In this document: positions 1-64,000 of the stretch, one piece after another
Layout: the number at the start of each line of letters is the position of its first letter
Numbering within the stretch: position 1 is the first letter of the stretch
Origin: Candidatus Nomurabacteria bacterium
Lineage (GTDB): Bacteria; Patescibacteriota; Minisyncoccia; Phycocordibacterales; UBA918
DNA length: 64,000 nt
Direction: 5' to 3'
Assembly: GCA_020632035.1 (NCBI GenBank)
Contig: JACKGG010000002.1
Location: 24,095 to 88,094, forward strand
Program-made: the position numbers and the translations under genes
Notes under the pieces: model-generated
What the model was told of the DNA's origin: nothing
The model's input: the letters and a program-made list of their open reading frames with translations, nothing else
Databases searched by the model: none

Positions 1-371
1 GGTAAGTACTCGTCAAAAGTCACCAGGATTTCAGTTCTACTCACATTGTCGACAGTCACGTTGTGTAACCGATCAACTGACTGGACTGAAGAAATAATTT
101 CTTTTTTGGGGAAAAACCAAGTAAAACGTCTGGGAATTATTCCTATATATGATCCTTCGAGTTGTTTGTTTGCAAGCTTTGCTATTTCACTAAGATCAAT
201 GGTTTTTCCACCTTCGACTGAAACTTGTGAAATGGTGAGTGGTGCCAGCCTTGTTCCGTACCAGACTCCAGTTACAAGCAAAGCAACAGTAACAATTACA
301 ATAATCCCAATCCCAATCTGCTTCAATAGCACACGGGTATCAGGATTTATTAACTGTCGACGTTTTTTCAT
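1..371 (-). CDS. FtsQ/DivIB-like cell-division protein, N-terminal part (cytoplasmic tail, TM anchor, POTRA-like region); 3' end runs off the window start
   Basis: Minus-strand ATG at 369-371. Translation: MKKRRQLINPDTRVLLKQIGIGIIVIVTVALLVTGVWYG...FPKKEIISSVQSVDRLHNVTVDNVSRTEILVTFDEY. Short basic N-terminus, one TM helix, then a POTRA-like beta-alpha pattern. Absent from the ORF track because it is open at the edge. Confidence 0.45.
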   Translation of the reverse strand, partial: MKKRRQLINPDTRVLLKQIGIGIIVIVTVALLVTGVWYGTRLAPLTISQVSVEGGKTIDLSEIAKLANKQLEGSYIGIIPRRFTWFFPKKEIISSVQSVDRLHNVTVDNVSRTEILVTFDEYL

Positions 372-496
372 TCCGTTAAAAATCAGAAGCTAAACTTCAA
401 ATAGGCTATTGAGTTTAATAATGACGTTTTGAAAAGGCATAGATATATTATAGCAACTTTTGTAATTTCTAACGGGATTCATGTTTGTATCGTAGC

Positions 497-531
497 ATAA
501 AAGTGCGCCGGTCTTTGACCGGCGCACTTTT
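497..531 (-). terminator. Intrinsic terminator downstream of serS
   Basis: GC stem gtgcgccggtc / gaccggcgcac with a TTT loop, flanked by T/A runs; lies 2 bp beyond the serS stop codon. Confidence 0.6.
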
Positions 532-532
532 T

Positions 533-1795
533 TTAACCTATTTGTTCTTTACCAAAATACTTTTGCAAAACCTCAGGGATCTTTATAGAGCCGTCGGCTT
601 GTTGGAAATTCTCAATTAAGGACACCAGGATTCTCGGCGTAGGAATAGCCGTACAGTTTAAAGAGTGAGCGTAGCGAATCTTACCATCATCCTCTCGGTA
701 GCGAATATTAAAACGGCGGGTCTGGAAATCATGAAAGTATGAAGCAGAGCTAATCTCGCGATAGGTTTTCTCCCCCGGAACCCACAGTTCAATATCATAC
801 TTCTTTACCTGTCCCTGGCCTAAGTCTCCACCACAGTTAAGCACTGTTCGGTATGGGATACCGAAAGACTCAATAAATTCTTCTGTATTTCTGTTAAGCC
901 ATTCGTGCCACTCGACACTCACTTGGTGAGATGCTTCGCACAACATAACTTGTTCTAGTTTATAAAACTCATGCACCCGGATCAGTCCTCTAGTGTCCTT
1001 ACCATGACTCCCAGCTTCACGCCGATAACAAGGAGAAAAGCCAAGAAACTTTACTGGAAATAATCCCTTATCGATAATTTCATCGGCGTAAAAACCCATC
1101 ACCGACACCTCGCTGGTACCAATCAGATAATCTTCGTCTTGAGTTTTATAGACATCGTCGGCTTCGTTCGGTAAATGCCCAGTACCATATAGATTGGACT
1201 TTCTAACTATAGTCGGTGGGATAACTGGTACGAAGCCTTTATTTTGAAAAAAGTCATTAGCGTAGTTCCAAATCGCCCAAGATAACTTCGCACCATCACC
1301 AAGTAAGTAGTAGCCCCGAAAGCCGTGCACTTTTGTACCACGCTCAAAATCAACCATCTTATGTTTAGTCATTAGTTCAACGTGATCTTTGGCTTCAAAA
1401 TCAAACTTATGCTTCTCGCCCCAAGTTTTCATCTCTTCATTATCAGCATCACTGTCTCCGTCTGGTACCGACATATCTGGAATATTGGGTACTTGAAGCA
1501 TCAAGGCTTGCCACTGTTCCATAATTGGTTTCAGAGCCTCTTCGTTTTTTTGCACCTCTTGCTTTAGTGCTTGCATCTCAGTTATGAGTTGTTGGCGAAC
1601 AGCCTGATCTGTTGCGGTTGGGATACCGTCTGAGATTCGATTCTGCTCGGCACGTTTTTCCTCGAGGCTTTGCATAACTTCTCGTCTTGAGTCATCTACC
1701 TGTACCAAACGATCAAGGTCGACTGTCATTTTTTTCTTAGTGACAGCTAGTTTAACAAGATCAATATTCTCCCTTATGAATTTAATATCCAACAT
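533..1795 (-). CDS. serS: Seryl-tRNA synthetase
   Basis: Translation has the N-terminal coiled-coil arm and class II aaRS core (…FRREAGSHGKDTRGLIRVHEF…, …GDLGQGQVKKYDIELW…). Start most likely at the second Met (MLDIKFIREN). Confidence 0.9.
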   Translation of the reverse strand: MLDIKFIRENIDLVKLAVTKKKMTVDLDRLVQVDDSRREVMQSLEEKRAEQNRISDGIPTATDQAVRQQLITEMQALKQEVQKNEEALKPIMEQWQALMLQVPNIPDMSVPDGDSDADNEEMKTWGEKHKFDFEAKDHVELMTKHKMVDFERGTKVHGFRGYYLLGDGAKLSWAIWNYANDFFQNKGFVPVIPPTIVRKSNLYGTGHLPNEADDVYKTQDEDYLIGTSEVSVMGFYADEIIDKGLFPVKFLGFSPCYRREAGSHGKDTRGLIRVHEFYKLEQVMLCEASHQVSVEWHEWLNRNTEEFIESFGIPYRTVLNCGGDLGQGQVKKYDIELWVPGEKTYREISSASYFHDFQTRRFNIRYREDDGKIRYAHSLNCTAIPTPRILVSLIENFQQADGSIKIPEVLQKYFGKEQIG

Positions 1796-1965
1796 AGTGG
1801 GTTTGATTATACACAACAAAATCAATATCTAAAAACCTGTTTTGGCTTATTATAGTCTAGCCAAACGGGAATCGTGTACCAACACAAAATAACTGCTTGC
1901 TTCGCTTGAGCATTTTTTATATTCAAGGAAATAATTTAAGCTGGTTCTAATGTTTTACCGATAGT

Positions 1966-4900
1966 TTATCTTCCTGCCAGTAATGTGTCTTCTCCAGTTA
2001 ACATTAGTCTAATAAACTTACCAGTTTGGAAGTTGTCGGATGCACTCAGCCTAAACGGATCTCCGCTTGATATACCAAACTCTCTCCAATCATCAGGCGT
2101 GAACTCCAAACCACTAGGAAGAATTTTGTACCCATCTTCTGAAACTGCTCCTGATAATTCTAACAAGGCCTGGGCCACTAGCCCTTCCGTGTTATTGGTA
2201 AAATTAGTGCTTCCACTAAGTAATCTAATTGGTAAAGTAATACCGTCTTTACTTACGCCATTAACATCCAACTTACCTTGATTTATAGTTTCGATAATAT
2301 GTTTCGATAAGGTCTCTCCGTTTTCCAAATCAAACTCATGCGTCATAACCGCATACTTACCCTCCATACTAAATCCCCTATTATTAAGTATGGCCTCACT
2401 TGGATCATTATTAACTTCGCTACTGTCCTCTTGAGAATTAGGCGTGTTCTCAGCTGAAAAGTCTTCCCTGGAATTACTTGAACCTTCCACTGTTTCAGAA
2501 GCTCCTTCCACAGATGTTTCTGGTTCCACACCGGAAACATCTGGTAGAACCACATCGGCATTTGGTTTAACCGAAACCTCTACATCTGGAACACTTTGTG
2601 GTGTGGGTACAACGTCTACTTCGGGTGTTTCTTTAGCAATTGATGCGCTGTCCTCAGAATCGCCCGTGGAAGCTACGACTTCTTCAGGAGATGAAGCATC
2701 AGCTTCATCAGGCAAATAGTCGTTAGGTCCACGCAAACCTTCTGAACCATCTCCTCCTTGAGGCCAACCTGCTTCCTTTGCGACTATTTCTTCTACTTCA
2801 GCTATAGACAGATCATCGGAGTCCTCCGTAAATGGGCTTGCAACAGAATCTATGTTTTGCACATCTGTTGTTCCCTTCATATCGTCGATAATTGCCTGAA
2901 CATTGATTTTATCAGTTTTACCATAGCCTTCAGCATCTGCAGCAAAGATCAAATCAGGATTACCACTGCTAACACCGTATCCTTCCCAAACTTTACCAGG
3001 AGAGTCTGAATGTTCAGACATCAAAATAAATTTACGAAAAAGATAGCTGTGAATAGAGTTTTCATCTTCACCTGATGGATAGCTCATTTCACCTGCAGCC
3101 ACCCTATTTTTTATAGCTTCTACCAAAATGCCAGTAAGTGTTTCTCCCTGCTTAACCTCATGTATTCTTTCTATATTGTTTGCTATAGACTCTTTTAAAA
3201 CTTCAGTACCTGCTTCAGGACGTGTCACATCCGAAAGTGAAGTTTGGTTCTCAACCGACGCATCTCCATTAACGATCTTCGCACCATACTCCACCTGCTC
3301 TTGAGTCATGAAATTAGGGTGATCGGGTCTCGCACCTACAGATTTAATATCAGAAGCCAACTTGCCATTTACATAGTCTTTTGCGTAATCCAGCTGCTCT
3401 TGAGTAATGTAGTTTGGCCCTCGGTAAGAAGTTTCTCCAGACGCTTGTTGAGCTTGACCTTCAACCACACTTTGAGTGTCAGTCGGAGAATCTATCTCGG
3501 ACTTAGGCAAGTCTACATCTTTAGATAATTCAGCCCCATCTAAAGGGGGCAGATCTGGATTCTGCTTGAAAGGATAATCTGACGCAGATGTACTATCGAA
3601 ATTTAATTTTGTATCTATTGGTAAATTATCAGGAACATCATCCGGAACACTAACTACGGACGCCTCAGCGGTAGCTTGAGCAACTGTCCCAGAAATTTGT
3701 GTTCCCGTGCTCCCACCAGTAGCAACTGGTTCAACTTTTACCTCAGGCGTATCTTCTACCGAAGCTACAGGTGCAAAAGCGGTCTTAGATGTTCCACCCG
3801 GAGTCAAGTCTGACATGAGAGTGTTCCCACTATCAGTTACAAACTCTTGCGCTGTATATAGGTCTAGGTTTTCATCTTTTATATAACCCTCAACTGAATC
3901 AAGAAATTCATCTGCTTCCGGTGAAGTAATTACTTCTAGCAATTGATCGTATAATTTAGATATACTGTCTGCCATCATTCCATAAACTGCAACCTTTGCG
4001 GTTTTTTCTGTATAGCGAGCAAACATTCCCACCGTGTCCAAAGCTCCTTGCTGACTCAGTAAGCGATCGTAGTCCTTTAACATACTTCTATTAGAACCAA
4101 GTCCAAGCCAACCATTAAGAATTCTTTCTTTCTTTGCTTCCTTTTGTTTGTCTGTAATTGATTCGTCACTGTCAATTTTTTCAAACTTTTTGTTAATTCT
4201 AGACACACTATAATTAGCGTGTTTTTGAAACACGTATTGGACCATCTTGGTGCCTGTAAATGGTTGGGGATTTTTTGCTAATCTTTTTAGGATGTCTTTC
4301 GGCACTCTTTCTTCATATATTTTTTGCAGGTTTTCACGACTTACTTTTTCTCCTTCTGGAGTTCTCTGGTTGGCAATCTCATGGATCTTCCAGGCTTCTT
4401 CAGCTGCTTCTTCGATGTCTTGTTCTTGTATTCTAGTTCTTTCAATTACTTCGTGGTTTTTAAGTCGTGCTTCTTTGGCTGCTTCTGATCCAGAGGCAGC
4501 AGCCATACTCAATAACATTGGCAGTCTTTGAGTAAAACCAACTGTTATCCCGGCCGCATCCGCCGCCAATCGACCATACTTGAGAGCATTTCCGGCTGCA
4601 CTTCCAATGTTGCCCAAATGATCTAACTTACCTATTCCCCCTCCTTCTGCTTTTTTGTCTTCCAAGCTCTCTATAGTGTCTAAAGCTTTTTTTTCTTTTT
4701 CATCAAATTGCTCTTTCCATGCTGTAAAAAATCTTCCACCAGTAGTTTCCTGATCGAATCTTTTTGACATCAGACCAAAAACTTTTGAAAAACTACTTGC
4801 TTTTAATGCTTGAAGTTTATGGCCAAAATTATGTATGCCCAATTTTGCTTTTTCTTGTTCTTCTGGAGACAGTCCTTCGAGTAATTTTTCGTATAATTCC

Positions 4901-5649
4901 TTTTCCATCTCTGGATCGAGAACTTCTTGAACTGTAGTAGCACCTGTAACCTCTGATCTAGATGGACCGACAAATTCATTAACTTTGACTGATTTATCTG
5001 GACCAGAGTCCTCTGTTGTAGCAGTTTTTGGTTCATCAGAAACTTCAAGAGGTGTTGATTCTACTACAAGTGTACCTTCCGAGTTAATATTGGATTGTGA
5101 CTGATAATCTGACTCAGGTTTTAGTGGTCCAACAAAATCTTCTATGCTTGTTTGTGGATCTAAAGAAATGTTTTCGTCTTCATTTGCAGGTTTCTTTTGT
5201 GTATCAATCACAACCGGCTCTTGGGAAAATGAGGATTTTACATCTGCGGGTTTTTGTGCGTGCTCTGGATAACGCTCAGCAAAAATTTGTTCGGCTTGGT
5301 TAGAAATGGAAGAAAGAAATTTAATAGCTTCTGGAGTTAGAGTCACAGAATCATTCCATGCTTGACCAGTCATCTTAGCTAGATACTTTTCATCTTCAAT
5401 TTTTTGTCTTTCTTCATCACTTAACTGGAGCTCCATTGGACCGTTTTTATCAACCCAGTTTGCCTTCAGTTCTTGAATAATCCCTTGAAGTAGTCTTGCC
5501 TTCTTATCAATATTTTCTTGATTCTTTGTCCAGTGCACTTGATTCGGTCCTACAGGCTCAGGGTTCAAATCATCCTCGCCAAACTTTCGCAGTTTTCTTG
5601 CTCTGTGACTATTTTTATTTAAAAAGTTTGGGTTTTCTGAATCTGTCAT
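1966..5649 (-). CDS. Large (1227 aa) acidic, low-complexity protein of unknown function
   Basis: Long uninterrupted ORF. No signal peptide or TM helix visible. Rich in D/E/S/T/P tracts. Contains an internal tandem duplication of about 28 aa (…NYITQEQLDYAKDYVNGKLASD… / …NFMTQEQVEYGAKIVNGDASVE…) at roughly nt 3250-3420. No domain recognised by eye. Confidence 0.6.
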   Translation of the reverse strand: MTDSENPNFLNKNSHRARKLRKFGEDDLNPEPVGPNQVHWTKNQENIDKKARLLQGIIQELKANWVDKNGPMELQLSDEERQKIEDEKYLAKMTGQAWNDSVTLTPEAIKFLSSISNQAEQIFAERYPEHAQKPADVKSSFSQEPVVIDTQKKPANEDENISLDPQTSIEDFVGPLKPESDYQSQSNINSEGTLVVESTPLEVSDEPKTATTEDSGPDKSVKVNEFVGPSRSEVTGATTVQEVLDPEMEKELYEKLLEGLSPEEQEKAKLGIHNFGHKLQALKASSFSKVFGLMSKRFDQETTGGRFFTAWKEQFDEKEKKALDTIESLEDKKAEGGGIGKLDHLGNIGSAAGNALKYGRLAADAAGITVGFTQRLPMLLSMAAASGSEAAKEARLKNHEVIERTRIQEQDIEEAAEEAWKIHEIANQRTPEGEKVSRENLQKIYEERVPKDILKRLAKNPQPFTGTKMVQYVFQKHANYSVSRINKKFEKIDSDESITDKQKEAKKERILNGWLGLGSNRSMLKDYDRLLSQQGALDTVGMFARYTEKTAKVAVYGMMADSISKLYDQLLEVITSPEADEFLDSVEGYIKDENLDLYTAQEFVTDSGNTLMSDLTPGGTSKTAFAPVASVEDTPEVKVEPVATGGSTGTQISGTVAQATAEASVVSVPDDVPDNLPIDTKLNFDSTSASDYPFKQNPDLPPLDGAELSKDVDLPKSEIDSPTDTQSVVEGQAQQASGETSYRGPNYITQEQLDYAKDYVNGKLASDIKSVGARPDHPNFMTQEQVEYGAKIVNGDASVENQTSLSDVTRPEAGTEVLKESIANNIERIHEVKQGETLTGILVEAIKNRVAAGEMSYPSGEDENSIHSYLFRKFILMSEHSDSPGKVWEGYGVSSGNPDLIFAADAEGYGKTDKINVQAIIDDMKGTTDVQNIDSVASPFTEDSDDLSIAEVEEIVAKEAGWPQGGDGSEGLRGPNDYLPDEADASSPEEVVASTGDSEDSASIAKETPEVDVVPTPQSVPDVEVSVKPNADVVLPDVSGVEPETSVEGASETVEGSSNSREDFSAENTPNSQEDSSEVNNDPSEAILNNRGFSMEGKYAVMTHEFDLENGETLSKHIIETINQGKLDVNGVSKDGITLPIRLLSGSTNFTNNTEGLVAQALLELSGAVSEDGYKILPSGLEFTPDDWREFGISSGDPFRLSASDNFQTGKFIRLMLTGEDTLLAGR

Positions 5650-5937
5650 AATATAAAAAATGTATCAGCTTACTGGTAATAATATCATGGAGCGTGCGGT
5701 AAAAATGTATTCTTATTAAAGGAAAAGGCCCGGCGGTATAGGATGTGGAATTGACTCACATCGCCGCTGGGCCCTTGATGACTGGATAAGATTCACAGCC
5801 ACCTGTCTCAGAGAGACCTTCGTCCCGATGGTTGGGACGGTGCTACCCACGAAGCCTTTGTTTTTGACTTCATGGTTCACTGGCAATTATACACGCTTTA
5901 TACTTTTTGTCAAGTCTTTTTACCTACGTGGTAGAAT

Positions 5938-6810
5938 TTGATTTATATGGACTTTCCAATTTTAGAGTTAATGGCTGGGGAATTTCCATCAGGCTTGAGG
6001 GAAATTCCCCAGCCGCCGAAATCCCTCAATTACCGTGGTCTCCTCCCTTCCACCGACCTCACACTTCTTTCTATTGTTGGTTCACGCAAATACACCACCT
6101 ACGGTAAGCAAGTAGTGGACGATCTAGTGTCCGGTCTAGCTGGCTACCCTATCGGTATTGTGTCTGGCATGGCTCTTGGGATTGATTCATTAGCCCACGA
6201 AACAGCCTTGATTAATAATTTATATACACTCGCCATTCCCGGCGGAGGTCTTTCAGACCGCCGCCTCTACCCCGCCACTCACAAGAAATTAGCTTTCCGA
6301 ATTCTTGAGGCGGGCGGAGGACTGCTATCGGAATTTGATCCTGATTTTCAAGCAACTCGTTATTCATTTGTACAACGAAATCGTTTAGTGGCTGGTATCA
6401 GCATGGCCACTCTACTCATAGAGGCCGGGGATAAATCTGGTACACTTATTACTGCTCGCATGGTAGCCGATTATAACCGTGAACTATTGGTTGTACCCGG
6501 CAGTATTTTTTCATCCAATAGCAAAGGTGTGCATCAGTTCCTAAAACTTGGAGCTACCCCAGTAACATCAAGTAAAGATATTCTTGATGTGTTACACATT
6601 GAGACCAATCTCAAAGACTCATCACAATTATCTCTAATCTTATCCCCAGTTGAGACACTCATACTTTCACACCTTGCCGAACCAACCCACAAAGACGATT
6701 TAATACGAAAAATCAACCTTCCTACCAACGAGGCTTCTCAGATTTTGATGTTGATGGAACTCCAAGGACACGTCAAAAGCGAACAAAATATATACAGGAC
6801 AAATCTCTAG
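5938..6810 (+). CDS. dprA: DNA processing protein DprA/Smf
   Basis: Rossmann-like DprA core (LSIVGSRKYTTYGKQVV…GIVSGMALGIDSLAHETAL…GDKSGTLITARMVADYNREL). Sits in the classic dprA-topA arrangement. Confidence 0.85.
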   Translation: MIYMDFPILELMAGEFPSGLREIPQPPKSLNYRGLLPSTDLTLLSIVGSRKYTTYGKQVVDDLVSGLAGYPIGIVSGMALGIDSLAHETALINNLYTLAIPGGGLSDRRLYPATHKKLAFRILEAGGGLLSEFDPDFQATRYSFVQRNRLVAGISMATLLIEAGDKSGTLITARMVADYNRELLVVPGSIFSSNSKGVHQFLKLGATPVTSSKDILDVLHIETNLKDSSQLSLILSPVETLILSHLAEPTHKDDLIRKINLPTNEASQILMLMELQGHVKSEQNIYRTNL

Positions 6811-6867
6811 TCGCGATACACACAGGTTGACAGATTCATCGTGTGCTAGTATTTGTTACCAATAATT

Positions 6868-9231
6868 ATGTCAAAACAAACATTAGTAATAGTTGAGTCT
6901 CCGGCTAAGTCAAAGACTATCGAAAAATATTTAGGAAAAGGCTACAAAGTAATGTCTTCTATTGGTCACATTCGTGATCTACCTAAAACCAACAAAGACG
7001 CCGTCGATATCGAAGGTGGTTTTGTTCCTCGCTACATAATTTCCCCAGGAAAAGAAAAAGTGATTGAAGGTCTGCAAGCGGTCGCAAAAAAATCGGATGA
7101 GGTACTCCTGGCTTCCGATCCCGATCGTGAAGGAGAAGCGATTGCTTGGCACGTAGCTGAATTACTCAAGAAACACAACTCCAATCTCAAACGAGTATCT
7201 TTTAATGAAATTACTGAAGATGCAGTAAAAGAGGCGATTGCTCATCCACGAGATATCGACATAAATCTTAAAGAAGCCCAAGAAGCTCGGCGAGTATTAG
7301 ACCGTTTGGTTGGTTATGATTTATCTGGATTGATTTGGAAAAAAGTTCGTTACGGTCTTTCAGCTGGTCGAGTACAATCTCCTGCTCTACGTATAGTAAT
7401 GGAACGTGAGCGAGAAATAAGAGCTTTTATACCAGAGGATTATTTTGTTCTAACTTCTTATCTTAAAGAAAGTAAGGATATTATTCCCTTTACCTGCACT
7501 ATTGAACCAAAGGAAGAAAAAGAAGCTAACCGAATTAAGGATATTGGCGAAAAAAATGACTGGGAAATTAAATCTATTAAAGAGAGTGAGGCGAAACGAG
7601 CGCCTCGCCCTCCTTTTACCACGTCGACTCTCCAACAGACTGCCTCAACCCGGCTAGGCTTTACTCCATCGCGTACCATGGGCGCGGCGCAAAAGCTCTA
7701 CGAAGCTGGTTTTATTACCTACATGCGTACCGACAGCCCAACTTTAAGTACTCAAGCACAAAAACAAATACTAGCTTTAGTAGCAAAGGATTTCGGCAAA
7801 AACTATGTCTCACCAAGAAACTACAAATCTAAAAGCAAATCAGCCCAAGAAGCTCACGAAGCGGTCCGACCATCAAACTTCGCTAAGCGCTCTGCTGGTA
7901 GCACAGCCGATCAGAAAGCCCTCTACGAACTGATCTGGGATCGGGCGGTCTCATCTCAAATGGCAGAAGCAATTATCCTGCGGACAAAACTGTTGGCCAA
8001 TGTAACTAGCGAAAAAGAGACGATCCCCGACTTTAGTGTGAATGGATCGAGAATCATCTTTGATGGCTGGCTAAAAGTCGATACTCGAGCTAGAGGTGAA
8101 GATACCGAGGTACCCAAACTCGCTCAAGGTGACATACTTAAGTGTAAAGAAGTTGAGATTGAAGCCAAACAAACCCAACCGCCTAACCGATATTCAGAAG
8201 CAGGATTAATTAAGGAACTAGAAAAAAGAGGTATCGGCCGCCCTTCGACTTACGCTTCAATAATGAACACTATTGTCCAGCGCGGTTATGTTGCCAAAGA
8301 AGGTCGCACCCTAATCCCTACCGATACCGGGGACGTGGTTTCCTCATTTCTTGAAAAACACTTCGCTGATTACATTGGTGATGACTTCACCAGCGAAATG
8401 GAGAATGAGCTTGACGAAATCGCCACTGGTGATCGTTCATACAAGAAGACTCTAGGTGATTTCTACACACCTTTTAAAAAAGCCGTCGATGCAAAGGAAG
8501 ATATAGAAAAACTAACTACCCTCGGAGCAGGACCAAAAGAATTTCCTTGTCCTATCTGTAAAGCTGGGATGGTTAAAAAACTTGGGCGCAATGGCACCTT
8601 CCTGTCTTGTGAAAGATTTCCAGACTGTGACGGAGCTCGCCTGATAGACGGATCAGAAGTAAAACCTGACGAGCCAATCGGAAACCACCCAGAAACTGGA
8701 GAACCAATATTTATTATGAACGGTCGTTTCGGTCCGTACATTCAACTCGGAGAAACACCTGAAAAGGTTAGTGGTAAAAAAACTATAACACCAAGACGCT
8801 CTTCTTTACCGGCTGAGGTAAAACCTGAGGATGTCACTTTGGAAGATGCTGTTCGTTACCTGCTTCTACCCCGCGAGTTAGGAATTCACCCAAAGACGGG
8901 AGAACCCGTCATGGCTAATTCTGGTCAGTACGGTCCATACATCGCTCACGCGGGAGATTTTCGTTCTTTGAAAGATCCTAAGGACAACCCGTACGATATT
9001 ACATTCGACCGCGCCATGGAAATACTGACTGAACCAAAACAGCTTAGAAAGGGAGAAAAACTTCTCAAAGAACTTGGTGTAAATCCCAAGACTAAAAAGA
9101 TGGTCAACGTTATGGAATCAAAATCAGGCCGTTACTTAAAGAAAGGTTTCAAACGAATTGGTATTCCTGACAATATAAAAACTGACGACATTACTCTAGA
9201 AATTGCCATTGATCTACTGAAACAAAAGTAG
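6868..9231 (+). CDS. topA: DNA topoisomerase I
   Basis: TOPRIM N-terminus (LVIVESPAKSKTIEKYLG), topoisomerase IA core, C-terminal zinc ribbon (CPICKAGMVKKLGRNGTFLSCERFPDCDG). ATG at 6868 preferred over the upstream TTG at 6853. Confidence 0.92.
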   Translation: MSKQTLVIVESPAKSKTIEKYLGKGYKVMSSIGHIRDLPKTNKDAVDIEGGFVPRYIISPGKEKVIEGLQAVAKKSDEVLLASDPDREGEAIAWHVAELLKKHNSNLKRVSFNEITEDAVKEAIAHPRDIDINLKEAQEARRVLDRLVGYDLSGLIWKKVRYGLSAGRVQSPALRIVMEREREIRAFIPEDYFVLTSYLKESKDIIPFTCTIEPKEEKEANRIKDIGEKNDWEIKSIKESEAKRAPRPPFTTSTLQQTASTRLGFTPSRTMGAAQKLYEAGFITYMRTDSPTLSTQAQKQILALVAKDFGKNYVSPRNYKSKSKSAQEAHEAVRPSNFAKRSAGSTADQKALYELIWDRAVSSQMAEAIILRTKLLANVTSEKETIPDFSVNGSRIIFDGWLKVDTRARGEDTEVPKLAQGDILKCKEVEIEAKQTQPPNRYSEAGLIKELEKRGIGRPSTYASIMNTIVQRGYVAKEGRTLIPTDTGDVVSSFLEKHFADYIGDDFTSEMENELDEIATGDRSYKKTLGDFYTPFKKAVDAKEDIEKLTTLGAGPKEFPCPICKAGMVKKLGRNGTFLSCERFPDCDGARLIDGSEVKPDEPIGNHPETGEPIFIMNGRFGPYIQLGETPEKVSGKKTITPRRSSLPAEVKPEDVTLEDAVRYLLLPRELGIHPKTGEPVMANSGQYGPYIAHAGDFRSLKDPKDNPYDITFDRAMEILTEPKQLRKGEKLLKELGVNPKTKKMVNVMESKSGRYLKKGFKRIGIPDNIKTDDITLEIAIDLLKQK

Positions 9232-9250
9232 CCGACATAGCCGGCTACAG
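9226..9250 (-). terminator. Hairpin terminator between topA and the convergent small gene
   Basis: Stem gtagccg / cggctac. On the minus strand it is followed by TTTTGTTT, so it mainly terminates the 9264-9596 minus-strand gene. Confidence 0.45.
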
Positions 9251-9263
9251 AAAACACGATACT

Positions 9264-9596
9264 TCACGCTGCTTCAGATGTTATATGATCGCCTAAGAGA
9301 TCAACTTCCACCTCTCCTCTATATTCTTCGTCTTCCTCCGGAGTCGGAGCAAAGCACTCTGGGTAATGCCTTCGCGTTATCCATTTGCCATAAAAATTTA
9401 CATATACATATCGTATATACTCCTCTCCTTCAAATATGGGCTGTATACAATTACAACAATGATACGACTTACTTGCAGTACTTACCCTAGTCCAAGTTTC
9501 AAGCAGCCTTCCCTTTTTGCGTTTATTTAACAATTGTAGCTCCTTTGCTAATTCATTCTTTTTAAACCGAAACTCTGCCAAACTTATTAAGTCCAT
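9264..9596 (-). CDS. Hypothetical small protein with Cys/His cluster
   Basis: 110-aa ORF (…SYHCCNCIQPIFEGEEY…RRHYPECF…) with a terminator downstream. No recognisable family. Confidence 0.4.
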   Translation of the reverse strand: MDLISLAEFRFKKNELAKELQLLNKRKKGRLLETWTRVSTASKSYHCCNCIQPIFEGEEYIRYVYVNFYGKWITRRHYPECFAPTPEEDEEYRGEVEVDLLGDHITSEAA

Positions 9597-9697
9597 GTGA
9601 ACCCCTTCAAATAGCTATTTAAGAAAATCTATCATAAAATTTTCTTGTTTGGAAGTTATAGCTTGTGTTTTATTGTTTCAGTCTCTAGAATACAAGT

Positions 9698-11248
9698 ATG
9701 CATACAGCTGATGAAATTATCGCTCAACTACATCACCCCATAGACGAGGACAGGGTGCTTATTAAAAAAGCCTACGATTACGCCGCTGAAGCGCACAAAG
9801 ACCATAAGCGCTATTCTGGTGAGCCATACATGGTGCACACAGCTGAGGTGGGATACAAGTTAGCGGCTATGAGTATGGGTCCACGCACTATTTGTGCCGG
9901 CCTACTTCATGACACGATTGAAGATACACCTGTCACCTCAGAAGACATCATGAGAGAATTCGGCGAAGAAATACTATTTTTAGTCGAAGGAGTAACTAAA
10001 CTGAGCTCTGTACGTTACTACGGGACAGATCGTCATAACGAAAGTTTACGAAAACTTTTTGTTGCTACCAGCCAAGATATCCGAGTGTTGATTATCAAGC
10101 TAGTAGACCGGCTACACAATCTAGAAACTCTACACCATGTACCAGCTGAAAAACAGCTTCGCATCGCCAGGGAAACTCTTGAGATTTACGTACCAGTGGC
10201 ACACCGGCTCGGTATGGGAAAGCTTAGAAAAGAACTTGAAGACCTGGCCTTCCCATTTGTCTATCCAGAAGAAGCTAAGCGAGTAGCTGAGTCACTTTCT
10301 CGCCGCTTTGGAAACGCCAAGGAAATGCTTGAACGCGAAAGAAAAGTGCTACAAAAAAGATTGGTTGAAGTCGGATTGCTTGATTTCCAAACTTCTTTCA
10401 GAGTTAAGGGTATGTACAGCTTATATAACAAATTGACTCGTAAAGAGTGGGACATCGATGTCATCTATGACTTAATGGCCATGCGAGTAGTAGTTAAAGA
10501 TGTTGATGATTGTTACCGCACCCTTGGTATCATTCACGAATTGTGGCGCCCATTACCAAAAAGAGTTAAGGATTATATAGCTTTTCCAAAACCAAATGGC
10601 TACCAGTCACTTCACACAACTGTCACTACCCAAAACGGAGTGATCCTTGAGATTCAAATTAGAACAGAGAAAATGCACCGAGAGGCCGAATTCGGTGTTG
10701 CTTCACATGTTTTTTATAAGCAGCCATCAGTAACAGACAAAGTTAAGGAGCCTTCAAGATTCGCCAGCCTAATCCCTGGATTGTTCAAGCCTTTTTCCCG
10801 TAGACAAACTGAACTCGAAAAGAAGCTAGAGGAGACGGCCACTACCCCACACTATAAAAAAATTCCTCGCTGGATTTCTCAAATCGGCCAAACATACAAT
10901 ACGGACTCGGAGCATCCAACCAGCGAATTCCTAGAAGACGCTGAGTCTGACTTTTTCTCAAACCGTATTTTTGTATTTACTCCAACTGGAGACGTAGTCG
11001 ACCTACCAATGGGAGCGACTCCAATAGACTTTGCTTACGCCATTCACTCGGAAGTAGGAGATCACACTTCAGGTGCTAAAGTAAATCGTAAATTAGTCCA
11101 ATTGGATACGGAACTTAAAAATGGCGACATTGTAGAAATAGAAACAAGAAAATCCTCTAAACCAAGTCCGAAGTGGCTTCACTTCACCAAAACTTCCTTG
11201 GCTAGAAAACGCATCAAAATGGCCTTAGAAAACGAGTCTAAACTGTAA
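9698..11248 (+). CDS. Short RelA/SpoT-family (p)ppGpp synthetase/hydrolase (HD hydrolase, synthetase and TGS domains; no ACT/RRM tail)
   Basis: HD motif (HTAEVGYKLA…LLHDTIEDT), synthetase region (…YQSLHTTV…), TGS region (IFVFTPTGDVVDLPMGATPIDFAYAIHSEVGDH). Only 516 aa. Confidence 0.85.
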   Translation: MHTADEIIAQLHHPIDEDRVLIKKAYDYAAEAHKDHKRYSGEPYMVHTAEVGYKLAAMSMGPRTICAGLLHDTIEDTPVTSEDIMREFGEEILFLVEGVTKLSSVRYYGTDRHNESLRKLFVATSQDIRVLIIKLVDRLHNLETLHHVPAEKQLRIARETLEIYVPVAHRLGMGKLRKELEDLAFPFVYPEEAKRVAESLSRRFGNAKEMLERERKVLQKRLVEVGLLDFQTSFRVKGMYSLYNKLTRKEWDIDVIYDLMAMRVVVKDVDDCYRTLGIIHELWRPLPKRVKDYIAFPKPNGYQSLHTTVTTQNGVILEIQIRTEKMHREAEFGVASHVFYKQPSVTDKVKEPSRFASLIPGLFKPFSRRQTELEKKLEETATTPHYKKIPRWISQIGQTYNTDSEHPTSEFLEDAESDFFSNRIFVFTPTGDVVDLPMGATPIDFAYAIHSEVGDHTSGAKVNRKLVQLDTELKNGDIVEIETRKSSKPSPKWLHFTKTSLARKRIKMALENESKL

Positions 11249-12419
11249 AGCTATTTATTGAATATAAATTGCTTTCATCCTCGTCTTGGCTTTGTTGAGT
11301 ATCTGGTTTTACCTCTTCTGCTTGCGCCGGCTCTACTTCTTGAACTGACTCTCTGTCAGGTGTTGATTCTATCGGAGTATCCTTGAGTACAGAATAGATT
11401 TCATCATAATCGTCGAAGCCGTGATTGATTTCATGCTCATCAACAATTTCAGTTTCTTGGGCGGGAGCAGATGCCGTAGCGACTTCTGTGGCCTGCTGGC
11501 TGGCTTCAATTGCCAAGGGCGTGTGTTCAGACAATTTTGCCACCTCGGCTTGAGGATTTTGCGGGAGCATGATGGCCTCATCCTTAATCCTAGCCAGAAT
11601 CACTTCAAGATCATCTTCAGAGAAATAGTCGATGGTAAGCTTACCACCAAAATCAGTTTTTTGGATTTGGACTCTAGTACCTAAAGTTTCAGTAAATTGT
11701 TTTTCAAATTCAATCAAATTAGCGTCGAATTCTCCCGGATTCTTTTTACGGACTTTATCGGTCGCAATCTTGCGTACAATCCTTTCAACTTCTCGTACTG
11801 AAAGTTTCTTTAATAATATTTCCCGGTATACCACCTCTTGCTCTTCAGGACGGTCAGAAAGCATCAAAAGGGTCCTGGCGTGACCCTCCATCATATCGCT
11901 ATGCTTAAGCGACTCTAGCATATGCTCTGGCAGGCCAAGGAGGCGAATTGTGTTAGATACGTACTCACGGCTTCTACCAACTTTCTGAGCTACTTGGGCA
12001 TGTGAAAGACCGAAGGTGTCTGACAGTTGTCGAAAAGCAATTGCTCTATCTACTGCATTAAGATCCTCACGTTGGAGATTTTCGATAATAGCCAGTTCTA
12101 ACTTTTCTTGTTCGTTTTGTTCGCCTTCACGAATAATTACCGGCACTTGTGGCACTCCTGCCAGTTTACTTGCACGTAATCGCCTCTCTCCGGCTATCAG
12201 CTCGTACTCAGTATAAAATGTGCCATCGTCGCGTTGCACCTCAGACCTGGTGACAGTTAGTGGCTGAAGAACGCCGTACATACGAATAGAATCCGCCAAT
12301 TCTTGCAGTTTGTTTTGATCGAATTCTCGCCTTGGTTGGAATGGGTTCGGAACTACTTTTTCTAATTCTACCCAGTATATTGAATCACCTTGAAATGCCA
12401 TAATAAATATTACCTCCAA
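11238..12419 (-). CDS. ParB/Spo0J-like partition or DNA-binding protein with long acidic C-terminal tail
   Basis: ParB N-terminal box and HTH region (…GVLQPLTVTR…ELIAGERRLRASKLAGV…GLSHAQVAQKVGRSREYVSNTIRLLGLP…). True start may be Met7 (MAFQGD…). No parA adjacent. Confidence 0.8.
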   Translation of the reverse strand: MEVIFIMAFQGDSIYWVELEKVVPNPFQPRREFDQNKLQELADSIRMYGVLQPLTVTRSEVQRDDGTFYTEYELIAGERRLRASKLAGVPQVPVIIREGEQNEQEKLELAIIENLQREDLNAVDRAIAFRQLSDTFGLSHAQVAQKVGRSREYVSNTIRLLGLPEHMLESLKHSDMMEGHARTLLMLSDRPEEQEVVYREILLKKLSVREVERIVRKIATDKVRKKNPGEFDANLIEFEKQFTETLGTRVQIQKTDFGGKLTIDYFSEDDLEVILARIKDEAIMLPQNPQAEVAKLSEHTPLAIEASQQATEVATASAPAQETEIVDEHEINHGFDDYDEIYSVLKDTPIESTPDRESVQEVEPAQAEEVKPDTQQSQDEDESNLYSINSFTV

Positions 12420-12499
12420 GCTCTAGCGCTTGATACCGACATTCTAACATACGTGAGTTATACACACTTCTAAATAATACAGGCTCTTCTTTACTAACG

Positions 12500-12653
12500 G
12501 TGTCTTGTGATGGAGTCGGTTATTACATAATCAATACTCGTTTTGGATGGATTGTTTCGAAACTCACAATCCATCTCAAAAAAGCTTCGACTCGTGCAAG
12601 GCTTTTCAAAGAAAAGCTGCACCCCGAGGCACAGCTTTCACTCCGTTCATTTG
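12500..12653 (-). repeat. Possible degenerate tRNA-3'-linked element downstream of tRNA-Leu(CAA)
   Basis: Minus-strand sense shows a terminator hairpin right after the tRNA, then ttgaaaag…cacgagtcgaa (partial complement of the T-loop), an A/T hairpin ggattgtgagtttcgaaacaatcc, and ccgactccatcac (degenerate copy of the tRNA T-loop/3' stem). Weak match to the family described in findings. Confidence 0.25.
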
Positions 12654-12735
12654 TGCCTCGAGAGGGAGTCGAACCCTCAAGCCTTACGGCATACGATTTT
12701 GAGTCGTACGTGTATACCAATTCCACCATCGAGGC
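12654..12735 (-). tRNA. tRNA-Leu (anticodon CAA), long variable arm
   Basis: Manual fold: acceptor GCCTCGA/TCGAGGC; anticodon stem TACGA/TCGTA with loop CTCAAAA; variable arm ATGCCGTAAGGCT; T-arm GAGGG-TTCGACT-CCCTC. Confidence 0.8.
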
Positions 12736-13200
12736 AAGTGAAAAAGAGTGTACCAGAAAAAGCTTGTTTAGAAAACGACCATTGCTGTGAACCGGTCTCA
12801 ACAAGGAGGAAGACAATGAACAATTTTGAAAGTATGCAGTTAGGGCCTGTCGCTGGGAGTAGTTAATTACCCTGGCATGATGAGAAAAAAACTGAGTAAT
12901 TTTTGACCCACAAGCTGCTTCTGCGCTTATTTACTAAGGGCTATGAGTCGGAATAACTTTGCTTCCGGCAAACCATATGTAATTGTTGCCACCGATATTG
13001 GAAGATACCCCTTTCACTCGGTGTAAGTCGTTACTAGACCAAGTATGACCATTTAAGCACCAGTGCGATTGGATAACCTGCCCGGATTCAATCCAAGACA
13101 AGCTTTTTTATAAAATTTCAATCCTAATTTCTAACTACTTATAAATTAAATATCAAGAAGCTCTGGTTCAGTTAGGTTTTTTCTAGTAAACTCAATTTGA

Positions 13201-14103
13201 ATGGAAAACAAAAAACCAAAAGCAATTGCAGTAGTCGGGCCGACCGCCTCTGGCAAGACTTCCCTGTCTATTCAGCTTGCAAAAAGATTCAATGGTGAGG
13301 TTATTTCAGCAGATTCTAGACAAGTCTATACCGGACTTGATCTAGGCACTGGAAAAGTCACTGTAGAGGAGATGGATGGAGTACCTCATCACCTATTGGA
13401 CATAATGGACCCAAAAGGTGTATACAATGCGGCTGAATTTGAACTCGATGCTACTACTGCTATCTTAGACATACATAGTCGGGGCCGAGTACCAATAATC
13501 GCTGGTGGTACTTTCTTTTATCTAGATATGCTCCGTGGCAAACACCAAGTCGCCTCTGTTCCTCCAGATAATAACTTTCGCCTTACCCTAGCTTCTTGCA
13601 CGACTCCAGAGTTATTTGAAAAACTCAAGGAACTAGATATCAGTCGAGCTGAAACGATAGATGAACACAATAGACCCCGTCTAATTCGAGCGCTTGAAAT
13701 AATCAACACTCTTGGTCATGTACCTAAAGTCGAGAAAAATGAGTCTCCTTATGACTGGCTAGTGATTGGTGTTGATATCGATAAAGTAAGACTGCACGCA
13801 AATATCCATACTCGACTAGCCGAAAGACTTAGCGCAGGCATGATAGACGAAGTCTGCGAACTACACAAAAACGGCCTGACTTACGAAAGGATGCACGAGC
13901 TGGGCCTAGAGTATAGATATATTGCCATGTACTTAGAACAAAAACTCAAATACGAAGTTATGGTAAAAGATTTGGAAATAAAAATTAGGCAATACGCCAA
14001 AAGGCAAATGACTTGGCTCAGGAGAGATGATGAAATAGAGTGGTTCAAACCGACTAAGCCCGAAAAGATTTTTACTCGAGTAGAGAAATTCCTCAAGCAA
14101 TAG
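13201..14103 (+). CDS. miaA: tRNA dimethylallyltransferase
   Basis: P-loop AVVGPTASGKTSLSIQLA and …SADSRQVYTGLDLGTGK… are typical MiaA motifs. Confidence 0.9.
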   Translation: MENKKPKAIAVVGPTASGKTSLSIQLAKRFNGEVISADSRQVYTGLDLGTGKVTVEEMDGVPHHLLDIMDPKGVYNAAEFELDATTAILDIHSRGRVPIIAGGTFFYLDMLRGKHQVASVPPDNNFRLTLASCTTPELFEKLKELDISRAETIDEHNRPRLIRALEIINTLGHVPKVEKNESPYDWLVIGVDIDKVRLHANIHTRLAERLSAGMIDEVCELHKNGLTYERMHELGLEYRYIAMYLEQKLKYEVMVKDLEIKIRQYAKRQMTWLRRDDEIEWFKPTKPEKIFTRVEKFLKQ

Positions 14104-14160
14104 AAACAGTTGACCTACCCCAGCATTTCCAATACTATGTTGCGATAAACAAATATCCAC

Positions 14161-14231
14161 GGGTCTATAGTTTAGTGGTAAAATTTCGGTCTCCAAAACC
14201 GACGTCCGAGGTTCGAGTCCTCGTGGACCCG
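14161..14231 (+). tRNA. tRNA-Trp (anticodon CCA)
   Basis: Acceptor GGGTCTA/TGGACCC; anticodon stem TCGGT/ACCGA with loop CTCCAAA; T-arm CGAGG-TTCGAGT-CCTCG; discriminator G. CCA not encoded. Confidence 0.8.
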
Positions 14232-14232
14232 C

Positions 14233-14542
14233 ATAAAACATTACGTCCTAATGCGTCTAGCATTGGGGCGTTTATGTTTTACGGTACTAAGAGGACTCGA
14301 AAAGGTTGCCTGATATTTTGTGACGTAGGAGCAAAAATATCGACAACCTGTACTGAATCTGTAAGATTCGAGTCCTCGTGGACCCGCATAAAACATTACG
14401 TCCTAATGCGTCTAGCATTGGGGCGTTTATGTTTTACGGTACTAAGAGGACTCGAAAAGGTTGCCTGATATTTTGTGACGTAGGAGCAAAAATATCGACA
14501 ACCTGTACTGAATCTGTAAGATTCGAGTCCTCGTGGACCCGC
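14233..14542 (+). repeat. Two perfect tandem copies (155 bp each) of a tRNA-3'-end-linked structured element (family I), directly after tRNA-Trp
   Basis: Units 14233-14387 and 14388-14542 are identical. Each has an A/T hairpin (aaaacat…atgtttt), an anti-T segment gaggactcgaa, the core gaaaaggttgcctGATATTTTGtgacgtaggagCAAAATATCgacaacctgtactGAATCtgtaaGATTC, then gagtcctcgtggacccgc, a copy of the tRNA-Trp T-loop and 3' end. Overlapping track ORFs here are artefacts. Confidence 0.85.
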
Positions 14543-14546
14543 GAGC

Positions 14547-14582
14547 AACAAAACCAACCTGAATAAGGTTGGTTTTGTTTTG
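14547..14582 (+). terminator. Intrinsic terminator after the tRNA-Trp repeat array
   Basis: Stem caaaaccaacc / ggttggttttg followed by TTTTG. Confidence 0.6.
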
Positions 14583-14589
14583 CAAGCGA

Positions 14590-14722
14590 GGGCTACGAGG
14601 ACTCGAAAGCCGGAACCGGTACACAAGCCGACGAGCTTGCGAGGAGGGCTTGTCGGTGAGGCGGGGTCGAGAAAAATTTTCGTAGAAAATTTATTCGTGA
14701 CCGAGTCCTCATGGACCCATAA
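14590..14722 (+). repeat. Third, divergent tRNA-Trp-linked unit (family II architecture)
   Basis: Contains the anti-T segment gaggactcgaaag, a GC-rich hairpin, an A/T hairpin gagaaaaattttc-gta-gaaaatttattc, then gtgaccgagtcctcatggaccc, a degenerate copy of the tRNA-Trp 3' end. Confidence 0.6.
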
Positions 14723-14733
14723 GCCTAATCACT

Positions 14734-15816
14734 TTATTTATCGTAGACAGAAAAATGTGGAGCTGTTATATATCCAACAACTTGCACATCCTCTGTTCGC
14801 AGGCGACCTTTAGCATCTTTTACTAATGCATCAGCTTCTGCTTGAGTAGCGACCTCATACTTTGCAGTTAGACCATTTCTATAAGCTGCTTTTATAACAC
14901 TGACTATATCATCTGTACTTTTCATACCACCTTCGACTCCGTAATCCACACATGTACCATTTTGATGACAAGGATTTTTATGATTTACCCCAGGTGTTGG
15001 AGGCATAGCTTCAGTAACTCGAGCACCAACTACTGTTTTTGATACTTCTGCATGAAAATTAACTAACTTATCCAGAGTTATGGGAGAGACTGAACAAGTA
15101 TTTGAATTCTTGCAAGGCACACCGGCATCTGCCAGAGAACGACAGCCATTAAAACAGGCATCTTCCAATCCTGGCGTAATAGGTGGCTTAGGAGGGTCCA
15201 CACCATTTGGGCAATCCCAATGTTCTTCTTCGGTCTCTCCTCTTGCAACACTATATGTGCAATTACTCGGGAGACATTTCCAAATATTTCCCACTAAAGT
15301 ACAACCCATAGCTACCAGATCCCTGTTTTGTTGGAAAACTTTACTTGGTGGGACAGTATCATTCTGTTCAATACATTCAAGCGTAGACCATGGTCTATTA
15401 TTTAATTCACCTTCTCCACCAAGGAGTAAAGACTTCATAAGAGTGTCAACCAGCAGCCAAGCTCCCATAACAATTAGTATACCTATCAGAGCATTAGTCA
15501 TTTTTTGCTTTGCTTCAGTTTTAGCTGACGTATTACCGCCTGAAGTGACCAAGCTAAATCCTGCCCAAGCAGTAGTTATGGCAAATATCACCAGCATAAC
15601 TCCGATCAACCAGCCTAGGATATTTTCAGCCAACACCACTAAATGACAAGAATTACAGTCTGTTCCTTCGCAAGGAATTAATCCTCGGTCAACTTCCTCA
15701 GTCAGCACTTCTTGAGGCGGGTCTTCAACTGGAGCAGGTTCTTCTATTGGAGCAGAGAGCACGAAACCAGGTAAGACAATCAAACTAAACATCATTATAA
15801 AAATTGCCTTTTTCAT
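14734..15816 (-). CDS. Secreted Cys-rich protein with C-terminal two-helix pilin-like membrane domain (VirB2/TrbC-like topology)
   Basis: Signal peptide MKKAIFIMMFSLIVLPGFVLSAP, then a roughly 200-aa Cys-rich region. C-terminus (…ENILGWLIGVMLVIFAITTAWAGF…ALIGILIVMGAWLLVDTLMK) matches the two-hydrophobic-helix motif of the 31322-33793 paralog cluster. Confidence 0.7.
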   Translation of the reverse strand: MKKAIFIMMFSLIVLPGFVLSAPIEEPAPVEDPPQEVLTEEVDRGLIPCEGTDCNSCHLVVLAENILGWLIGVMLVIFAITTAWAGFSLVTSGGNTSAKTEAKQKMTNALIGILIVMGAWLLVDTLMKSLLLGGEGELNNRPWSTLECIEQNDTVPPSKVFQQNRDLVAMGCTLVGNIWKCLPSNCTYSVARGETEEEHWDCPNGVDPPKPPITPGLEDACFNGCRSLADAGVPCKNSNTCSVSPITLDKLVNFHAEVSKTVVGARVTEAMPPTPGVNHKNPCHQNGTCVDYGVEGGMKSTDDIVSVIKAAYRNGLTAKYEVATQAEADALVKDAKGRLRTEDVQVVGYITAPHFSVYDK

Positions 15817-15936
15817 GGTTTTAGTGATTTTAAATGATTACTATAATTATTAAATAATAACACAAAGGGCTTTGAAAAAAGGTCTATCTGTGTTATTTTG
15901 TTCCCACTAATTCAATTTGTTTGAATGAGTGACTAC

Positions 15937-16019
15937 GCGTCGGTACTCAAGCGGTCAACGAGGGCAGACTGTAAATCTGCTGACTTATGTCTACGAAGGT
16001 TCGAATCCCTCCCGGCGCA
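15937..16019 (+). tRNA. tRNA-Tyr (anticodon GTA), long variable arm
   Basis: Acceptor GCGTCGG/CCGGCGC (one G-U pair); anticodon stem GCAGA/TCTGC with loop CTGTAAA; variable arm TGACTTATGTCTAC; T-arm GAAGG-TTCGAAT-CCCTC (one mismatch). Confidence 0.7.
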
Positions 16020-16024
16020 CAATA

Positions 16025-16057
16025 GAAATTGCCCCTATTTATAGGGGCAATTTCTTT
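16025..16057. terminator. Bidirectional hairpin terminator (tRNA-Tyr and convergent gene)
   Basis: Perfect stem gaaattgcccct / aggggcaatttc followed by TTTAAA. Confidence 0.6.
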
Positions 16058-16079
16058 AAACTGGGTTGCAAGTTAGAAC

Positions 16080-16784
16080 TTAATTGATCACACGCTTATA
16101 GACAAACCCACTGTAACAAGGTCCAACTCCTGAAAAAACTGGCTCACGAGCAGTTAGTTCTAACGTTACTTGTTCGCCAGAAGCGATAACTTGCTTGTCT
16201 TCCTCACTAATTTCATTCCAAGGTAAGTTAATAATCAAACTCTTATCCTCGATCTGATTGACTGAATTACCACCTAAAGTACTCAATAGAGTTTTGAAGT
16301 GCCAAAAATTTGTCGGCCTAAACTGCAGTTTAAGTCCGTGACATTGTTGCGTCTGCTCCCACGCAGTTTTTTCGTACGTTTGATACAAGCCAGTCATTGA
16401 GAATGTTTCATTTAGTGCGTATGTATTACTAATATCATTTAGAAAATTATCTAAATTTTCTTCATCGTCAATAAAGTCTTTCACTGAGTACCTATCGAGT
16501 TTTTTACCGTCTAGGGTAATGCCAGCTTCGGTCGTATATGGTTCAACAATATCAGTCTGTCCAATTACCTCTTCCCGCACAACCTCTTTCTCAACTTCTT
16601 TCACTACAATTTTCTCAATCTCCGTAACCTTTTCTGGAGCAAAACTATATCCCACATACCCACCTACAAAAGGCAAAATGATAAAAAGTGCCATTGCTAG
16701 ATATTTAGATAAAGGTGTGATGGTGTGCAAGCGACTAACTTTCTTTACTTCAACAGTTTCCTGCACAATGATTTCTGGTTCCAT
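16080..16784 (-). CDS. Hypothetical membrane-anchored protein
   Basis: 234-aa ORF with a single N-terminal TM helix (LAMALFIILPFVGGYVGYSF) and a soluble domain. No known family recognised. Confidence 0.55.
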   Translation of the reverse strand: MEPEIIVQETVEVKKVSRLHTITPLSKYLAMALFIILPFVGGYVGYSFAPEKVTEIEKIVVKEVEKEVVREEVIGQTDIVEPYTTEAGITLDGKKLDRYSVKDFIDDEENLDNFLNDISNTYALNETFSMTGLYQTYEKTAWEQTQQCHGLKLQFRPTNFWHFKTLLSTLGGNSVNQIEDKSLIINLPWNEISEEDKQVIASGEQVTLELTAREPVFSGVGPCYSGFVYKRVIN

Positions 16785-16885
16785 ATTGACTAAATTTTAA
16801 CACACCAGTTTCGAACCAACTCAAGTTCGGCGCGTGACCACGTTAGTGGTTCTGTCGGAAACAAGTTCAAGCGGGGTTGAATAGA

Positions 16886-16927
16886 GACACATTTTAAAAA
16901 CACCCTTAAGGGTGTTTTTAAAATGTG
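16886..16927. repeat. Perfect 42-bp palindrome
   Basis: acacattttaaaaacaccc-ttaa-gggtgtttttaaaatgtgt: 19-bp perfect arms around a palindromic ttaa centre, in an intergenic region. Confidence 0.9.
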
Positions 16928-17016
16928 TGGTGGGTTTTGAGTTACTTCTTGAAATATGAGGCAACATGGGGCATATTGTCATCAGGTGCACATTCACACC
17001 TTGAGGGAGATTAAAA

Positions 17017-17370
17017 TTGGATATTACAATTAAACAAACCAACAGTTTGGGTGACGACAGAGAGAATGAACTCTGTCGAAGAATCACCAAACTTGTCATG
17101 GCGACCCAAAAGCGCCTAATTAAAGAAAATCCTTATAGAGACAACTCTATTTCTCGTATCAAGGAACCGGACTTCGATTTTCAGAGACTCAAGAGAGCAG
17201 ATGGTGAAAACCATTTAAGCGTAACGATTTGTTCTCATCGTATCGAAAAATGGGATGATGGGTTTAAGAAAAGTTTCCAAAGTAATTTACGGAAACTGTT
17301 GACTATAATTACTGGAGTAAAAGCACCTAATGTTTATTTGATTAAGCTTGTGCCCAAATCTTCAGAATAG
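17017..17370 (+). CDS. Hypothetical protein (TTG start)
   Basis: 117-aa ORF preceded by the RBS-like GAGGGAGA 6 nt upstream of TTG; followed by a terminator at 17391-17417. Confidence 0.45.
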   Translation: MDITIKQTNSLGDDRENELCRRITKLVMATQKRLIKENPYRDNSISRIKEPDFDFQRLKRADGENHLSVTICSHRIEKWDDGFKKSFQSNLRKLLTIITGVKAPNVYLIKLVPKSSE

Positions 17371-17390
17371 TAGTCTTCCTCTCTACTAAG

Positions 17391-17417
17391 AAAGCCACCC
17401 TCTCGGGTGGCTTTATT
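17391..17417. terminator. Hairpin terminator between the hypothetical gene and clpB
   Basis: Stem aagccaccc / gggtggctt followed by TATT. Confidence 0.55.
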
Positions 17418-17429
17418 GCATTATTAACA

Positions 17430-20141
17430 CTAAGCAGTTACCGCTTCTCTTTTCTTTTTCGGTGTCTGTGTAGAAGCTTTTTTCTGGACTACTTTCTTAC
17501 GAGCAACTTTTTTAATTTCAAAATCTAACTCCCCTTTCTTAATCCCAACTTTCACTGATCCACCTTGGAGCATTCCCTCTCCTACCATCATGTTGGCGAC
17601 TTGGGTGAGAATCTTACTCTGGATTAGCCTTCGAAGTGGTCTAGCACCAAACTTGGGGTCATAGCCCTCTTTGGCTAGGTAAGCTCTAGCTTCTTTGCTG
17701 ATAGTCAAGTTGATTTCTTTTCTGGCTAAACGTTTTACTACATCATCCACTTGAATATCGACTATTTCAGCAATAGCTTCTTGCGAAAGCAGGTCAAAGA
17801 CTACAATTTCATCAAGTCGATTGAGGAATTCCGGACGGAAATAGTTCTTAAGTGTATCGATCACTTTGTCTTTGGCTTGAACAAACTGAGCCGCCTCACC
17901 GTGGTCGAGAGCAAAACCAAAGTTAGACATTTGGCTAATGTGCTCAGCTCCTATGTTTGAAGTCATAATAATGACCGTGTTTTTGAAGTTCACCTTTCTA
18001 CCTTTAGCGTCTGTTAAGTGACCAGAATCTAGTACTTGTAGAAGAATGTTGAATACTTCAGGATGGGCTTTTTCGACTTCGTCGAGCAAGATAACAGAAT
18101 ATGGACGGTGTCTTACTCGTTCGGTAACTGAGCCACCTTCATCGTGCCCAACGTACCCTGGTGGTGAACCGATTATTTTAGAGACGGAGTGCTTCTCCAT
18201 AAACTCAGACATGTCGATTCGTAAAAGTGCATCTGGGTCACTGAACATAAATTCGGACAAGGCGCGCGAGAGCTCTGTCTTACCAACTCCAGTCGGACCG
18301 AGGAATAAGAATGAACCAATCGGTCGGTTCGGGTCTGCAATGCCGGCTCGAGCGCGTTTGATCGCATCTGAGACAAGCTTAACGGCATTATCTTGTCCTA
18401 CCACCTTCTCGTGTAACACCTCTTCCATGCGAGCCAGCTTAGCGACTTCCGCTTCAAGCATTCGAGACACTGGTACACCTGTCCAGCGAGACACCACCAT
18501 CGCAATATCTTCTTCGGTAACTTCTTCTTTCAGAAGCCGACGGCTTCTCTGCAACTTTTTGAGTCTCTTTAGCTTCACATCCAAATCTTTTTGAATTGAA
18601 GGAATGATGTCATAACGAATCTCAGCTGCACGAGTGAGGTCGGCCATAGCTTCGGCGTTATCAGCCTCGACCCTGACTTCCTCTAACTCTTTTTTGAGCT
18701 TACTTATTTCTCCTAGAGCCCCCTTTTCATTCATCCATTTTGTCTCCAGGTTTGAAGTTGTCTCTTTATGCTCACCAATCTCTTTCTCAATTTCCTTAAT
18801 CCGTTCCTTTACTTTTTTCTTGTTGGCAGAAATCTCCACTTCTTTACGAAGTGCTTCCCTTTCAATCTCCAGTCGGCGGATCAAGCGATCAGTCGCAATA
18901 AGTTCATCTGGTTTATTTTCGAGTGAAATCTTAAGAGAAGCAGCGGCTTCATCAACCAAGTCGACCGCTTTGTCAGGCAGGAATCTATCGGTAATATAAC
19001 GAGAAGACAAATTAACAGCTGCCAGAATAGCGTCGTCTGTGATGCGTACTCCGTGGTAAAGCTCATACTTTTCAGCCAAGCCTCTAAGAATAGCGACAGC
19101 ATCCTCCTGACTTGGCTCATTTACATAAACTGGTTGGAAACGACGGGTAAGAGCTGGATCACGCTCTATATGCTTCTGATATTCTTTTAGCGTAGTGGCT
19201 CCAATTACTCTGATCTCGCCTCGAGCTAAGGCCGGTTTAAGCATATTTGAAGCATCCATAGAGCCATCCGCTTGCCCGGCTCCAACAATAGTGTGGAGTT
19301 CGTCAATAAACAAAATCACTCTCCCGGCCGCTTGCTCGACTTCCTTCATTACGGCTTTTAGTCTTTCTTCAAATTCTCCGCGGAATTTGGTACCAGCTAC
19401 CAAAAGACCTAAGTCTAGGGAAAGTATTTCTTTATCCTTTACTGACTCCGGCACTTGCCCTAAGACAATCTGTTGTGCGAGCCCCTCAGCAATCGCTGTT
19501 TTACCTACTCCAGCCTCACCAATCAGGACTGGGTTGTTCTTAGTTCGACGAGATAAAATCTGAATCACTCTCTGTAATTCTGTATCTCGACCAATAACCG
19601 GGTCGACTTTATTTTCTTGTGCTAGTTTAGTCAGGTTTCGAGTGTACTTAGACAAAGTTCTAAATTTTTTTGGAGACTGAGCGTCTGACACATTACTCTC
19701 GCGCATTTCTTTAATAGCATCTGAAACTTTAGATTTATTGACACCAGTACGTTGCATTATTTCTATAGCTGGACCAGGGTGCTCTAAAGCCGCAACAAAT
19801 AGGTGCTCTACCCCAACGTAAGAATCTCCGAGTTGTTCGGCGTAGGTACCAGATGCCTCCAACGCTTTAGCGAGCTCGGGAGTAAGGTAAAGTTGGTATG
19901 ACTGCGAAATAGTAGTCTGGGCTTCTGGCATTTCTAGTGCTTCTAGAAGCAGATCAGTAAAAGCAATAATATCAATATCTAGTCTATCTAGAATCGCAAT
20001 AACAGCACTCTCATCTTGCATAGAAAGAGCCGTCAGCAGATGAACTGGACTAACGTGGTTTTGACCTCTTTCAATGGCTAGTTCATGTGCCTTTCGAATG
20101 GCCTCCTTAGCTTTGGTTGTGAAGTTGTGAAAATTAGGCAT
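17430..20141 (-). CDS. clpB: ATP-dependent chaperone ClpB
   Basis: Two AAA+ modules (…[15 protein letters not shown]… and …[15 protein letters not shown]…), long middle coiled coil, N-domain; 903 aa with a Lys-rich C-terminal tail. Confidence 0.93.
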
Positions 20142-20261
20142 AGTTCAAAGTATTCAATATTCATTATACGTTATCGGTAGCGTTCGGTCAGTTTTGATAT
20201 GCAGTCAGGTGGCCGACATAGAGTATTACGTACCCTTACTTGGTATATTGCAACGAAATCC

Positions 20262-21467
20262 CTATTGAGTCAAATTTTTCATCTTGACTTTATGTTTGAA
20301 CAAGATATCCGCCATTTTCTTAATTTGTTCAAATGTATTGGCTGGCCCTAGAGTGAAGCGGAGGGTGGATAGGGCGCGGGCCGGGTCGCGAGAAATCGCT
20401 TTTACCACCACACTCTCTCCCCCACCCGCACCGGAACAAGCCGACTTGGTACTGACTGCAAAACCATGTTTGTCGAGTACAACAGTAGCGAACTCTGTAT
20501 CCATGCCTGGAACAGAAATATTAATATTGTTTGCCACTCGGTCTTTTCCAGTTGGGCCATTTAAAACCGCCCCATTGATTGTTTTTAAAATATACTCAAT
20601 TCCTTGATCTCGGATTTTAGACACTTTCTCTGAGCGTTCTCTCCAATTCTTTTGAGCAAAAGTAAAAGCCACTCCGGTCCCAACTATGGCGGGGACATTT
20701 TCAGTACCCGGGCGCAAGCCACTCTCTTGTCCACCCCCGAACTCAACCGACCTTAACTCAGACCGAGTGCTACGCACTAACAGTCCAATTCCTTTAGGAC
20801 CACAACACTTAGCTGAGTCTAAAGCTAAGTAATCTGCTCCAATTGATGTAAATTGGCAGTTCAACCAAAGTGGTGCTTGAGCGGCATCAACATGAAAATA
20901 AATTTTAGTGGAAAATTTTTCTTCTGCCTCTTTTAAAACTTTCTTAATCGCATGGAGAGGCTGAACAACTCCAATCTCACTATTAACAAGCGAGCAAGTA
21001 GTGAGGACTGTTTTAGCAGAGACCAGTTCCTTTAACTCAGACAATATGATTTTTCCAGTTTCATCGACCGAGACATATTCCACAGACACACCGCGTCTTT
21101 GAAGTTCATCCATAGTTTTTAAAACTGAAGGATGCTCTATCTTGGTAGTGATAACCTCCATATCAACAAAATCAATACGATTTGCGCGTAGGTTCATAAT
21201 GGTACCGAGAATCGCCAAATTATTCGACTCTGTTCCTCCACTGGTGAAGGTCACATATTCTGATCGCACCTCAAGACTGCGCGCGACTTCGTCGCGCGCA
21301 GTCTCTACTGCCTGCTTTGCTCGCAATCCTTCAGCATGAATCGCACCAGGGTTACCAAAATCATTTTCCAAAAATGGCAACATTGCCACTTTTGCCTCCG
21401 GCAAAAGTGGCGTCGCGGCTGCCCAGTCTAGATAGACTCTCTCTTGTTTCTTCTCCAAAAATTTCAT
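20262..21467 (-). CDS. Cysteine desulfurase (class V aminotransferase, IscS/NifS family)
   Basis: PLP-fold motifs and active-site region (…GIGLLVRSTRSELRSVEFGGGQESGLRPGTENVPAIVG…). Start assigned to MKFLEKK. Confidence 0.85.
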   Translation of the reverse strand: MKFLEKKQERVYLDWAAATPLLPEAKVAMLPFLENDFGNPGAIHAEGLRAKQAVETARDEVARSLEVRSEYVTFTSGGTESNNLAILGTIMNLRANRIDFVDMEVITTKIEHPSVLKTMDELQRRGVSVEYVSVDETGKIILSELKELVSAKTVLTTCSLVNSEIGVVQPLHAIKKVLKEAEEKFSTKIYFHVDAAQAPLWLNCQFTSIGADYLALDSAKCCGPKGIGLLVRSTRSELRSVEFGGGQESGLRPGTENVPAIVGTGVAFTFAQKNWRERSEKVSKIRDQGIEYILKTINGAVLNGPTGKDRVANNINISVPGMDTEFATVVLDKHGFAVSTKSACSGAGGGESVVVKAISRDPARALSTLRFTLGPANTFEQIKKMADILFKHKVKMKNLTQ

Positions 21468-21525
21468 TCCTAGAATCATGACACAGGTTAACTAAAGTGC
21501 AAACAAAAAACCACCTTTTTTATAA

Positions 21526-21927
21526 TTATTTGGGTGGCTTCACTTGTCTAGGTAGGTGCTGGAATGCCACCAACCCCTCTTTGAGTACATCTTTTACCAA
21601 ACTTAAACGAAGTTGAATTATCGTATACCTTTTCTTATTAGTATCAAACTTCATCCCACCGAAGAAACTAGAGCTTCGTCTGTTAATCCAGCACTCCCAC
21701 ACACCTTCAACCTCTTCATAAATAACTTCGTCTGTATTCTTCACTATGTTTAAGTATCTTTCAATATTGTTCAGATCAACAGAGTACAAAAGAGGTTTTC
21801 TTACGATAATTCTTACACGTATTTTATTGCCATTGCACACTTCCGCGCAGCATAACTGCCAGCAACTCACATTCCAGATAGAAGACGAGACTATACGATG
21901 GAAAACAAAAAAAATCGTAAGATTCAT
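21526..21927 (-). CDS. Hypothetical protein
   Basis: 133-aa ORF upstream of and co-directional with the desulfurase. No RBS and no similarity recognised. Confidence 0.3.
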   Translation of the reverse strand: MNLTIFFVFHRIVSSSIWNVSCWQLCCAEVCNGNKIRVRIIVRKPLLYSVDLNNIERYLNIVKNTDEVIYEEVEGVWECWINRRSSSFFGGMKFDTNKKRYTIIQLRLSLVKDVLKEGLVAFQHLPRQVKPPK

Positions 21928-22223
21928 CTAACACAGAGTGAGAAATCAAATTTTTACTTTGATTGATACCGCTAGAAAAAATTTTTCTTTTCTGTGCTAG
22001 TGAAAAGGTATGACCCTTCAAGCTAGAGACGACTATTGACATATAGTTCTCCTTGCGTCTGACTATGTAACACCTAAGTAATTAATATAATATTATTTAT
22101 GATTTGTCAATTTCACAAAACCCCTTGATTTTCCTGGATAAGATGGCCGAACTCTGCTATACTCGCAAACATCTAATTATCAGTACGCCTATCTAGGTGT
22201 TTTAAGTCTAGTTATACAAATAT

Positions 22224-23732
22224 ATGGCAAAAAAAGGCAAAACAACGGCTCCAAATGTGATCAAGCGACCACCAGTTGTGGTGGTCATGGGTCATATTGA
22301 CCACGGAAAATCTACTCTCTTAGACACTATTCGAAAGAGCAATATTGTTGATGGTGAAGCGGGCGGGATCACCCAACACCTTTCGGCTTACGTAGTGCCC
22401 CACAAAACAAAAGACGGGGCTGAAGAAAAAATAACTTTCCTAGACACTCCCGGGCACGCCGCTTTTCAAAAAATGCGCCTCCGGGGCGCCGATGTGGCTG
22501 ATGTGGCTATTCTTATGGTCTCAGCTGAAGATGGCGTGAAGCCACAAACACTCGAAGCGCTTGAGTCTATCAAACAGGCAAATATTCCATACGTTGTTGC
22601 GATCAACAAAATCGACAAACCAGGCGCTGATATTCAACGAACTAAAAATACTCTAATCGAAAACGAAATATATATTGAAGGTATGGGTGGAGATATACCC
22701 TACTCACCAATCTCTGCAAAGAGTGGTGAAGGTATAGATGACCTTCTTGATCTAGTCATCCTGGCCGCTGATTTGGCTGAGCTTAAGGGAGACACCAACG
22801 CTTCTGCCACTGGGAAAGTGATCGAAGGCAAAATGGACCCGAAACGAGGCAACACTGCTACCCTTTTGGTAAACAATGGCACTCTCAAGAGCGGACAATT
22901 TGTTGTTTCTGGTACGACTTTTTCTCCTGTTAGGATCATGGAAGATTTTCAAGGTAAAACAGTCAAGGAAGCCGGGTTATCGACACCTGTTAGGATAGTT
23001 GGCTTTACTGACATTCCTGAAGTTGGAGCAGAGTTCACCACTGTAGCGAGCAAAAAAGAAGCTGAGTTGGCTATAACACAGGCCCAACTCGATAGTACTC
23101 CTGTGGTTCAAGCGAAGACAAATTCAAAACTGCCTGTTATTCCGATCCTAATTAAAGCTGATGTTCTAGGAACTATTGATGCTATCCAACACGAACTAGA
23201 AAAGTTTGAGTCAGACCGAATCACCGTACGCATTATTGATACTGGAGTCGGAGACATTTCAGTTAGTGATGTCCAGAATGTCAGCGCTACTAAAGAAGCG
23301 ATTATCGTTGGTTTTAATGTAAAGGTTGAGCGACCAGCTCAAGACTTGGCAGACCGGCTCGGAGTGGAAATAGACACCTTCAGCATCATCTACGAACTGT
23401 CAGAATGGTTAGAAACTGCTCTAAAAAATCGTACTCCTAAATTGAAAGAAAAAGTTGAAACTGGCCTGGTTAAAATCCTCAAACACTTTAGCGTACAAAA
23501 AAATACTCATGTCCTGGGCGGGAGAGTAGAAGATGGTGTTTTAAAAATGAATCAACACGTGATCATTCTTCGGCGTGATATTGAAATCGGGACCGGTGTC
23601 ATCAAAAATATTCAACAAATGAAATCAGATGTTCAGCAAGTAGACGAAGGAGAATTCGGAATGCAACTTGAAACAAGGGCAGAAATCGCTCCAGGAGACT
23701 ACTTGAAGCCTTTTGATACAGTCGTATCATAG
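22224..23732 (+). CDS. infB: Translation initiation factor IF-2 (short form)
   Basis: G-domain motifs VVVMGHIDHGKSTLLD, DTPGH, NKID, followed by beta-barrel domains. Only 502 aa, with almost no N-terminal extension. Confidence 0.9.
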   Translation: MAKKGKTTAPNVIKRPPVVVVMGHIDHGKSTLLDTIRKSNIVDGEAGGITQHLSAYVVPHKTKDGAEEKITFLDTPGHAAFQKMRLRGADVADVAILMVSAEDGVKPQTLEALESIKQANIPYVVAINKIDKPGADIQRTKNTLIENEIYIEGMGGDIPYSPISAKSGEGIDDLLDLVILAADLAELKGDTNASATGKVIEGKMDPKRGNTATLLVNNGTLKSGQFVVSGTTFSPVRIMEDFQGKTVKEAGLSTPVRIVGFTDIPEVGAEFTTVASKKEAELAITQAQLDSTPVVQAKTNSKLPVIPILIKADVLGTIDAIQHELEKFESDRITVRIIDTGVGDISVSDVQNVSATKEAIIVGFNVKVERPAQDLADRLGVEIDTFSIIYELSEWLETALKNRTPKLKEKVETGLVKILKHFSVQKNTHVLGGRVEDGVLKMNQHVIILRRDIEIGTGVIKNIQQMKSDVQQVDEGEFGMQLETRAEIAPGDYLKPFDTVVS

Positions 23733-23738
23733 AATTTT

Positions 23739-24083
23739 ATGGCTAACCCAGACAGAAACATTCGTCTATCCGGAATCCTAAAGGAGCTAATTGCTACCTT
23801 TATTCGACATGAAGCAAATAGTAATCCAATGATTACTCTGACCAACATTGACCTTTCTCCAGACGGCAAACGCGCTTTACTTTTTGTTACAACTATTCCA
23901 GACGGCAGAGAACAAGATGCTCTCATCTTCCTGAAGCGTAATGCTACAAACTTACGGAATTACCTAAAGAAAAATGCTCGGATAAAAAATATTCCTCATT
24001 TAGAATTCATGGTTGATGCCGGCGAACGACATAGACAACACATGGATGAGCTGGTGAGAGAGATTGAAGATAAGAAAAAATAA
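23739..24083 (+). CDS. rbfA: Ribosome-binding factor A
   Basis: 114 aa, immediately downstream of infB (conserved synteny). KH-like pattern …RLSGILKELIATFI…DGKRALLFVT…. Confidence 0.8.
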   Translation: MANPDRNIRLSGILKELIATFIRHEANSNPMITLTNIDLSPDGKRALLFVTTIPDGREQDALIFLKRNATNLRNYLKKNARIKNIPHLEFMVDAGERHRQHMDELVREIEDKKK

Positions 24084-24084
24084 T

Positions 24085-24117
24085 ACCGCCCAGAACCAAA
24101 AAGGTTCGGGCGGTTTA
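24085..24117 (+). terminator. Intrinsic terminator after rbfA
   Basis: Stem accgcccagaacc / ggttcgggcggt followed by TTT. Confidence 0.6.
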
Positions 24118-24325
24118 AGTTTGTGAAGCTTAAGCTATTCGCTTGGTCTGTTTCATTTTGCATACCTCATCAAAGAACCTGAAGCTACTGTAGTTTATAT
24201 ACGTTTCATTTGCAATATCGAGGTTGCTATAGGGACAAGCAAATGTATACCGTACTTAATATGCAAGGAACAAAACCTTTGAACAGAGCCTAGAATAATG
24301 CTACAGTACTGCGTACAAATGAAAT

Positions 24326-24398
24326 GTCCTGGTGGCGAAGTGGTTAACGCTACGGTTTGCAAAACCGTCATACGTGGGTTCGACTCCCACCCAGGACT
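24326..24398 (+). tRNA. tRNA-Cys (anticodon GCA)
   Basis: Acceptor GTCCTGG/CCAGGAC; anticodon stem ACGGT/ACCGT with loop TTGCAAA; T-arm GTGGG-TTCGACT-CCCAC. Confidence 0.85.
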
Positions 24399-24472
24399 CA
24401 CGAATTAAAAACTACATCCGTAGCTTTTAATTCGTGAGTGCTACCAAATACTATTTTAGTATTTACACTTTC

Positions 24473-24558
24473 GCCCGGGTGGTGGAATCGGTAGACACGA
24501 GGGACTTAAAATCCCTTGCCTTTTAAACGGCGTGCGGGTTCAATTCCCGCCCCGGGCA
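24473..24558 (+). tRNA. tRNA-Leu (anticodon TAA), long variable arm
   Basis: Acceptor GCCCGGG/CCCGGGC; anticodon stem AGGGA/TCCCT with loop CTTAAAA; T-arm CGGGTTCAATTCCCG; discriminator A. Confidence 0.8.
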
Positions 24559-24561
24559 CCG

Positions 24562-24987
24562 AAATAATGAGTCAGACCTTGTGTCTGGCTTATTATTTTG
24601 GTCAAGGGAATTGAAAAGGTTAGTCAGATATTTTGGAGCTTGCGAACAAAATATCGACAACCTGTACTGATCCTGTAAGGATCAATTCCCGCCCCGGGCA
24701 CCGAAATAATGAGTCAGACCTTGTGTCTGGCTTATTATTTTGGTCAAGGGAATTGAAAAGGTTAGTCAGATATTTTGGAGCTTGCGAACAAAATATCGAC
24801 AACCTGTACTGATCCTGTAAGGATCAATTCCCGCCCCGGGCACCGAAATAATGAGTCAGACCTTGTGTCTGGCTTATTATTTTGGTCAAGGGAATTGAAA
24901 AGGTTAGTCAGATATTTTGGAGCTTGCGAACAAAATATCGACAACCTGTACTGATCCTGTAAGGATCAATTCCCGCCCCGGGCACCG
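24562..24987 (+). repeat. Three tandem 142-bp copies of a tRNA-3'-end-linked structured element (family I), directly after tRNA-Leu(TAA)
   Basis: Units 24562-24703, 24704-24845 and 24846-24987 are essentially identical. Two identical 60-aa track ORFs 142 bp apart confirm the period. Each unit has a terminator-like hairpin (aataatgagtcagac…gtctggcttattatttt), an anti-T segment gggaattga, the core gaaaaggttagtcaGATATTTTGgagcttgcgaaCAAAATATCgacaacctgtactGATCCtgtaaGGATC, then aattcccgccccgggcaccg, a copy of the tRNA-Leu T-loop and 3' end. Confidence 0.85.
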
Positions 24988-25103
24988 AAAGTAGAAGTCG
25001 GAACTGGTTTCCGGCTTTTACTTTTGATTGTAATCGTCAGATCAGTTTTACATTGAAATGATCATAGGATAAATGCAAGTCAACGCACATATTCCAACAT
25101 ATT

Positions 25104-26105
25104 TTATTTCATTAACTCATTTCCAATTTTTTCAAAAAAATCTAACACCGGGATATTGTACTCAGCCTGCCATAAGTGTGACCATACATTTCGGCTACTT
25201 TGTGACAATAGAACGTAAGCGCCATCATTAATATACCCTTGTTGCACAAGCATTGCTTCAGCTTTTTTTTGACACGAAATATCTACAATTCCATCATCAA
25301 CACTATGAAACATTTTGAATGGTATTTTCTGATTTGAACTTACAGTCTCCAAACTTCTATCTCTAAAATGAGCATTAGGTAAACATGCACCCGCCTCAGT
25401 AATCTGTTTGTTGGTCTCCCGATCAAATCCAGCGCCCTTAGCACTCTCTCGCAATGAAAGTGAAGGATCACAATCGAAATAGGTTCCATACGGATCACCA
25501 GATGCTACAGGGGCAAATGCTGTAATAAGATTATCAAAGTGTGTTGCGGTTAGAATTGCCATATATCCACCAGTTGACTCTCCAGTGAGGAACGTGTTTA
25601 TAGAACTTCCGACTGGTCGCTTACTAGGGACAATCTCAGTGATTACTTGTTCAATAAATGGTAGGTCCACATTATCTGTCCTACCTTCTACAAGTGTCGC
25701 ATCCCATCGCTTTCCGCAAACAAGACCGCCGGAATCAGTTACAACATCATTTGTCGATTCTAGTAGAAATACAGCAAATCCTCTTTCTACCGCTAAATCA
25801 CTAAAATCCACTTGTGGTTTCACTAGTCTAAGACTTTCATAACACCATTGGGTATAATCCCCTCCTCCACCATGCATTGCTATAACGGCTCCCTTTGTCC
25901 ATTTTTCTGGCCCCTTCCATAAAACAGATCGCTCTCGTCCATCAACGTGAATAGTGATCTTTTCAAAACCCCGGTCTACACAACTTTGTTCATTCAGTAA
26001 GATCGACTCCTCATTTGATACCGATCCATCTCGAATCCGTGAAACTACGTTCAACACGATCAGGATCAAAAAAATGATTATCGTGGTCTTGATAAGCTTT
26101 CTCAT
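25104..26105 (-). CDS. Secreted alpha/beta-hydrolase (esterase / PHB-depolymerase-like)
   Basis: N-terminal signal/TM segment; oxyanion-hole-like HGGGGDYTQW and nucleophile elbow GESTGGYMA (G-x-S-x-G). Confidence 0.7.
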   Translation of the reverse strand: MRKLIKTTIIIFLILIVLNVVSRIRDGSVSNEESILLNEQSCVDRGFEKITIHVDGRERSVLWKGPEKWTKGAVIAMHGGGGDYTQWCYESLRLVKPQVDFSDLAVERGFAVFLLESTNDVVTDSGGLVCGKRWDATLVEGRTDNVDLPFIEQVITEIVPSKRPVGSSINTFLTGESTGGYMAILTATHFDNLITAFAPVASGDPYGTYFDCDPSLSLRESAKGAGFDRETNKQITEAGACLPNAHFRDRSLETVSSNQKIPFKMFHSVDDGIVDISCQKKAEAMLVQQGYINDGAYVLLSQSSRNVWSHLWQAEYNIPVLDFFEKIGNELMK

Positions 26106-26163
26106 ATAATAATTTTACCACGGGTAAAACTTTGCTAGTTGGACTATGTAAATGTATTTAGTT

Positions 26164-26451
26164 CTAATTCAATTTCTTATATAAAGCACCTGTCAAAACC
26201 AATACGACAACCCCTGTCATTAAAATCATGTGCGGATTTTCGTTAAAATACGGTATTTGATCTATAACTTTTTCAAACCCATAAAACGTAGCGACCAGAC
26301 CAAAGGAAGAAAGAAGGACAAATATCATCGGAAACCTCGCAAAAGCTGAATCTCTCACGGTACTAAACTTTCCGGTCAGCGACTCGCTGATTTTTTCAAT
26401 TTTCTTTATTTCAGCTTCTGCTCTTTCCTTCTGACTTTGTAATAAATTCAT
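26164..26451 (-). CDS. Hypothetical small membrane protein (2 TM)
   Basis: 95-aa ORF with an amphipathic N-terminus and two hydrophobic helices (MIFVLLSSFGLVATFYGF, LMTGVVVLVLTGALY). Confidence 0.45.
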   Translation of the reverse strand: MNLLQSQKERAEAEIKKIEKISESLTGKFSTVRDSAFARFPMIFVLLSSFGLVATFYGFEKVIDQIPYFNENPHMILMTGVVVLVLTGALYKKLN

Positions 26452-26539
26452 ATTCTAAATTATAGCAATTAATTTGAAATTAGTGATTAATTACCTTGTA
26501 ATATGTATTTAATTATTGTAAACTCAGCCCACAAAACAT

Positions 26540-26612
26540 GCGCCTTTAGCTCAGTCGGTAGAGCAGCTGCCTCTTAAGCAGACGGTCCCAGGTTCGAGCC
26601 CTGGAAGGCGCA
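26540..26612 (+). tRNA. tRNA-Lys (anticodon CTT)
   Basis: Acceptor GCGCCTT/AAGGCGC; D-arm GCTC-AGTCGGTA-GAGC; anticodon loop CTCTTAA; T-arm CCAGG-TTCGAGC-CCTGG. Followed by a perfect 17-bp hairpin (ggaatcatattaaaaga…tcttttaatatgattcc). Confidence 0.8.
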
Positions 26613-26703
26613 CAATGGAATCATATTAAAAGATTACGTCTTTTAATATGATTCCTAGCCTTGAGTAATAGTTCCTGCTATACTCACGGTCACAATTAAA
26701 TAT

Positions 26704-26786
26704 GCGCAGGTGGCGAAATTGGTATACGCGCTAGTTTTAGGCACTAGTGGAGCAATCCGTGGAGGTTCAAGTCCTCTCCTGCGCAC
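26704..26786 (+). tRNA. tRNA-Leu (anticodon TAG), long variable arm
   Basis: Acceptor GCGCAGG/CCTGCGC; anticodon stem CTAGT/ACTAG with loop TTTAGGC; variable arm TGGAGCAATCCGTG; T-arm GGAGG-TTCAAGT-CCTCT. Confidence 0.8.
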
Positions 26787-26815
26787 TAAGAAAACCCACT
26801 TTGGTGGGTTTTTGT

Positions 26816-26946
26816 GTGCTCAGGAAGCAAAGTCTGGAAGACTTTGTGTGAGGGTTTGAAAAGGTTGCCAGTTATTTTGGAGCTTGTGAACAAAATAACG
26901 ACAACCTGTACTGAACTCGTAGAGTTCAATTCCTCTCCTGCGCACA
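26816..26946 (+). repeat. Single copy of the tRNA-3'-end-linked structured element (family I) after tRNA-Leu(TAG)
   Basis: A terminator hairpin (aaaacccac…gtgggttttt) at 26787-26815 precedes the unit. The unit has gagggtttgaaaaggttgccaGTTATTTTGgagcttgtgaaCAAAATAACgacaacctgtactGAACTCgtaGAGTTC, then aattcctctcctgcgcaca, a near-copy of the tRNA-Leu(TAG) T-loop and 3' end. Both stems differ from loci A and B only by compensatory changes. Confidence 0.8.
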
Positions 26947-26949
26947 TAT

Positions 26950-26980
26950 AACAAAAAACCGGCTATGCCGGTTTTTTGTT
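26950..26980. terminator. Bidirectional hairpin terminator
   Basis: Stem aacaaaaaaccggc / gccggttttttgtt with T runs on both sides; sits between the repeat unit and the convergent trhO. Confidence 0.65.
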
Positions 26981-28016
26981 ATGCGACTAATCTCGTCTTC
27001 TCAAACGGCTTTCGCTTCCGTATGTATAAATTGTAGTATTTGGCCAGAGTCTTCTTTGTTTGAGTCGGAAGCTTGTCTACTTGCGCGCACTTCCAAGAAC
27101 AATAGCCGTCTTTCTTTTTCATACAAGAATCACAGCCAATAAAAAGAATATGACAAATTTGATTTTTGCAGTGGTGATGTGTGTCGCTCTTAGTTTCCTT
27201 GCAAAGATGACAGTTAGAAATGATTTCATCTCCCACTCTTTCACCTAATCTCTCATCAAACACGAAGTTTTTGCCCTTAAATTTGTTCTCCAACCCTTGT
27301 TGCTTTACCTGGTGAGCGTAGTCAATAATCCCTCCCTTTAGGTGTCGCACGTCTTCAAAGCCATTATGCTTAAGCCAGGCACTAGCTTTCTCACAACGAA
27401 TTCCGCCAGTACAGTACAAAGCAATTTTTTTATTCTTATGAATTTTAAGTAGTTCTGGAGTCTTTTTTAATTCATCACGGAAAGTAACTACATTCGGAGT
27501 AATAGCAGATTCAAAGTGACCAACTTCAGATTCATAGTTATTGCGCATATCTACCACCACTGCATCTGGATCTTCGATGTATTGGTTCATCTCCTTTGCA
27601 GTTAGATAAGCTCCGGTGTTGGTCACATCGAAAGAAGCATCATCAAGGCCGTCGGCGACGATTTTTTTACGAACTTTAATATTTAATTTGTAGAAAGATG
27701 GAATATCTGCTTCTTCAACGGCAATCTTGTATGGTATCCCGGCCAATTCCGGCTGAGATTGTACCCAAGCATCGAACTGATCCCAATACATTTTAGGAAC
27801 GTTCATTTGAGCATTAATACCTTCATTGGCAATATATATACGACCAAAGCAATCTAGCTCCGACCACTTATCAAGGAGTCGACGCCGAAAAGCTTCTGGG
27901 TCAGAAATCTTCACATAACGGTAGAAAGACAGCGTAGTTCGTGGCCTTTCATCCATAGCAGCTAGCCGGCGCTTTTCAGCACGACTAGTCGGATCTGTCC
28001 TTACAGCTAGATTCAT
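26979..28016 (-). CDS. trhO: Rhodanese-domain tRNA uridine(34) hydroxylase TrhO (YceA/UPF0176 family) with Cys-rich C-terminal extension
   Basis: …LSFYRYVKISDPEAFRRRLLDKWSELDCFGRIYIANEGINAQM… then rhodanese region (…IALYCTGGIRCEKASAWLK…). C-terminal CHLCKETKSDTHHHCKNQICHILFIGCDSCMKKKDGYCSWKC. Start may be the internal Met at 27956. Confidence 0.8.
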   Translation of the reverse strand: MNLAVRTDPTSRAEKRRLAAMDERPRTTLSFYRYVKISDPEAFRRRLLDKWSELDCFGRIYIANEGINAQMNVPKMYWDQFDAWVQSQPELAGIPYKIAVEEADIPSFYKLNIKVRKKIVADGLDDASFDVTNTGAYLTAKEMNQYIEDPDAVVVDMRNNYESEVGHFESAITPNVVTFRDELKKTPELLKIHKNKKIALYCTGGIRCEKASAWLKHNGFEDVRHLKGGIIDYAHQVKQQGLENKFKGKNFVFDERLGERVGDEIISNCHLCKETKSDTHHHCKNQICHILFIGCDSCMKKKDGYCSWKCAQVDKLPTQTKKTLAKYYNLYIRKRKPFEKTRLVA

Positions 28017-28134
28017 AGGTCAAAATCATACCTAATGCCCGGTTGCTTCGCAACCCGCCCACACCCAAAACCACCCAAACCAGCAAAATACTCAAAATCT
28101 GGCCTAAAATAACGCTCTTTTCTACCCTCTTTGC

Positions 28135-28163
28135 TTGACTTTTAGTGTAAAATATGCTATTAT
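28135..28163 (+). promoter_or_regulatory. Sigma-70-type promoter (TTGACT, 17-nt spacer, TATTAT, with extended -10 TG)
   Basis: ttgact at 28135-28140, 17-nt spacer, tgctattat; lies 80 bp upstream of the 28244 ORF. Confidence 0.55.
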
Positions 28164-28243
28164 GTAGGTAGGTGGATAGGTATTCCCTATCCAAAACAAA
28201 TCGCGACATCCGTCGCAGAGAACATTGACAGAGGAATACGAAC

Positions 28244-29185
28244 ATGGAATTTAATTTGAAGAATATTGGAAATGCAGTAACGCATGTGACGGGTGTTGCT
28301 TCCCACATTCACTCGGGCTTATCAATGATAGCACCCTTGTTTGGTAAAAAGGTCAATCCTCTTGACGAGGGTACGACTACCACCCCACCCGATCAGAAAA
28401 AAAAGGGTGGCTTGTTTAGCATCGATGATGAAGTTGGTTACGGTCAGCTCTTAACGGAGCTAGATCGTAAGTACGTCGGTTTCATAACCGGCTGTACAAA
28501 TGATCACTACTACGACTTCGCTCACCCGGAGCGTAGGGATGGTCTGAAAGGTCTTTTGCGAAGAGCCGAGGCTGAAAGAAAGTTCGATGGTTACAGAACA
28601 ATTGTAACCAATATGACCAAAAACGGTCTAAGAAAAGCTCAGCTCGAAGAGATTGTTAAAGCTGACATAACCAGGCGGGCAAAAATTCGCCTCTCAGATA
28701 CTGTGGCTAGCAACCCAAGACAAGGAAATCAAAACCGAGGTCGCAATCAACAACAGCGCCCCATCCTTGATAAAAGTACGACCACAACTACCAAGAAGTG
28801 GGATGAGTACACCAAGGAAAAACCCTATGCAAAGGCTTATCTCGAGGTGTTTGCAGAAACCATTAAGAGAGCTTATCTGGAGAATTTGACCGAGGAACAA
28901 ATTCAAAGGCTTTCTATCGATAAAGAAGCCAACATCGATAACCCCGAAGCACTGGCAATTGCCTATGAGGCGGGGGTCGACTTTCTTCGGGCGACCGGTA
29001 TCCCGGTCATGTCAGCGATGTCAGACGAACCTGGTTCGTTTGGTATAAACGAAATCGGAGCCACTGTTGGCCAGGGCCTGTCGGCAATCGACAGAGGCTT
29101 GGAAGCTACGTACGCTGAAAGGCGTGCCCAGCGAGAAGCCGAAAGTGGCAGGTTTATAAAATTTCTCGAAAAATTCTTGAAATAG
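28244..29185 (+). CDS. Hypothetical protein
   Basis: 313-aa ORF with a strong upstream promoter. The next gene starts 11 bp downstream with the RBS GGGAGA. No recognisable domains. Confidence 0.6.
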   Translation: MEFNLKNIGNAVTHVTGVASHIHSGLSMIAPLFGKKVNPLDEGTTTTPPDQKKKGGLFSIDDEVGYGQLLTELDRKYVGFITGCTNDHYYDFAHPERRDGLKGLLRRAEAERKFDGYRTIVTNMTKNGLRKAQLEEIVKADITRRAKIRLSDTVASNPRQGNQNRGRNQQQRPILDKSTTTTTKKWDEYTKEKPYAKAYLEVFAETIKRAYLENLTEEQIQRLSIDKEANIDNPEALAIAYEAGVDFLRATGIPVMSAMSDEPGSFGINEIGATVGQGLSAIDRGLEATYAERRAQREAESGRFIKFLEKFLK

Positions 29186-29195
29186 GGAGAACAAA

Positions 29196-30566
29196 ATGAA
29201 AGACGAAACAAAAAATACGTGGATGGAGGGTGTTACAGACACCCTGAAGAAAGTTGCTGTAGGGGCTGGCTTGTTAGCTTCGGTCGTAGACTGGGGTAAT
29301 AACGGACCACCTCTGCAGAGAGCCTGGCAGGAAGCAAACCAGACAACTACCAGAAACCTGGCAATTATCTGGAAAGGCCTTTTCCAAGCCATACTTGTCC
29401 TTGTTTTGGCTTTTGTCCTTACCTGCTTAAAGGTTTACACGGGACAGGATTGGACTATTTGGCTTAGTTTTGGCGTTGCCATACTTAGTACAACCCTGGT
29501 CATCATGACCTTTCTAGGCTCGCGCCTGGTGTTGGGTACGGCGGTACTGGGTACCCTAAGTGGGTGGCTACAAGATAAGGACAAGTCGATCAGTGTCTGG
29601 GGGGCTGAGGTAAAACTCTTCACCCTGGTCATGACACTTGCCGGACTATTCTTGGCTCCCCAATACTTTCTGGTGGCCTGGCCATTCGAAAACAATCTTG
29701 GGGCCTTCTGGTTAGTTTTTCTCGGAGCTATCCTTTTGTCATTTCTGACATTGACGATACCGAGCAAGCTGATCAAAGGATTGGCGTGGGTATTCATTCC
29801 TACGACAATGATTGCCGCTCTCTGGTCAACTCTCCCAGGGACGTACACCGGGGTCATGTTCAACAAGAACGGTGTTGCTAAGTATATGCAAGAACCGTCA
29901 GAGTTTGATCAAAACAGCCTCCCGGTGGTATACGTTCAGTACACTCCTAAAACTTGCCGCCCTGAAGACAAAAAACACTTCATGAAAGCGGTCAACGAAA
30001 AAGGAGAAGAGGTAAACGGGATGTTTCCTTACGCAACGGAAGGAACCTGCGCTTCTCCAAGGAGCGGAGTCAAGCTTATCCCAGTCACTCGGGCGACAGC
30101 TTTGGCATATCAACCATGGAGTAGAATACAGGCTTTCTTTGGTGGCTTTAAAACCACAATTGAAAGTCTGGACGAAGTGCTTAAAGTGGCCGAGGAGCAG
30201 CCGCAACGGCCTTCCTACGACTACAACTCACCGGCGATCATGCCGGACCAACCGGTCGCAGCCAGTCTGAAACCGGCAAGGGCCGAACCAGTGGCACAGC
30301 AGTGCCCTGGTCCGGATTCGATCCAGCTTGAAATCTGCAACGGAGATCAAGTTTGGTCTGATCCAGTCGTCGTCCAAGTGGGCTGTGGAGTTATTGGGGT
30401 CTACAACCTGGACCTGGTCCGATACCAGGGCCTAGTTAATGGGGAGTGGATCGAATTCACCACCCCAACCAGTACAAAAGGTAAAAAAATAAGCGCACTA
30501 AAGTGGTGCGCAAGAAATTCCTTTGTTGCTGAGCGAGAAATGCCGCTCTTGCGCAAAGTGATATAA
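29196..30566 (+). CDS. Hypothetical polytopic membrane protein (about 6 TM) with C-terminal Cys-containing extracytoplasmic domain
   Basis: 456 aa. The N-terminal 230 aa are mostly hydrophobic helices; the C-terminal 220 aa are soluble with 6 Cys. Forms an operon with the upstream ORF; adjacent to the pilin-like cluster. Confidence 0.6.
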   Translation: MKDETKNTWMEGVTDTLKKVAVGAGLLASVVDWGNNGPPLQRAWQEANQTTTRNLAIIWKGLFQAILVLVLAFVLTCLKVYTGQDWTIWLSFGVAILSTTLVIMTFLGSRLVLGTAVLGTLSGWLQDKDKSISVWGAEVKLFTLVMTLAGLFLAPQYFLVAWPFENNLGAFWLVFLGAILLSFLTLTIPSKLIKGLAWVFIPTTMIAALWSTLPGTYTGVMFNKNGVAKYMQEPSEFDQNSLPVVYVQYTPKTCRPEDKKHFMKAVNEKGEEVNGMFPYATEGTCASPRSGVKLIPVTRATALAYQPWSRIQAFFGGFKTTIESLDEVLKVAEEQPQRPSYDYNSPAIMPDQPVAASLKPARAEPVAQQCPGPDSIQLEICNGDQVWSDPVVVQVGCGVIGVYNLDLVRYQGLVNGEWIEFTTPTSTKGKKISALKWCARNSFVAEREMPLLRKVI

Positions 30567-30641
30567 GCCCTACGGGGCGCCAAACGGGTAAGCACCTAGT
30601 GCTGCCCGTTTTTTTATATCTTATAAAAATATTTGTTTAAT

Positions 30642-31181
30642 CTAGTTTGTCACTGGAGGTTCAATACTTCTATCAACGGGACCTGGGTTTCCTCCTCCGG
30701 TGCCAGGACCAGGATTACTTCCTCCAGTGCCGGGGCCTGGATTACTTCCTCCAGTACCTGGACCAGGGTTTTCACCTCCTGTGCCGGGACCGGGGTTTTC
30801 ACCTCCTGTGCCGGGACCGGGGTTTTCACCACCGGGGATACTCGTATCAGGTAATACAAAAGCATCTCCACAGTCTGGTCCGCTTGGGTTATTGGCACAA
30901 TCTAGTTGTTTATCAAGACCAAAAGTAGAAGTAGCAATACTCAATATAGCAAAAGCTGAAAGCATCACCACTAGGCCAATTATCCCAAAAGTGATATGCT
31001 TTACTCCCTGCCCCCTCGCTGTTTCGTTGGCAGAATTAACAAAGTATTCTACACAACCCCAAACAAAAACAAGAAAAGCTACCGCACTAAGAAGAGCGAT
31101 AGTAGGAAACAATATAATGTCATTAAATTTATCTACAAATTTAGCAGCTTCTTCGGTCGCTTGTTGTTGAGGTGTTGCCAT
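30642..31181 (-). CDS. Two-helix pilin-like membrane protein (VirB2/TrbC-like topology) with C-terminal (GENPGPGTG)x6 repeat tail
   Basis: Two hydrophobic helices (ILFPTIALLSAVAFLVFVWG…/…TFGIIGLVVMLSAFAILSIA) separated by a short polar loop, then six nine-residue Gly/Pro repeats. Confidence 0.7.
   Translation of the reverse strand: MATPQQQATEEAAKFVDKFNDIILFPTIALLSAVAFLVFVWGCVEYFVNSANETARGQGVKHITFGIIGLVVMLSAFAILSIATSTFGLDKQLDCANNPSGPDCGDAFVLPDTSIPGGENPGPGTGGENPGPGTGGENPGPGTGGSNPGPGTGGSNPGPGTGGGNPGPVDRSIEPPVTN
30683..30843 (-). repeat. In-frame 27-bp tandem repeat (6 copies) encoding GENPGPGTG
   Basis: cctcctccggtgccaggaccaggattactt… and related units repeated head-to-tail; the track protein shows GENPGPGTGG x3 then GSNPGPGTGG x2 and GGNPGP. 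Confidence 0.85.
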
Positions 31182-31321
31182 AGATAAATATTAGCATACC
31201 CAACTAATGACAAAACTGTTTATCCAATAATTTTCTAAACAAAAACCACCCGCAGGTGGTATTGTTTTGTTTTACGCGTAGTACTTCTGATCAAAGTGAA
31301 AATCTTCAATGAAATACTATT

Positions 31322-31738
31322 TTAAGAACTTGGAGGAGGTATAGTGACCCCTTTAACATCTGTATCACTAACAGCGGTTCCTTTGTCGAGACCGGTGCTT
31401 GATGAGAGTAAGTTGATTACTCCCCAGAAAACGATAATGATTACAAAACCTAGCGTTGCGTAGATCATTAAGCTTTTTCCTTTTTCTTTTGCTTCATCGT
31501 TGGCTCCACCAAAAATGAAGTAGCGGAACATACCCCAGACAAAGAACAGGAAGGCAATCCCAATAATAAACGGAATAAGTATTGTGTTTGCAAAGGTTAG
31601 TAGATCTTCAAGTAATTTACCAAAACCTCCACCGGTACCGTCATCTGCTAAACCAGCGGCTGAAACCAGAAATGGCAAGGCAAGCATTGAAAAGCTTAGT
31701 GCTATCAGTAAGTTTTTCTTTATAGTTGAGACTATCAT
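31322..31738 (-). CDS. Secreted two-helix pilin-like protein (VirB2/TrbC-like topology), paralog 1
   Basis: Signal peptide, then …NTILIPFIIGIAFLFFVWGMFRYFIFGGANDEAKEKGKSLMIYATLGFVIIIVFWGVINLLSSSTGL…. Confidence 0.7.
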   Translation of the reverse strand: MIVSTIKKNLLIALSFSMLALPFLVSAAGLADDGTGGGFGKLLEDLLTFANTILIPFIIGIAFLFFVWGMFRYFIFGGANDEAKEKGKSLMIYATLGFVIIIVFWGVINLLSSSTGLDKGTAVSDTDVKGVTIPPPSS

Positions 31739-31760
31739 GTATATAAGAATTAATTGATAA

Positions 31761-32153
31761 TTAAGTGCTTGGTGCTACTGGTATATCAGCATTAATTTTA
31801 GGAATATTTTGCACCTCTTTACCACCAAGGCCTGTACTTGATGAAAGCAAGTTGATTACTCCCCAGAAGACAATTATAAGCACAAAACCTAGGGTAGCCC
31901 AGATCATTAAGCTTTTTCCTTTTTCTTTTGCTTCGTCGTTGGCCCCACCAGCAATAAAGTAGCGGAACATACCCCAGACGAACACCAAGAAACCAATACC
32001 AATAATAAATGGAATAATGACAGTATTGGTGAATTCTAAAATATTCCCCAGTAGAGTTCCAAACTTTCCGCCATTTGGATTAAATTCAGCCAAGGCCAGC
32101 ATAGGCATGACAGACAATATTGCTCCACTAGTGAGAAAACTTATTTTTTTCAT
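31761..32153 (-). CDS. Secreted two-helix pilin-like protein, paralog 2
   Basis: …NTVIIPFIIGIGFLVFVWGMFRYFIAGGANDEAKEKGKSLMIWATLGFVLIIVFWGVINLLSSSTGL…; about 75% identical to paralog 1. Confidence 0.7.
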   Translation of the reverse strand: MKKISFLTSGAILSVMPMLALAEFNPNGGKFGTLLGNILEFTNTVIIPFIIGIGFLVFVWGMFRYFIAGGANDEAKEKGKSLMIWATLGFVLIIVFWGVINLLSSSTGLGGKEVQNIPKINADIPVAPST

Positions 32154-32241
32154 ATGTTTTATAAATAAACTGATAACGTTGTAACGTTTACCTTATTATA
32201 TGACACTAGTTAGTATGTCTAGTGAGTTATTCACCTCCTGC

Positions 32242-32619
32242 TTATGGAACGATAACTGAAGGAATATTCTGGATTGACTCTCCCTCAAGTCCAGTACTGC
32301 TAGTTAATAGGTTGATTACACCAAAGAAAATGATGATCACCACAAAACCAATAACAGCATGGATCATTAAACTTCTTCCTTTTACTTTTTTCTCGTCATC
32401 GGCTCCACCCATTATGAAATATAGAAACATTCCCCAAACAAAGAATAGGAAACCAATACCAATAATAAACGGTATGAGGACGTCATTTATGAACTGCATC
32501 AAGTTAATCAGAAGATCTTCAAACCCACCACCATTTGATGAATCAGCAATTTGTGCTGAAGAAACAAAAGGTAGAAGTAATACTGAACTAACTGGAATTG
32601 TGGCTAAAATCTTTTTCAT
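32242..32619 (-). CDS. Secreted two-helix pilin-like protein, paralog 3
   Basis: …NDVLIPFIIGIGFLFFVWGMFLYFIMGGADDEKKVKGRSLMIHAVIGFVVIIIFFGVINLLTSSTGL…. Confidence 0.7.
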   Translation of the reverse strand: MKKILATIPVSSVLLLPFVSSAQIADSSNGGGFEDLLINLMQFINDVLIPFIIGIGFLFFVWGMFLYFIMGGADDEKKVKGRSLMIHAVIGFVVIIIFFGVINLLTSSTGLEGESIQNIPSVIVP

Positions 32620-32700
32620 AAATTAATATTATTTAATTGCTTAAAATTATACCCGGATAAACTAAAATGTAAAGGGTCTTCTGTGGTCACTAAGCCTAGC

Positions 32701-32949
32701 CTAGCCGAACAAAGTTGACTTTATCATGGCTACAATCCCCCAAGCACTTATCATTACCACAAACGCTATAACGGCAGATACTGCGTAACTCTTGCCCTCT
32801 TCTACTTTTTTTCCGTCTCCGGCATGAATGATCCAGGAATCAATCATCTTCCAAACAAAATACACGAACATAGCCGCAAATATAGTTGGTATGATTATGT
32901 TTATGAGGCCGATTATTAAACCTACTAGTTCTTTGTAATCTGTTGGCAT
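32701..32949 (-). CDS. Small two-helix membrane protein, divergent pilin-like paralog
   Basis: 82 aa with two hydrophobic helices flanking GDGKKVEEGKS; same architecture, lower similarity. Confidence 0.55.
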   Translation of the reverse strand: MPTDYKELVGLIIGLINIIIPTIFAAMFVYFVWKMIDSWIIHAGDGKKVEEGKSYAVSAVIAFVVMISAWGIVAMIKSTLFG

Positions 32950-32975
32950 GATAATTTGATTAAAGGTTGTAAGTA

Positions 32976-33239
32976 TTAAAAAGCATTTACTACGTTTTGC
33001 ACAATCTGGGTAATGGCTACTGCACCAATCAGTATCACTCCACCGATTACTCCATATAAGAGTGCTTGAGAAGCCACCTTTATTTTCTCTGGATTACCAC
33101 GGGCCGTCACATACAAGAAGCCAGCGTATATAAGATAAAATATTACAATCGGCGTTGCCATTATTATAACCACATTCAAAACAGCGACCAGCAACTCTGA
33201 TATGTTCGGAAATTTTAATGGGTTATCGAAATTTTCCAT
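32976..33239 (-). CDS. Small two-helix membrane protein, pilin-like paralog (subfamily B)
   Basis: …VVIIMATPIVIFYLIYAGFLYVTARGNPEKIKVASQALLYGVIGGVILIGAVAITQIV…; nearly identical motif to the C-terminus of the 33254-33793 protein. Confidence 0.65.
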   Translation of the reverse strand: MENFDNPLKFPNISELLVAVLNVVIIMATPIVIFYLIYAGFLYVTARGNPEKIKVASQALLYGVIGGVILIGAVAITQIVQNVVNAF

Positions 33240-33253
33240 ATTAAATATATTTT

Positions 33254-33793
33254 CTAAGCCCGGAAAGCATTTATTATATTTGATAGTATTTCCGACAGGG
33301 CGACAGAGCCTAGTAAAATCACACCTCCAATAATGGCATACGTGAGTGCGGTAGTCGCTTCTTGTATTTTGGTTGGGTTTCCTCTGGCAGTTACGTAGAG
33401 GAAACCAGCATAAATAATATACAAAACAATGATCGGCGTAGCGATTACGATGAATATACTAAGCAGTGCTGACAATAAACCTTCTATTGAAGTGATACTC
33501 TCACTTAAAGGGCTTTTTACAGTGTATTTTATTCCAGTAGTCTCAACGCTAGTTGATTTTGTTCCTGGTTCAGGTTCAAGTTCTTCACCCCAACAATCAC
33601 AGTCAAAAAATCCATCTTCTGCAGGACTTGGGTTACATCTTGGAAGATTTGGTGGTTCACAAGAGCATACGTTACCGGGCTGGAGACCGTTACATGGTTC
33701 TTGAGCGATTGAAACTTGTGCGACACTGAAAAGTGTCAGGATAAACAGAAAAATGCTTACACTGATCACTGTTTTGTTTATACTGTATTTCAT
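33254..33793 (-). CDS. Secreted Cys-rich protein fused to C-terminal two-helix pilin-like domain (subfamily B)
   Basis: Signal peptide; Cys-rich segment CNGLQPGNVCSCEPPNLPRCNPSPAEDGFFDCDCWGEE; then …FIVIATPIIVLYIIYAGFLYVTARGNPTKIQEATTALTYAIIGGVILLGSVAL…. Confidence 0.7.
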   Translation of the reverse strand: MKYSINKTVISVSIFLFILTLFSVAQVSIAQEPCNGLQPGNVCSCEPPNLPRCNPSPAEDGFFDCDCWGEELEPEPGTKSTSVETTGIKYTVKSPLSESITSIEGLLSALLSIFIVIATPIIVLYIIYAGFLYVTARGNPTKIQEATTALTYAIIGGVILLGSVALSEILSNIINAFRA

Positions 33794-33799
33794 ATTTTA

Positions 33800-35107
33800 T
33801 TAATATTCATTACCCAGCCTTGAGGCTGCGTCTGACACGGCACCGTCGAGATCACGCCGGTTTTCATTAATATCTTGCGTCATTGTGGCTAAGATTTGAT
33901 TAGAAGCAGACAATTCTGGGTTGAGCCAACCTAGCGCAATAGACGCCGATTTATAGGCCACCCTGCCGTAAAGATTGTTACTACCTAGTGCAACCGTGCT
34001 TCGGTATGCTGGCACCATATTGCTTTCAACCGCAATTCTATTGGCAATAGTTGCCCCAGCAAAGTTGGTCATGACTGAGCCGGCACCAACTTTGTTATCT
34101 GATGATTTGAGCAATGAAATAGCATAGAACTTTCCGTAAGTACGCCTGATGGTGGCTTCGGCTCCTTGTGGAACTTCTGCAATATCAAAGTTAAGATTAG
34201 GATTCAGCTTTTCTATCTGAGCACCCTCACTTCCATAGCCAAAGTAAGTAGTTAATCTTTCGGCAACGAACTCAGAGCGGTCATCTTTAAAGGATCTGTT
34301 CCAGGAATAAAGAGAATTACTTGGTCTGCTAAATCTAGTATAGAAATCGGCCGCAGCTCGAAGGGGGTCACTACTCCCATTTTCAGATAGACGCAATTTT
34401 ACCTGGTACTTATCACTTCCATCTAGGAGAACTGCTTGGGAGCCACCCTGGAAAAGTAAGGCTGAAATTATTCCAAAAGCATTGCGAACATTGTTGTACT
34501 CACCCATAGCTACCACCGCTTGCCTGATCGTTCTATCTGAGTCACGTTTAATTAATTCCGGAAAGATAGAATTTACCAAATCTTCCCAAGTGGCCGGCGC
34601 TGATAAGAATCCGGAGTTGGTGAAAATATTTTTGTTCCAATACATCATTAGAGGGTCAACCGCAATCGGGTAACCATACAAACCATCATTAAGAGCAAAA
34701 ATCTGAGCTCCGTCTATATAGGCGTCTTTAATATTCCTGAGCGGAAAGAATTCGAAAGAAATTGGTTGGATTCTCTTTCGAGTCTCGACCAATTTTTCAT
34801 GAGACACCAAAACCAAGTCCGGACCAGTCCCGTCAGCCAGTGCATTAACTAATCTTTCATCAAATTGAGTTGGCGAGTAATAACGATATGATACATTGTT
34901 GTATGACTCATCAATCTCGCTGAGTTCTCTAATTATTTTATTGATCGGGTCTGCCGGCAAGGTGCCCCAAATGGTCACGCTACCAACCACTGCTTGTGGC
35001 TCATCTGAACCAGAACCACCATCAAAAGTAGACAAGATTACTAAGGCCGTAAGCCCTAATCCGACAAAGATAATCACCAAGGCTAATTCAAACGGTCGGA
35101 GTTTCAT
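33800..35107 (-). CDS. Membrane-anchored extracellular solute-binding-protein-like protein (SBP family 1 fold)
   Basis: N-terminal TM anchor, then motifs typical of sugar-type SBPs (VTIWGTLP…, PDLVLVSHEKLVE, YGYPIAVDPLMMYWNKNIF). No cognate permease or ATPase adjacent. Confidence 0.55.
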   Translation of the reverse strand: MKLRPFELALVIIFVGLGLTALVILSTFDGGSGSDEPQAVVGSVTIWGTLPADPINKIIRELSEIDESYNNVSYRYYSPTQFDERLVNALADGTGPDLVLVSHEKLVETRKRIQPISFEFFPLRNIKDAYIDGAQIFALNDGLYGYPIAVDPLMMYWNKNIFTNSGFLSAPATWEDLVNSIFPELIKRDSDRTIRQAVVAMGEYNNVRNAFGIISALLFQGGSQAVLLDGSDKYQVKLRLSENGSSDPLRAAADFYTRFSRPSNSLYSWNRSFKDDRSEFVAERLTTYFGYGSEGAQIEKLNPNLNFDIAEVPQGAEATIRRTYGKFYAISLLKSSDNKVGAGSVMTNFAGATIANRIAVESNMVPAYRSTVALGSNNLYGRVAYKSASIALGWLNPELSASNQILATMTQDINENRRDLDGAVSDAASRLGNEY

Positions 35108-35652
35108 AATTTACGAAAAGCTAACCCGTAATGGTGGCCACCAGCCGGATACTCGCGCTCGAAGACAAAACCATTGGATTCAAATATTGCAGTAGACTCC
35201 TCTGCAGTCACAACGTGGTCTGGTGCTGGGCCCATGCCCGCAAAAGACTCTGTCCAATCGATGACAAAGAACTTACCCCCGGCACGAACGGTACGACCCA
35301 TCTCTGCTACTGCGGCATTTTTATCTTCCATCATGAAAAAAGTATTGACTAAGACACCAGCGTCGAGCTCGCCAGTTGGTATCTTTATGCCGTTTGGCTC
35401 CTCTAAGTCACACCATAGAGGGTGTATGTTAGATAGTTTTTGCAACCGAGCCTGGTCTCCCAGCCTCTCCACTAAAGCCTTTTGGATTTCGCAAGCAAAA
35501 ACTCGACCGGTCTCGCCAACTGTTTGCGACAGAGCTGGTAAGAAAAAACCGCTACCGGCACCAAAATCTGCCACCATGTCACCTTCTCGTAAGTGGAATT
35601 GTGTCACCACGACGTCTGGTATAACAAAGGTTCCGCCGACTGAAATATTCAT
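35104..35652 (-). CDS. Class I SAM-dependent methyltransferase
   Basis: Motif I DFGAGSGFF and post-I acidic residue (…RVFACEIQ…). Overlaps the downstream gene by 4 bp (translational coupling). Confidence 0.7.
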   Translation of the reverse strand: MNISVGGTFVIPDVVVTQFHLREGDMVADFGAGSGFFLPALSQTVGETGRVFACEIQKALVERLGDQARLQKLSNIHPLWCDLEEPNGIKIPTGELDAGVLVNTFFMMEDKNAAVAEMGRTVRAGGKFFVIDWTESFAGMGPAPDHVVTAEESTAIFESNGFVFEREYPAGGHHYGLAFRKL

Positions 35653-35752
35653 ACAATATATTATACACGGCTACTTGGCTCAAAATGGTGAGTGTGTGAA
35701 AAGAGACGCCGGACCCAATGATCCGGCGTCTCAATCACCCCTCATTTACACT

Positions 35753-38224
35753 CTAAACAAACACCACGCTCGCAATCGAATCCCCAGCTCGCATCTTCAT
35801 TACTCGCACTCCCTGAGTCTGTCGGCCAAGAGTTGGCACTTGTTTCAATGGAAGCTTAATCACCTGCCCTTTCTTGCTCATGATCACCAGCTCTCCTTCT
35901 TCCCTTTCTTCTCCAGTTAAAATAATACCCCTTACAATAGAACCGGTCTTATCTGTCACTTTAGCGGTCTTGATACCTGAACCACCCCGCTTTTGTACTT
36001 TGTATTCTTTAGCTGGTGTGGCCTTACCGTAGCCGTGCTCGGTAACTATTAGCACAACCCGGTCTTTATCGGAAGACTTAAGCACATCGGCTGAAACAAT
36101 CACATCTCCCTTACCGAGCTTCATAGCGGTTACTCCAGCGGCCGTTCGTCCCATTTCTCGCACATCACTTTCTTTGAAGCGGATAGCCTGACCTTTTTCT
36201 GTAATCAAAGACACCTCATCTTTCTTACCAACGAACAAAGCATCAATTAAGGAGTCATCGCCTTTGAGAGTAATCGCGATCAGTCCACTCCGGCGGACAT
36301 CTTTGAAGGCAGCCGCATCGCTCTTCTTAGCTACACCGTTCTTAGTGATCATCATCAGTGACCAGTCGCCATCCCAGTCTTCCTTTCGCACCGCTAAGAC
36401 CGAGGTGACTCTTTCTTCAGCGTTCATAGACAAGAAGTTCATGATCGACTTACCCTTAGTCGCTCGCCTTCCTTCTGGGATCTCGTACATCTTGCACTGA
36501 TAAACTTTTCCAGCGTCGGTAAAGAAGAGGAGGTCACTGTGAGCAGAAGTAGTTAAAAGAGTAGTTACCATATCCTCTTCTTTCGTATTCAAGTCAACCA
36601 CTCCGACCCCTCCTCGCTTTTGTACTTTATATTCAGCTGGGTTGGTACGCTTCACGTATCCACCTTGGGTTAACACCAGCACACTTTCATCGTCTGGCAC
36701 TAAGTCTTCTGGGTTGAGTTGCTTTACCCCACCTTTCACAATCTTAGTTCGGCGATCGTCACCGAATTTTTCTGCTACTTCCAGCAAGTCTTTCTTGATT
36801 ATCGCTAGCATTTTAGCCTTACTCTTCAAAATAGCCTCAAGCTCTTTGATCAGCTTTTGGATAGCCGCTAGTTCGTCTTCGATTTTCTTGCGTTCAAGTC
36901 CAGCTAGTTTCTGGAGACGCATATCGAGGATCGCTTGCGCTTGAATAGCGGAAAACTTGAACTCCTTCATCAAAGCGGCGTGAGCAGTTGGGACGTCTTT
37001 TGAGGCTCTGATGAGCTTGATTATCTTGTCTATATGATCAAGCGCTTTTTTTAGACCAAGGAGAATGTGCTCGCGGTCCTTAGCTTTATTTAAGTCATAC
37101 TGAGTTCGACGTCGAATTACTTCCACTCGGTGCTTAACATACTCTTGCAGTATTACCTTAAGCGACAAAGTCTGCGGCACACCATCTACCAAGGCCACCA
37201 TATTGTAGTGGAAAGTATCTTCGAGCTGAGTGTGCTTGTATAGTTTGTTTAAGACAGTCTGAGGCTGAGCTCCAGTCTTCAACTCAATCACAACTCGGAT
37301 GTCATTGGTCGACTCATCACGCATCTCTCGAATTCCTTCGATCTTTTTATCTCGCACCAGATTTGCAATCTTTTCTTGCAGGTCGGCTTTGTTAACTCGG
37401 AAAGGAATCGAAGTAATTATTATTGAAAAAGCACCCCGTTTATCTTCTACGATCTCTGCCTCTCCCCGCACAACCACTCCACCTCGACCAGTTGCATAAG
37501 CTTGGGCAATGGCTTTTTTATCGAAGGCAATAGCTCCCATTGGAAAATCTGGTCCTTGAACAAACTTTAGTAGATCGTCGGTATTAGCCTCTGGATTGTC
37601 GATCAGGTATGCGACCGCGTCTGCCACTTCGCGCAAGTTGTGCGGAGGAATATTAGTAGCCATACCAACTGCAATCCCAAGTGAACCAAGGAGAAGCAAG
37701 TTTGGTGCTGCTGCTGGAAGTACCACTGGCTCTTTCTTAGTACCATCGAAGTTTGGTCGCCAATCAACTGTGTCTTTTTCTAGATCACGAAGTAGTTCCT
37801 CTGCCACCTTAGACATTTTCGCCTCGGTGTATCGATAAGCGGCGGCTGAATCACCGTCGATTGATCCGAAGTTTCCTTGTCCAATAACCAGTGGATATCG
37901 TGTGGAAAAGTCCTGCGCCAGCTTAACCATAGCCTCGTACACAGAAGCATCGCCATGGGGATGGAAACTACCGAGTACGTCTCCTACTACCGTCGCAGAC
38001 TTGCGGAATTTGGCAGTAGAGGTAAGGCCGTTGAGACGCATTGAGTAGAGAATCCGGCGGTGCACTGGCTTTAAGCCGTCGCGCACATCTGGTAGAGCAC
38101 GCTGGGTAATAACCGACATGGCATAGTCTAGATACGCAGTCTCCATCTCACCAGTAATACTCTGAGTGATGATTTTATTATGTTGTGGAATGATTGGCTC
38201 TTCGGCCTGGGTCTTTTTCGGCAT
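35753..38224 (-). CDS. gyrA: DNA gyrase subunit A
   Basis: …[29 protein letters not shown]… (active-site Tyr region), followed by C-terminal beta-pinwheel repeats; 823 aa. Confidence 0.93.
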
Positions 38225-38371
38225 ACTGTTTTTCTGTATACAATATAATTAAATAATTCAATCTTCGAAGCCCGTATTTTCGCTTATCTTAAAGGGCGAA
38301 CTTGGGACCTACCTCTACATCAACACTAAATCTTAGTCTCATTCAGTAAATTAGACTGCAGTATAGCATAT

Positions 38372-38848
38372 CTACTGTCCACTTGGAGTGGTAGACGAGC
38401 TATCGGTAGTAATAATAAGAACCTCTCTTCCTCGCCCAGCACTACCTGAAACTAACTTATCTTCCTCTTTAACAGTCTGGCTAGGCCAAGTGTATTTATC
38501 GGAAGATGAGGCTCTGGGCTCGACTGTGATCGGCTCAATATATATAGACGAAGTGTCAGATACAGGTTCCTCTGTTACTGATGTTTCTTCTTCAGCAATA
38601 ACTGAAGACTTCAAGCTCGCCACCTGCTTACGGACATCGCTGAAGAAACTAGCAAAACCAGGTGACCTACTCTCTTCACTAGGCTCACTTTGACCGTGCC
38701 TTTTGTCGATAGCCGCGTAGCGAGCCGGAGCTTGTGATAGCCAGACAGTGAAGATCAGGGCAGTAAAAAGAGCAGCTAAAGAGAAGGCAATATTATCTCT
38801 AGACGACTTAGATCTTTGGCGAATGTTTCTAAGTAAGCTTTTGATCAT
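38372..38848 (-). CDS. Hypothetical membrane-anchored Ser/Thr-rich protein
   Basis: 158-aa ORF with an N-terminal TM helix (IAFSLAALFTALIFTVWL) and a low-complexity tail. Confidence 0.45.
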   Translation of the reverse strand: MIKSLLRNIRQRSKSSRDNIAFSLAALFTALIFTVWLSQAPARYAAIDKRHGQSEPSEESRSPGFASFFSDVRKQVASLKSSVIAEEETSVTEEPVSDTSSIYIEPITVEPRASSSDKYTWPSQTVKEEDKLVSGSAGRGREVLIITTDSSSTTPSGQ

Positions 38849-38853
38849 AGTGG

Positions 38854-39495
38854 TTATACCTTTAAGACAGCCACTTCTCCTGACATTTCACGCACGTCTT
38901 TCTTCTTTAGAGTTAACTTATCTACCGGCTTCAAGTCTTCGTTACCTTCTTCTTTAAGAAAAGCTTTTAGAGCGGTGGCGTCATAGTGCATCGGGATTAT
39001 CAGTCTAGCTTCTAGCTTTACTGCTAATTTCGAAGCTTGTGGTACTTCTAGCACATCACCACCGCCAATTGGGACAAACAATATGTCGATATCACCAAAC
39101 TCACCGAGGATCTTTGGGTCGATTTCTGGATTATTTAGTGCGCCAAGAAAAACAATATTCATTTCCTCTAGTCGTACTTGGTAAATGGTGTTGAAGCAGT
39201 CTTTTTTTTCATAATTTGTAGCAACACCAAAGCCGTGAGCTGTCACCTGGCCGATTTCGTACTCACCAGGGCCATCAACTAGAAACGGTTGTTTTGAGCC
39301 GTGGGTTACGTTTTCCACCCCGTTAAAATCATCGTGCCAGAGCGAAACAAACGCCACATCTGAGCCGAACTTGGCTGGACTTAGTTTGGATTTTTTAGAA
39401 ATTGGATTGAAAGCAATTGTAGTGTCACCAAACGAAACTTTAAAACACTGACCGCCGTGAAATGTAATAACCATAGTGGAGATAGTATAAAGCAT
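38854..39495 (-). CDS. Metallo-beta-lactamase-fold hydrolase (UPF0173-like)
   Basis: …ITFHGGQCFKVSFGDTTIAFNP… and …DILFVPIGGGDVLEV… resemble small MBL-fold metal-dependent hydrolases. Confidence 0.55.
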   Translation of the reverse strand: MLYTISTMVITFHGGQCFKVSFGDTTIAFNPISKKSKLSPAKFGSDVAFVSLWHDDFNGVENVTHGSKQPFLVDGPGEYEIGQVTAHGFGVATNYEKKDCFNTIYQVRLEEMNIVFLGALNNPEIDPKILGEFGDIDILFVPIGGGDVLEVPQASKLAVKLEARLIIPMHYDATALKAFLKEEGNEDLKPVDKLTLKKKDVREMSGEVAVLKV

Positions 39496-39541
39496 AAAGT
39501 CCAGAACAAGAAGTATTTCATGTTGTTCTGATGAAATACTA

Positions 39542-39710
39542 GAAAATTACCAAGCTTTTGTGAGACGAGTGCTTCATTCTAGGTTGAATATATTCGTCTC
39601 CAGTACGCAAAACCCATAACTCGCTTCACTCAAACAGATGGGTTTTACTCTTACGACTCACTATTCAACAGCTACCATTCCGCAAGTCTCACAAAAGCTT
39701 GGTAATTTTC
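39542..39710. repeat. 169-bp element bounded by perfect 25-bp inverted repeats (MITE-like or long-stem RNA), containing a T7-promoter-like 13-mer
   Basis: Left arm gaaaattaccaagcttttgtgagac (39542-39566) is the exact reverse complement of gtctcacaaaagcttggtaattttc (39686-39710). Internal hairpins agacga…tcgtct and gcaaaacccat…atgggttttac. tacgactcactat at 39652-39664 matches the T7 class III promoter core. Confidence 0.8.
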
Positions 39711-39934
39711 AGGTAAAAACTTGACAAATACTTTAAATATGCTATCCTTTTCGTGTTCCCAAGCGGAACAAACTTCAACCTTCATAAATGTTTTCGGGAG
39801 AAAAATTATGCGAAGGGAGAAGCGCTTCATCGCGCGCCAAAGCAGGTCGGAAACGACCTAAGCGCTGAGCCAACAGCGTCAATATAAGCTAAATGGCAAA
39901 ACCCGTTAACTAAAACTAACTAGAGGGATTGAGC

Positions 39935-40087
39935 ATGCTTAATCTTCACGGACCGCCCGCCAAGGGCAAACTGGCTTCGTCCAAGGTAAATTTTTATTTT
40001 AAACGCGGCGACAACGACAACCTGCGCGACGACGGCGGCCACCTGGGCGACGACGGCGGCCACCTGGGCGATATTATCTCAGACTGA
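39935..40087 (+). CDS. Candidate small ORF (50 aa) with good RBS; contains the GC-rich tandem repeat
   Basis: AGAGGGA 5 nt before ATG. MLNLHGPPAKGKLASSKVNFYFKRGDNDNLRDDGGHLGDDGGHLGDIISD. Below the track's length cut-off. A 17-aa ORF (39808-39861, MRREKRFIARQSRSETT) with RBS GGGAGA lies upstream. Confidence 0.3.
   Translation: MLNLHGPPAKGKLASSKVNFYFKRGDNDNLRDDGGHLGDDGGHLGDIISD
40028..40069. repeat. 21-bp GC-rich perfect tandem direct repeat (2 copies)
   Basis: gacgacggcggccacctgggc occurs twice head-to-tail; about 75% GC in an otherwise AT-rich intergenic region. Confidence 0.85.
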
Positions 40088-40245
40088 CGACCAGGCCCGC
40101 TGCGCCGAAACCGGTTTTGGTTATCGGGCAAAGTAAAGCTCGGTAGACCAAATGTCCGGTTTGTTTGAAAACATGTTCTTTCAACCTAAACGTGCCCCTC
40201 AGGACTAGGAACCCTGTTGAATCGACAGGCACAAGAAGCTCAACA

Positions 40246-40291
40246 AAGCCCTCGGGCGCAACCATCGCAGTGTTGCACCCGGGGCTTTTTT
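40246..40291 (+). terminator. Strong intrinsic terminator closing the 39.7-40.3 kb non-coding transcript region
   Basis: Stem aagccctcgggcgcaac / gttgcacccggggctt (15 bp, two non-Watson-Crick pairs) followed by TTTTTT. Confidence 0.65.
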
Positions 40292-40391
40292 ATAGACAAA
40301 TTCGTTTATATATATTATATTGTCGCCACCTAAAAGGTAATTAATAGTTTCTAGCGACACACGTTTAACCCTCTGTATATGGGTATGGCCG

Positions 40392-40421
40392 GTGGAAAAT
40401 TTTCTTAAGAAAATTTTCCAC
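40392..40421. promoter_or_regulatory. Perfect 30-bp palindrome in the rpsA upstream region (candidate operator)
   Basis: gtggaaaattttctt|aagaaaattttccac; centred about 65 bp upstream of the rpsA ATG. Confidence 0.5.
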
Positions 40422-40472
40422 CTCGAGAAATGGTTACAGAGACGCGTGTCGTCGGAATAATAAAATAATAAA

Positions 40473-41585
40473 ATGTTTGGATTTGGAAAATCTAACGACA
40501 GCGAGTCAAACACCGCTGTTGCAACTGGAGTGATGGACAAGTATTTGGCCGAAACACCAGCCGCTCCCCAAGAAGGAGATATTGTAGAAGGAGTAGTATC
40601 AGCTATTGGACGAGCTCGAGTTTATATCGATATCGCACCATTTGGTACAGGTCTTATCTACGGACGTGAATACATGAATGCGCGAGATATTCTGCGTAAG
40701 GTTCACCCGGGAGACACCATTGCTTCTAAAGTAGTGATGTCAGAAAACGAAGATGGCTACATTGAGCTTTCACTTAAAGAAGCGAGGCAGGCTCTCATCT
40801 GGGCAGACGCCGAAGAAGCAGTTAAGAAAGGGACTATTCTTAGCCTTGAAGTTAAGGAAGCCAACAAGGGTGGACTTATCATCGACTGGCAAGGAGTACA
40901 AGGATTCCTACCAGCTTCACAGCTTTCTTCAGAAAACTACCCTCGAGTATCAGACGGCGACAAGGACAAAATCCTTACCGCTCTTAATGAACTAGTTGGT
41001 AAGCATCTATCAGTAGTAATGATCACAGCTGATCCAAAGGAACACAAGCTAATCTTCTCTGAAAAGGGACTACAAGAAAAGGAAGAGAAAGAAGAAAAGG
41101 TTAACAAGTATGATGTTGGAAATGTTATCAAGGGTGAAGTGACTGGTGCCGTAGACTTCGGAATCTTCGTTAAGCTCGAACCAGGTCTTGAAGGTTTGGT
41201 CCACATCTCTGAACTCGACTGGGGTCTAGTGGAAGACACTAAGGCACTATACAAGGTAGGTGACCCGGTAGAAGTTAAGGTGATTGAAGTGAAAGACGAT
41301 AAGATTTCTCTTTCTATCAAACAACTAAAAGAAAACCCATGGGTTTCGGCTGCAAAGAAATACAAGAAGGACCAGATAGTAGACGGAGTAGTCATTAAGT
41401 ACAACAAACACGGAGCTTTAGCATCTATTGAAGAAGGTGTAGCTGGTTTGGTTCACGTTTCAGAATTTGAAACAGTAGAAAAACTAAAATCATCACTATC
41501 TCTAGGAAATGTTTACAAGTTTAAAATCACTCTTTTTGAACCAAATGAACAGAAGATGACTTTGTCGACCAAGGATGTTGCTTAA
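40473..41585 (+). CDS. rpsA: 30S ribosomal protein S1 (four S1 domains)
   Basis: Repeated S1 OB-fold motifs (…GDIVEGVV…, …GTILSLEVKEANKGGLIIDW…, …GNVIKGEVTGAVDFGIFVKL…, …DQIVDGVVIKYNKHGALASI…). Confidence 0.9.
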   Translation: MFGFGKSNDSESNTAVATGVMDKYLAETPAAPQEGDIVEGVVSAIGRARVYIDIAPFGTGLIYGREYMNARDILRKVHPGDTIASKVVMSENEDGYIELSLKEARQALIWADAEEAVKKGTILSLEVKEANKGGLIIDWQGVQGFLPASQLSSENYPRVSDGDKDKILTALNELVGKHLSVVMITADPKEHKLIFSEKGLQEKEEKEEKVNKYDVGNVIKGEVTGAVDFGIFVKLEPGLEGLVHISELDWGLVEDTKALYKVGDPVEVKVIEVKDDKISLSIKQLKENPWVSAAKKYKKDQIVDGVVIKYNKHGALASIEEGVAGLVHVSEFETVEKLKSSLSLGNVYKFKITLFEPNEQKMTLSTKDVA

Positions 41586-41610
41586 TAAGCACCTACTCAC
41601 TTAGTAGAAA

Positions 41611-41654
41611 AGCACGAAAAAGCTGGCCTCGGGCCAGCTTTTTCGTGCTTTATC
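41611..41654 (+). terminator. Intrinsic terminator after rpsA
   Basis: Stem agcacgaaaaagctggcc / ggccagctttttcgtgct followed by TTAT. Confidence 0.65.
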
Positions 41655-41726
41655 CCCAATTACTTGCTTTTTAGGTTATTTTGTGGTATTATATAAAAAT
41701 GACATTTACCTATAGGAGGGATAGTC

Positions 41727-41933
41727 ATGTTATCAAATAAGCATAAGCTGGATCGCCACTTGCCTGGGCTGGTGGCGGTAATGGTTGTTTTGGGGACAGG
41801 TCTAGGCCTGTTAACCGGACACATATCCGGTGACACTTCCCTGAAATTTTTGGTTTTGGGAGGAATCTCTGTCTGCGCACTAAGCAGGTTGAGAATCCGT
41901 CTCCAACAAAATAAACGGTCACCGAGCTGTTAA
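41727..41933 (+). CDS. Hypothetical small membrane protein
   Basis: Strong RBS AGGAGGGA 5 nt before ATG; 68 aa with two hydrophobic helices; terminator immediately downstream. Confidence 0.5.
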   Translation: MLSNKHKLDRHLPGLVAVMVVLGTGLGLLTGHISGDTSLKFLVLGGISVCALSRLRIRLQQNKRSPSC

Positions 41934-41958
41934 GAGTGGCCCAAGAGCTTATAGCCGA

Positions 41959-41992
41959 GCCCCCCGCAAATCTGCGGGGGTTTACTTTGTTT
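41959..41992 (+). terminator. Intrinsic terminator after the small membrane ORF
   Basis: Stem cccccgca / tgcggggg followed by TTTACTTTGTTTG. Confidence 0.6.
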
Positions 41993-42584
41993 GATTCACC
42001 CTATTCATCGCTACCTTTGCCCCATCTAAAATAATCGTCTCCAGCGCTAACTGGACTTTCTTATATACTTCAGGCAAATCTCCCTTTTCTGTTAGGCCAA
42101 AAGGTTTTAGCACAAAACGCTCGAGCGGCCCACCTCCTTGCGGACGCTTCACTTTCCCGGTCCAAATGCTCTTGGGCGCAATCCCAACCCTCACTCGCAC
42201 AAATTCCTTTGTTCCTAACTTATCTATAATAGACTGAACTCCATTATTGCCACCGGCTCCCTTGCCTTTTCCTATCTTTACTTCACCAAACGGTAGATCA
42301 ATATCATCATGGACTACAATAAGTTTTGAGATGTCGTCCTTTGGGACAAACTTTACCACTGCACTCCCTGAGTTATTCATATATGTATCTGGGTAAAGAA
42401 CCTTTACCTCACCCCCTGCAACCACCCCTTCCGTAACCTCTCCGGAAAATTGCTTTGAGCTTACAAGAGCTGGTAATTGGTTTTCCACTAGGAAATAGTC
42501 AAGTGCCAGCCAGCCGACATTATGTCTAGTGTTGCTATACTTTTCTCCAGGGTTTCCAAGGCCTACGATGTAATACATATTCAA
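41982..42584 (-). CDS. pth: Peptidyl-tRNA hydrolase
   Basis: MYYIVGLGNPGEKYSNTRHNVGWLALDYF… and …VVHDDIDLPFGEVKIGKGKGAGGNNGVQSII… are canonical Pth motifs. Confidence 0.9.
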   Translation of the reverse strand: MNMYYIVGLGNPGEKYSNTRHNVGWLALDYFLVENQLPALVSSKQFSGEVTEGVVAGGEVKVLYPDTYMNNSGSAVVKFVPKDDISKLIVVHDDIDLPFGEVKIGKGKGAGGNNGVQSIIDKLGTKEFVRVRVGIAPKSIWTGKVKRPQGGGPLERFVLKPFGLTEKGDLPEVYKKVQLALETIILDGAKVAMNRVNQTK

Positions 42585-42605
42585 CTAATTAAACCATAAT
42601 ACACG

Positions 42606-43817
42606 TTAAACATCTCTACCGTAGTCTCCTGCCTCGTGTTTCTTTATTATGTACCAGTACATTGAAAATGAAACTATAATAAAAAATATGCCCAGAATTA
42701 AGAAGCTTTTTTGATATGAAAAATGTAAAATCAAAGTACCTAAGACAAAACTGATAGCACCAGAAATAAGAGACTTAAGTTGAGAATAGACTGATAATAA
42801 AGTTGCTTTGAACTTGCTACCACTAATAATCTGTAGTTGGTATCCTTCATCTATTTTAGAAAATCCCCACTGAATGGCATTTGCCAAAACAAACACTACT
42901 GCCACCACTAACCAACTATCTATTGACCACGCAATCAAATACAAAACCCCAAACAAGAATATCTGCCAAAGATAAAAAGAAGGTAAAGTTAGAACATTTT
43001 TAATTCTTCCACTATAAGCCAGCATCAGAGAGGCTAGCCCTCGACCTAAACCAAACAGTACCCCGAACCAAATAACTGATATTCCAACAAATTCTTGATA
43101 CGGATCCCTAAACATAGAAAAACTTGTAGCGGTAGCTCCAATAAAGGCCGACAACAAAACGACACTGAAAAAATTGAGACGGTAAGCTTCTTTCATAACT
43201 TGCTTAAAATTGGTAATCCCAACTTCTTTAACGTGCTCTGGAGTGACAGGTGGTACGACTAGACTAAAAACTACAAATAAACCGATTACGTCCATAATCA
43301 GAGCTATCAGAAAAGGTACTTTGTAACTAATACTAACCAAAAACGGCACCAACACCGTGAGTATAATCGGTACGGAAAACCCGATCGCTGACACTTTTCC
43401 CATTATCCGGCTGTATTCGTGTTCTATATTTAGAGCTCGTAGAGTTTCGTGCATAAAGGCACTTCCTGTACCACTCTTAAATGCCCAACTGGCACACATA
43501 ATAGTAGAAGCCAACATTAATAAAGTGACACTATTTGCAAACAAAAACAAAATCGTAGAGCAGACCATCAGAATACTAGACATTACGAGTGTTTGCTTGT
43601 GACCAAGCTTGTCTGAAATATAACCACTCGGTATTTCTAGAAAAAAAGAGACTACATTCCCCACTAACAAAATAAGTCCGACCGTCTGGACGGTTACGTC
43701 AGGAATAGTCAGATAATATACACTGATGATAGCGGCGAAGATTCGTTTGTTTACGACTCCCATCACTGTGTACTTCCAAATATTTGACCTGAGTCTTCTT
43801 TCTAGTTCAGCAACCAT
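42606..43817 (-). CDS. Major facilitator superfamily transporter
   Basis: 403 aa, about 12 predicted TM helices, MFS-like loop (…GYISDKLGHKQTL…). Confidence 0.7.
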   Translation of the reverse strand: MVAELERRLRSNIWKYTVMGVVNKRIFAAIISVYYLTIPDVTVQTVGLILLVGNVVSFFLEIPSGYISDKLGHKQTLVMSSILMVCSTILFLFANSVTLLMLASTIMCASWAFKSGTGSAFMHETLRALNIEHEYSRIMGKVSAIGFSVPIILTVLVPFLVSISYKVPFLIALIMDVIGLFVVFSLVVPPVTPEHVKEVGITNFKQVMKEAYRLNFFSVVLLSAFIGATATSFSMFRDPYQEFVGISVIWFGVLFGLGRGLASLMLAYSGRIKNVLTLPSFYLWQIFLFGVLYLIAWSIDSWLVVAVVFVLANAIQWGFSKIDEGYQLQIISGSKFKATLLSVYSQLKSLISGAISFVLGTLILHFSYQKSFLILGIFFIIVSFSMYWYIIKKHEAGDYGRDV

Positions 43818-43985
43818 AAATTGCTAGTATTTATTACACAGAAACCGCTCTTCTCCTAACCACTTGATAACACTCATATTCTTTCAAGAAACCCTAAACT
43901 GCAGTTACTAAACACAAACCTACACGTATTTTGGGAAATTTGTTTTTAGTTTAAAAATTTCGTATACTAGTGATTAATTAGTCCT

Positions 43986-44630
43986 ATGTCACTATTCTCA
44001 AACAAAGAAATTACTAACGAAACCTCTGATCAAGAGAATACTGAAGACATGAAAACTGAACACCCTCTAACCGAGATCGTTCGCTTCTCCATCATTGCAA
44101 TTCTTATCGTTATTCCGATTAGAATGTTTATCGCTCAGCCATTCATCGTGTCTGGAGCTTCAATGGATAACACTTTCCACAGTGGTCAGTATTTGATTGT
44201 GGATCAAGTCACCTACCTCTTCGAGAAACCTAGCCGTGGAGACGTGATTGTTTTTCGTTATCCAAAGGATCCTTCTAAATTCTTTATCAAAAGAGTCATT
44301 GGCCTACCCGGAGACACTCTATCTATCGAAAATAGCAGGGTGACAATTGTTAATGAGGCTAATCCGGATGGTTTCACCCTAGATGAACCATACATAAAGT
44401 CTATGGAGCCTACCTCACCCTTCACCGAGACCCTCGGCGAGCGCGAATACTTCGTCATGGGTGACAACCGTGACCAAAGCTCAGATTCAAGGAGCTGGGG
44501 AGTTTTGCAAGAAGAAAGGATAGTCGGTAGAGCCTTGGTGCGATTGTTTCCGCCGAGCGCCCTAGATTATCTGCCAGGAGCCACCAGTTACATTTACGAA
44601 AAGAACCAAGACGCCGTTACCAAAAATTAG
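43986..44630 (+). CDS. lepB: Signal peptidase I
   Basis: Catalytic Ser box (SGASMDNTF), Lys box (…KRVIGLPGDTLSIEN…), …VMGDNRDQSSDSRSWG…. Confidence 0.9.
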   Translation: MSLFSNKEITNETSDQENTEDMKTEHPLTEIVRFSIIAILIVIPIRMFIAQPFIVSGASMDNTFHSGQYLIVDQVTYLFEKPSRGDVIVFRYPKDPSKFFIKRVIGLPGDTLSIENSRVTIVNEANPDGFTLDEPYIKSMEPTSPFTETLGEREYFVMGDNRDQSSDSRSWGVLQEERIVGRALVRLFPPSALDYLPGATSYIYEKNQDAVTKN

Positions 44631-44647
44631 TAATTCACCACAAATTT

Positions 44648-45817
44648 ATGTCACTCACATCAACGGAATTCCTAAAAGTCGCCAACCATACTGCCGAACA
44701 CTTTGGCTTTCAAACTGTCGAACAACTCCGTAAATCTCCTGAGTGTAAAAAATGTGTTACTTCGATGCCACACACAGTAACCGGCACCAACAAAAAGCTC
44801 GACAGCCACGGCGGTCTACTAAGTGCTGGCATTACTACTTTCTGTGATGAAAAATTATACGCGCTCGAACGCCCGGTCTTACTCTATTCCTTCGAGCAAG
44901 TTCCACGAACTGGTGAGACAGCCGTTACTTTCCATATTTTCAATGTCGAGCGTAGTATCGCAGAAGCCATCCTCATTCACGCCACAAGGGCGCTGGCTAA
45001 CGACCTCGGCTTCTCTAATCACACTGTACGTATTAATTCCCTTGGTGACACCGACTCAATCACCCGCTACAGCCGCGAGTTAACCAATTTCCTCAAGAAG
45101 CGCCTAGACACCATGCCCCCAGCTGCGCGCGAACTAATGAAAGACCACCCTCTTAGCGCCTTGGCGCACCTAGTAGAGCAAAACCACGAACTAGCCTACC
45201 GTAGCCCAAACCCACTGGAGTATTTGAGTGATCCTAGTCGTAAGCATTTCCGAGAAATTATTGAATTCCTCGACATGAGTGAGACTCCGTATGAAATTGA
45301 TCCAAAAATGCTCGGTCACCATGAATGCTACTCCGACGCGATTTTCTCACTAAATATAAATATTGAAGAAGGAGAAGAGCCAGCTCAGATCTCAGCCCGT
45401 GGCGGTCGTTTCGATGAGTTCGTCTACCGACAAACTCGCACCCGTACCCCGGCCGTGGGAGCAGTAGTCACTTTAAACAACAGCAAGGCTCCGGCCCGGG
45501 CCCCACGCACTAAAGTTACCAAGCCTTCTGTTTACGTAGTCCAGCTTGGCTTCGGACCAAAGATAAAGAGTCTGATGCTAATCGACACGCTGAGACAAGC
45601 CGGCATTCAAGTCCACCACAATCTAGCCAGCGACTCACTCTCTACCCAACTAAGAGATGCCGAGGCCCAAGGAGTGAGATACACCCTTATCATCGGTCAG
45701 AAAGAATTCGTAGAAAATACTGTCATCTTCCGCGATATGAATGTCCGCAATCAAGAATACATCGATCAAGACACCCTCATCCGCCGCCTCAAGCGAAAGA
45801 GTTCTCTAGTGGCTTAA
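44648..45817 (+). CDS. Histidyl-tRNA synthetase-like class II aaRS (divergent HisRS/HisZ family)
   Basis: Class II core with HisRS-like motif-3 region (…ARGGRFDEFV…) and C-terminal anticodon-binding-like domain. The N-terminus and motif 2 are atypical. Confidence 0.55.
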   Translation: MSLTSTEFLKVANHTAEHFGFQTVEQLRKSPECKKCVTSMPHTVTGTNKKLDSHGGLLSAGITTFCDEKLYALERPVLLYSFEQVPRTGETAVTFHIFNVERSIAEAILIHATRALANDLGFSNHTVRINSLGDTDSITRYSRELTNFLKKRLDTMPPAARELMKDHPLSALAHLVEQNHELAYRSPNPLEYLSDPSRKHFREIIEFLDMSETPYEIDPKMLGHHECYSDAIFSLNINIEEGEEPAQISARGGRFDEFVYRQTRTRTPAVGAVVTLNNSKAPARAPRTKVTKPSVYVVQLGFGPKIKSLMLIDTLRQAGIQVHHNLASDSLSTQLRDAEAQGVRYTLIIGQKEFVENTVIFRDMNVRNQEYIDQDTLIRRLKRKSSLVA

Positions 45818-45940
45818 AAGCTTACCCTCACACTAAGTTTTCAGTTGTATATTTTTATAAAAATATGCGCACAAGGTGCAACTTAAAATTAGTGTGCGGG
45901 CTTGCGCCACAAGCCCTAAGGTGGTATGCTCTCCCGACAT

Positions 45941-46186
45941 ATGGCAATTAATGTTCAAGTTGAAAAGAATAACAATGAAAGTAGCGCGAACGTAATTCGT
46001 CGTTTTACTAAGCGTATGCAAGGAGCTGGTATCGTACCAAAGGTACGTGCTGGCAGATACTTCACTCGCATCAAGAGTAACAACGTGCAACGAACCGCAA
46101 AACTTAAGAAACTTATAAAGAGCGTAAACTACGAAAAACAAGTCAAGCTTGGTAAAATCCAAGAATTCAAAGGACGAAGACGTTAG
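45941..46186 (+). CDS. rpsU: 30S ribosomal protein S21
   Basis: MAINVQVEKNNNESSANVIRRFTKRMQGAGIVPKVRAGRYFTR… is a basic approximately 80-aa protein with an S21 pattern; the upstream in-frame Met is unlikely. Confidence 0.75.
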   Translation: MAINVQVEKNNNESSANVIRRFTKRMQGAGIVPKVRAGRYFTRIKSNNVQRTAKLKKLIKSVNYEKQVKLGKIQEFKGRRR

Positions 46187-46196
46187 TTACGAAGAT

Positions 46197-46226
46197 AACA
46201 GCCGGTACACAGTACCGGCTGTTTTC
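46197..46226 (+). terminator. Intrinsic terminator after rpsU
   Basis: Stem aacagccggtac / gtaccggctgtt followed by TTCGTTT. Confidence 0.6.
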
Positions 46227-46245
46227 GTTTACCAAGCAATGTATA

Positions 46246-46641
46246 ATGCACGTACTAATGAGTACTTTCAACATAACCACAACGGTAAAAAAATACCCAA
46301 AAAAGCTTCCTTACGAGGAAATTAAGACAAAAATACTTGGTGTTAAGTATGTCCTGTCACTAGTTTTTGTTGGCAAGAAGAAAGCTGCCTCGATAAACAA
46401 GTCTACTAGAAACAAAACCTACTCTCCGAATGTACTCTCCTTCCCCTTAACCGACCAAGCCGGTGAGATCATAATTTGCCCCGACACAGCAGTCAGAGAA
46501 GCGAAAAAGTTTGATTTGACTAAAGATGGCTACATCGCCTTTTTATTCATACATGGACTACTTCATTTGAAAGGTCACGACCATGGCGATACAATGGATA
46601 AACTAGAGCGTAAGTACCTCAAAGCGTTCAATATTAAATAA
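46246..46641 (+). CDS. ybeY: Endoribonuclease YbeY
   Basis: Zinc-binding motif HGLLHLKGHDH near the C-terminus; 131 aa. Confidence 0.85.
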   Translation: MHVLMSTFNITTTVKKYPKKLPYEEIKTKILGVKYVLSLVFVGKKKAASINKSTRNKTYSPNVLSFPLTDQAGEIIICPDTAVREAKKFDLTKDGYIAFLFIHGLLHLKGHDHGDTMDKLERKYLKAFNIK

Positions 46642-46643
46642 TC

Positions 46644-47813
46644 ATGTCTGAGCAAATTATTACCGGTATCGATGTTGGAACTTACCACGTAAAAGTGGCA
46701 GTTGCTCGTATTCCTAAAAATGCCGGTCCCAATGCTAAGCCAGAGATTATCGGCACCGGATTGGCAGAAAGCCGTGGTTTGAAAAGTGGCTATATTATGA
46801 ACGAAGCAGAAGTGGCAAGAAGTATTAAGAGTGCTCTGACTCAAGCCGAGAAAAGTGCCAAACTATCTATCAAAAAGGCTCATGTCGCCATCGGCAGTAT
46901 TGGTCTTGAAGAAGTCTACTCGCACGGAGAAATCATTCCCTCGAGAGCAGATTCAGAAATCATTCCCTCTGACCTAGAAAAAGTAATGACCGACAGTGAA
47001 GAAAGAATAATGGATCATATTCCAAATCGACGGATTTTGCACAGTATACCGCTAAGGCACTTGGTAGACGGCGCCGAGGTACTAGGGCGACCACAGGGCT
47101 TAAAAGGGACCAAGCTCGAGGTAGACAGCCTTTTTATTACCACCTACGAACAACACGTAAACGATCTTATTCGTACTATTGAAAGCCAAGGAGTATTTGT
47201 CGAGGATATTATTGCTTCCCCGCTGGCGGCTAGTTTTGTTATGTTGTCGAAAGCGCAAAAGAGGGCCGGCTGTATACTCACTAACATTGGAGCAGAAACA
47301 ACTTCCATCGTAGTGTTCGAAGACTCTACCCCAATCTCTTTGAAGATTTTCCCGATTGGATCGAATGACATAACCAACGACATTGCGCTTGGTCTACGGA
47401 TCCCTCTTGAGGACGCTGAAAAGGTAAAACGCGGGGCCATGACCAGTGCCACCTACTCAAAGAAACGGCTGGATGAAATAATCCACGAACGACTACGAAT
47501 GATCTTTGGACTGATTGATGGTCATTTGAAGAAAATAAAAAGAGATGGTCTCCTACCAGCAGGCATAATCCTAACCGGAGGTGGAGCCAATGTAACAGGT
47601 ACGGTTGAGGTGGCAAAAGCTGCACTAGAACTGCCGGCCCGCACAGCCACTCTTGATATTGGTAAAAATCTTAAAATCAGAGACGCCTCGTGGGCAGTGG
47701 CTTATGGTCTATGCATGTGGGGTGCGATCGATACTGAAGAAACATCCGCTCTTGGCATAGTGAAACACACTAGACGCAATATACTTTCTTGGTTCAGCCA
47801 ATTCCTCCCCTAG
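46644..47813 (+). CDS. ftsA: Cell division protein FtsA
   Basis: Actin-fold N-terminus (ITGIDVGTYHVKVAVA), …GGGANVTG… phosphate-2 region; followed by ftsZ. Confidence 0.85.
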   Translation: MSEQIITGIDVGTYHVKVAVARIPKNAGPNAKPEIIGTGLAESRGLKSGYIMNEAEVARSIKSALTQAEKSAKLSIKKAHVAIGSIGLEEVYSHGEIIPSRADSEIIPSDLEKVMTDSEERIMDHIPNRRILHSIPLRHLVDGAEVLGRPQGLKGTKLEVDSLFITTYEQHVNDLIRTIESQGVFVEDIIASPLAASFVMLSKAQKRAGCILTNIGAETTSIVVFEDSTPISLKIFPIGSNDITNDIALGLRIPLEDAEKVKRGAMTSATYSKKRLDEIIHERLRMIFGLIDGHLKKIKRDGLLPAGIILTGGGANVTGTVEVAKAALELPARTATLDIGKNLKIRDASWAVAYGLCMWGAIDTEETSALGIVKHTRRNILSWFSQFLP

Positions 47814-47864
47814 AGACTAAATATCATTAACGATATAAATAATACTACTATGATGATTTCTTAC

Positions 47865-48000
47865 AAACGTCTACCTATCATCAATAATATAAAAAATACT
47901 ACTACAGTGATCGGTTATAAACGTCTACCTATCATCAATAATAAGAATCTTACTTCAGTAGTAAATAGACCAAGCTACCTATCCTTGATGATAGATAGTA
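47865..48000. repeat. Direct and inverted repeats in the AT-rich ftsA-ftsZ spacer
   Basis: aaacgtctacctatcatcaataata at 47865-47889 and 47919-47943 (25-bp perfect direct repeat); partial inverted copy ctacctatccttgatgatag near 47972. Confidence 0.8.
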
Positions 48001-48088
48001 AGTTTTTGAATATAAAATTGTTTTTTATAAAGATAAATTTGATCTACAAAACAACAATTTTCTAACTTGTGTCAATGATACATTTCTC

Positions 48089-48114
48089 ATATCTGTCAAT
48101 ATGGTGACAGATAT
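48089..48114. promoter_or_regulatory. 10-bp-arm perfect palindrome upstream of ftsZ (candidate operator)
   Basis: atatctgtca-atatgg-tgacagatat, about 85 bp upstream of the ftsZ start. Confidence 0.45.
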
Positions 48115-48197
48115 TTTTATCGCGTGTATGATGTACGAGTTATAAACAAATTCGTACTCAGGGGTGGGTCGCGAACATAGACACAAATTATATCGGT

Positions 48198-49439
48198 ATG
48201 GAACAAATAAGAACAGATGTTGAATCATTCGCACGGATCCGCGTGGTCGGTGTGGGAGGTTCTGGAAAGAACGCCGTTAACCACATGGTGTCATCCAAAG
48301 TACGTGGAGTTGAATTTATTGCTATAAACAGTGACGCTCAAGATCTGCATCACTCACTAGCCAAGAAAAAAATTCACATTGGTAAAAATCTTACTCGTGG
48401 TCTTGGCGCAGGTGGAAACCCAGAGATGGGACGTCGCGCTGCAGAAGAAACGAGAGAAGAAATAAACAACTCTATCAAGGGTTCTGACATGATCTTCATT
48501 ACTGGCGGTATGGGTGGTGGAACTGGAACAGGTTCAGCACCTGTAGTAGCCAAAATTGCTCGCGAGAGCGGAGCTCTAACAGTAGGTGTAGTTACAAAAC
48601 CGTTTCTATTTGAAGGACAAGAAAGGATGCGTTTGGCGCTAGCCGGGATCGAAGAACTAAAGCAAGAAGTTGATGCTCTTATTATTGTCCCTAACGATCG
48701 TCTACTAGCTATCGTAGATAAAGAGACTACTGTTCAAAGTGCCTTTGAACAATGTGACAATATCCTAAAACAAGCGGTAGAGGGTATCTCAGACCTCATA
48801 ACCATGCCAGGTATTATCAACGTTGACTTTGCTGACATTCGTAGTGTTATGGAAAACGCTGGTTCCGCCTTGATGGGTGTTGGTATATCCTCTGGAGAAA
48901 AGCGAGCCGAAGAAGCAGCCAGACAAGCCATCAATTCCCCTCTTCTTGAGGTTTCAATCACTGGTGCAAAGGGTGTACTTTTCGCTATTGCTGGTGGAGA
49001 GGATCTTGGAATGCTTGAGATTCAAGATGCAGCCAGAGTCATAACAGAATCGATTGATCCACATGCACGAGTAATATTTGGTGCCATTAAGGATGACAAA
49101 CTTAAGAAGAATGAACTTAAAGTTACTGTAATCGCAACTGGTTTTCCAGAAGAGTCAGAAAATGGTGGAAATTATAATATTGCTCGACGTATTCCTTCGA
49201 CACCAGACCCCGTCGTGAATGAGACAGTATCAAATTCTACCAACAAAGGAAAAATCTTTAATTCTTTACAAAAGAAGCCAGACGTATCTAAAGCTCCAGA
49301 ATCTGTCTCTGGCAACAAGGATATAAGCTCGGAAACACCGAAGCGAGATCCTAAACCAGTAGACCCAGCAGACGACACAGAAGATGATGATGACTGGGGA
49401 GCTGTTCCAGCTTTCTTACGACGTTCAAAATTGAAATAA
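48198..49439 (+). CDS. ftsZ: Cell division protein FtsZ
   Basis: Tubulin signature [14 protein letters not shown]7 loop region, acidic C-terminal linker and conserved C-terminal peptide ([11 protein letters not shown]). Confidence 0.95.
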
Positions 49440-49645
49440 AATATAATTCTGTCATAACTGGCTCAATGCTAAATATCAGCTCCTCAGTCAGTATGAATGG
49501 GGTGAGACTGTCGCAAGACCTTGCCAGACAATTTACAAATACTTGAAGTAAAGTGTCGAAAAGGTGTACCGTCTAGTCGAGAAGGTACCGGCATTTCTAC
49601 GTAGAAGTAAACCTAAATAGTTTACTTAGAAGTAAGAACAAACAA

Positions 49646-49672
49646 AAGAACCGCTATGCGGTTTTTTTGTTT
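49646..49672 (+). terminator. Intrinsic terminator after ftsZ
   Basis: Stem aaccgc / gcggtt followed by TTTTTTGTTT. Confidence 0.5.
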
Positions 49673-49761
49673 AACCCTAAATCTCTTGTAGACATGTGAC
49701 TAAAAGATCAATTATGGTATCCTACTGAAACTAATCTTTAAATTCCGTTTGAACAAATGTT

Positions 49762-50685
49762 ATGTACGATCTAATAATCATAGGAGGTGGACCAGCCGGT
49801 ATCTCAGCCGGGGTATATGCTTCCAGGAAACAACTTAAAACTATTTTTATTACAAAGGAATGGGGCGGCCAAAGTGTAGTCTCTACTGATATCCAGAACT
49901 GGATTGGTACCCCATCTATTGCTGGAGACAAACTAGCCAGCGATCTACAATCTCACCTCAAGACCTACGCAGACGGTCATGTTGACATTGTCTCAGGCCA
50001 AACAGTTTCTACACTCACAAAGACAGACAATGGCTACCAGGCAACTTTAAGCGACAGTTCTACCTATGAAGCTAGAGCGGTACTTATTACCTCTGGTTCT
50101 AGCCGCCGCCGACTAGCTGTACCAGGAGCAGACGAGTTCGAACACAAAGGTGTTACCTACTGTGCGAGCTGTGATGGCCCCATTTTTGCCGGACAAGACG
50201 TGGCTGTAGTAGGAGGAGGAAACGCTGGCTTTGAGACCGCAGCCCAGCTCCTCGCTTACGCTAAGAGCGTTACTCTTCTACAGCGTGGTGCCGCTTTTAA
50301 GGCTGACCCGGTAACAGTAGAGAGAGTTTTATCACACGAAAATATGACCGGTATTCTTAATGCTACTACTAAAGAAGTTGTAGCCGATAAGTTCGTCAAC
50401 GGCTTAACCTACACTGACTCTCAAACAAACAAAGATGTCACCTTGCCAGTAACCGGAATATTCGTAGAAATCGGCATGATACCTAATACCGACTTCGCAG
50501 ACGGTATCTTAGAAAGAGATGAATACAATCGTATTAAAATCGACCCTTGGACCCAAAAGACTTCAGCTGAAAATATCTGGGCTGCTGGAGACTGCACTAA
50601 TGTTAAATACCACCAAAATAATATTTCGGCTGGAGATGGGGTCAAAGCCTTAGAAGATATATACGTAAGTCTTAAGACTAAATAG
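49762..50685 (+). CDS. trxB: Thioredoxin reductase
   Basis: FAD motif IIGGGPAGISAGVYA, redox-active CASCDG, NADPH motif VVGGGNAGFETA. Confidence 0.9.
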   Translation: MYDLIIIGGGPAGISAGVYASRKQLKTIFITKEWGGQSVVSTDIQNWIGTPSIAGDKLASDLQSHLKTYADGHVDIVSGQTVSTLTKTDNGYQATLSDSSTYEARAVLITSGSSRRRLAVPGADEFEHKGVTYCASCDGPIFAGQDVAVVGGGNAGFETAAQLLAYAKSVTLLQRGAAFKADPVTVERVLSHENMTGILNATTKEVVADKFVNGLTYTDSQTNKDVTLPVTGIFVEIGMIPNTDFADGILERDEYNRIKIDPWTQKTSAENIWAAGDCTNVKYHQNNISAGDGVKALEDIYVSLKTK

Positions 50686-50732
50686 GGGCTAAAAGATTTG
50701 CAGGAAAAAACTAAGCACTAATTTAATATCAC

Positions 50733-50764
50733 AAAAGCGCCCCCTCCAGGGCGCTTTTGTTTTG
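50733..50764 (+). terminator. Intrinsic terminator after trxB
   Basis: Stem aaaagcgccccct / agggcgctttt followed by GTTTTG. Confidence 0.6.
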
Positions 50765-51124
50765 TACAACGTAGAGCTTCGGCTTGTGCGTATTGCTCGT
50801 AGCCTCGAGCTTAAGTATGTTGATACTTCACCACCGCACAAACCTAGTAACATGTTCACACATAGGAAAAATATGTCAATACAATATGAAAACCTTTGTT
50901 TCAAGGGGCTGCTGTGCATAACTTGTGTATAAGTGTGTATATAACTGGGGTAAAACCCCGTGCAAAACCATGCCTATAACCCTCTTGACCAACCTTATCT
51001 ACATTTCTACTATAGACAAGCTGTTCAGCGAACCGTCAAGTTTCCGTACGAAGTAGCTTCTCCGAATTCACGTTTCATCATGCCAGCCAACGTATGAGCT
51101 TTTATCAGCTCTAACACAATAATT

Positions 51125-51547
51125 ATGATTAGATTTTATTCTCTATTCATAACCGATGATGACCTATTGGCTAGCCCATACGTCCGTCGGTTTAACTTTT
51201 TCCACGATATCACTTTGCATCGTGGAGAAACAGAAACAGTAAACTTTCTTTTGCAAACTCCACTCACATCTGAGCAGAGTAAGCAACTGAATATTATCAG
51301 CGACCCATCTTCGATTAACGTACTGGATGTCGAAACAAAGTCTTTTAGACACCAAAGCTTGGTCACAGTTACTTTGGTAGCTAAAGAAGTCGGTTCGATA
51401 AAAATTGGACTAGCCTTCCCTCAATCAGCTAGCTTACATAGGGAGCGAATGCAGAAATTGCCATCTCCTTTGGTTTCTGTACCATGTAGCAAGATACACA
51501 ATGAAGCAATGCACAGTGTCTCGCCTTCACTTACTACAGTACAATAA
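51125..51547 (+). CDS. Hypothetical protein
   Basis: 140-aa ORF in an otherwise empty 900-bp interval. No motifs recognised. Confidence 0.35.
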   Translation: MIRFYSLFITDDDLLASPYVRRFNFFHDITLHRGETETVNFLLQTPLTSEQSKQLNIISDPSSINVLDVETKSFRHQSLVTVTLVAKEVGSIKIGLAFPQSASLHRERMQKLPSPLVSVPCSKIHNEAMHSVSPSLTTVQ

Positions 51548-51649
51548 CCCGTTACATAATCGCTTCCTAGAAATCATGAATATTACAGAGGGTCAATAAA
51601 GTCCGCTTAACAATTTGTTAAGCGGACTTTAAAATTGAACTTACCATTA

Positions 51650-52405
51650 TTAAAGCGCAAAGAAAGTTCCTACAAAGTAGGCCAGTACAGCGGCTGTTCC
51701 ACCAACTGCCACTACTTCAAACAAAGAAGACTTTAGATTTGCTCCTATCACTCTCCATTTTAGTAAACCTAGTACCACCAAGGCAAATAGCGTACCTAAG
51801 GTTGAGTACAAGAAAGCAGTCGAATGGTCGCCATTTTCTTGCAGCATAAATGGTAGAAGTGGTATAGAACCAAACGCCATAAATGAGAAAAAAGTAGCCA
51901 AGCCAGTAAATATTTCGTTCTCCCCTCTTGGGTCAGATTGTTCTAGTTTGTGGTGCATCATGAAATCTAGCCAGTAGTTCTCATTATTCTTATAGGTATT
52001 CGCCAGAATATTTGCGTCTTCTTGAGTGAAACCTTTGTCTTGCAAAATCCTCATTGTTTCTGCTTTTTCAGTTTCTGGATCAGCTTTTAGTCCAGCTAAT
52101 TCCCTCTCCCTAGTGACCATATACAAATCCTTTTCAGATCGTACCGAAAGGAAGTTGCCAAGACCCATCGAGGCAGCATCGGCAAAAAGATTGGCTAATC
52201 CAAATAATAAAACCACCACGAAAGATATCTGAGTGGTTGTGTCACTCGACAAAGAAGCCCCAGCCCCTCCGGCCACTACAGCAAAGGTAGTAACGATTCC
52301 ATCGATACCACCATATATGACTTCTTTAAAATAATCTGCGAACGCTCCTTTAAACTTGTTTTTTAATCTATCCATAACGTCCAATATAATATCACAAATA
52401 AACAC
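51650..52405 (-). CDS. VIT1/CCC1-family iron/manganese transporter
   Basis: N-terminal …VIYGGIDGIVTTFAVVAGGAGA… and a C-terminal cluster of TM helices, typical of the VIT family. Confidence 0.75.
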   Translation of the reverse strand: MFICDIILDVMDRLKNKFKGAFADYFKEVIYGGIDGIVTTFAVVAGGAGASLSSDTTTQISFVVVLLFGLANLFADAASMGLGNFLSVRSEKDLYMVTRERELAGLKADPETEKAETMRILQDKGFTQEDANILANTYKNNENYWLDFMMHHKLEQSDPRGENEIFTGLATFFSFMAFGSIPLLPFMLQENGDHSTAFLYSTLGTLFALVVLGLLKWRVIGANLKSSLFEVVAVGGTAAVLAYFVGTFFAL

Positions 52406-52503
52406 TTAAATAGCGAATCGGGCTAGCTTTTTTCTAATACTCTGTTATTATGTTGCGCACTTGTTGGGTCACCTCAGCAAGGCCAGTGACTTCACAGTTA
52501 CAT

Positions 52504-52575
52504 GGTCCCATCGTCTAATGGTTAGGACGTCAGGTTTTCATCCTGGAAATCGGGGTTCGATTCCCCGTGGGATCA
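52504..52575 (+). tRNA. tRNA-Glu (anticodon TTC)
   Basis: Acceptor GGTCCCA/TGGGATC; D-arm GTC-TAATGGTTAG-GAC; anticodon loop TTTTCAT; T-arm CGGGG-TTCGATT-CCCCG. Confidence 0.8.
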
Positions 52576-52960
52576 CAAAACGAGACTTCGTCTCGACACA
52601 AGGAGCGCGCCGAAGGCGCGCGAGAAGAAGAAAGTGGAAAAATACCCTGTCGCGTAGCGACGGATTGGGACGGGACGGGTGCGAGAGTACTTAGTAGATT
52701 TTGCACGAAGTGCAAAAATATACTTAGTAACTCGTGACCACAAGTACTTTTGTCTCAAAAATAATTCAGGGCCCATGTTTTCGTTCGTGATCCAAGAGAA
52801 AGACGCTAGTGCGTCTTTTGTGGGAATCGAACCAGCGGAGTCATCCTGCACGGAGCGAAGCGAGTACAGAAGTCGAGGCATGTCCCGCGGCACTTCTTAT
52901 TTTGTGAGGTACGAAACAAAATAAGTTAGTGACCGTCAGGATCATTCCCCGGGGGATCAC
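52576..52960 (+). repeat. tRNA-Glu-linked structured element(s) (family II architecture) ending in a copy of the tRNA-Glu 3' end
   Basis: Several hairpins (cgagacttcgtctcg; gcgcgccgaaggcgcgc; tttgcacgaagtgcaaaa). Anti-T segment gggaatcgaacc at 52822-52833. A/T hairpin cttattttgt-gaggtacgaa-acaaaataag. Then gtgaccgtcaggatcattccccgggggatcac at 52929-52960, which copies the tRNA-Glu T-loop and 3' end (attccccgtgggatcac). Confidence 0.65.
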
Positions 52961-52964
52961 TAAG

Positions 52965-53005
52965 AACAAGAAAAAGAGCTTCTGAAGGAAGCTCTTTTTC
53001 TTGTT
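52965..53005 (+). terminator. Intrinsic terminator after the tRNA-Glu-linked element
   Basis: Perfect stem aacaagaaaaagagcttc / gaagctctttttcttgtt. Confidence 0.6.
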
Positions 53006-53016
53006 ACAATTAATCT

Positions 53017-53529
53017 ATGCGGGCAATTGGGATTTTAAAACTAATTATTGGCGTTTCCTTGGCAATAAACGCAATGGTTCAAATCTTGAATCATGAGACC
53101 TGGTGGTTTATCCAAAACGTAAACCTTATCTTTCATGAGGCGGGTCATGTGCTATTCATGTTCTTTGGTGAGACCCTACACATACTAGGAGGATCTTTGG
53201 TAGAGATACTTATTCCGATCTTAGTCACTATTCATTTTATCCATTCTAAGCAGATTTTTTCTGCTGCCTGTACTTGTTGGTGGTCCTCAACAGCTTTCTT
53301 GAGTGTCAGTATTTATGCCTCAGACGCACAAGAAAGAGTTCTTCCCCTTATTACCAATGATGTATCAACTCATGACTGGTTCAATTTACTCTTAAAATTT
53401 AATTTACTAAAATACGATGATTTAGTTGGGTTTGTATTTTTTTGCAGTAGTCTAGTGTCTGTCAGTTTGTTGATATTACTTATCCTTAGGGACAAAGATG
53501 TAAATAAAAAGCTCCTGTCTTTAGGTTAA
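53017..53529 (+). CDS. Hypothetical integral membrane protein
   Basis: 170 aa, 4-5 hydrophobic helices, His-rich short loops (HEAGHVLFMFFGETLH). Confidence 0.5.
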   Translation: MRAIGILKLIIGVSLAINAMVQILNHETWWFIQNVNLIFHEAGHVLFMFFGETLHILGGSLVEILIPILVTIHFIHSKQIFSAACTCWWSSTAFLSVSIYASDAQERVLPLITNDVSTHDWFNLLLKFNLLKYDDLVGFVFFCSSLVSVSLLILLILRDKDVNKKLLSLG

Positions 53530-53688
53530 ATTTATAAAGATAAATATTCTAGTGTTTTTTCTAAAACATCTAAACGACTCTTAGTTTTCCAGAGTTTTCT
53601 TTATACAACCCTACTATGCTAAGGCTTTATGAAAGACCGACATAAACCCTAACCTATCAACAATTATTTAGTTTGATATTATAGTGAT

Positions 53689-54786
53689 ATGGATAAAAAT
53701 CAGAAAATTAGAGTGGGGATACTATTTGGTGGAAAGTCAGCCGAGCACGAAGTGTCTCTACAATCTGCGAAAAATGTACTGGAAGCAATTGATGAAGAAA
53801 AATACGAAGTTTTTCTTATTGGCATAGACAAGTCCGGCAAATGGCTAATACCGAACAAATCACAATTTCTCTTAAATGAAAGCGACCCAAAGTTAGTCAA
53901 ACTTAACAAGGAAGGTGAAGAAAGTGTTACTCTCATTCCAAATAGCGCTGGTGAAATAACTAACTTATCAAACCCAAACTCACATACTGAATTAGATGTA
54001 GTCTTCCCCATATTACATGGACCTTTTGGAGAAGATGGCACCGTTCAAGGGTTACTTAAACTGTCCGAAATACCTTTTGTGGGGGCGAGTGTACTTGGCT
54101 CTGCCGTTGGTATGGACAAGGATGTAATGAAAAGATTATTAAGAGATGCAAATATACCAATTGGTAAGTTTTTAGTATTCAGAGAGGTAGACAAGATAGA
54201 TTTTGACCATACAGTAGCCGAGCTCGGACTACCTTTCTTCGTAAAGCCAGCCAACTTAGGATCTTCAGTTGGTGTAAATAAGGTAAATGATGAAGAGTCT
54301 TTCAAAACAGCAGTGAGTGAAGCTTTTGAGTATGACACCAAAATATTGGCTGAAGAATTTATTGACGGTAGAGAGCTTGAGTGTGCTGTTCTGGGAAACC
54401 AATACCCCGAGGCTTCCGGCGTTGGAGAAGTTGAACCACTCCAAGAATTCTATTCATACAGCGCAAAATACATCGATGAAGTTGGTGCCAAACTAACCAT
54501 ACCAGCCGATATTGAGGAGGCTAAAAAAGAAGAAATCAGGGAACTAGCGATTAAAACTTTTAAGACGCTTTCCTGTGAAGGATTAGGAAGAGTAGATTTC
54601 TTCATGAAAAAAGACGGTACATTATTAGTTAATGAAATCAACACGATCCCTGGCTTCACTAAGATTAGCATGTACCCTAATCTTTGGGCGGCGTCTGGAG
54701 TTTCTTATTCGGAGTTGATTAGTCGACTAATCGACCTAGCAATAGAAAGATTCGCGAGAGAGAAGAAACTAAAAAACTCTAACTAG
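53689..54786 (+). CDS. ddl: D-alanine--D-alanine ligase
   Basis: N-terminal IRVGILFGGKSAEHEVSLQSA and an ATP-grasp region (…FFVKPANLGSSVGV…, …AEEFIDGRELECAVLG…). Confidence 0.9.
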   Translation: MDKNQKIRVGILFGGKSAEHEVSLQSAKNVLEAIDEEKYEVFLIGIDKSGKWLIPNKSQFLLNESDPKLVKLNKEGEESVTLIPNSAGEITNLSNPNSHTELDVVFPILHGPFGEDGTVQGLLKLSEIPFVGASVLGSAVGMDKDVMKRLLRDANIPIGKFLVFREVDKIDFDHTVAELGLPFFVKPANLGSSVGVNKVNDEESFKTAVSEAFEYDTKILAEEFIDGRELECAVLGNQYPEASGVGEVEPLQEFYSYSAKYIDEVGAKLTIPADIEEAKKEEIRELAIKTFKTLSCEGLGRVDFFMKKDGTLLVNEINTIPGFTKISMYPNLWAASGVSYSELISRLIDLAIERFAREKKLKNSN

Positions 54787-54788
54787 CG

Positions 54789-55643
54789 CTAAGACATCTG
54801 TTGCACCTTAGTTTTGAGCTTCATTTTAGACAAAATAGTTTGGTAACCAAACACCAACAGAAAGATACAACCCTGCAAAAATACAATCGCTCCCCCAGTC
54901 GACACATCGTAGTAGTAGCTGGCGTATGATCCTGTTACTGAGCTAAATACACTCACGACAACTGCTATTTGTAGCATCACTGGAAAGCGTTTAGTAATAA
55001 GAAAAGCAGTAGAGCCTGGAGTAATAAGCATGGCGATAACCAAAATAATACCGACCGTCTGTAGTGAACCAGTAATTGTGATAGCTAGTAGGATTAAGAA
55101 TGCGTAGTGAATATAACGCACTCTCATACCAACAGACTGGGCGTGGACCACATCAAAACAAAAGACCAAGAAACTTCGCCTAAAGATAAGAATTATCGCG
55201 GCCACTAAGGTGAGTGTTCCGATGGTATAGATAGCAGCTTCGTCTGATATGCCAAGCAACTCTCCAAACAAAACGTGGGTTAGATCGATCGTACTAGTTA
55301 CTTTTGAGATCAATATGAGACCAAGGGCAAACATGGTGGTAAAAACGATCCCCATAATCGCGTCTTCCTTGATCTTGGTGTTAGTCTTAATTAGACCAAT
55401 CATCACGACCGCTAGAAGAGCAAAAAAGAAAGCTCCAATCGAGAACGGAATGCCGATTATATAAGCCACCACCACACCAGGCAAAACCGCGTGTGAAATA
55501 GCATCACCAAGGAGAGACCACCCTTTGAGAATAAGAAAACAAGAAAGTAACGCGCAAGCTGCCCCAACCACAATAGACACCACCACGGCTTTAAGCATGA
55601 AGGCGTACTGTAATGGTTCGACGATAAATTGAATAATGTCCAT
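54789..55643 (-). CDS. Metal (Zn/Mn) ABC transporter permease (ABC-3 family)
   Basis: About 8 TM helices, ZnuB/MntB-like. Start assigned to MDIIQF…, giving ATG/stop coupling with the upstream ATPase gene. Confidence 0.8.
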   Translation of the reverse strand: MDIIQFIVEPLQYAFMLKAVVVSIVVGAACALLSCFLILKGWSLLGDAISHAVLPGVVVAYIIGIPFSIGAFFFALLAVVMIGLIKTNTKIKEDAIMGIVFTTMFALGLILISKVTSTIDLTHVLFGELLGISDEAAIYTIGTLTLVAAIILIFRRSFLVFCFDVVHAQSVGMRVRYIHYAFLILLAITITGSLQTVGIILVIAMLITPGSTAFLITKRFPVMLQIAVVVSVFSSVTGSYASYYYDVSTGGAIVFLQGCIFLLVFGYQTILSKMKLKTKVQQMS

Positions 55644-55644
55644 A

Positions 55645-56385
55645 TTAATTATCAAATTTAAGATTATGCATAATACCGTCAAAAGTCTTAGATACTAGCT
55701 CTCTAGTGAAGACTTCTTTGGTTGGACCATATGCCACAATGGTCTTTCTTACTAGAGCCACCTGGTCGCAGATGTCGGGCAAGGAGGTAAGTTCGTGAGT
55801 CGCCAAAATTACTGTCTTCCCTTCATTTTTTAAATCAACCAGTAGTTTGGTCAGAGACTTTTCGCTGACCGCGTCTAAGCCAGCGAAAGGTTCATCTAAC
55901 AAAAGGATGTCGGCTCCTTGCGCTAGAGCTCGCGCAACAAACACTCGCTTCTTCTGTCCACCAGACAGCTCTCCTATCTGCCTGCCGACAAAGTCCATCA
56001 TATTCACTTTTGTCAGCGCGTTTTCTACGTACTCCCTGTCCTCTTTACTTGGAGTTTTAAATATATTTTGCAAACCAACTCTACCCATCATGACCACTTC
56101 ATAAACAGAGACTGGAAAATCCCAATCGACTAACTCGTTTTGTGGAACATATGCCACATGGCCATGCTTCTGAGATACTGAAGGCGGATCACCACATATC
56201 TCTACCCGGCCAGTAACTGGCTGAACAAGCCCCATGATCACCTTAAATAGGGTCGACTTCCCCGCGCCGTTCATTCCAATCACGCCCATCAGTATTCCGT
56301 AAGGAATATTCATTGAAGTATTTTCTAGTACAAAATTTCCGTCGTACTGAACACTCACATCATTTATCTCTATAGCGTTTACCAT
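55645..56385 (-). CDS. Metal ABC transporter ATP-binding protein
   Basis: Walker A GMNGAGKSTLFKVI, signature LSGGQKKRV, Walker B ILLLDEPFAGLD. Confidence 0.9.
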   Translation of the reverse strand: MVNAIEINDVSVQYDGNFVLENTSMNIPYGILMGVIGMNGAGKSTLFKVIMGLVQPVTGRVEICGDPPSVSQKHGHVAYVPQNELVDWDFPVSVYEVVMMGRVGLQNIFKTPSKEDREYVENALTKVNMMDFVGRQIGELSGGQKKRVFVARALAQGADILLLDEPFAGLDAVSEKSLTKLLVDLKNEGKTVILATHELTSLPDICDQVALVRKTIVAYGPTKEVFTRELVSKTFDGIMHNLKFDN

Positions 56386-56386
56386 A

Positions 56387-57340
56387 TTATTTAGTTAATC
56401 CACCAATTATAATTTCGGCTGAACTTTCCAATAATTTTAAATAGGTCGGCGCAGGTCCGTCTGCCAGTGAAAGAGAGTCGACATAAAGTGTCCCTCCTAG
56501 TCTGGCTCCTGTGGCATTGATCACTTCTTGTTGAATTTTTGGAGCGACGGTACTTTCGCAAAATACAGCTGGGATATTATTTTCACGTACTAAATCAATC
56601 ACCCTGGCTACGTCCTGTGGTGAACCGCCCGATTCGTCGTTAATTGCCCAGAGGTAGACCTCGTGCAAATCGTAGTCAGTTGCTAAGTAAGCAAAAGCGC
56701 CTTCACAAGTTACTAAATAACGATTGTTCTCAGGTAACGTAGCTAAAGACTCCCTAAGCCCAGTGTCGACTGCTTCTAGTTTTGCAATATAGGCAGCAGC
56801 GTTGGCATTATAATAATCTGCATTGTCTGGATCAACTTCAGCTAAAGCCTTACGAATATTTTCAATGTAGATCATCCCTTGTTTGGGAGACATCCAAGCG
56901 TGAGGGTTTGGCTTGCCTTCGTATGACCCCTCTTTGATTTCTCTTACTTCAACACCTTCGCTCACAATCACAGAAGGCATATCAGGCAAGCTAGCGCGCA
57001 GCTTCTTGGCCCAAAGCTCAAGGTTCAAACCATTTTCAAAGAATATGTGGGCTCTAGAAGCCTGGACCAAGTCACCCGGAGTGGTTTCGTAACCATGGAT
57101 CTCTGCTCCTGGTTTAGTAAGTGAAATTGACTCTACTTTGTCTCCACCTACTTCTCGGACCATATCAGCCAGGATTGTGAAGGTACTAAGGGCCACCAAC
57201 TTGTCCCCAGACTGATCATCAACACTAGAAATAGCCGACGCTCCAAAAGAAACACCGTTGGTAAAACCGCTACTTATGACAGACACGATCAATGCGCCTA
57301 TTAACACACCAAAAGCTCCAACTCCTACATTCTTCTTCAT
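56387..57340 (-). CDS. Metal ABC transporter substrate-binding protein (ZnuA/TroA cluster-9 family)
   Basis: Signal peptide MKKNVGVGAFGVLIGALIVS; metal-binding His/Asp pattern (…HGYETTPGD…, …NPHAWMSP…). Internal Met start chosen to avoid a 47-bp overlap with mntR. Confidence 0.8.
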   Translation of the reverse strand: MKKNVGVGAFGVLIGALIVSVISSGFTNGVSFGASAISSVDDQSGDKLVALSTFTILADMVREVGGDKVESISLTKPGAEIHGYETTPGDLVQASRAHIFFENGLNLELWAKKLRASLPDMPSVIVSEGVEVREIKEGSYEGKPNPHAWMSPKQGMIYIENIRKALAEVDPDNADYYNANAAAYIAKLEAVDTGLRESLATLPENNRYLVTCEGAFAYLATDYDLHEVYLWAINDESGGSPQDVARVIDLVRENNIPAVFCESTVAPKIQQEVINATGARLGGTLYVDSLSLADGPAPTYLKLLESSAEIIIGGLTK

Positions 57341-57365
57341 GATCTTTCTAATTCTTACTAATTTA

Positions 57366-57803
57366 TTAATTCCACTTTTTAACTTTCGGTATAGCTGATC
57401 CGTGAGGATCATTTTCTGGGTAATCTAGAAATTTTGCTAACTGCTGGATCACTTTGTCGCTAACTGCATGCTCCAAGCGGTGAGCCTCTTCATGCACTTC
57501 ATCCTTTGGGATCTTTAGCACAGTATTTAAAAACACTTCAATTAGTCTGTGTTTGTAGGTTAATTTTGTCCCTACCTCAACTCCGGCTTTGGTGAGAGTG
57601 ACTTCTGAATAAGGGTCGGCTATCACCAAACCATCTTGAACCAAATCTTTAAGCCTCTCCGATACTGTCGACTTGCTTAAACCTAGCTTGTCGGCAATCT
57701 GGGTCACGCCAACTTCGTCGATAGACTCTTGCAATATATAAATCGCTCTGATGTAGTCTTCTCTTGTCGCTGTTAGTGATTGCTGTTTGGAGATTGTTCG
57801 CAC
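57366..57803 (-). CDS. DtxR/MntR-family metal-dependent transcriptional repressor (GTG start)
   Basis: N-terminal winged HTH (…EDYIRAIYILQESIDEVGVTQIADKLGLSKSTVSERLKDL…) and metal-binding/dimerisation domain; first gene of the metal-uptake operon. Confidence 0.8.
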   Translation of the reverse strand: MRTISKQQSLTATREDYIRAIYILQESIDEVGVTQIADKLGLSKSTVSERLKDLVQDGLVIADPYSEVTLTKAGVEVGTKLTYKHRLIEVFLNTVLKIPKDEVHEEAHRLEHAVSDKVIQQLAKFLDYPENDPHGSAIPKVKKWN

Positions 57804-57812
57804 ATACGAACA
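57795..57812. promoter_or_regulatory. Palindrome overlapping the mntR start codon (candidate autoregulatory operator)
   Basis: tgttcg-cacata-cgaaca: perfect 6-bp inverted arms spanning the GTG start. Confidence 0.35.
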
Positions 57813-57962
57813 ATATACTAGATTAAAATTTTTTGCAACTTGTTGTCTGCTTATAAAAAACGTTTTTAAGATACCCAGTATTTAAATGTTGACCAAAATG
57901 ACGTTTTTTGACAATATCTAATTAGCTACAGTTATTTATATAGCCCACAAGGGGGATTTGCC

Positions 57963-58496
57963 ATGGAAAATTATAGTCAGAATTCTTCATGCACAACTTT
58001 ACTTCTGCTTCGTAATAATCAGCAAGACAGTTTTCTGGTTGTATCAAATCCGAACAAAAGAAAGCTTTACAATGAACGTCTGGCCATTCCTGGTGTAGAA
58101 AACTACATCTTATCTATTGAACCCGAAGACATGGTCTCCTGGATATCTATTAACTACTTTCAACTTGACCTAACAGTGAGTCAGGTTAAGTTGCTCTGTA
58201 CTTTAGATGATGGCGAAGAACAAGATGTCCATTTGTTTACCAACTGTGAGCCCATGCAAGAAATTGATGATTTGTTTGCAAATGCACACGATAATGGCAG
58301 TTACCAGATTATGACATTTCATCGGGCGGGTTTGCTGCACTGCGGCCTAGACCAATTACATCGTAAAATCCTAGCTGAAGACGCGAGGTTAATTAACCTA
58401 GCTGGTTCATCTTCAAGAAAGGTTGAACTTATGTGTGCCTACGCCAGTAGCGATCTTCGAACAAAGATGCTTGGCTATGCACCAAAACCACTTTAA
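57963..58496 (+). CDS. Hypothetical protein
   Basis: 177-aa ORF with a clean terminator downstream. No motifs recognised. Confidence 0.5.
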   Translation: MENYSQNSSCTTLLLLRNNQQDSFLVVSNPNKRKLYNERLAIPGVENYILSIEPEDMVSWISINYFQLDLTVSQVKLLCTLDDGEEQDVHLFTNCEPMQEIDDLFANAHDNGSYQIMTFHRAGLLHCGLDQLHRKILAEDARLINLAGSSSRKVELMCAYASSDLRTKMLGYAPKPL

Positions 58497-58513
58497 CCTT
58501 TAATAACTTAAGG

Positions 58514-58545
58514 GAAGGGCGCGAACAAGTTCGCGCCCTTTAATG
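58514..58545. terminator. Bidirectional hairpin terminator between convergent hypothetical genes
   Basis: Stem agggcgcgaac / gttcgcgccct followed by TTTAATGTTT. Confidence 0.6.
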
Positions 58546-58600
58546 TTTCTATTACAAAAAATTAAACCGCCTCAACAAATGGATTGCTGGACGGTGTGTA

Positions 58601-59224
58601 TTATAGTCCTTCTTTTTTTAGCTCAGCGATCTCATTTTCAACCCTCGCGAGAATCCTCGCAACCGAGTTGTAGGTCTGCTGAGCTGACTCAAAGTGAAAA
58701 ATGGTCATGTTGGCCACTGAAAGCCATTGGTGCTGGCTGAACAAAAACTCAGCCTTCTCCTGCGGTTTCTCACAGAAATCGACTTGAGAAAAGAATGAAT
58801 CAACGTTTTCACGATGCTTCATAAACATCTCTCTGAGTCGAGGCCAAATGATGCTGTTCAGGTTTTCATACAGGACGTCATAGAAGTCCTGTAGAAACTT
58901 ACTTGGCAACACTCCCTGGCTGGAGGCTTCTTCCATCATCTCGCAATAATGGTTGTAGTCTCTAGGGCCTCCACACCAAGCAATAATACTGTCCATGCCG
59001 CGTTCGGCATTTCTCCTTACATACCCGTCACCGGTGCAGTTGTACTTTATATCCTCGATTTCTCTCTGGTACCAACGTTTTGCCAAAACTTCAACACTGA
59101 TGAAGACTATCTGCAAAGGTGCGGGGTCGGCCTTGGGTACAAGTTTCAGAACATTTGGCACCCTACATTCTGGACCGATAGAAGAATCCGAATTGTTTTT
59201 TAAAAACTTTTGTTGTACGCCCAT
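58601..59224 (-). CDS. Hypothetical protein
   Basis: 207-aa ORF, soluble, with several Cys and Trp. No motifs recognised. Confidence 0.5.
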   Translation of the reverse strand: MGVQQKFLKNNSDSSIGPECRVPNVLKLVPKADPAPLQIVFISVEVLAKRWYQREIEDIKYNCTGDGYVRRNAERGMDSIIAWCGGPRDYNHYCEMMEEASSQGVLPSKFLQDFYDVLYENLNSIIWPRLREMFMKHRENVDSFFSQVDFCEKPQEKAEFLFSQHQWLSVANMTIFHFESAQQTYNSVARILARVENEIAELKKEGL

Positions 59225-59421
59225 TTTGTTCTCCTTTCCATAGTAAACTATGGATATCCAATTAATTTGGGGGTTTTACTCCCACTATTTCAATGGATTT
59301 GAAGTCGCGGGAGCGTTTTTGCTAAAGTACTTGTAGTGTTCAAAGTACCTATGTTTCATTTTATATAGTAGCATATTCTTGACAGACTGTCAATAATATT
59401 ACTCAAATAAATTCTTAGTTT

Positions 59422-61236
59422 TTACTCAACCGTCACTGATTTAGCTAGGTTTCTCGGTCTATCTACGTTTAAACCCTTCTCTACACCAATATAATAGGCT
59501 AATAATTGTAACGGTATGGTGCTAACAATTGGTTGGAGTATAGGGTGAACTTTGGGCACAAACAAGACATCGTCTGCTACTTCAGAAATATGTTTGTCCC
59601 CTTTCGTCGCAATTGCCAAAACTGGTGCTTTTCTAGCACGCACTTCTTCAATATTTGAAATCATTTTTTCATACACATCGTCTTGAGGTACGAGCGCTAC
59701 TATTGGAAAGTTTTCATCTAACATAGCGATCGAACCGTGCTTCAGTTCCCCAGCAGCATAAGCTTCCGCATGAATATAAGTAACTTCCTTGAGTTTTAGA
59801 GAACCTTCGTAAGCAATTGGAGCATGGAACTTGCGGCCAATAAACATCGCGTCCCTATAGCCAGCATATTTCTTGGCGACAGTTTTTATGTCTGAGGTGT
59901 TTTTTAAGTATTTTCTAATTAGGTCAGGCAGATTGTTGAGCTCTTCGACAATCTTTTTTCCCTCTTCGAGTGACATACCTCTTTCTCTAGCCAGCAGTAC
60001 GGTAAGTAGCACAAAAACCGTTAGTTGTGAGATGAAAGCCTTCGTTGAAGCAACTGCAATTTCTGGACCAGCGTGATTATATATACCAGCTTCAGTTTCT
60101 CTGGCGATCGTTGAACCAACTGCATTTACTATCCCTAGGGTCAAAATTCCTTGCTCTTTAGCGGAACGAACTGAAGCTAAAGTGTCGGCAGTTTCGCCCG
60201 ACTGAGTGACCACGATCACTGCGCTTTCTTTGTCTGGCAAATTTCTTTTATAGCGGTATTCACTACCAAGCTCCACTTCAGTTGGAAGGCCGGCATATTC
60301 TTCAAGCAAATAGCGCCCGACTTGCCCAGCATAGTAAGCCGAACCACAACCAACTATCATCAATCGACTAGCTGAAGTTAGTTTAGAAAATACACCATCC
60401 AGGCCGCCAAGCTTCACCTTGCCCTTACTTAAAATTTGGCGCCCGCGGATGGTGTTCTCTATCACTTCCGGTATCTCAAATATTTCTTTAAGCATAAAGT
60501 GATCGTAACCCTGCTTCTGAACTGCTTCTACTTCCAGCTCAACCGTTTCTGGAGTTTTGGTTAGCCTTTTTCCTTTAAGAGTTAGGATCTCATACGCATC
60601 TTTTGTAACAACGGCACATTCACCATCCTCAAGATAGACAACATCTTTTGTATGTGCCAAAAGAGCTGAGGGGTCGGATGAAATTAAATTCCCATCTATT
60701 CCTAAGCCAATGACTACCGGGCTCCCTAGCCTAGCGGTAACAATTTTATCAGAGTGATGCGTTGAGGTGACGATGATTCCGTAGGTACCGCGAACTAATG
60801 AGAGAGAATCTTGGACCGCCTTTAGCAGATCGCCCTGATAAAGAGTCCCAATTAATTTAGCGAGAACTTCTGTGTCGGTCTCCGAATCAAATTTGATTCC
60901 TTGACTAATTAGACCCTCTCTTAACTCACGGAAATTTTCAATTATGCCATTGTGAGCTAGGGCAATAGAGCCAGACATGTCTAAGTGTGGATGAGCATTA
61001 GCTTCGGTTGGAGCTCCATGAGTAGCCCAGCGTGTGTGTGCGATACCAGTAGTACCGGGAATACTTTCAGCAAATTTAGCAGCTAGATTATCTATTGGTC
61101 CAACTGCTTTAACGGGAGAATGTCCGGGAACATAAATACCAGCCGAATCATAACCTCGATACTCTAAAGTGCGCAGACCATCGAGTAAGATTGGTACGGC
61201 TGTTCTGCTTCCAACATATCCGATAATTCCACACAT
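59422..61236 (-). CDS. glmS: Glutamine--fructose-6-phosphate aminotransferase
   Basis: N-terminal MCGIIGYVGS (Ntn amidotransferase Cys), two SIS domains, C-terminal …NLAKSVTVE. Confidence 0.95.
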   Translation of the reverse strand: MCGIIGYVGSRTAVPILLDGLRTLEYRGYDSAGIYVPGHSPVKAVGPIDNLAAKFAESIPGTTGIAHTRWATHGAPTEANAHPHLDMSGSIALAHNGIIENFRELREGLISQGIKFDSETDTEVLAKLIGTLYQGDLLKAVQDSLSLVRGTYGIIVTSTHHSDKIVTARLGSPVVIGLGIDGNLISSDPSALLAHTKDVVYLEDGECAVVTKDAYEILTLKGKRLTKTPETVELEVEAVQKQGYDHFMLKEIFEIPEVIENTIRGRQILSKGKVKLGGLDGVFSKLTSASRLMIVGCGSAYYAGQVGRYLLEEYAGLPTEVELGSEYRYKRNLPDKESAVIVVTQSGETADTLASVRSAKEQGILTLGIVNAVGSTIARETEAGIYNHAGPEIAVASTKAFISQLTVFVLLTVLLARERGMSLEEGKKIVEELNNLPDLIRKYLKNTSDIKTVAKKYAGYRDAMFIGRKFHAPIAYEGSLKLKEVTYIHAEAYAAGELKHGSIAMLDENFPIVALVPQDDVYEKMISNIEEVRARKAPVLAIATKGDKHISEVADDVLFVPKVHPILQPIVSTIPLQLLAYYIGVEKGLNVDRPRNLAKSVTVE

Positions 61237-61316
61237 GGTAACCTTAACTTATTATAGCGTATATGCTATGTATTACATCTGTTACAGTGTAAAAGTTTCG
61301 CGGTATACTTTCATCT

Positions 61317-62468
61317 ATGAATCACACGAAGGATCTTATCAAGAGTATCAAAACTAACCTTACCGATGACACTCGCTTTTTTTGGCTACGAATTGTTGCG
61401 GTTATCGGACTACTGTCTAGCCTACTTCTCTCTGCTCCGGCCTGGTCTCCTGAGCGAACCTTTCCACTTAGTCCAATCATAACTAGACTAACCATGCTTC
61501 CAGCTTCGCAAGATGCGCTTTTTTTACTTGTGCTTGTTTCACTTACTGCTGGCTTATTCCGCACCAACTTTAGAAAATATTTATTAAGTACTGGTCTAGT
61601 TGCCCTTCTCTTACTCCTCCTCTTAGACATAACTCGTCTGCAACCCTGGGTCTTACATTACTGTGCTGTTTTATTTCTATTTAGTAGTCTCATTGATAAA
61701 GACATTACTTCTTCTAAAATTCTTGATGCTTCACGCCTTATTGTCGGGGGAATATATTTTTGGAGCGGACTACAGAAACTGAATTACTATTTCTTTACAA
61801 CTACTTTCCCTTGGTTTACTGAGCATCTATGGCTGCCTTTTGGAGATGCTGGCAGTACATTGGCTATCTTTGCTTCTTTCTTTGTTCCTTTTATAGAAAT
61901 GACGTTGGCGATTGGCTTGTTTACAAAACGCTTCCGAAAACTTTCAGTTTTTGGAAGCGCTTTGATGTTACTTCTTGTACTCATAAGCCTCGGACCAACT
62001 GGTCACAACTGGAACAGCGCGGTCTGGCCCTGGAACATAGCCATTTTTGGTATGGTCTTTCTCCTTTTCTTCAACACAAATTTTTCCCTACCTGAGTTCA
62101 TAGTTAGACTTAAAGGTAACCTAGTGGCCTATGTGATGATTTTTACTTTCTGGGTTGTCCCGGCCGGAAACCTGGTTGGCTTTACCGACAACTACCTAGC
62201 CTGGTCGCTTTATTCGGGGAAAGTGCCTGAAGCCTCCATCTTAGGCAACCATAGCTTCCTGGCCACATTATCTCCAAAAACTGAGGGTGGTGAACTGAGG
62301 TTTGTTGCGTGGACACTAGACAGTATGAACTTAGTTCCCTATCCAGAAAATCGAGTTTTTATTGATGTCTTTGAAAACATCTGCAACAAATACACAGCTC
62401 AACCAATGACTCTAGTGATTGAAGAGAAAAAGCACCAGCGATTATATAAGTGCAACGGGGTTGACTAG
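61317..62468 (+). CDS. Hypothetical polytopic membrane protein (about 9 TM)
   Basis: 383 aa, mostly hydrophobic helices with a Cys-containing C-terminal region. No family recognised. Confidence 0.55.
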   Translation: MNHTKDLIKSIKTNLTDDTRFFWLRIVAVIGLLSSLLLSAPAWSPERTFPLSPIITRLTMLPASQDALFLLVLVSLTAGLFRTNFRKYLLSTGLVALLLLLLLDITRLQPWVLHYCAVLFLFSSLIDKDITSSKILDASRLIVGGIYFWSGLQKLNYYFFTTTFPWFTEHLWLPFGDAGSTLAIFASFFVPFIEMTLAIGLFTKRFRKLSVFGSALMLLLVLISLGPTGHNWNSAVWPWNIAIFGMVFLLFFNTNFSLPEFIVRLKGNLVAYVMIFTFWVVPAGNLVGFTDNYLAWSLYSGKVPEASILGNHSFLATLSPKTEGGELRFVAWTLDSMNLVPYPENRVFIDVFENICNKYTAQPMTLVIEEKKHQRLYKCNGVD

Positions 62469-64000
62469 TCTTCCAGCACGAATCCTCCGGCTTGGTGGTT
62501 CCACAGTCTTTCGTAAGTTCCGCCAGCTTTTGAAAGCTTATTATGTTCACCGTCTTCAATAATTTTTCCATTTTCCATCACGATTATTCGGTCCATCTTT
62601 CGTAAGGTCGAGAGTCGGTGTGCAATAGCGATAACCGTCCGGCCCTCCATCAGGGTCTCCAAAGCCTTTTGGATCGCCACTTCACTTTCACTATCAAGAG
62701 CTGAGGTGGCTTCGTCTAGCACAAGAATAGGGGCATCTTTTAGCATGGCTCTTGCTATCGCTACCCGTTGTTTCTGCCCGCCCGAGAGCTTTACCCCTCT
62801 CTCACCCACCATAGTCTCAAACCCTTCAGGTAGCGACATTATGAAATCATAAGCCTGAGCTTTCTTGGCTACCTCAATCAATTCTTCTTCGGTAGCTGAA
62901 GGTTTTCCATAAGCGATGTTTTCTCTAATAGAGCGGTGGAAGAGGGCCGGCTCTTGTGGTACTACGGCAATATTTTGTCGTAAAGAATCTTGAGTGACTT
63001 TTGAAATATCCTGCCCATCAATCTCAATCGAGCCGGCCGTAATATCATGCTGTCTGAGCATAAGTGAAACAAAAGTTGATTTACCGGCTCCCGACCTCCC
63101 TACCAAACCAAGTCTCTGACCTCTGGGTATATTTAAATCAAAGTCAGTAAATACCGGCTGACCTTCAAACCGAAATCTAACTTGTTTCCAAGCAATTGTC
63201 GCTCCATCAGTTAACAAGGTAGGCGCTTCTCTAGCATCAATTATTTCAATTGGCACACTAAGCTCATTGAGTCCTTCTTTAATTTCTCCAATCCCTTTTG
63301 CGGTCTCGTTAAATGCTCGACCGATGAATACCAACATACCCGTAATCTGTGAATAAAGAGCCATAACGAGAACCAAGTCACCAGTAGAAACACTCCCTTG
63401 CTTCCACTCATTCAACAAGACCCAGAACATGATCAAGGCAAACACAAGTAATATGACTCCGTTCCAAAGTCGTGTTGCCTCAGAGTACATCCAACTTCTT
63501 CTATTTTTCAGATAGAGATCTGACGACAACTCTTTCATTCTTTCTTCTTCAAGAGAAAAGTTCACATATTGTCTAACTGCCTGCACATTAGTAATCACAT
63601 CTATTAATCTTGCTCTGTAGACAGTAGCAGCTTCTGCAGATTCCATAGAATAAAGAGATTTTGTTTTAGCTAGTCTATTGTTATAAATAAATAATACAAT
63701 AACAAGTACTAGGAAAATAAGGGTAGATTTTGGATCGACCATCATTAAAAATCCCATTGTAATGAGCAATGACATTATTGCTGTGAGATGCGACCATAGA
63801 AAATCTGGTATGAGACTATCAAATGCACTATTGATGTTATTAATCTTACTTAGAAGTGAACCTGCAAAACGATTGGAAAAGTATGAGTGACTGTGTCTCA
63901 AAATGTACTTTGAAAGCACGTCATAACTATACTTTTTGACCCCCACAACCCATTTTGATCCAGCATAGCCACTCAATCGGAATATAGTTTCGCCGATGAA
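62465..64000 (-). CDS. ABC exporter (fused TMD-NBD, MsbA/ABCB-like); 5' end beyond window
   Basis: C-terminal NBD with Walker A GRSGAGKST, signature LSGGQKQRV and Walker B ILVLDEATSALD; N-terminal TM helices. The reading frame is still open at nt 64000. Confidence 0.85.
   Translation of the reverse strand, partial: FIGETIFRLSGYAGSKWVVGVKKYSYDVLSKYILRHSHSYFSNRFAGSLLSKINNINSAFDSLIPDFLWSHLTAIMSLLITMGFLMMVDPKSTLIFLVLVIVLFIYNNRLAKTKSLYSMESAEAATVYRARLIDVITNVQAVRQYVNFSLEEERMKELSSDLYLKNRRSWMYSEATRLWNGVILLVFALIMFWVLLNEWKQGSVSTGDLVLVMALYSQITGMLVFIGRAFNETAKGIGEIKEGLNELSVPIEIIDAREAPTLLTDGATIAWKQVRFRFEGQPVFTDFDLNIPRGQRLGLVGRSGAGKSTFVSLMLRQHDITAGSIEIDGQDISKVTQDSLRQNIAVVPQEPALFHRSIRENIAYGKPSATEEELIEVAKKAQAYDFIMSLPEGFETMVGERGVKLSGGQKQRVAIARAMLKDAPILVLDEATSALDSESEVAIQKALETLMEGRTVIAIAHRLSTLRKMDRIIVMENGKIIEDGEHNKLSKAGGTYERLWNHQAGGFVLED

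Follow-up and report, generated by a model that had tools for sequence, protein, structure and literature searches.

The stretch of DNA analysed here (the window, 64,000 nucleotides of a contig from an ultrasmall Candidatus Nomurabacteria bacterium) contains, at positions 30642-33793, a chromosomal array of Patescibacteria VirB2-like pilins of the Pfam family PF18895. An earlier note on this DNA had reported seven small minus-strand genes there, lying co-directionally downstream of gyrA, a methyltransferase gene and a gene for a solute-binding-protein (SBP)-like product. An ORF check found all seven frames at the coordinates claimed, and the same-strand neighbours were confirmed, with a gap of 6 bp between the end of the SBP gene and the first pilin gene. 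The features, including a distant paralogue, are as follows.

14734-15816, minus strand: distant paralogue, 360 aa (PF18895 32.2 bits)
30642-31181, minus strand: type D pilin, 179 aa (PF18895 25.3 bits; NF045849 9e-5; TIGR03758 ICE protein 5e-3)
30677-30830: 27-bp tandem DNA repeat coding the type D tail (TRF period 27, 5.5 copies, 81% matches)
31235-31260, minus strand: intrinsic terminator, hairpin ACCACCTGCGGGTGGT followed by a T-tract, after the last type A gene
31322-31738, minus strand: type A pilin copy 3, 138 aa (PF18895 35.3 bits)
31761-32153, minus strand: type A pilin copy 2, 130 aa (PF18895 33.8 bits; NF045849 5.5e-9)
32242-32619, minus strand: type A pilin copy 1, 125 aa (PF18895 24.8 bits; NF045849 4e-8)
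32646-32673, minus strand: promoter-like site TTTACA-16-TATAAT (11/12), ahead of the first type A gene
32701-32949, minus strand: type C pilin, 82 aa (PF18895 25.3 bits)
32976-33239, minus strand: type B pilin copy 2, 87 aa (PF18895 22.5 bits; TrbC 1.4e-3)
33254-33793, minus strand: type B pilin copy 1, 179 aa (PF18895 34.4 bits, above the gathering score; TrbC 1e-3; NF045849 8e-8)
33800-35107, minus strand: family-1 (MalE/sugar-type) SBP homologue, 435 aa, N-terminally membrane-anchored, orphan
35104-35652, minus strand: class-I SAM methyltransferase, 182 aa (Pfam Methyltransf_11/25, E about 3e-9)
35753-38224, minus strand: gyrA, upstream neighbour of the array, co-directional

All eight proteins (the array and the distant paralogue) have a two-helix hairpin, in which a short charged loop lies between two strong hydrophobic segments, and five of them begin with a signal-peptide-like N-terminus (genes at 31322, 31761, 32242, 33254 and 14734), in agreement with the topology described in the earlier note. 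Missing cleavage sites had been named there as an argument against pilins; each of the five leaders ends in an AxA-like site of signal-peptidase type (VSA, ALA, SSA, SIA or LSA), and a signal peptidase I gene lies within the window (43986-44630). The proteins encoded at 30642, 32701 and 32976 have no N-terminal leader.

Beyond the hairpin the proteins differ considerably. Type B copy 1 consists of a signal peptide, an N-terminal ectodomain of about 65 residues and the IYAGFLYVTARGN hairpin, while type B copy 2 and type C are bare hairpins, both without a signal peptide. Type A copy 1 joins a signal peptide to an FFVWGMF...GGADDE hairpin; the AlphaFold model of copy 2 (pLDDT 72.6 overall, 83-90 in the hairpin) has a signal helix at residues 4-20 and a helical hairpin at 29-68 and 73-106, and copy 3 has a core 81% identical to that of copy 2. 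Type D, which is leaderless, carries an acidic N-tail, the hairpin, an LDCA...GPDC Cys pair and a Gly/Pro tail, (G-x-NPGPGTG)x6. The proposed (GENPGPGTG)x6 tail is real, in the form (G-E/S/G-NPGPGTG)x6, with 5.5 copies of the 27-bp period at 30677-30825. In other samples, two short-read contigs of this organism both end inside this repeat. The proposed Cys-rich fusions were found as well: six Cys in 33254-33793, all in the N-terminal ectodomain, and 14 in 14734-15816.

The profile searches against pilin families that the earlier note had called for gave PF18895 (T4SS_pilin) as the top Pfam match of all eight proteins, four of them above its gathering score of 26.6 bits and four at 22.5-25.3 bits. 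The NCBIfam model NF045849, a Mycoplasma-ICE pilin-like conjugal transfer protein (the Mbov_0395/MMCAP2_0565 family), matched seven of the eight (E 5.5e-9 to 9e-5) and is the best named match outside the phylum; the alignments cover nearly the whole 80-residue model, at 22-36 bits, under the 40-bit equivalog cut-off. PF04956 (TrbC) matched weakly, at E about 1e-3 and 19-20 bits versus a cut-off of 27.9, in both type B (IYAGF-type) proteins. The VirB2/TrbC-type pilin-like reading is supported by these matches. Similarity to bona fide VirB2/TrbC is weak at the sequence level: hhalign gave 74.7% probability for type A and less than 3% for types B, C and D against VirB2. Among the types themselves the probabilities (A-C 99.3%, A-D 98.8%, C-D 98.0%, A-B 96.3%, B-D 87.3%, B-C 71.2%) show mutual homology. 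A profile of the eight cores matched at least 2769 proteins in a word-index search, the best 120 of which all carry PF18895, and 55,359 cluster representatives in an exhaustive search; some naturally occurring polypeptides string 2-17 pilin hairpins together, in line with several hairpins working jointly. Neither a PDB sequence search nor Foldseek with the type A model returned a pilin structure.

The two sub-families proposed earlier did not hold. We compared 56 related loci and clustered 265 pilins from 57 arrays, 51 of them complete, and obtained four types with position-specific placement. The order B(1-2)-C-A(1-3)-D is invariant in 51/51 complete arrays (BCAD 25, BBCAAD 9, BCAAD 7, BBCAAAD 4, BCAAAD 4, BBCAD 2), the window array being B B C A A A D. 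The gene directly after the SBP gene is always type B, with a second B copy in 15 of the 51; type C always stands between B and A, and type D is the last gene in every complete array. In this copy-number comparison, also suggested by the earlier note, A varied from 1 to 3 and B from 1 to 2 between genomes, while C and D were always single. A pilin array of 4-7 genes follows the SBP gene in every related locus with downstream DNA, and the order is kept over divergence down to 41% SBP identity; the complete arrays belong to a Nomurabacteria/Kaiserbacteria-like clade of Paceibacteria. Each of the four types is an ancient group of orthologues that has conserved motifs of its own.

Conservation is concentrated in the hairpin cores, which are 51-62% identical among orthologues versus 26-43% for the flanks. 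Variation is limited to how many A and B copies are present, to the type B N-terminal ectodomain and to the type D C-terminal tail. The window pilins share a mean core identity of 30%. Type A copies within a genome are on average 58% identical and at most 77%, which points to lineage-specific duplication. Neither the B ectodomain nor the D tail aligns even with the closest relative, locus L007: only the core of type B copy 1 aligns (51%), its ectodomain being hypervariable, and L007 carries a lineage-specific (GGGGPVVP)x3 in the D tail. Type B copy 2 is 75% identical to its L007 orthologue, and the type D Cys residues are conserved in the type consensus. In blastn, the window flanks match L007 at 75-91% and the SBP-pilin block has no match. 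Other samples yielded three contigs of this organism, all 100% identical to the window.

Packing is tight from the SBP gene through B to C, with about 10 bp between genes. In relatives the median C-to-A spacer is 103 bp versus 9-12 bp for B-B and B-C; in the window it is 81 bp. The promoter-like site in this spacer hints at a putative separate promoter before the type A genes, and a site of at least 9/12 occurs in only 27 of 54 loci. Of 46 related loci, 38 have an intrinsic terminator (a GC hairpin of at most -8 kcal/mol plus a T-tract) between A and D, with differing stem sequences, against one of 49 C-to-A spacers and none of the B-B and B-C spacers. The type D gene sits beyond this terminator. 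Type A copy 2, identical to NCBI H6785_01835 of Ca. Nomurabacteria, is a candidate major subunit; that type A is the major subunit is suggested by the terminator and the spacers only, the promoter-like site being poorly conserved.

The methyltransferase gene is the first of the packed unit, its stop overlapping the SBP start by 4 bp. Its product matches the SAM-dependent methyltransferase 3dh0 in PDB (6e-19), and in nearly every related locus that reaches so far, the SBP gene has its orthologue (41-81% identity) as the next gene upstream; any role in the pilin system would be suggested by this adjacency only. The SBP, named 'carbohydrate ABC transporter substrate-binding protein' by NCBI, has no Pfam match at E<=0.01 in its window form. 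Its orthologues carry precomputed PF01547/PF13416, NCBIfam MalE matches the N-lobe only (1.2e-7), and its profile matches sugar SBPs in PDB (3uor, 4.5e-5). No ABC permease or ATPase partner is adjacent to the gene. Because the whole region from the S1 gene through IF-2 is syntenic in 56/56 loci, the SBP-pilin and methyltransferase-SBP adjacencies could reflect inherited gene order and not function.

The earlier note had seen no VirB4, VirB11 or VirD4 in the window, and a Pfam scan of every substantial ORF agreed, returning only housekeeping genes; the large ORFs without a Pfam match have no Walker A motif. VirB4, VirB6, VirB3 and VirD4 were also absent within 30 kb on either side of the array inside the window, and within 10 kb in any related locus. 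Because no T4SS gene is near the array, it is family membership and the literature that connect the pilins to a T4SS.

The distant 360-aa paralogue has a signal peptide, a Cys pair, the T4SS_pilin hairpin, a Cys-rich linker and a C-terminal LAS/M15-type zinc-peptidase-like domain. Among its homologues PF18895 is found in 51/51, Peptidase_M15_3 in three (3.5e-14) and VanY in two; the window protein is below every Pfam peptidase threshold. H284-x6-D291...H354 is nearly invariant among them. The AlphaFold model (pLDDT 81.9, mostly above 90 over the last ~140 residues) has MepA 1u10 and about 35 Hedgehog-N chains as top Foldseek matches in PDB (probability 1.0). The modelled protein joins a pilin hairpin to a cell-wall peptidase fold of LAS/M15 type. 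In relatives, a T4SS_pilin+SLT fusion gene (SLT PF01464, 1.2e-15) lies immediately upstream of its homologue.

We hypothesize, with slightly more belief than doubt, that these genes encode a fixed four-type set of VirB2-like pilins that a T4SS assembles into a heteromeric structure. Each pilin would enter the membrane as a helical hairpin whose termini both lie outside. The Sec and signal peptidase I route would serve types A, the first B copy and the 360-aa paralogue; types C, D and the second B copy, which have only short N-tails, would insert leaderless. An MPF-FATA-like T4SS of Patescibacteria type, with its genes elsewhere in the genome, would extract them and build a heteromeric pilus or a short conduit, in which type A may be the abundant structural subunit and the other three types may serve in low copy as initiator, adaptor or tip. 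Facing outward, the hypervariable ectodomain of B and the Gly/Pro-rich tail of D would touch the host cell. At this surface the co-transcribed SBP could plausibly bind a glycan or nutrient derived from the host, and in the 360-aa paralogue the same hairpin might anchor a cell-wall peptidase, as a VirB1 analogue. To our knowledge, no filament has been seen for the PF18895 family in any organism.

It is doubtful, in our estimation, that the hairpins instead stay in the cytoplasmic membrane as translocon or channel parts, T4SS-associated, as is presumed for the ICEs of wall-less Mycoplasma, or serving SBP-linked uptake, and form no filament. On one hand, the closest named relative outside the phylum is the ICE protein of wall-less Mycoplasma, monoderm T4SSs are generally without pili, and T4SS machinery is absent nearby; the SBP gene is tightly co-oriented, the 2-17-hairpin polypeptides resemble polytopic membrane proteins, and a cleavable leader is missing in three of the seven array proteins. 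On the other hand, the operon offers the SBP no permease-like or ATPase partner, the PF18895 family adjoins virB4 in most other Patescibacteria, and bulky extracellular appendages, peptidoglycan-hydrolase fusions and a terminator setting one subunit apart better fit a surface polymer with minor subunits. Very improbable is the idea of unrelated small membrane proteins (holins, bacteriocin or immunity proteins, DUF-type hairpins) that look pilin-like by hydrophobic composition only. Short two-TM proteins do match with low specificity, the four sub-threshold Pfam scores lie just below gathering, some homologues are labelled 'YidH (DUF202)' by JGI, and the hydrolase-fold fusion recalls the holin-endolysin pairing of a small membrane protein with a wall hydrolase. 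However, T4SS/conjugation pilin families scored best for every protein in two independent libraries, phage genes are absent nearby in a housekeeping context syntenic in 56 genomes, and both the signal peptides and the conserved motifs of the loop (GGN/GGA-D-E...K-GK) are specific to the family. Holins had been named in the earlier note as the alternative to exclude; PHROGs gave neither a holin nor any other meaningful match, and identity as a holin or unrelated membrane protein is largely refuted by the profile searches.

The earlier note had also read the paralogue expansion as surface variation, a view suggested for pilin arrays in PMC12102498; surface or antigenic variation has been proposed for the VirB2 paralogues of Bartonella and Anaplasma. 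The paralogues would then be interchangeable alternative pilins, swapped or differentially expressed for host matching or defence evasion, which we find unlikely. Part of the claim stands, as A and B copy numbers differ between genomes, the identity of the A copies within genomes points to lineage-specific duplication, the B ectodomain and D tail are hypervariable and the SBP-pilin block diverges faster than its flanks. The remainder is opposed by conserved cores, by four ancient orthologous types with their own motifs in an order kept in 51/51 complete arrays, and by the single-copy state of C and D; neither silent cassettes nor inverted repeats nor a recombinase turned up, and the three contigs from other samples are identical to the window. 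The arrays are better explained by a fixed set of four specialised subunit types than by surface variants that can replace one another, and variation may operate within type A and in the B and D appendages.

Pilin arrays in Patescibacteria are of a kind already published: arrays of 2-11 VirB2-like genes occur in 383 assemblies, and such pilins lie near virB4 in 1135/1948 (PMC12102498, PMC10633639, PMC12857230). The window array shares with them PF18895, the phylum, tandem divergent two-helix pilins, a chromosomal location and no relaxase nearby; mean identity within arrays is 25% (PMC12102498), as against 30% core identity here. Microgenomatia and Saccharimonadia are reported to be richest in such arrays (Quinonero-Coronel et al. 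2025, PMC12102498), whereas the window array comes from Paceibacteria. In Southlakia epibionticum ML1 the essential array of six pilins (Wang et al. 2023, PMC10633639) lies inside a T4SS gene cluster, unlike the window array, which sits in a housekeeping region at least 30 kb from any T4SS gene. New here are the four conserved types in invariant order behind a methyltransferase and an orphan SBP, and the terminator after type A, none of which is described in the array papers cited here, supplementary figures aside.

With the TrbC/VirB2 pilins (PF04956; A. tumefaciens VirB2, RP4 TrbC, F TraA) the window proteins share a long leader, two hydrophobic helices, a short polar/basic loop, a mature core of about 70-90 residues and weak profile similarity. 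They differ in scoring below the family threshold, in lying away from virB1, virB3 and virB4, and in comprising multiple specialised paralogues rather than one major pilin plus VirB5; those T4SSs are diderm, whereas the window host is monoderm and some of its pilins have large ectodomains or enzyme domains. NF045849 comes from monoderm MPF-FATA-type conjugation, a class to which Patescibacteria VirB4 is related, but the Mycoplasma protein is a single gene in a mobile element, unlike the chromosomal multi-type array here. Type IV pilus minor-pilin sets, chaperone-usher pili and sortase pili also have homologous subunits in fixed gene order, and major/minor pilin operons may resemble the array in having one subunit transcriptionally apart and others with variable adhesive appendages; the analogy would be functional only, their folds and assembly machines being unrelated. 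VirB1-type hydrolases are soluble periplasmic proteins unfused to a pilin hairpin, whereas the 360-aa paralogue (predicted LAS/M15 peptidase fold) and the SLT fusion of relatives join the hairpin to a peptidoglycan-hydrolase domain; in Southlakia, peptidase and lysozyme homologues beside virB4 are essential.

Seven minus-strand ORFs follow one another at 30642-33793 and encode, in order of ascending coordinates, proteins of 179, 138, 130, 125, 82, 87 and 179 aa. This is the cluster described in the earlier note, and the distant copy mentioned there is likewise present, as a 360-aa ORF. The gyrA, methyltransferase and SBP-like genes lie directly upstream of the array on the same strand, again as had been described. 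The genes considered here are as follows, with the pilin types A to D defined further on:

35104-35652, minus strand, class-I methyltransferase gene
33800-35107, minus strand, SBP gene
33254-33793, minus strand, type B pilin gene
32976-33239, minus strand, second type B pilin gene
32701-32949, minus strand, type C pilin gene
32242-32619, minus strand, type A pilin gene
31761-32153, minus strand, type A pilin gene
31322-31738, minus strand, type A pilin gene
30642-31181, minus strand, type D pilin gene
14734-15816, minus strand, gene of the 360-aa paralogue, between tRNA-Trp and tRNA-Tyr and beside miaA

In a hydropathy scan, all eight proteins show the proposed topology of two strong hydrophobic segments with a short charged loop between them. 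The signal peptide, which had been claimed for some members only, is found in five of the eight as an N-terminal leader-like segment ending in VSA, ALA, SSA, SIA or LSA, and the same scan gives no leader for the proteins at 30642, 32701 and 32976. The domain fusions are also borne out: the N-terminal ectodomain of the 33254 protein carries 6 Cys, the 14734 protein carries 14, and the tail of the 30642 protein consists of Gly/Pro nonapeptides encoded by a 27-bp tandem repeat in 5.5 copies. AlphaFold predicts for the 130-aa protein (type A) a signal helix and a long helical hairpin (residues 29-68 and 73-106, pLDDT 83-90 in the hairpin). Two hydrophobic helices with a short polar loop, which are the hallmark of PF18895 (T4SS_pilin), are thus seen in the window proteins both in hydropathy and in the predicted hairpin. 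The DNA upstream of the array pilin genes is AT-rich, and no Shine-Dalgarno sequence was recognisable within 30 nt upstream of any of them.

PF18895 is also the best Pfam match for all eight proteins. Four of them score above its gathering score of 26.6 bits (35.3, 34.4, 33.8 and 32.2 bits) and four fall short of it by 1.3 to 4.1 bits (25.3, 25.3, 24.8 and 22.5 bits); their orthologues score higher, and all 51 detectable homologues of the 360-aa protein match the family. The NCBIfam profile NF045849 ("Mbov_0395 family pilin-like conjugal transfer protein", from Mycoplasma ICEs) matches seven of the eight at 22-36 bits (E 5.5e-9 to 9e-5), and its equivalog cut-off of 40 bits is reached by none. 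By these scores, the window proteins are related to the NF045849 family without being its equivalogs. TIGR03758, another ICE family in NCBIfam, is matched by one of the eight. PF04956 (TrbC/VirB2, gathering score 27.9 bits) is matched only by the type B pair, the IYAGF-type proteins, below threshold at 19.6 and 19.2 bits (E ~1e-3). The search of TrbC/VirB2 and CPR pilin profiles, which the earlier note had put forward as a check, therefore favours PF18895. When a profile of the eight cores was used in a word-index search, at least 2769 proteins were retrieved, the best 120 of which all carry PF18895, and an exhaustive search of a 1.84-billion-protein library with the same profile gave 55,359 representatives of 50%-identity clusters.

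A relationship to true VirB2 was assessed with hhalign against seven genuine alphaproteobacterial VirB2/TrbC sequences from plasmids, each encoded between virB1 and virB3. Type A aligned with them at 74.7% probability, and types B, C and D at below 3%. Between the types themselves, the probabilities were 99.3% (A-C), 98.8% (A-D), 98.0% (C-D), 96.3% (A-B), 87.3% (B-D) and 71.2% (B-C), and the four types are, as far as profile alignment can tell, mutually homologous. Gene context differs as well, as true virB2 is flanked by virB1 and virB3, whereas the window array is flanked by the SBP, methyltransferase and gyrA genes. The array proteins are thus members of the Patescibacteria T4SS_pilin family, VirB2-like in topology and not TrbC/VirB2 members at threshold. 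A holin or phage origin, named in the earlier note as an example of an unrelated family, was rejected: a PHROGs search returned no holin and no other meaningful match, its sole hit (0.0065) being to a family of unknown function, and phage genes are absent nearby. A PDB sequence search with the eight-protein profile gave only chance matches to membrane helices and no pilin, and Foldseek found nothing significant in the PDB for the type A AlphaFold monomer (best E 1.7), as is to be expected of a fold as plain as a helical hairpin, which has little power to discriminate. The taxonomic setting agrees with the Patescibacteria/CPR occurrence of PF18895, since the related loci come from Nomura-, Kaiser- and Paceibacteria MAGs. 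The identical proteins H6785_01835 and H6785_01740, encoded on a 167-kb contig, are labelled Candidatus Nomurabacteria bacterium in public sources, and the window is a stretch of Patescibacteria (class Paceibacteria) chromosome.

A large part of bacterial diversity belongs to the Patescibacteria, whose cultivated members are, to our knowledge, all epibionts on other microbes. Pilin arrays have been described in this group: in a search of 3,035 Patescibacteria genomes using PF04956 and PF18895, Quinonero-Coronel et al. (2025, PMC12102498) detected VirB2-like pilins in 1,948 assemblies with VirB4, 1,135 of which had them near virB4. In 383 assemblies they counted a total of 441 "VirB2 arrays", each made up of 2-11 genes with an internal identity of ~25%, and they suggested that the arrays help in adapting to different hosts. 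Such an array is defined there as at least two pilin genes, in tandem or with one non-pilin gene between them, of low internal identity. The seven consecutive genes of the window stand in tandem with a mean core identity of 30% (range 13-81%), as in that definition. The window array is therefore a further example of a described phenomenon, which supports the pilin interpretation of the earlier note.

In order to compare the array across genomes, related loci were located via SBP alignment in GTDB species representatives. This gave 56 loci (SBP orthologue 41-74% identity), all from Nomura-, Kaiser- or Paceibacteria-type MAGs, and two more metagenome contigs carry the SBP orthologue. Wherever a locus extends downstream of the SBP gene, the next 4-7 ORFs, all on the same strand and directly after that gene, match the window-built pilin HMM. 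The earlier note had recognised two sub-families; average-linkage clustering of 265 pilins instead gives four stable types whose placement is position-specific. Type B (motif FiIyaGFlYVTArGN) always comes first, with a second, leaderless copy in 15 of 51 arrays; the single-copy type C always follows B; type A (motif LIPFI-IGFLvFVWGmF-yFI-GGAndE-k-kGKSL) comes after C in 1-3 copies; and type D, marked by a Cys pair directly after helix 2, is last in 51 of 51 complete arrays. Signal peptides are present on type A and on the first B copy, and absent from C, D and the second B copy. The copy-number comparison proposed earlier thus gives 1-3 for A, 1-2 for B and one for C, and the complete arrays are distributed as shown below.

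Gene order in the 51 complete arrays, in transcription order
BCAD: 25 arrays
BBCAAD: 9 arrays
BCAAD: 7 arrays
BBCAAAD: 4 arrays, the window among them
BCAAAD: 4 arrays
BBCAD: 2 arrays

The spacing of the genes suggests a further subdivision of the array. Among the loci, B-B and B-C neighbours are a median of 9-12 bp apart; the median rises to 103 bp between C and A, 87 bp between successive A genes and 91 bp between A and D. When the spacers were screened for a terminator, taken as a hairpin of at most -8 kcal/mol followed by a T-tract, a GC-rich hairpin with T-tract was found in the A-to-D spacer of 38 of 46 loci, its stem sequence varying by genome; of the control spacers, C-to-A gave 1 of 49 and B-B and B-C gave none. 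In the window, the two signals are:

31260-31235, minus strand, intrinsic terminator (hairpin and T-tract) after the last A gene
32673-32646, minus strand, promoter-like site (11/12) in the C-to-A spacer

A conserved promoter ahead of type A was considered and found unconvincing in AT-rich DNA, as only 27 of 54 loci reach 9/12. From the spacers and the terminator, we infer that type A is separated from the other types in transcription and is probably the subunit made in the largest amount.

The variation among the loci is unevenly distributed. Among orthologues, the hairpin cores are 51-62% identical, which is close to the SBP; identity falls to 26-43% in the N- and C-terminal flanks, whose length is very variable, the B N-extension ranging from 6 to 163 residues and the D tail from 0 to 91. 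The closest relative, L007, has a gyrA product 95% identical at the amino acid level, an SBP 73% identical and pilin cores 62-75% identical to those of the window; the Cys-rich B ectodomain of the window gives no alignment with L007, and the L007 D tail reads (GGGGPVVP)x3 in place of (GxNPGPGTG)x6, both being Gly/Pro repeats. At the DNA level the flanks of these two loci match at 75-91%, with no match across the SBP-pilin block. Other samples yielded three contigs of the same organism, all 100% identical to the window; the 27-bp repeat is where two of these break off.

The earlier note had read the paralogue expansion as surface variation. This holds insofar as the B and D appendages vary and the copy number of A and B varies, but not for the cores and the gene order, which are conserved. 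A fixed set of conserved cores whose variable appendages face outward agrees with a heteromeric surface structure that has parts for contact with the host, and agrees less well with interchangeable antigenic variants.

The link of the array to its two lead genes is tight but open to two explanations. The gap from the SBP gene to the first pilin gene is 6 bp, and this tight spacing suggests SBP/pilin co-transcription. The methyltransferase and SBP genes overlap by 4 bp, the stop of one and the start of the other sharing the ATGA at 35104-35107; start coordinates suggest the same overlap at most related loci. The overlap points to translational coupling of a cytoplasmic SAM methyltransferase with the secreted SBP and the pilins. 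In the window and the 56 related loci, the neighbours of the SBP gene are the methyltransferase and pilin genes, and no BPD_transp-type permease or partner ATPase lies beside it. On the other hand, synteny extends over the whole stretch between the S1 gene and IF-2 in 56 of 56 loci, with gyrA at 76-95% identity, and so both adjacencies, SBP-pilin and methyltransferase-SBP, may be inherited order and not functional coupling. An SBP profile search for homologues beyond the syntenic clade returned, among the matches listed, only close orthologues (55-73% identity), and the adjacency is therefore not separable from inherited synteny. As for the SBP itself, the 435-aa window protein has no Pfam match at E<=0.01 and matches NCBIfam MalE at 1.2e-7, far under cut-off and over the N-lobe only; its orthologues carry precomputed PF01547/PF13416, and PDB sugar SBPs match at 4.5e-5.

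The array does not lie among T4SS genes. By Pfam, covering essentially every substantial ORF, the window genes have housekeeping functions only (among them serS, dprA, topA, relA/spoT, parB, miaA, clpB, IF-2, rbfA, gyrA, the S1 protein gene, pth, lepB, ftsA, ftsZ, ddl, znuABC and glmS). The absence of VirB4, VirB11 and VirD4 that had been claimed is confirmed for the substantial ORFs of the 64-kb window, where no type-IV-pilus ATPase was found either; the ORFs without a Pfam match (1227, 333 and 234 aa) lack a Walker A motif, and no T4SS machinery was found in the flanks examined at related loci. A genome with a VirB2 array in the sense of PMC12102498 would also encode VirB4 and other MPF-FATA-like T4SS parts, and Nomurabacteria rows marked VirB4 "Yes" occur in part of Table S1 of that paper. 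The convergent genes at 28244-29185 and 29196-30566 were considered as VirB6-like partners and rejected, as they have no Pfam match and are not conserved, relatives carrying unrelated genes there.

The 360-aa paralogue connects the pilin hairpin with a predicted cell wall hydrolase. Among its 51 homologues, Peptidase_M15_3 is matched by 3 (best 3.5e-14) and VanY by 2; in the window protein, no Pfam peptidase family comes above threshold. The motif H284-x6-D291...H354 is nearly invariant in the alignment of these 51. The AlphaFold model has a pLDDT of 81.9, with values above 90 for most of the last ~140 residues. In the PDB, Foldseek matches it best to E. coli MepA and to some 35 N-terminal domains of Hedgehog (probability 1.0, E ~1e-2), all of them members of the LAS zinc-peptidase fold. 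The predicted C-domain thus combines the H-x(3-6)-D ... H motif with the fold of LAS peptidases (M15-M74). In two relatives (L070:8967-9977 and L071:8975-9979), a 334-336-aa fusion of T4SS_pilin (5.9e-12) and SLT (1.2e-15) lies directly upstream of the 360-aa orthologue, SLT lytic transglycosylase being the domain type of VirB1. By tblastn the window has no SLT part, and this pilin-SLT neighbour is absent; either the gene was lost or it was never there. The ORF pair at 16080-16784 and 16821-17099 was rejected as a disrupted copy, its translation being unrelated. Independently of the array, these fusions of the pilin hairpin with cell wall hydrolase domains point towards a T4SS-like envelope biology in the clade.

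In the 1.84-billion-protein library, many of the relatives with the highest scores carry 2-17 T4SS_pilin hairpins in tandem on one polypeptide, with linkers of ~35-60 residues between them, for example P0292 (820 aa; a signal peptide, then 8 hairpins), P0293-P0301 and P0379 (1775 aa). Such covalent poly-pilins imply joint action of several adjacent hairpins.

We know of no filament demonstrated for the T4SS_pilin family anywhere. In the one species tested genetically, the T4SS with its VirB2-like pilin array is essential. Wang et al. (2023, PMC10633639) showed that Southlakia epibionticum cannot grow as an epibiont without the pilin series that lies inside its T4SS cluster, and a 2025 review speculates that the pilus is a conduit for uptake from the host (PMC12857230). 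It is conceivable, if rather improbable, that the methyltransferase-SBP-B-C-A-D block is a conserved, self-contained Paceibacteria "uptake pilus" module, in which a heteromeric VirB2-like filament of major A and minor B, C and D subunits, an orphan sugar-binding SBP and hydrolase decoration (LAS peptidase, SLT) attached by the pilin hairpin would breach the host wall and capture glycans or metabolites. If this were true, the pilin hairpin would be a general targeting or anchoring module, and the 2-17-mer poly-pilins would represent this heteromeric assembly in covalent form. The locus leaves the present view of the Patescibacteria T4SS unchanged, but it gives a testable structure. Because of the terminator, type A stands out as the likely bulk subunit, and the hypervariable appendages of B and D are the likely host-contact parts. 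The four-type order, the terminator, the appendages, the linked orphan SBP gene and the hydrolase fusions predict stoichiometry, localisation and non-redundancy, and the same features argue against reading the arrays simply as antigenic-variation cassettes. The fixed order of four types, the terminator after A, the methyltransferase-SBP lead genes and the pilin-hydrolase fusions are possibly unreported regularities.

Some minor observations concern the surroundings. The array lies within ~50 kb of the record start, as deposited, in the closed relative CP060229.1 (994,774 bp; locus at 29.8-51.1 kb) and in JACKGC010000001.1 (locus at 5.8-27.1 kb). Among the genes of the window are parB, dprA, topA and gyrA, and dnaA is absent from it. 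A position near the replication origin is compatible with this, and T4SS genes have been reported near the origin (PMC12102498). Rfam found tRNAs only over the window. The 1227-aa ORF (1966-5649, minus strand) has no Pfam match and no Cys, and its N-terminal part is acidic and of low complexity. From the array end to a conserved rhodanese gene stretches a variable island (28244-30566, plus strand), with an equivalent of 2-2.5 kb in L004, L005 and other loci; it holds convergent genes for 313 and 456 aa in the window, 470 and 146 aa in L004, and 379 and 341 aa in L005, and across these loci the island genes have no Pfam matches and almost no mutual similarity. The 456-aa island protein has a polytopic N-half and a Cys-containing C-half, and weak homologues (23-32%) are found in two further relatives, L016 and L030. 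Finally, loci L025 and L060 lie on one 126.7-kb contig of a Paceibacteria MAG (CAXRCZ010000007.1, at 4000-25292 and 101425-122717), where the SBP-pilin locus occurs twice with matching gene coordinates and scores, probably as an assembly artefact or a large duplication.

Follow-up and report, generated by a model that had tools for sequence, protein, structure and literature searches.

A mosaic intergenic gap upstream of rpsA in a Candidatus Nomurabacteria genome: a covarying leader, a candidate micro-ORF transcription unit and a palindromic spacer

The 977-nt intergenic gap before rpsA described here is a mosaic of three parts, a structured rpsA leader, a micro-ORF transcription unit and a palindromic spacer, and its reading as one new RNA gene was not upheld. 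The leader is the only robust structured RNA in the gap, a conserved and covarying structure that matches no described RNA family. The micro-ORF unit is supported, from its sequence signals, as a discrete, self-contained and lineage-restricted promoter-to-terminator transcription unit, and the segment at 39537-39715 is a species-specific palindromic spacer. We hold this composite reading of the whole gap with moderate confidence. The first-pass annotation had described a long gap between a divergent MBL-fold gene and rpsA, and Pfam assignments on both genes agree with it. The features of the gap and its borders are given below in positions of the window, the whole stretch of 64,000 nucleotides that was analysed.

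38854-39495, minus strand: MBL-fold hydrolase gene (PF13483; Pfam, E 2e-23), the left border
39537-39715, no strand assigned: rod-like hairpin of 180 nt between the divergent promoters, from its arms and fold
39721-40291, plus strand: micro-ORF unit, running from promoter through 5' hairpin, 17-aa ORF and 50-aa ORF to terminator
39721-39748, plus strand: unit promoter P, TTGACA, 16-nt spacer, extended -10 TGcTATCCT
39755-39769, plus strand: 5'-terminal hairpin GUUCC-CAAGC-GGAAC at the predicted transcript start, from the minimum free energy (MFE) structure
39808-39861, plus strand: 17-aa ORF MRREKRFIARQSRSETT, Shine-Dalgarno (SD) sequence GGGAG at 39796-39800, 7 nt upstream
39845-39858, plus strand: GAAA-tetraloop hairpin ggtcggaaacgacc, inside the 17-aa ORF
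39862-39887, plus strand: post-stop hairpin GCGCUG-AGCCAA-CAGCGU, then CAAUAUAA
39935-40087, plus strand: 50-aa ORF (ORF A), SD GAGGG at 39923-39927, 7 nt upstream
40004-40071, plus strand: 21-nt in-frame repeat, three units, with a perfect duplication at 40026-40071
40063-40107, plus strand: hairpin CCUGG (40063-67) / CCAGG (40091-95) around the stop codon of the 50-aa ORF, plus a GC-rich post-stop box
40107-40163, plus strand: extended imperfect hairpin (GAAACCGGUUUUGGU ... ACCAAAUGUCCGGUUU) in the MFE fold, only in the window's species
40247-40291, plus strand: intrinsic terminator T, bulged stem of about 16 bp plus U6, dG -23.3 kcal/mol
40293-40321, plus strand: rpsA promoter, TAGACA, 17-nt spacer, TATATT, conserved family-wide, including in genomes without the unit
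40319-40472, plus strand: structured rpsA 5' leader of about 150 nt, from alignment, RNAalifold, pair counts and a covariance model
40473-41585, plus strand: rpsA, ribosomal protein S1 with four S1 domains (Pfam), the right border

The core of the rpsA leader is a long-range P1/P2 stem (P1, 40355-40363 with 40445-40454; P2, 40371-40376 with 40436-40441) around a conserved GGCC...YGAG internal region. The apical hairpin is optional, with a variable palindrome at 40391-40422, and an A/U-rich linker lacking an SD leads to the AUG at 40473. A covariance model of this structure found a single match in the window, the leader itself (119 bits, E 5e-23), and one match per locus in about 70 related loci, always upstream of rpsA. 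In an independent MAFFT alignment of 43 sequences analysed with RNAalifold, pairing reached 99.7% and five of the six P2 pairs covaried. A larger alignment of 72 sequences showed compensatory changes in 15 of 15 pairs, with 97.4% of cells paired, a figure that is favoured because this alignment was fitted to the model; its covariation score of 0.585 compares with 0.203 in shuffles, none of 500 shuffles scored as high, and slid controls of the same alignment were at most 47% paired. Over 39400-40550, no Rfam family matched the leader at E<=10, including the S1 leaders of the E. coli type and Cyano-S1. The structure and position of the leader suggest that it is probably a control element of S1, putatively acting autogenously or on translation. 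The first-pass annotation did not single out this covariation-supported RNA at 40319-40472.

The gap lies within a gene order that is kept in relatives (gyrA, a hypothetical gene, MBL, gap, rpsA, pth), and its length ranges from 185 to 3260 nt among about 60 relatives, being only about 190 nt in many. In different genomes it is a hot spot holding unrelated orphan genes, and the micro-ORF unit is wholly missing from many relatives. At the left border the true start of the MBL protein is possibly Met8 (39474), judging from a TATACT -10 box 9 nt upstream, a placement that would make the MBL mRNA leaderless; the orthologue is called as 206 aa in L202/L203, and an exact look-up of the window's MBL protein returned no record. 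In the adjoining spacer, the two 30-nt arms of the rod-like hairpin (39537-39566 and 39686-39715) are 93% complementary and the whole folds at -81.9 kcal/mol (z = -9.06), with no second copy elsewhere in the window or in the related loci. Metagenome assemblies break at this hairpin, and the contig of the conspecific locus L198 ends at 39696.

The micro-ORF unit begins with a promoter-like site of the TTGACA type that matches the consensus at 10 of 12 positions (TTGACA 39721-39726, TG 39740-41, TATCCT 39743-39748); the site had been recognised in the first-pass annotation, a few bases off at 39726-39760. Its counterpart in relatives is TGCTAGTAT, and the exact pattern stands at the orthologous site in L001, L002, L005, L063, L108, L087, L114, L150 and L125, with variants in L007, L006, L206 and L208. 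The pattern TTGACAAATAYTTTN5TGCTA occurs once in the window and, in relatives, once per locus having it, at the same place. At least 14 related loci have the unit's promoter, layout and terminator in the corresponding place, with the parts in the same order of promoter, SD-led ORF, GC box, mini-ORF and terminator. A local hairpin also opens most of the related units that were folded (MFE), the post-stop box has the counterpart cGGCGCCGGCC in relatives, and a module of stop codon, GCGC hairpin and AACAUAAA follows the mini-ORFs of L001, L108, L125 (twice) and L006. The terminator annotated at 40246-40291 resolves into a stem at 40247-40285 and six T's at 40286-40291, the U-tract adjoining the rpsA -35 box; a simple terminator scan missed it because its loop and bulges lie beyond the limits of the scan. 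Equivalent terminators close most related units, and the junction of T-run and ATAGACA is conserved in relatives.

Known RNA families do not account for the region. The reported lack of tmRNA, RNase P and SRP signatures was confirmed: ARAGORN found 8 tRNAs and no tmRNA, Rfam at gathering score returned nothing relevant across the whole window beyond tRNAs, and a search of 39400-40550 at E<=10 gave no tmRNA, RNase P, SRP or 6S RNA and only sub-threshold noise. A weak match to the Rfam His_leader (16.7 bits against a gathering score of 49) covers terminator T only. Among relatives, 16 loci searched with Rfam at gathering score and five others, from metagenomes, searched at E<=0.5 gave nothing relevant; full-text literature searches uncovered no work on small RNAs or S1 leaders of Patescibacteria.

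Both small ORFs of the unit carry the SD sequences that had been ascribed to them, and the GAAA-tetraloop hairpin is likewise present. ORF A would reach 52 aa if it started at TTG 39929. Its annotated 21-bp repeat (40028-40069) is also real, with the perfect period-21 duplication, which encodes DDGGHLG twice, extending slightly wider than had been noted; TRF reports 2.5 copies at 96%, and a degenerate third copy lies at 40004-40024. Conservation of the ORF and of the repeat in relatives, which the first-pass annotation had named as a check, did not hold. Among 5.8 billion protein clusters the sole match to ORF A is its own 43-aa conspecific variant, and no Pfam domain was detected in it. ORF A is an orphan, not conserved as a protein, and polymorphic between strains (50 versus 43 aa). 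The motifs LNxFG, PP, DF and DDGxxLG had suggested by eye that ORF A is homologous to the N-terminal part of the island's orphan acidic proteins; this was rejected, local alignment being no better than shuffles (p ~0.23) and BLAST giving E ~22; the acidic island proteins have no family in Pfam or PHROGs.

The interior of the unit turns over rapidly between strains and species. Searches of 39496-40310 by blastn and tblastx against 77 related loci and the window gave no match, and when nine promoter-to-terminator units were compared, alignment succeeded only for the promoter, a mini-ORF that is missing from the window and the terminator. The MFE structures of related units share no fold beyond the 5' hairpin and the terminator. 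Across 4.3 kb, L198 shares 99.2% identity with the window; the differences, 11 mismatches and 2 gaps, are all confined to a stretch of about 80 nt covering the ORF A 3' end and the post-stop box. This strain-variable patch comprises the 40063-40107 hairpin and box together with the 21-nt repeat; L198 has one repeat unit fewer, which shortens ORF A to 43 aa, and the patch extends past the stop codon into non-coding DNA, where there is a 1-nt indel. Within a sister species, L205 and L203 have identical S1 proteins, but a block of about 84 nt containing the SD and ORF A has been exchanged for unrelated sequence, the flanks on either side diverging at only about 0.6% of positions. Conserved flanks of the variable region are AATCAACCTGCCTT ... 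CGGCGCCGGCCAGGCTGAC in the L063 species and 39990-40025 ... 40108-40140 in the window. L217 carries the unit allele of another species, which breaks off sharply at the rpsA promoter. This hypervariability is not universal, because the unit is invariant across seven contigs of one species, and allele replacement may reflect general plasticity of the intergenic island instead of selection on the ORF. L201 matches 39658-40115 perfectly before passing into unrelated GC-rich DNA and was set aside as a probable chimeric assembly. A diversity-generating retroelement target was also rejected: 39496-40310 is single-copy in the window, and the changes, which include indels, are not adenine-specific.

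What the family conserves within the unit appears, from the pattern of sequence change, to be translation signals: strong SDs with ATG, a Trp codon and synonymous Pro codons. An SD-led mini-ORF encoding M-x-W-P-stop is kept in relatives. The string ATG-NNN-TGG-CCC-TAR occurs in four independent loci, inside the unit only and always with an SD ahead, where a back-of-envelope estimate puts the chance expectation at ~0.3 per 2.8 Mb; the Pro codon is changed synonymously to CCG in L002 and L027, the second codon is free and the Trp codon is invariant. Strong SD+ATG combinations reach 4.6/kb in units, compared with 0.35/kb in family loci and 0.2/kb in the window, an enrichment of strong SDs in units of 13-fold. 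Core genes of the window have essentially no SDs, and their -10 boxes lie 7-15 nt ahead of the ATG. The window's own copy of the unit is a derived version, with a weaker -10 box, a repeat-lengthened ORF and no MxWP mini-ORF. It may be decaying, since its SDs are only 4-mers (background ~11% per ATG) and both a strong SD+ATG and the conserved mini-ORF are missing.

With translation signals as the conserved features, small-ORF or leader-like readings fit better than a non-coding RNA (ncRNA), and we read the unit as a putative translated micro-ORF RNA rather than a conserved structured ncRNA. The first-pass annotation had offered a novel ncRNA, a small-protein operon or a regulatory leader; the promoter-to-terminator unit and its conservation of position stand, and a conserved structured ncRNA does not. 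In the mechanism that we propose, the extended -10 promoter would produce an RNA of about 535 nt with a 5' hairpin, SD-led micro-ORFs and a strong terminator directly before the rpsA promoter. Selection would keep the promoter, a short translated first ORF whose peptide is largely free, a stop codon set in a GC-rich hairpin or box and, often, the second mini-ORF Met-x-Trp-Pro-stop, while indels, expansion of repeats and replacement of alleles would reshape the remainder; in the window, the first ORF would have been lengthened by the 21-nt in-frame repeat. A tentative further step is that translation of the micro-ORFs itself matters and the peptides do not, the RNA being leader-peptide-like and reporting on translation through read-through into rpsA or in trans. 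A more specific version, which we consider very unlikely, would make the RNA a ribosome-state sensor or titrator that is preferentially translated by, for example, S1-free or EF-P-limited ribosomes and tunes rpsA read-through or acts in trans. It would draw on the rare strong-SD micro-ORFs, with a polyproline (DPP) motif and the Trp-Pro-stop mini-ORF, amid leaderless, SD-less core genes, and if true it would mean that Patescibacteria adjust S1 and translation capacity by a feedback loop not described before.

The translated micro-ORF RNA has to be weighed against readings in which the peptides, the RNA or neither is the product. That the peptides are the product is unlikely in our assessment: diversifying selection would then act on a locus for micro-proteins or peptides, and strains would exchange alleles as at pheromone or bacteriocin pherotype loci, ORF A being the variable peptide and MxWP a second product. 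The SDs ahead of the ORFs, the sharp replacement of ORF A between near-identical flanks, a family of N-terminal xDPP alleles across species (L063, L108, L206, L006) from which the conspecific strain L205 differs, and a repeat polymorphism that preserves frame and stop codon would all suit such a locus. However, the peptides range from 7 to 50 aa without shared features, and receptor, processing and export genes were not seen among the flanking genes examined. The variable patch does not stop with the ORF but continues past the stop codon into non-coding DNA, where it has a 1-nt indel; at the 3' end of ORF A it is the nucleotides that are conserved, in different reading frames (L063 versus L208); and L217 exchanged the whole island, not the ORF alone.

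A novel structured trans-acting ncRNA of about 535 nt, working by fold or base-pairing with the small ORFs incidental, is quite improbable, as its interior is conserved in neither sequence nor structure across the 77 related loci and is replaced between conspecific strains, no Rfam match appears even at E<=10, and what relatives conserve are SD, ATG and codon features. Consistent with such an RNA are the unit's own promoter and strong terminator, its GC-richness relative to the surroundings, the folding of the plus-strand RNA 39755-40295 (z = -4.76, against -3.07 for the minus strand), stable local hairpins including a GNRA tetraloop, and the lack of a protein homologue for ORF A; a variable seed region could also be envisaged. 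We rate as equally improbable a decaying cassette, mostly without function, in an intergenic island prone to recombination, in which the ORFs would be noise, the terminator would be kept as an insulator of the rpsA promoter and an A/T-rich upstream element, and the unit promoter would persist with it. The hot-spot character of the gap, with its wide range of lengths and unrelated orphan genes, the many relatives without the unit, the weakened -10 box and SDs, missing mini-ORF and expanded repeat of the window's copy, and the conserved junction of T-run and ATAGACA point in this direction, but the 24-nt promoter pattern, the SD-led ORF with its GC box and MxWP are retained where other intergenic DNA is unalignable, and the 13-fold enrichment of strong SDs also argues against it. 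A divergent housekeeping RNA missed by the models (tmRNA, RNase P RNA, SRP RNA or 6S RNA) is close to refuted: Patescibacteria RNAs can be divergent, and such an RNA could have the size, the GC-richness and the promoter and terminator of the unit, but ARAGORN and Rfam are negative. Conservation in relatives would also be expected, yet the interior shows none and the gap of many relatives is only about 190 nt long.

A classical attenuator is not supported either. A short SD-led ORF, its translation predicted from sequence, does precede an intrinsic terminator, but pairing of the terminator 5' arm with upstream sequence was no more consistent than in shuffles in the units tested, and rpsA does not appear to depend on read-through, the conserved rpsA promoter being placed between terminator and gene. 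Other DNA may intervene at this point: a 124-aa gene lies between terminator and rpsA in L001, and 300-400 nt of other sequence in L114, L150, L125 and L206.

To our knowledge, almost nothing is known of RNA-level regulation in Patescibacteria (Candidate Phyla Radiation). The rpsA leader, present in about 70 Paceibacteria-type loci and missing from Rfam, is a candidate for RNA family databases and would add a third, unrelated architecture to ribosomal-protein leader control of S1, a control suggested by structure and position. The micro-ORF transcript is conserved in position and hypervariable inside, with strong SDs in genomes that hardly use them, and it offers a handle on leaderless versus SD-led initiation in reduced genomes and on the birth, exchange and loss of small ORFs in an intergenic hot spot. 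The conclusion for the window alone is more modest: its 50-aa repeat ORF is an orphan, strain-variable and possibly decaying.

Among known systems, attenuators such as trpL, pheL, hisL, tnaC and mgtL/mgtP are built like the unit: a promoter is followed by an SD and an ORF of a few to about 20 codons, the stop codon is set among GC-rich hairpins, and an intrinsic terminator stands just before the next gene. In both, the peptide sequence is largely unimportant. The unit differs from them in having no detected antiterminator, no run of regulatory codons and a downstream gene with its own promoter, from which other DNA or genes may separate it. Polyproline and C-terminal-Pro motifs can stall ribosomes, and the unit has possible stall-type features: several ORF A alleles have DPP or PP close to their N-terminus, and the mini-ORF ends in Trp-Pro-stop. 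Dual-function sRNAs (SgrS/SgrT, RNAIII/delta-haemolysin, SR1/SR1P) are stand-alone promoter-to-terminator RNAs of a few hundred nucleotides that encode a small peptide, a layout like that of the unit; however, they have conserved base-pairing regions and conserved peptides, neither of which is seen here. In Sinorhizobium meliloti, rnTrpL/peTrpL is an attenuator-derived sRNA with a leader peptide, both acting in trans (PMC6614838, PMC7968998). The RNA rnTrpL resembles the unit as a short terminated transcript with a tiny ORF containing Trp codon(s), and differs in lying before trpE(G) and being conserved, whereas the unit has no amino-acid biosynthesis context and a hypervariable interior.

In Flavobacteriia, rpsU (bS21) is autoregulated through its SD, a rare strong SD being the special case in an SD-poor lineage (PMC9976891). 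The likeness to the unit, rare strong SDs tied to a small-subunit ribosomal protein, is an analogy only, since there the SD lies on the r-protein gene itself, whereas here strong SDs lie on micro-ORFs beside an rpsA that has none. The E. coli rpsA 5'-UTR interacts with S1 and is the site of autogenous translational control; this leader RNA is restricted to Gammaproteobacteria, and a cyanobacterial motif upstream of rpsA shows no resemblance to it (PMC3616713). The window's rpsA leader shares with the E. coli and cyanobacterial leaders a structured 5'-UTR, A/U-rich single-stranded stretches and no canonical SD, but its architecture is different, being built on the P1/P2 stem and the GGCC...YGAG region.

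The segment at 39721-40291 on the plus strand (hereafter the unit), which runs from a promoter to a terminator within the 977-nt gap between the MBL-fold gene and rpsA, appears from its sequence to behave as a micro-ORF transcript under rapid evolution would, and not as a conserved ncRNA; the conserved structured RNA of the interval is the leader of rpsA. The first-pass annotation had singled the region out as a candidate ncRNA locus, with a small-protein operon or a regulatory leader as other possibilities, and that reading is supported in part: the locus is real and unmatched by known families, but it does not behave as a conserved ncRNA. Every feature then listed was found in the sequence, the promoter-like hexamer pair lying some bases away from where it had been placed.

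35753-38224, minus strand: gyrA
Between gyrA and the MBL-fold gene: hypothetical gene of 158 aa
38854-39495, minus strand: MBL-fold gene (PF13483)
39721-39748, plus strand: promoter-like pair, TTGACA (39721-39726), 16-nt spacer, TGcTATCCT to 39748; 10/12 matches
39808-39861, plus strand: 17-aa ORF with GGGAG upstream
39845-39858, plus strand: GAAA-tetraloop hairpin
39935-40087, plus strand: 50-aa ORF with GAGGG upstream
40026-40071: perfect tandem duplication with a period of 21 nt; a degenerate third copy occupies 40004-40024
40247-40291, plus strand: terminator, dG -23.3 kcal/mol, then six U's
40473-41585, plus strand: rpsA, with four S1 domains
41982-42584, minus strand: pth

The RNA from 39755 to 40295 is more stable than its shuffles (z = -4.76 on the plus strand, -3.07 on the minus strand). 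ARAGORN detects no tmRNA, in agreement with the earlier reading, and the Rfam scan proposed there was run: at gathering score all hits in the window were tRNAs, and relaxing the threshold to E<=10 brought up no meaningful hit in the gap.

The genome is a member of the Patescibacteria of the Paceibacteria type, its nearest MAGs being named Nomurabacteria, Kaiserbacteria or Paceibacteria. Across 77 loci (here numbered with L) collected by an S1 protein scan, mainly from related MAGs, gene order is kept and the gap ranges from 185 to 3260 nt. In the window's gap, homology to relatives is limited to the final ~190 nt (40283-40472), and neither blastn nor tblastx against these loci and the window itself gave a match for 39496-40290; together with the range of sizes, this identifies the gap as a variable intergenic island. 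In some relatives the island carries orphan plus-strand genes with their own strong promoters, Shine-Dalgarno (SD) sequences and terminators (L001 gap 252-875 and 1396-1770; L003 gap 548-1156; L009 gap 158-664; L125 ~740-1290; L116 ~510-2890), and in others only the rpsA promoter and leader. The products of several orphans are very acidic, with a C-terminal tail rich in Arg/Lys (e.g. ...RGYGAQRAPKWQRGWTGRTRRMHRQRYYYL), and searches of the orphan proteins against Pfam and PHROG gave no match. At the left border, the true start of the MBL-fold gene is probably Met8 (ATG at 39474, minus strand): the gene's 5' end (39472-39495) includes a TATACT -10 box 9 nt before this ATG, inside the opening 21 nt of the longest ORF, and orthologues are called as 206 aa.

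The pattern TTGACAAATAYTTTN5TGCTA occurs once in the window and once each in L001, L002, L005 and L063, always in the same orientation and relative position. Scanning metagenomes for it brought in L108, L087/L116, L114/L113/L110, L150 and L125, all adjoining the MBL-fold gene and/or rpsA, and promoter variants stand in L007, L006, L206 and L208. Downstream of the promoter the units have a common layout but not a common sequence. Most begin with a 5' hairpin. Next comes a first ORF of 7-50 codons behind an SD (ORF A), and after its stop codon a GC-rich box with the consensus cGGCGCCGGCC, enclosed in a CCUGG...CCAGG hairpin in several loci (the window, L063 and L208 among them). Many loci then have a mini-ORF, again SD-led. 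The last element is a strong terminator, and in most of these loci its T-run directly adjoins the -35 box of rpsA (T-run + ATAGACA). In a MAFFT alignment nothing but the promoter, the mini-ORF (which the window lacks) and the terminator lines up; the unit is conserved in position and unstable inside. The 5' halves of the L114 (4140-4360) and L150 (860-1090) units have in common a ~200-nt GC-rich segment, GGTTGCAGAGYCGTTCGGCGA ... CCTGCAGCAC ... TTCATTTYAAT, which folds into a long stem, gave no match in Rfam and could be a structured RNA domain of that subclade.

The mini-ORF is the most striking conserved element of the units. It reads Met-x-Trp-Pro-stop (ATG NNN TGG CCC TAR) in L063, L087, L114 and L150, the same with CCG as the Pro codon in L002, and MNWPP-stop in L027; longer variants (MNWYPE, MKWYSE, MGKLRPE, and both MVWIEM and MTWKSV in L125) have a GCGC hairpin and AACAUAAA after the stop. 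The exact MxWP pattern, sought in 1.4 Mb of fetched DNA, occurs in these units only, on the plus strand and with an SD upstream. Invariant ATG and TGG, a free second codon and synonymous CCC/CCG argue for codon-level selection. Core genes of the window almost never have an SD (~5/43 long ORFs, the background rate), and in many the ATG is preceded, at a distance of 7-15 nt, by a -10 box resembling TATAAT or TGCTAGTAT (for example at starts 1795, 6868, 35652, 52375 and 53689), which implies that most mRNAs of this genome would be leaderless or very short-leader. Compared with the family loci, the units have a ~13-fold higher density of strong SD+ATG pairs.

The units display a common anatomy, positional conservation, codon conservation in the mini-ORF, SD enrichment and turnover between strains, and we infer that they are transcribed from promoter to terminator and that their micro-ORFs are translated. 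A short translated ORF of arbitrary sequence, with its stop in a GC hairpin and a terminator behind it, is a leader-peptide-type signature, and in such elements it is the act of translation that counts; on this signature we favor a translation-dependent regulatory RNA.

Turnover inside the unit is visible between close relatives. L198, a contig of the window's own species, is 99.2% identical to the window over 39696-44000, with 11/11 mismatches and 2/2 gaps confined to ~80 nt (40026-40105): it lacks one 21-nt repeat unit, leaving a 43-aa ORF (protein P0121), its substitutions cluster in the last five ORF codons and the post-stop box, a 1-nt indel follows the stop, and both versions hold a small palindrome (GAUAUUAUC in the window versus GUAAUUUUAUUAC). 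Among 5.8 billion protein clusters, P0121 is the only relative of the 50-aa ORF. Two loci of the sister species, L205 and L203, have identical S1 proteins, and ~0.6% of their positions differ outside one ~84-nt block, in which the SD and ORF A are swapped for unrelated sequence (MKDPPVQLAPIDFYFANLD versus MDVLKSSSIHNTAALN). L217 equals L210-L216 in S1 protein and in 2.8 kb of downstream DNA (3 SNPs), and upstream of the rpsA promoter it has an L150-type unit in place of the L114-type; seven L114-type contigs, in contrast, show no variation across the unit. Another contig, L201 (459-1033), is identical to window 39658-40115 and then continues into unrelated DNA of ~65-70% GC; rather than a real variant, it is probably a chimera of metagenome assembly, with the join near CGCCGAAACCGG.

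We consider it unlikely that the unit is a locus for peptides under diversifying selection. ORF A does carry an N-terminal xDPP motif in L063, L108, L206 and L006, and the window and L208 have GPP and APP; at its 3' end nucleotides are conserved in different frames (L063 vs L208), which points to constraint at the RNA or DNA level there, not on a peptide. A trans-acting RNA with a variable region seems distinctly improbable to us.

Of the common layout, the window's copy retains the 5' hairpin, the terminator and a promoter whose -10 box is weaker. At the end of its 17-aa ORF stand a stop, a GCGC-type hairpin and CAAUAUAA (39859-39887), a module resembling that behind the longer mini-ORFs of L001, L108, L125 and L006. 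The 50-aa ORF is the ORF A equivalent: by eye it has GACCGCC and ATTTTTATTT...CGCG...AACCTG...GACTGA in common with the 19-aa ORF A of L063 (MKDPPVQLAPIDFYFANLD), a likeness not cleanly recovered by MAFFT, and it looks lengthened by three 21-nt units. With no MxWP mini-ORF and only 4-mer SDs, this copy is derived and atypical, and possibly decaying. That the unit as such is a decaying cassette seems distinctly improbable to us, and a translation-dependent regulatory RNA remains the favored reading.

Left of the unit, 39537-39715 forms a single rod-like hairpin (-81.9 kcal/mol, z = -9.06) with near-perfect 30-nt arms, unique to the window's species; two assemblies break at or near palindromes of this region. 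This 180-nt rod stands in place of the short GC-rich perfect hairpins found beside the MBL start in several relatives, for example L002, L003, L006, L016, L019, L114 and L125, which keep their position (the first 30-60 nt after the start codon) but not their sequence (L006: GGCAAAGTGGGCGGAACGC-GAA-GCGTTCCGCCCACTTTGCC) and may possibly serve as insulator, operator or terminator. Just past the rpsA stop, between convergent rpsA and pth, a 43-nt imperfect palindrome (41609-41651, 93% self-complementary) is likely a bidirectional terminator. Elsewhere in the window, perfect (100%) tandem arrays at 14212-14542 and 24540-24990 directly extend two tRNA genes, tRNA-Trp (2.1 copies of 155 nt) and tRNA-Leu(taa) (3.2 copies of 142 nt). 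In each array unit the 3' end of the tRNA is repeated, along with a T-run hairpin and a stretch complementary to the T-arm of that tRNA; each unit also has a ~60-nt module (AAAGGTT..GATATTTTG..CAAAATATCGACAACCTGTACTGA.CTGTAAG) common to both arrays. Possible origins are tandem duplications of att-site type, a small mobile element and an artefact of assembly. A 27/54-nt tandem repeat lies at 30677-30830 (5.5 copies, 81% matches, consensus CGGGACCAGGGTTTCCTCCTCCAGTGC).

Tests of the unit for a classical attenuator design did not find it: no antiterminator exceeded shuffled controls, rpsA has its own conserved promoter, and other DNA can intervene between the terminator and rpsA. The sole family-wide conserved part of the interval is 40293-40472, on the plus strand, with these elements:

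rpsA promoter: TAGACA, 17-nt spacer, TATATT
Small 5' hairpin of the leader
40355-40363 with 40445-40454: P1, a long-range stem
40371-40376 with 40436-40441: P2 stem
Conserved internal region ..AUGGCC..YGAG.., bearing an extra apical hairpin in about half of the sequences (40391-40422 in the window)
A/U-rich linker without SD, to the AUG

An independent MAFFT alignment of 43 sequences has 99.7% of cells paired, 5/6 P2 pairs covarying and 89 double-change cells against 24 +/- 8 in shuffles, with slid controls at most 48% paired. The covariance model built from it finds one match per locus in ~70 loci, each upstream of rpsA, and in the window only 40319-40475 (119 bits, E 5e-23). In a 72-sequence alignment fitted to this model, compensatory changes occur in 15 of 15 pairs, and 97.4% of cells are paired; the score for covariation is 0.585, compared with 0.203 for shuffles (0/500 as high). 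The leader matches no Rfam family. The S1-interacting leader of E. coli occurs in Gammaproteobacteria only, and the rpsA motif of cyanobacteria bears no relation to it (PMC3616713); next to these, the present leader is best taken as a candidate for a new, lineage-specific ribosomal-protein leader.

Follow-up and report, generated by a model that had tools for sequence, protein, structure and literature searches.

Two related families of gene-less, structured elements beside tRNA genes of Patescibacteria, possibly cassettes inserted at the T-loop

Introduction

A direct repeat that runs from the T-loop to the 3' end of a tRNA gene is the classical footprint of T-loop-targeting integrases. In tRNA-associated islands, prophages and CIMEs the crossover lies in the T-loop, the incoming DNA supplies a new tRNA 3' end, the old end persists as a direct repeat, and further insertions accrete in tandem. 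Two other systems make use of folded attachment sites. In integrons, an imperfect inverted repeat at the cassette end (attC) folds on one strand into a bulged hairpin site, insertion at a fixed platform yields the order target part, cargo, inverted arm, apex, target part, and the cassettes, many of them short, build up arrays. The attP(+) site of CTXphi, which depends on Xer, consists of two inverted target-like copies with a spacer of about 90 nt between them, and it folds when the DNA is single-stranded. After one strand exchange and a round of replication the target is restored on one side, the other end carries the inverted copy, the spacer and a hybrid site, and tandem arrays are common. 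The elements that we describe here resemble all three systems in their layout and, on the reading favoured below, in how that layout arises.

Our analysis concerns small elements lying next to tRNA genes in the window, by which we mean the whole 64-kb stretch of DNA that was analysed, and in related loci. These cassettes form at least two related, widespread Patescibacteria families, the second of which, family 2, consists of gene-less cassettes of 100-160 bp that are associated with tRNAs, as are those of the related family 1. A full-text literature search found no description of such tRNA-linked elements. We favour, tentatively and with somewhat less than even confidence, the reading that they are non-autonomous insertion cassettes, which would enter the tRNA T-loop by way of a folded single-strand attachment site and regenerate the tRNA in doing so.

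Results

The tRNA-Glu gene does not encode the full CCA, and its segment from the T-loop through the 3' end, which we call A, is copied again downstream (Table 1). The copy comprises the last 17-20 nt of the tRNA and lies 364-384 nt 3' of it; the direct repeat ATTCCCCGTGGGATCAC (52560) / ATTCCCCGGGGGATCAC (52944) has a start-to-start spacing of 384 nt, and when both strands of the 64 kb are searched for the 17-mer with up to two mismatches only these two sites are returned. Copy and tRNA are identical at 16 of 20 bases, or at 15 of 17 counted from ATTCC, and the T-loop portion of the copy is mutated, reading ATCATTCC as against ACGATTCC in sister elements.

The copy, the anti-T segment, the A/T hairpin, GTGACCG and the terminator-like palindrome all lie where the initial annotation had placed them. 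The anti-T segment is a perfect 12-nt complement of the T-arm of tRNA-Glu, GGTTCGATTCCC (52554-52565), and forms the 5' strand of a helix, P1, whose partner is the downstream copy and whose pairs covary throughout the family. This anti strand is longer than had been claimed, since GTGATCC (P0) is in turn complementary to GGATCAC (52954-52960), the extreme 3' end of the copy. Hairpins like Px, with loops CTGGGAG or CTGC, occur at the equivalent position in most relatives. In the family-2-specific domain a short P2 helix (GC / GC), whose middle pair is AU, CG, GC or UA among relatives, closes a GGA / GA internal loop and is followed by a variable hairpin with GCGAAGC and then by GTCCCGCGG, the signature of subtype 2b. 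The A/T hairpin is a module that is also present in family-1 cores, and the region of GTGACCG and CCGTCAGGATC is kept as GTGACCGTCAGGA-CGATTCC at six other loci (L146, L148, L155, L160, L182, L189). The palindrome beyond the copy has a T-run that forms part of the stem and is for that reason missed by a simple terminator scan; the gene that follows begins at 53017.

Hairpins had been thought to begin about 385 bp after tRNA-Glu. They do exist, but they start directly after the tRNA, with a degenerate unit in which three short hairpins are followed by a long A/T hairpin ending GTGACCAC (52683-52741) and from which a tRNA copy is absent. This proximal unit matches the family-2 model weakly (52613-52759, 15.5 bits, E = 0.0075), and its module GGGGTCGAGAGTACTTAGTA...CTCGTGACCAC is also found 5' of family-2 units at three further loci (L012, L022, L096). 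Against shuffled sequences, z for the Glu unit is -2.6 when it is folded as RNA (52800-52965) and -4.1 when it is folded as DNA with its outer stem (52780-52965).

Table 1. Coordinates of the tRNA-Glu element and of the other elements in the window
Feature	Position	Strand	Basis or remark
tRNA-Glu(UUC)	52504..52576	+	ARAGORN; Rfam RF00005 tRNA, 63.2 bits
Proximal degenerate family-2-like unit	52577..52786	+	sequence; weak family-2 model match
P0 5' strand, GTGATCC	52787..52793	+	inverted repeat, coordinates, closing stem of DNA fold
Px hairpin, AAGACGC TAGT GCGTCTT	52800..52817	+	folds; between P0 and anti-T segment
Anti-T segment, GGGAATCGAACC	52822..52833	+	inverted-repeat search; P1 5' strand
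Family-2-specific domain	52834..52895	+	alignments
A/T hairpin, CTTATTTTGT-GAGGTACGAA-ACAAAATAAG	52896..52925	+	inverted repeat; UGA..GAA-type apex
GTGACCG (52929-52935) and CCGTCAGGATC	52929..52943	+	3' strands of the core helices, running into the copy
Copy A of the tRNA-Glu tail, ATCATTCCCCGGGGGATCAC	52941..52960	+	direct repeat
18-bp perfect palindrome, T-rich 3' arm, terminator-like	52965..53005	.	inverted repeat
Degenerate element after tRNA-Leu(CAA)	12500..12652	-	sequence; fold z = -4.2
Two identical family-1 units after tRNA-Trp	14233..14542	+	tail copies 14368-14387, 14523-14542
Family-2 unit, subtype 2a, distal end of tRNA-Trp array	14588..14720	+	model 78.9 bits, E = 5e-23
Three identical family-1 units after tRNA-Leu(UAA)	24561..24986	+	
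Terminator-like hairpin, then one family-1 unit, after tRNA-Leu(UAG)	26787..26945	+	

At least eight element units lie within the window. The third unit of the tRNA-Trp array had been proposed to share the plan of the Glu element, and it indeed has an anti segment (14590-14607), an A/T hairpin (14669-14696) and GTGACC followed by a copy (14697-14719); its anti strand, GGGCTACGAGGACTCGAA, is nearly uninterrupted and is paired to the copy CGAGTCCTCATGGACCC, and its fold has z = -5.2 against shuffles. A single covariance model, built from 18 family-2 elements, matches both this unit and the Glu element (64.5 bits), and the two are different subtypes of family 2. The family-1 unit at tRNA-Leu(UAG) has the order P0 CAGGA, Px, anti-T GAGGGTTTGAA, core, copy. 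The tRNAs for Trp, Leu(UAA), Leu(UAG) and Glu are thus clearly occupied and Leu(CAA), with its degenerate element, makes a fifth, in keeping with the earlier estimate of four or five of the eight tRNA genes. That degenerate element consists of an anti-acceptor hairpin, an A/T hairpin with a GTGAGTTTCGAAAC apex and a diverged copy CGACTCCATCACAAGACAC, and the family-2 model, run on the window, gives no match to it. The elements have MiaA, pilin, ParB, rhodanese, VIT1 and Ddl as neighbours here, and DprA is encoded within the window as well.

Beyond the window, the family-2 model finds 39 further copies in 100 Patescibacteria loci, and a family-2 sequence pattern retrieves 73 metagenome loci, about 65 of them genuine and mostly 20-350 nt 3' of varied tRNAs. 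The same model matches family-1 units at E = 4e-5 to 8e-4, with one domain skipped. The helices covary: 87.6-92.7% of cells are paired, as against 70% in shuffles, and both-sided changes occur in 44-99 cells as against 15-27, with none of 500 shuffles reaching as high. Because of this shared model, the additional copies and the covariation, we regard family 2, with its single layout, as real, as had been annotated, and as related to family 1; the two families are related and not independent, in contrast to the two separate families of the initial annotation. The core, 55-130 nt long, shows sequence conservation as well as structural conservation in many Patescibacteria lineages and in metagenomes.

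Scanning the window and 106 related loci for copies of the last 20 nt of each tRNA, with up to 4 mismatches allowed, we find that 93 of 192 tRNAs have a downstream copy, most of them exact. Without exception the copies begin in the T-loop, at T54 in family 1 and at C56 in family 2, and they end at C74/75. The layout of a unit is tRNA[..A] - X - A' - core - A, where X is a terminator-like hairpin or, rarely, genes, A' is the inverted complement of A, often interrupted by a small hairpin, and the core is a conserved, covarying multi-helix junction. The stem strands (for example GAGGACTCGAA / TTCGAGTCCTC) are the local tRNA tail and its complement, and they differ between tRNAs. Units form tandem arrays in which families 1 and 2 are mixed; tandem units are mutually identical, while distal copies are more diverged. 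Some elements (L134, L011) lie directly downstream of intron-bearing tRNAs.

A mirror-image type also occurs, in which the 5' part of the tRNA (positions 1-53) is duplicated instead of the tail. At five such loci (L095, with two units, L007, L022, L012 and L071) the core is preceded by a tRNA truncated to positions 1-53, with the junction at 53/54, and is followed by a spacer with a TAnAAT box and then by the intact tRNA. At one locus (L098) the copied segment is the 3' end of rplK in place of a tRNA tail, and the anti strand there is a perfect match to the left copy. More generally the anti strand is closer to the tRNA-side copy than to the distal copy in 16 cases against 8, as would be expected if A' travels with the left-hand A.

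Occupancy varies between genomes. The same tRNA holds different families in different genomes, a conserved cluster of Cys, Leu, Lys and Leu tRNAs is occupied in a patchy manner, and near-identical cores are found at different tRNAs within one genome. When near-identical strains were compared via flanking genes for presence/absence or copy-number differences, metagenome contigs ended inside the repeats, and no excision, circle or empty site was seen. Variants (L001, L003) were recovered at the Glu locus only, and these are suggestive, with assembly chimeras a possible cause. A recombination breakpoint between strains lies within the Glu element itself.

Rfam 15, run over the window, brings only the 8 tRNAs to gathering score, and E-value scans of 52400-53100 and 14225-14740 give only far-sub-threshold matches, at most about a third of the gathering score and mostly to eukaryotic microRNA and plastid-UTR hairpin models. 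Several known kinds of structure can be set aside. For a hammerhead or other small self-cleaving ribozyme the order of the junction strands is wrong and Rfam is empty. In the GGA/GA loop of family 2 the register is one nucleotide off for a classical K-turn, leaving a tandem G.A loop only. TIGR/box C/D-like guide arrays consist of 8-12-nt repeats and 9-nt spacers beside Nop-domain genes (PMC12045711), a repeat/spacer layout that differs from that of the elements. Finally, a tRNA intron, whether group I or protein-spliced, should leave a tRNA when removed; in-silico deletion around 112 family-1 cores yields no new tRNA, only trivial joins to the intact tRNA that adjoins every element.

Discussion

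What kind of process could leave a tRNA tail, its inverted complement, a folded core and a second tail next to so many tRNA genes? The most familiar candidate is the ordinary att site, that is, a prophage or island integrated at the tRNA by a tyrosine integrase and later almost wholly deleted. The T-loop-to-3' direct repeat is exactly what such an event would leave, and small cargo genes do lie between copies at a few loci: at L054 three tRNA-Gly tail copies have between them a deaminase of 155 aa and an ORF of 128 aa, at L083 there are small ORFs between three tRNA-Asn tail copies, and L077 is similar. The inserts, of 105-385 bp, however hold no plausible ORF, and Pfam scans of the roughly 50 ORFs in the window reveal no integrase, tyrosine recombinase, transposase or reverse transcriptase, so that the nearby integrase that would have pointed to att sites was not found. 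Random remnants, moreover, would not retain a covarying core, identical tandem units and a tRNA-matched inverted copy. A search of 2.9 million viral contigs gave zero matches to either family, and no full-length island or phage carrying both core and integrase was seen. We therefore judge deletion remnants of this kind highly improbable.

An equally slim chance attaches to the idea that the elements are non-functional by-products of slippage or template switching at a palindromic T-arm, made with no dedicated machinery. The T-loop sequence TTCGAA is itself palindromic, an inverted tRNA-tail copy stands alone directly after tRNA-Lys at one locus (L086), and pseudo-tRNA copies decay through insertions and deletions, all of which would suit such an origin. 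It is difficult to reconcile with a 55-130-nt core that is kept across many lineages and with breakpoints that are constant.

A more serious competitor, possible though in our estimation rather unlikely, is that the elements are structured non-coding RNAs produced by read-through from the tRNA, in which the A'/A helix imitates the acceptor/T-arm stack and is capped by the conserved junction. Such RNAs might be processed by RNase P, RNase Z or the CCA-adding enzyme, or might act as tRNA-specific decoys, sponges or processing signals, with arrays growing via unequal crossing-over. Much of the conservation has the look of RNA: besides the strong helix covariation, unpaired GUACUGA, GAAA and GG are conserved, the loops are strand-specific and always in the tRNA sense, the internal loops include tandem G.A and UGA/GAA types, the anti-T segment has a GAGAA variant that makes G.A pairs with the T-loop, there are G.U wobbles in P1, and the 3' strand runs unbroken from T-stem to acceptor opposite a divided 5' strand, an arrangement reminiscent of the coaxial stack in tRNA. 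Compensatory changes separate the Leu(UAG) element of the window from its counterpart at another locus (L096). A functional RNA would, in fact, be expected to show tandem G.A loops, conservation of unpaired positions and compensatory change between apparent orthologues just as much as the insertion cassettes that we prefer.

The surroundings of the elements fit an RNA less well. A terminator-like hairpin with a T-run usually stands between tRNA and element, and another stands 3' of the copy; obvious sites of this kind are missed by a terminator scan because the T-run pairs with an A-run. A sigma-70-like promoter scan of the elements found none, and there is no room for a promoter. Flanked by terminators and having no promoter, a unit thus appears to restore a complete tRNA gene rather than to be an obvious transcription unit of its own. 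Read-through RNAs would also leave unexplained the mirror-image duplication of tRNA(1-53), the genes between units, the rplK-end copy and the patchy occupancy with replacement of one family by another. In family 1 the acceptor strand is left unpaired over its final 4-5 nt, which would make it a poor mimic of the acceptor stem, and neither family has an Rfam match. G-U pairs make up only about 3% of cells, unusually few for an RNA family, and GCGAAGC-type mini-hairpins are frequent; both features are typical of folded DNA. In folding energy the two strands hardly differ (-37.9 and -37.0 kcal/mol in family 1, -43.5 and -40.1 in family 2), a comparison that favours neither RNA nor DNA.

If it is DNA that folds, the elements could instead be single-strand DNA transposons of the IS200/IS605-PATE, REP/RAYT or HUH kind, the anti-T segment serving as a guide that chooses the T-loop for cleavage and insertion and the transposase being encoded elsewhere. 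IS608 recognises its target and its ends by base pairing with a guide 5' of a hairpin, and here a guide-like complement of the target likewise lies directly 5' of a conserved hairpin; at the rplK locus the anti strand pairs with what lies just upstream of it. GNA triloops abound in the hairpins, which are specific to one strand (92 such loops on the top strand, compared with 5 instances of the complement), and the units are numerous and have no coding capacity. Nevertheless we think this improbable: IS200/IS605 elements duplicate no target and use targets of 4-5 nt, whereas here 20-22 nt are duplicated and the guide would be 9-20 nt long, each unit has a single main hairpin module rather than distinct left and right ends, and no Y1_Tnp or other HUH protein is encoded among the roughly 50 window ORFs.

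How, then, might insertion cassettes, our preferred reading, produce the observed layout? In favour of this reading we count the constant breakpoints, the occurrence of both polarities, the shifting occupancy of tRNA genes and the genes found at position X; that such cargo is rare (3 of about 100 loci) and that the conservation of stem and apex is the reverse of that in attC speak against it. We suppose that recombination between cassette and tRNA gene takes place within the T-loop. Pairing of A' with A in the folded top strand would recreate the duplex of the target, capped by the core, and a recombinase acting in trans would recognise that core. Exchange of one strand with the tRNA gene and subsequent replication would then give exactly A - X - A' - core - A, by the same logic of exchange as is known for integron attC sites and the attP(+) hairpin of CTXphi. 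The tRNA gene would stay intact because the cassette brings its own A and terminator (in the mirror type, positions 1-53 and a promoter-like spacer), and the old tRNA tail would remain as the distal copy. For a core that arrives at a new tRNA, simple exchange could not make A' and A match, so that gene conversion or compensatory change would be required.

On a broader and still more speculative view, to which we assign rather less weight than to the cassettes themselves, Patescibacteria, chiefly Paceibacteria, may have a new cassette-integration system that targets tRNA genes, similar to those of integrons and CTX but with a new recombinase and with a stem that could be re-set to any tRNA, or even to the end of a protein gene, as at the rplK locus. 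Since these organisms depend on natural competence, incoming single-stranded DNA would be an obvious substrate.

If the elements are mobile, the tiny genomes of the candidate phyla radiation, considered poor in mobile DNA, would change and capture genes by a route that has gone unrecognised, and the elements would imply a recombinase that recognises a folded junction with a target-matched stem; a stem that can be retargeted by sequence might serve genome engineering. If they are RNAs, they would constitute a large new class of tRNA-specific structured RNAs at about half of the tRNA genes, with a bearing on the maturation or control of tRNAs whose CCA is not encoded. On either reading, metagenome assemblies are interrupted by the elements at tRNA loci, and annotation can be misled by the tail copies and truncated tRNA copies.

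Comparison with known systems

Several known kinds of element share single features with those described here. Group I introns of tRNA genes are found in the same phylum and in the same kind of host gene, and structured insertions are common in very small genomes; those introns, however, interrupt the anticodon loop (35/36) and self-splice, while our elements follow, or in the mirror type precede, an intact tRNA, are far smaller and lack a group I core. The t-elements of plant mitochondria, mascRNA and the tRNA-like domains of bacterial Y RNAs likewise lie beside or behind genes and contain a helix that imitates the acceptor/T-arm stack, and our elements, if transcribed, could similarly be recognised by enzymes of tRNA maturation (RNase P, RNase Z, CCA-adding enzyme). 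In contrast to these RNAs, the elements have their T-loop base-paired away, their 3' strand reproduces the neighbouring tRNA exactly instead of mimicking tRNAs in general, and they are flanked by terminators and without Rfam match. MITEs too are small, non-coding and multi-copy, but their terminal inverted repeats are specific to the element family, whereas those of our elements consist of the tail of the local tRNA and change with it, and the duplication is of 20-22 nt with ends set by the tRNA rather than of a fixed 2-10 bp.

The three systems with which we began come closer. Compared with tRNA islands and CIMEs, the elements are tiny (100-400 bp) and integrase-less, have an inverted tail and a conserved folded core, and are found, within a genome well below 1 Mb in size, at about half of the tRNA genes. 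CTXphi uses XerC/XerD at dif, where our elements use the tRNA T-loop, and they are 100-160 bp long with no phage genes and with a conserved structured core as the spacer. The platform of an integron is attI beside intI; here it is any tRNA T-loop, and the arrays start at tRNA genes. No RYYYAAC/GTTRRRY boxes are apparent on reading the sequences, most elements are gene-less, and no integron integrase was seen in the window. The division of labour within the folded site is also reversed: in attC the stem is conserved and the apex varies, whereas in our elements the stem is that of the local tRNA and it is the apex that is conserved.

Elements behind tRNA-Glu and other tRNA genes

The T-arm complement (anti-T), the A/T hairpin and the tail copy that the initial annotation described behind tRNA-Glu are all recovered by a repeat finder, together with an outer pair that it had overlooked (Table). 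With this pair included, 52780-52965 forms a single closed fold (z = -4.1, DNA parameters). A 17-mer of the Glu tail (ATTCC to the 3' end), allowing up to two mismatches, occurs at only two sites in the whole window, the tRNA and its copy. The third unit at tRNA-Trp (14588-14720) folds into a four-way junction with a 16-bp closing stem GGGCTACGAGGACTCG / CGAGTCCTCATGGACCC and z = -5.2. The confinement of the 17-mer and the two z-scores confirm that the Glu and Trp observation is real rather than due to chance. The Glu locus holds one family-2 unit and one degenerate, proximal unit that matches the family-2 covariance model weakly (E = 0.0075).

Coordinates and composition of elements in the window
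Feature	Position	Description	Source
tRNA-Glu(UUC)	52504-52576		tRNA search and Rfam
Direct repeat of tRNA-Glu tail, 20 nt	52560-52579 / 52944-52963	90% identity, spacing 384 nt	Repeat finder
Perfect inverted repeat, 12 nt	52554-52565 / 52822-52833	T-arm vs GGGAATCGAACC	Repeat finder
A/T hairpin	52896-52925		Repeat finder
18-bp perfect palindrome	52965-53005		Repeat finder
Outer pair	52784-52793 / 52954-52963	TTCGTGATCC vs GGATCACTAA	Repeat finder
tRNA-Trp		Two identical family-1 units, one family-2 unit	
tRNA-Leu(UAA)		Three identical family-1 units	
tRNA-Leu(UAG)		One family-1 unit	
tRNA-Leu(CAA)		Degenerate element of another type	
Split complement, Leu(UAG)		CAGGA...GAGGGTTTGAA	
Split complement, Glu		GTGATCC...GGGAATCGAACC	

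Clear elements follow four of the eight tRNA genes of the window (Trp, Leu(UAA), Leu(UAG) and Glu), and Leu(CAA) has a degenerate one, in line with the earlier count of four or five; overall, the initial finding was correct and indeed understated. The T-loop and T-stem complement within a unit is always that of the tRNA it belongs to and so differs from tRNA to tRNA; at its end the unit repeats that tRNA's sequence from the T-loop through C74/75. In the window tRNA genes (14232, 24560, 26786, 52576) the discriminator base is followed by just C or CC, an incomplete CCA, and the duplicated tail stops where the encoded tRNA stops. Isolated inverted copies of the acceptor strand lie directly behind tRNA-Lys in two related loci from other genomes or metagenomes (L086 and L018) and at window 12590-12640 (minus strand). 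They have no core and pair with the 3' end of the adjacent tRNA itself to make a hairpin. Cores are thus less widespread than inverted tRNA-tail segments.

In both families the tail complement is usually split. First comes an outer piece of 4-7 nt (P0), the pairing partner of the copy's acceptor strand; after it come a small hairpin, Px, with CTGGGAG or CTGC as its loop, 2-3 nt and the anti-T (helix P1). Family 1 has in addition a 4-bp hairpin with a GTA triloop ending in T54, which covaries almost without exception (365 of 371 pairs are Watson-Crick). Since 92 GNA triloops lie on the tRNA-sense strand against 5 of the complement, a strong strand specificity, one particular strand appears to fold. 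Either strand folds with almost the same energy, which favours neither RNA nor DNA as the folded molecule. Only about 3% of cells in the model-fitted alignment are G-U pairs, and GCGAAGC/GNA mini-hairpins are common, both of which are more typical of DNA; RNA-like features are the tandem G.A loops and a small number of G.U wobbles. In four loci (L089, about 5620-5690 in reverse orientation, L100, L043 and L006) the GTA loop holds 60-80 nt of extra DNA flanked on both sides by GTAA; L089 and L006, from the same MAG, share the inserted left end ataaatttctttc. These insertions look like a second small mobile sequence aimed at the elements themselves.

Family 2 as a family

We aligned 18 elements whose junction is of the type GTGAC followed by CGA. 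Their common scaffold runs, 5' to 3', from the anti-T (..TCGAA) through helix P2 (3-4 bp, with AU, CG, GC or UA in the middle depending on the member), an internal loop GGA/GA, a hairpin that varies, GG, and a helix GGUC/GACC that takes in C56 of the copy and bears the A/T hairpin, to the copy. In this alignment 87.6% of cells are paired and 44 show changes on both sides, compared with 69.9% and 15 in shuffles; none of 500 shuffles reached the observed values, and shifting the 3' partners by 1-3 columns abolishes the covariation signal. The Trp and Glu units, for which a common plan had been proposed, both match the resulting covariance model (78.9 bits for the third Trp unit, 64.5 bits for Glu). 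The Trp element is of the subtype GGGGTCG ... GTGAC, then CGA; the Glu subtype, GTCCCGCGG ... CCGTCAGGA, then CGATTCC, also occurs behind His, Pro, Gln, Arg and Gly tRNAs. The model matches family-1 units as well (E = 4e-5 to 8e-4, with the P2 domain skipped), so the anti-T/GAA and GGnUnG-A/U-hairpin modules are common to both families.

Among 100 loci selected solely for containing family 1, the family-2 model gives 39 matches at E < 1e-6, 30 of them within about 350 nt downstream of a tRNA on the same strand. Covariation persists in the larger model-fitted alignment (92.7% paired, 99 double changes). Searching with an independent pattern, TCGAANNNCGGARCGATGTGAG, gave 73 loci in metagenomes and no match in viral contigs; by inspection 65 are genuine, 48 of these with an ARAGORN tRNA 21-351 nt upstream, and 8 are chance matches in GC-rich coding DNA. 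A third, GC-rich subtype appears among the metagenome loci. Covariance model, covariation and pattern thus agree with the proposal of a second family sharing the layout of the first, and family 2 is a real family.

Distribution and genomic setting

In the species-representative genome collection the family-1 core pattern matched 106 stretches, almost all of them from Patescibacteria (Paceibacteria, Kaiserbacteria, Nomurabacteria, Vogelbacteria, Minisyncoccia and MAGs labelled Saccharibacteria); viral contigs gave no match. A Nomurabacteria MAG (L005) carries a Leu(UAG) element almost identical to that of the window. Over the related loci and the window, 93 of 192 tRNAs, from all amino-acid classes, have their last 20 nt repeated downstream.

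The window genes are housekeeping genes usual for such genomes (SerRS, DprA, TopA, RelA/SpoT, ClpB, IF-2, GyrA, FtsA/Z, Ddl and others). The initial annotation would have yielded to ordinary att sites with an integrase nearby; the roughly 50 ORFs scanned include no integrase, transposase or reverse transcriptase, which removes that objection, and we consider it very improbable that the elements are remnants of ordinary islands. About ten ORFs (82-456 aa) form a run at 28244-35107, of which the four scanned (313, 456, 179 and 435 aa) had no Pfam match, nor did a 1227-aa ORF at 1966-5649. DprA, encoded at 5938-6810, processes incoming single-stranded DNA in natural transformation, a function that would matter if cassettes moved in single-stranded form.

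Breakpoints, cargo and turnover

In a mirror arrangement, found in L095 (twice, 6840-7320), L007 (1885-2150, reverse orientation), L022, L012 and L071, a truncated tRNA copy (positions 1-53) is fused straight to the Px-core upstream of an intact tRNA. In L007 and L022 the copy runs two bases further, to include the first two T-loop Ts, and some copies in L012 and L071 have extra hairpin insertions in the D-arm region. The core is followed by a few T-loop bases, a short hairpin, a spacer with a TAnAAT box and the intact tRNA. The T-loop is therefore the breakpoint in both arrangements, and what is supplied anew is either the tRNA 3' part with a terminator or the 5' part with a promoter-like spacer.

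A terminator-like hairpin with a T-run commonly lies between tRNA and element, and another after the copy; a promoter scan found no promoter-like site. Genes can lie between units: tRNA-Gly in L054 has behind it a deaminase and one further ORF, with a core and a new copy of the tail after each, and tRNA-Asn in L083 is much the same. The units undergo turnover. Tandem units are identical to one another, distal copies are more diverged, the same tRNA is occupied by different families in different genomes, and a single genome can carry near-identical cores at different tRNAs. Duplication without any machinery seems a very poor candidate for producing such units. L098 (about 1940-2150, reverse orientation) has no tRNA in the locus; two tandem family-1 cores directly follow the stop codon of rplK (ribosomal protein L11), and direct and inverted copies of its last 11 nt plus TAA substitute for the tRNA tail.

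In the strain variant L003 (50-330), tRNA-Glu(CUC) replaces UUC, the trailer is shorter and unrelated, and the 5' half of the family-2 core differs from that of the window; from GTCCCGCGG / GTCCCGCGGCAC through the downstream gene the two are 100% identical, which points to a recombination breakpoint within the element. A metagenome contig (L001, 1356-1545, against window 52560-52580) is identical from the tRNA-Glu end onward; left of the junction, ctctagggtcac joined to aaaacgag at the tRNA 3' end, lies unrelated DNA with Peptidase_S51 and hydrolase genes and no tRNA. The contig reflects either an assembly chimera or, at the tRNA-Glu 3' end, a large insertion or rearrangement.

Discussion

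How could such an architecture arise? Our leading reading, held tentatively, is that the elements are non-autonomous cassettes that insert at the T-loop, with the conserved core as recognition structure. A circular or single-stranded element would fold through A' and A, where A is the tRNA tail from T-loop to 3' end and A' its inverted complement, and, presumably served by an enzyme acting in trans, would exchange one strand with a duplex target carrying A. Replication would then give A - X - A' - core - A, X being a terminator-like hairpin or cargo genes. The observed order is the exact product of such a scheme, which is why we favour it; the same logic yields cargo between A and A', tandem arrays and an intact target, and it predicts that the anti strand should match the tRNA-side copy better, as it does in 16 cases against 8 for the distal copy. 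The sequences show the architecture, the breakpoints, the arrays, the cargo and the covariation directly; the folding of a single strand, its exchange and the enzyme in trans are inferred. Against insertion cassettes, no excision product turned up, the stem varies and the apex is conserved, the reverse of attC, and a further weak point is that re-matching A' to a new tRNA has no simple route.

The main rival, a possible but somewhat unlikely one, is a structured RNA made by read-through, with a stem that mimics the stacked acceptor and T-arm of the tRNA it belongs to. This reading accounts for the covariation and the conserved junction nucleotides, but leaves unexplained the mirror arrangement, the cargo, the flanking terminators and the patchy occupancy. 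If the elements are RNAs, they constitute a new RNA class. A guide-using single-strand transposon of the HUH type is improbable; like island remnants and machinery-free duplication, it is less likely than either the cassette or the RNA reading.

Comparison with known systems

Rfam 15 contains no family matching the elements, and a full-text literature search returned no description of them. Closest among the papers is one on group I introns that sit in the anticodon loops of tRNAs from Patescibacteria (PMC13011429), which are a different thing. Group-I-intron-like sequence does interrupt tRNA genes directly upstream of elements in L134 (about 330 nt upstream) and in the tRNA-Thr region of L011, which is why ARAGORN missed these genes; they agree with the reported introns (PMC13011429).

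The elements most resemble folded attachment sites of the attC and CTX type and integrative islands that target the T-loop. Folding, exchange of one strand and replication are the steps by which attC sites of integrons and the attP(+) hairpin of CTXphi integrate. The defining parts of each are absent from the elements: intI, attI and R boxes for integrons, dif and Xer for CTX-type systems, and, among the roughly 50 ORFs scanned, an integrase for the islands; family-specific terminal repeats are absent too. That the elements represent a new integration system is a serious possibility, though less likely than not. We tentatively rate them as site-specific insertion modules at tRNA genes, of a variant unlike those described.
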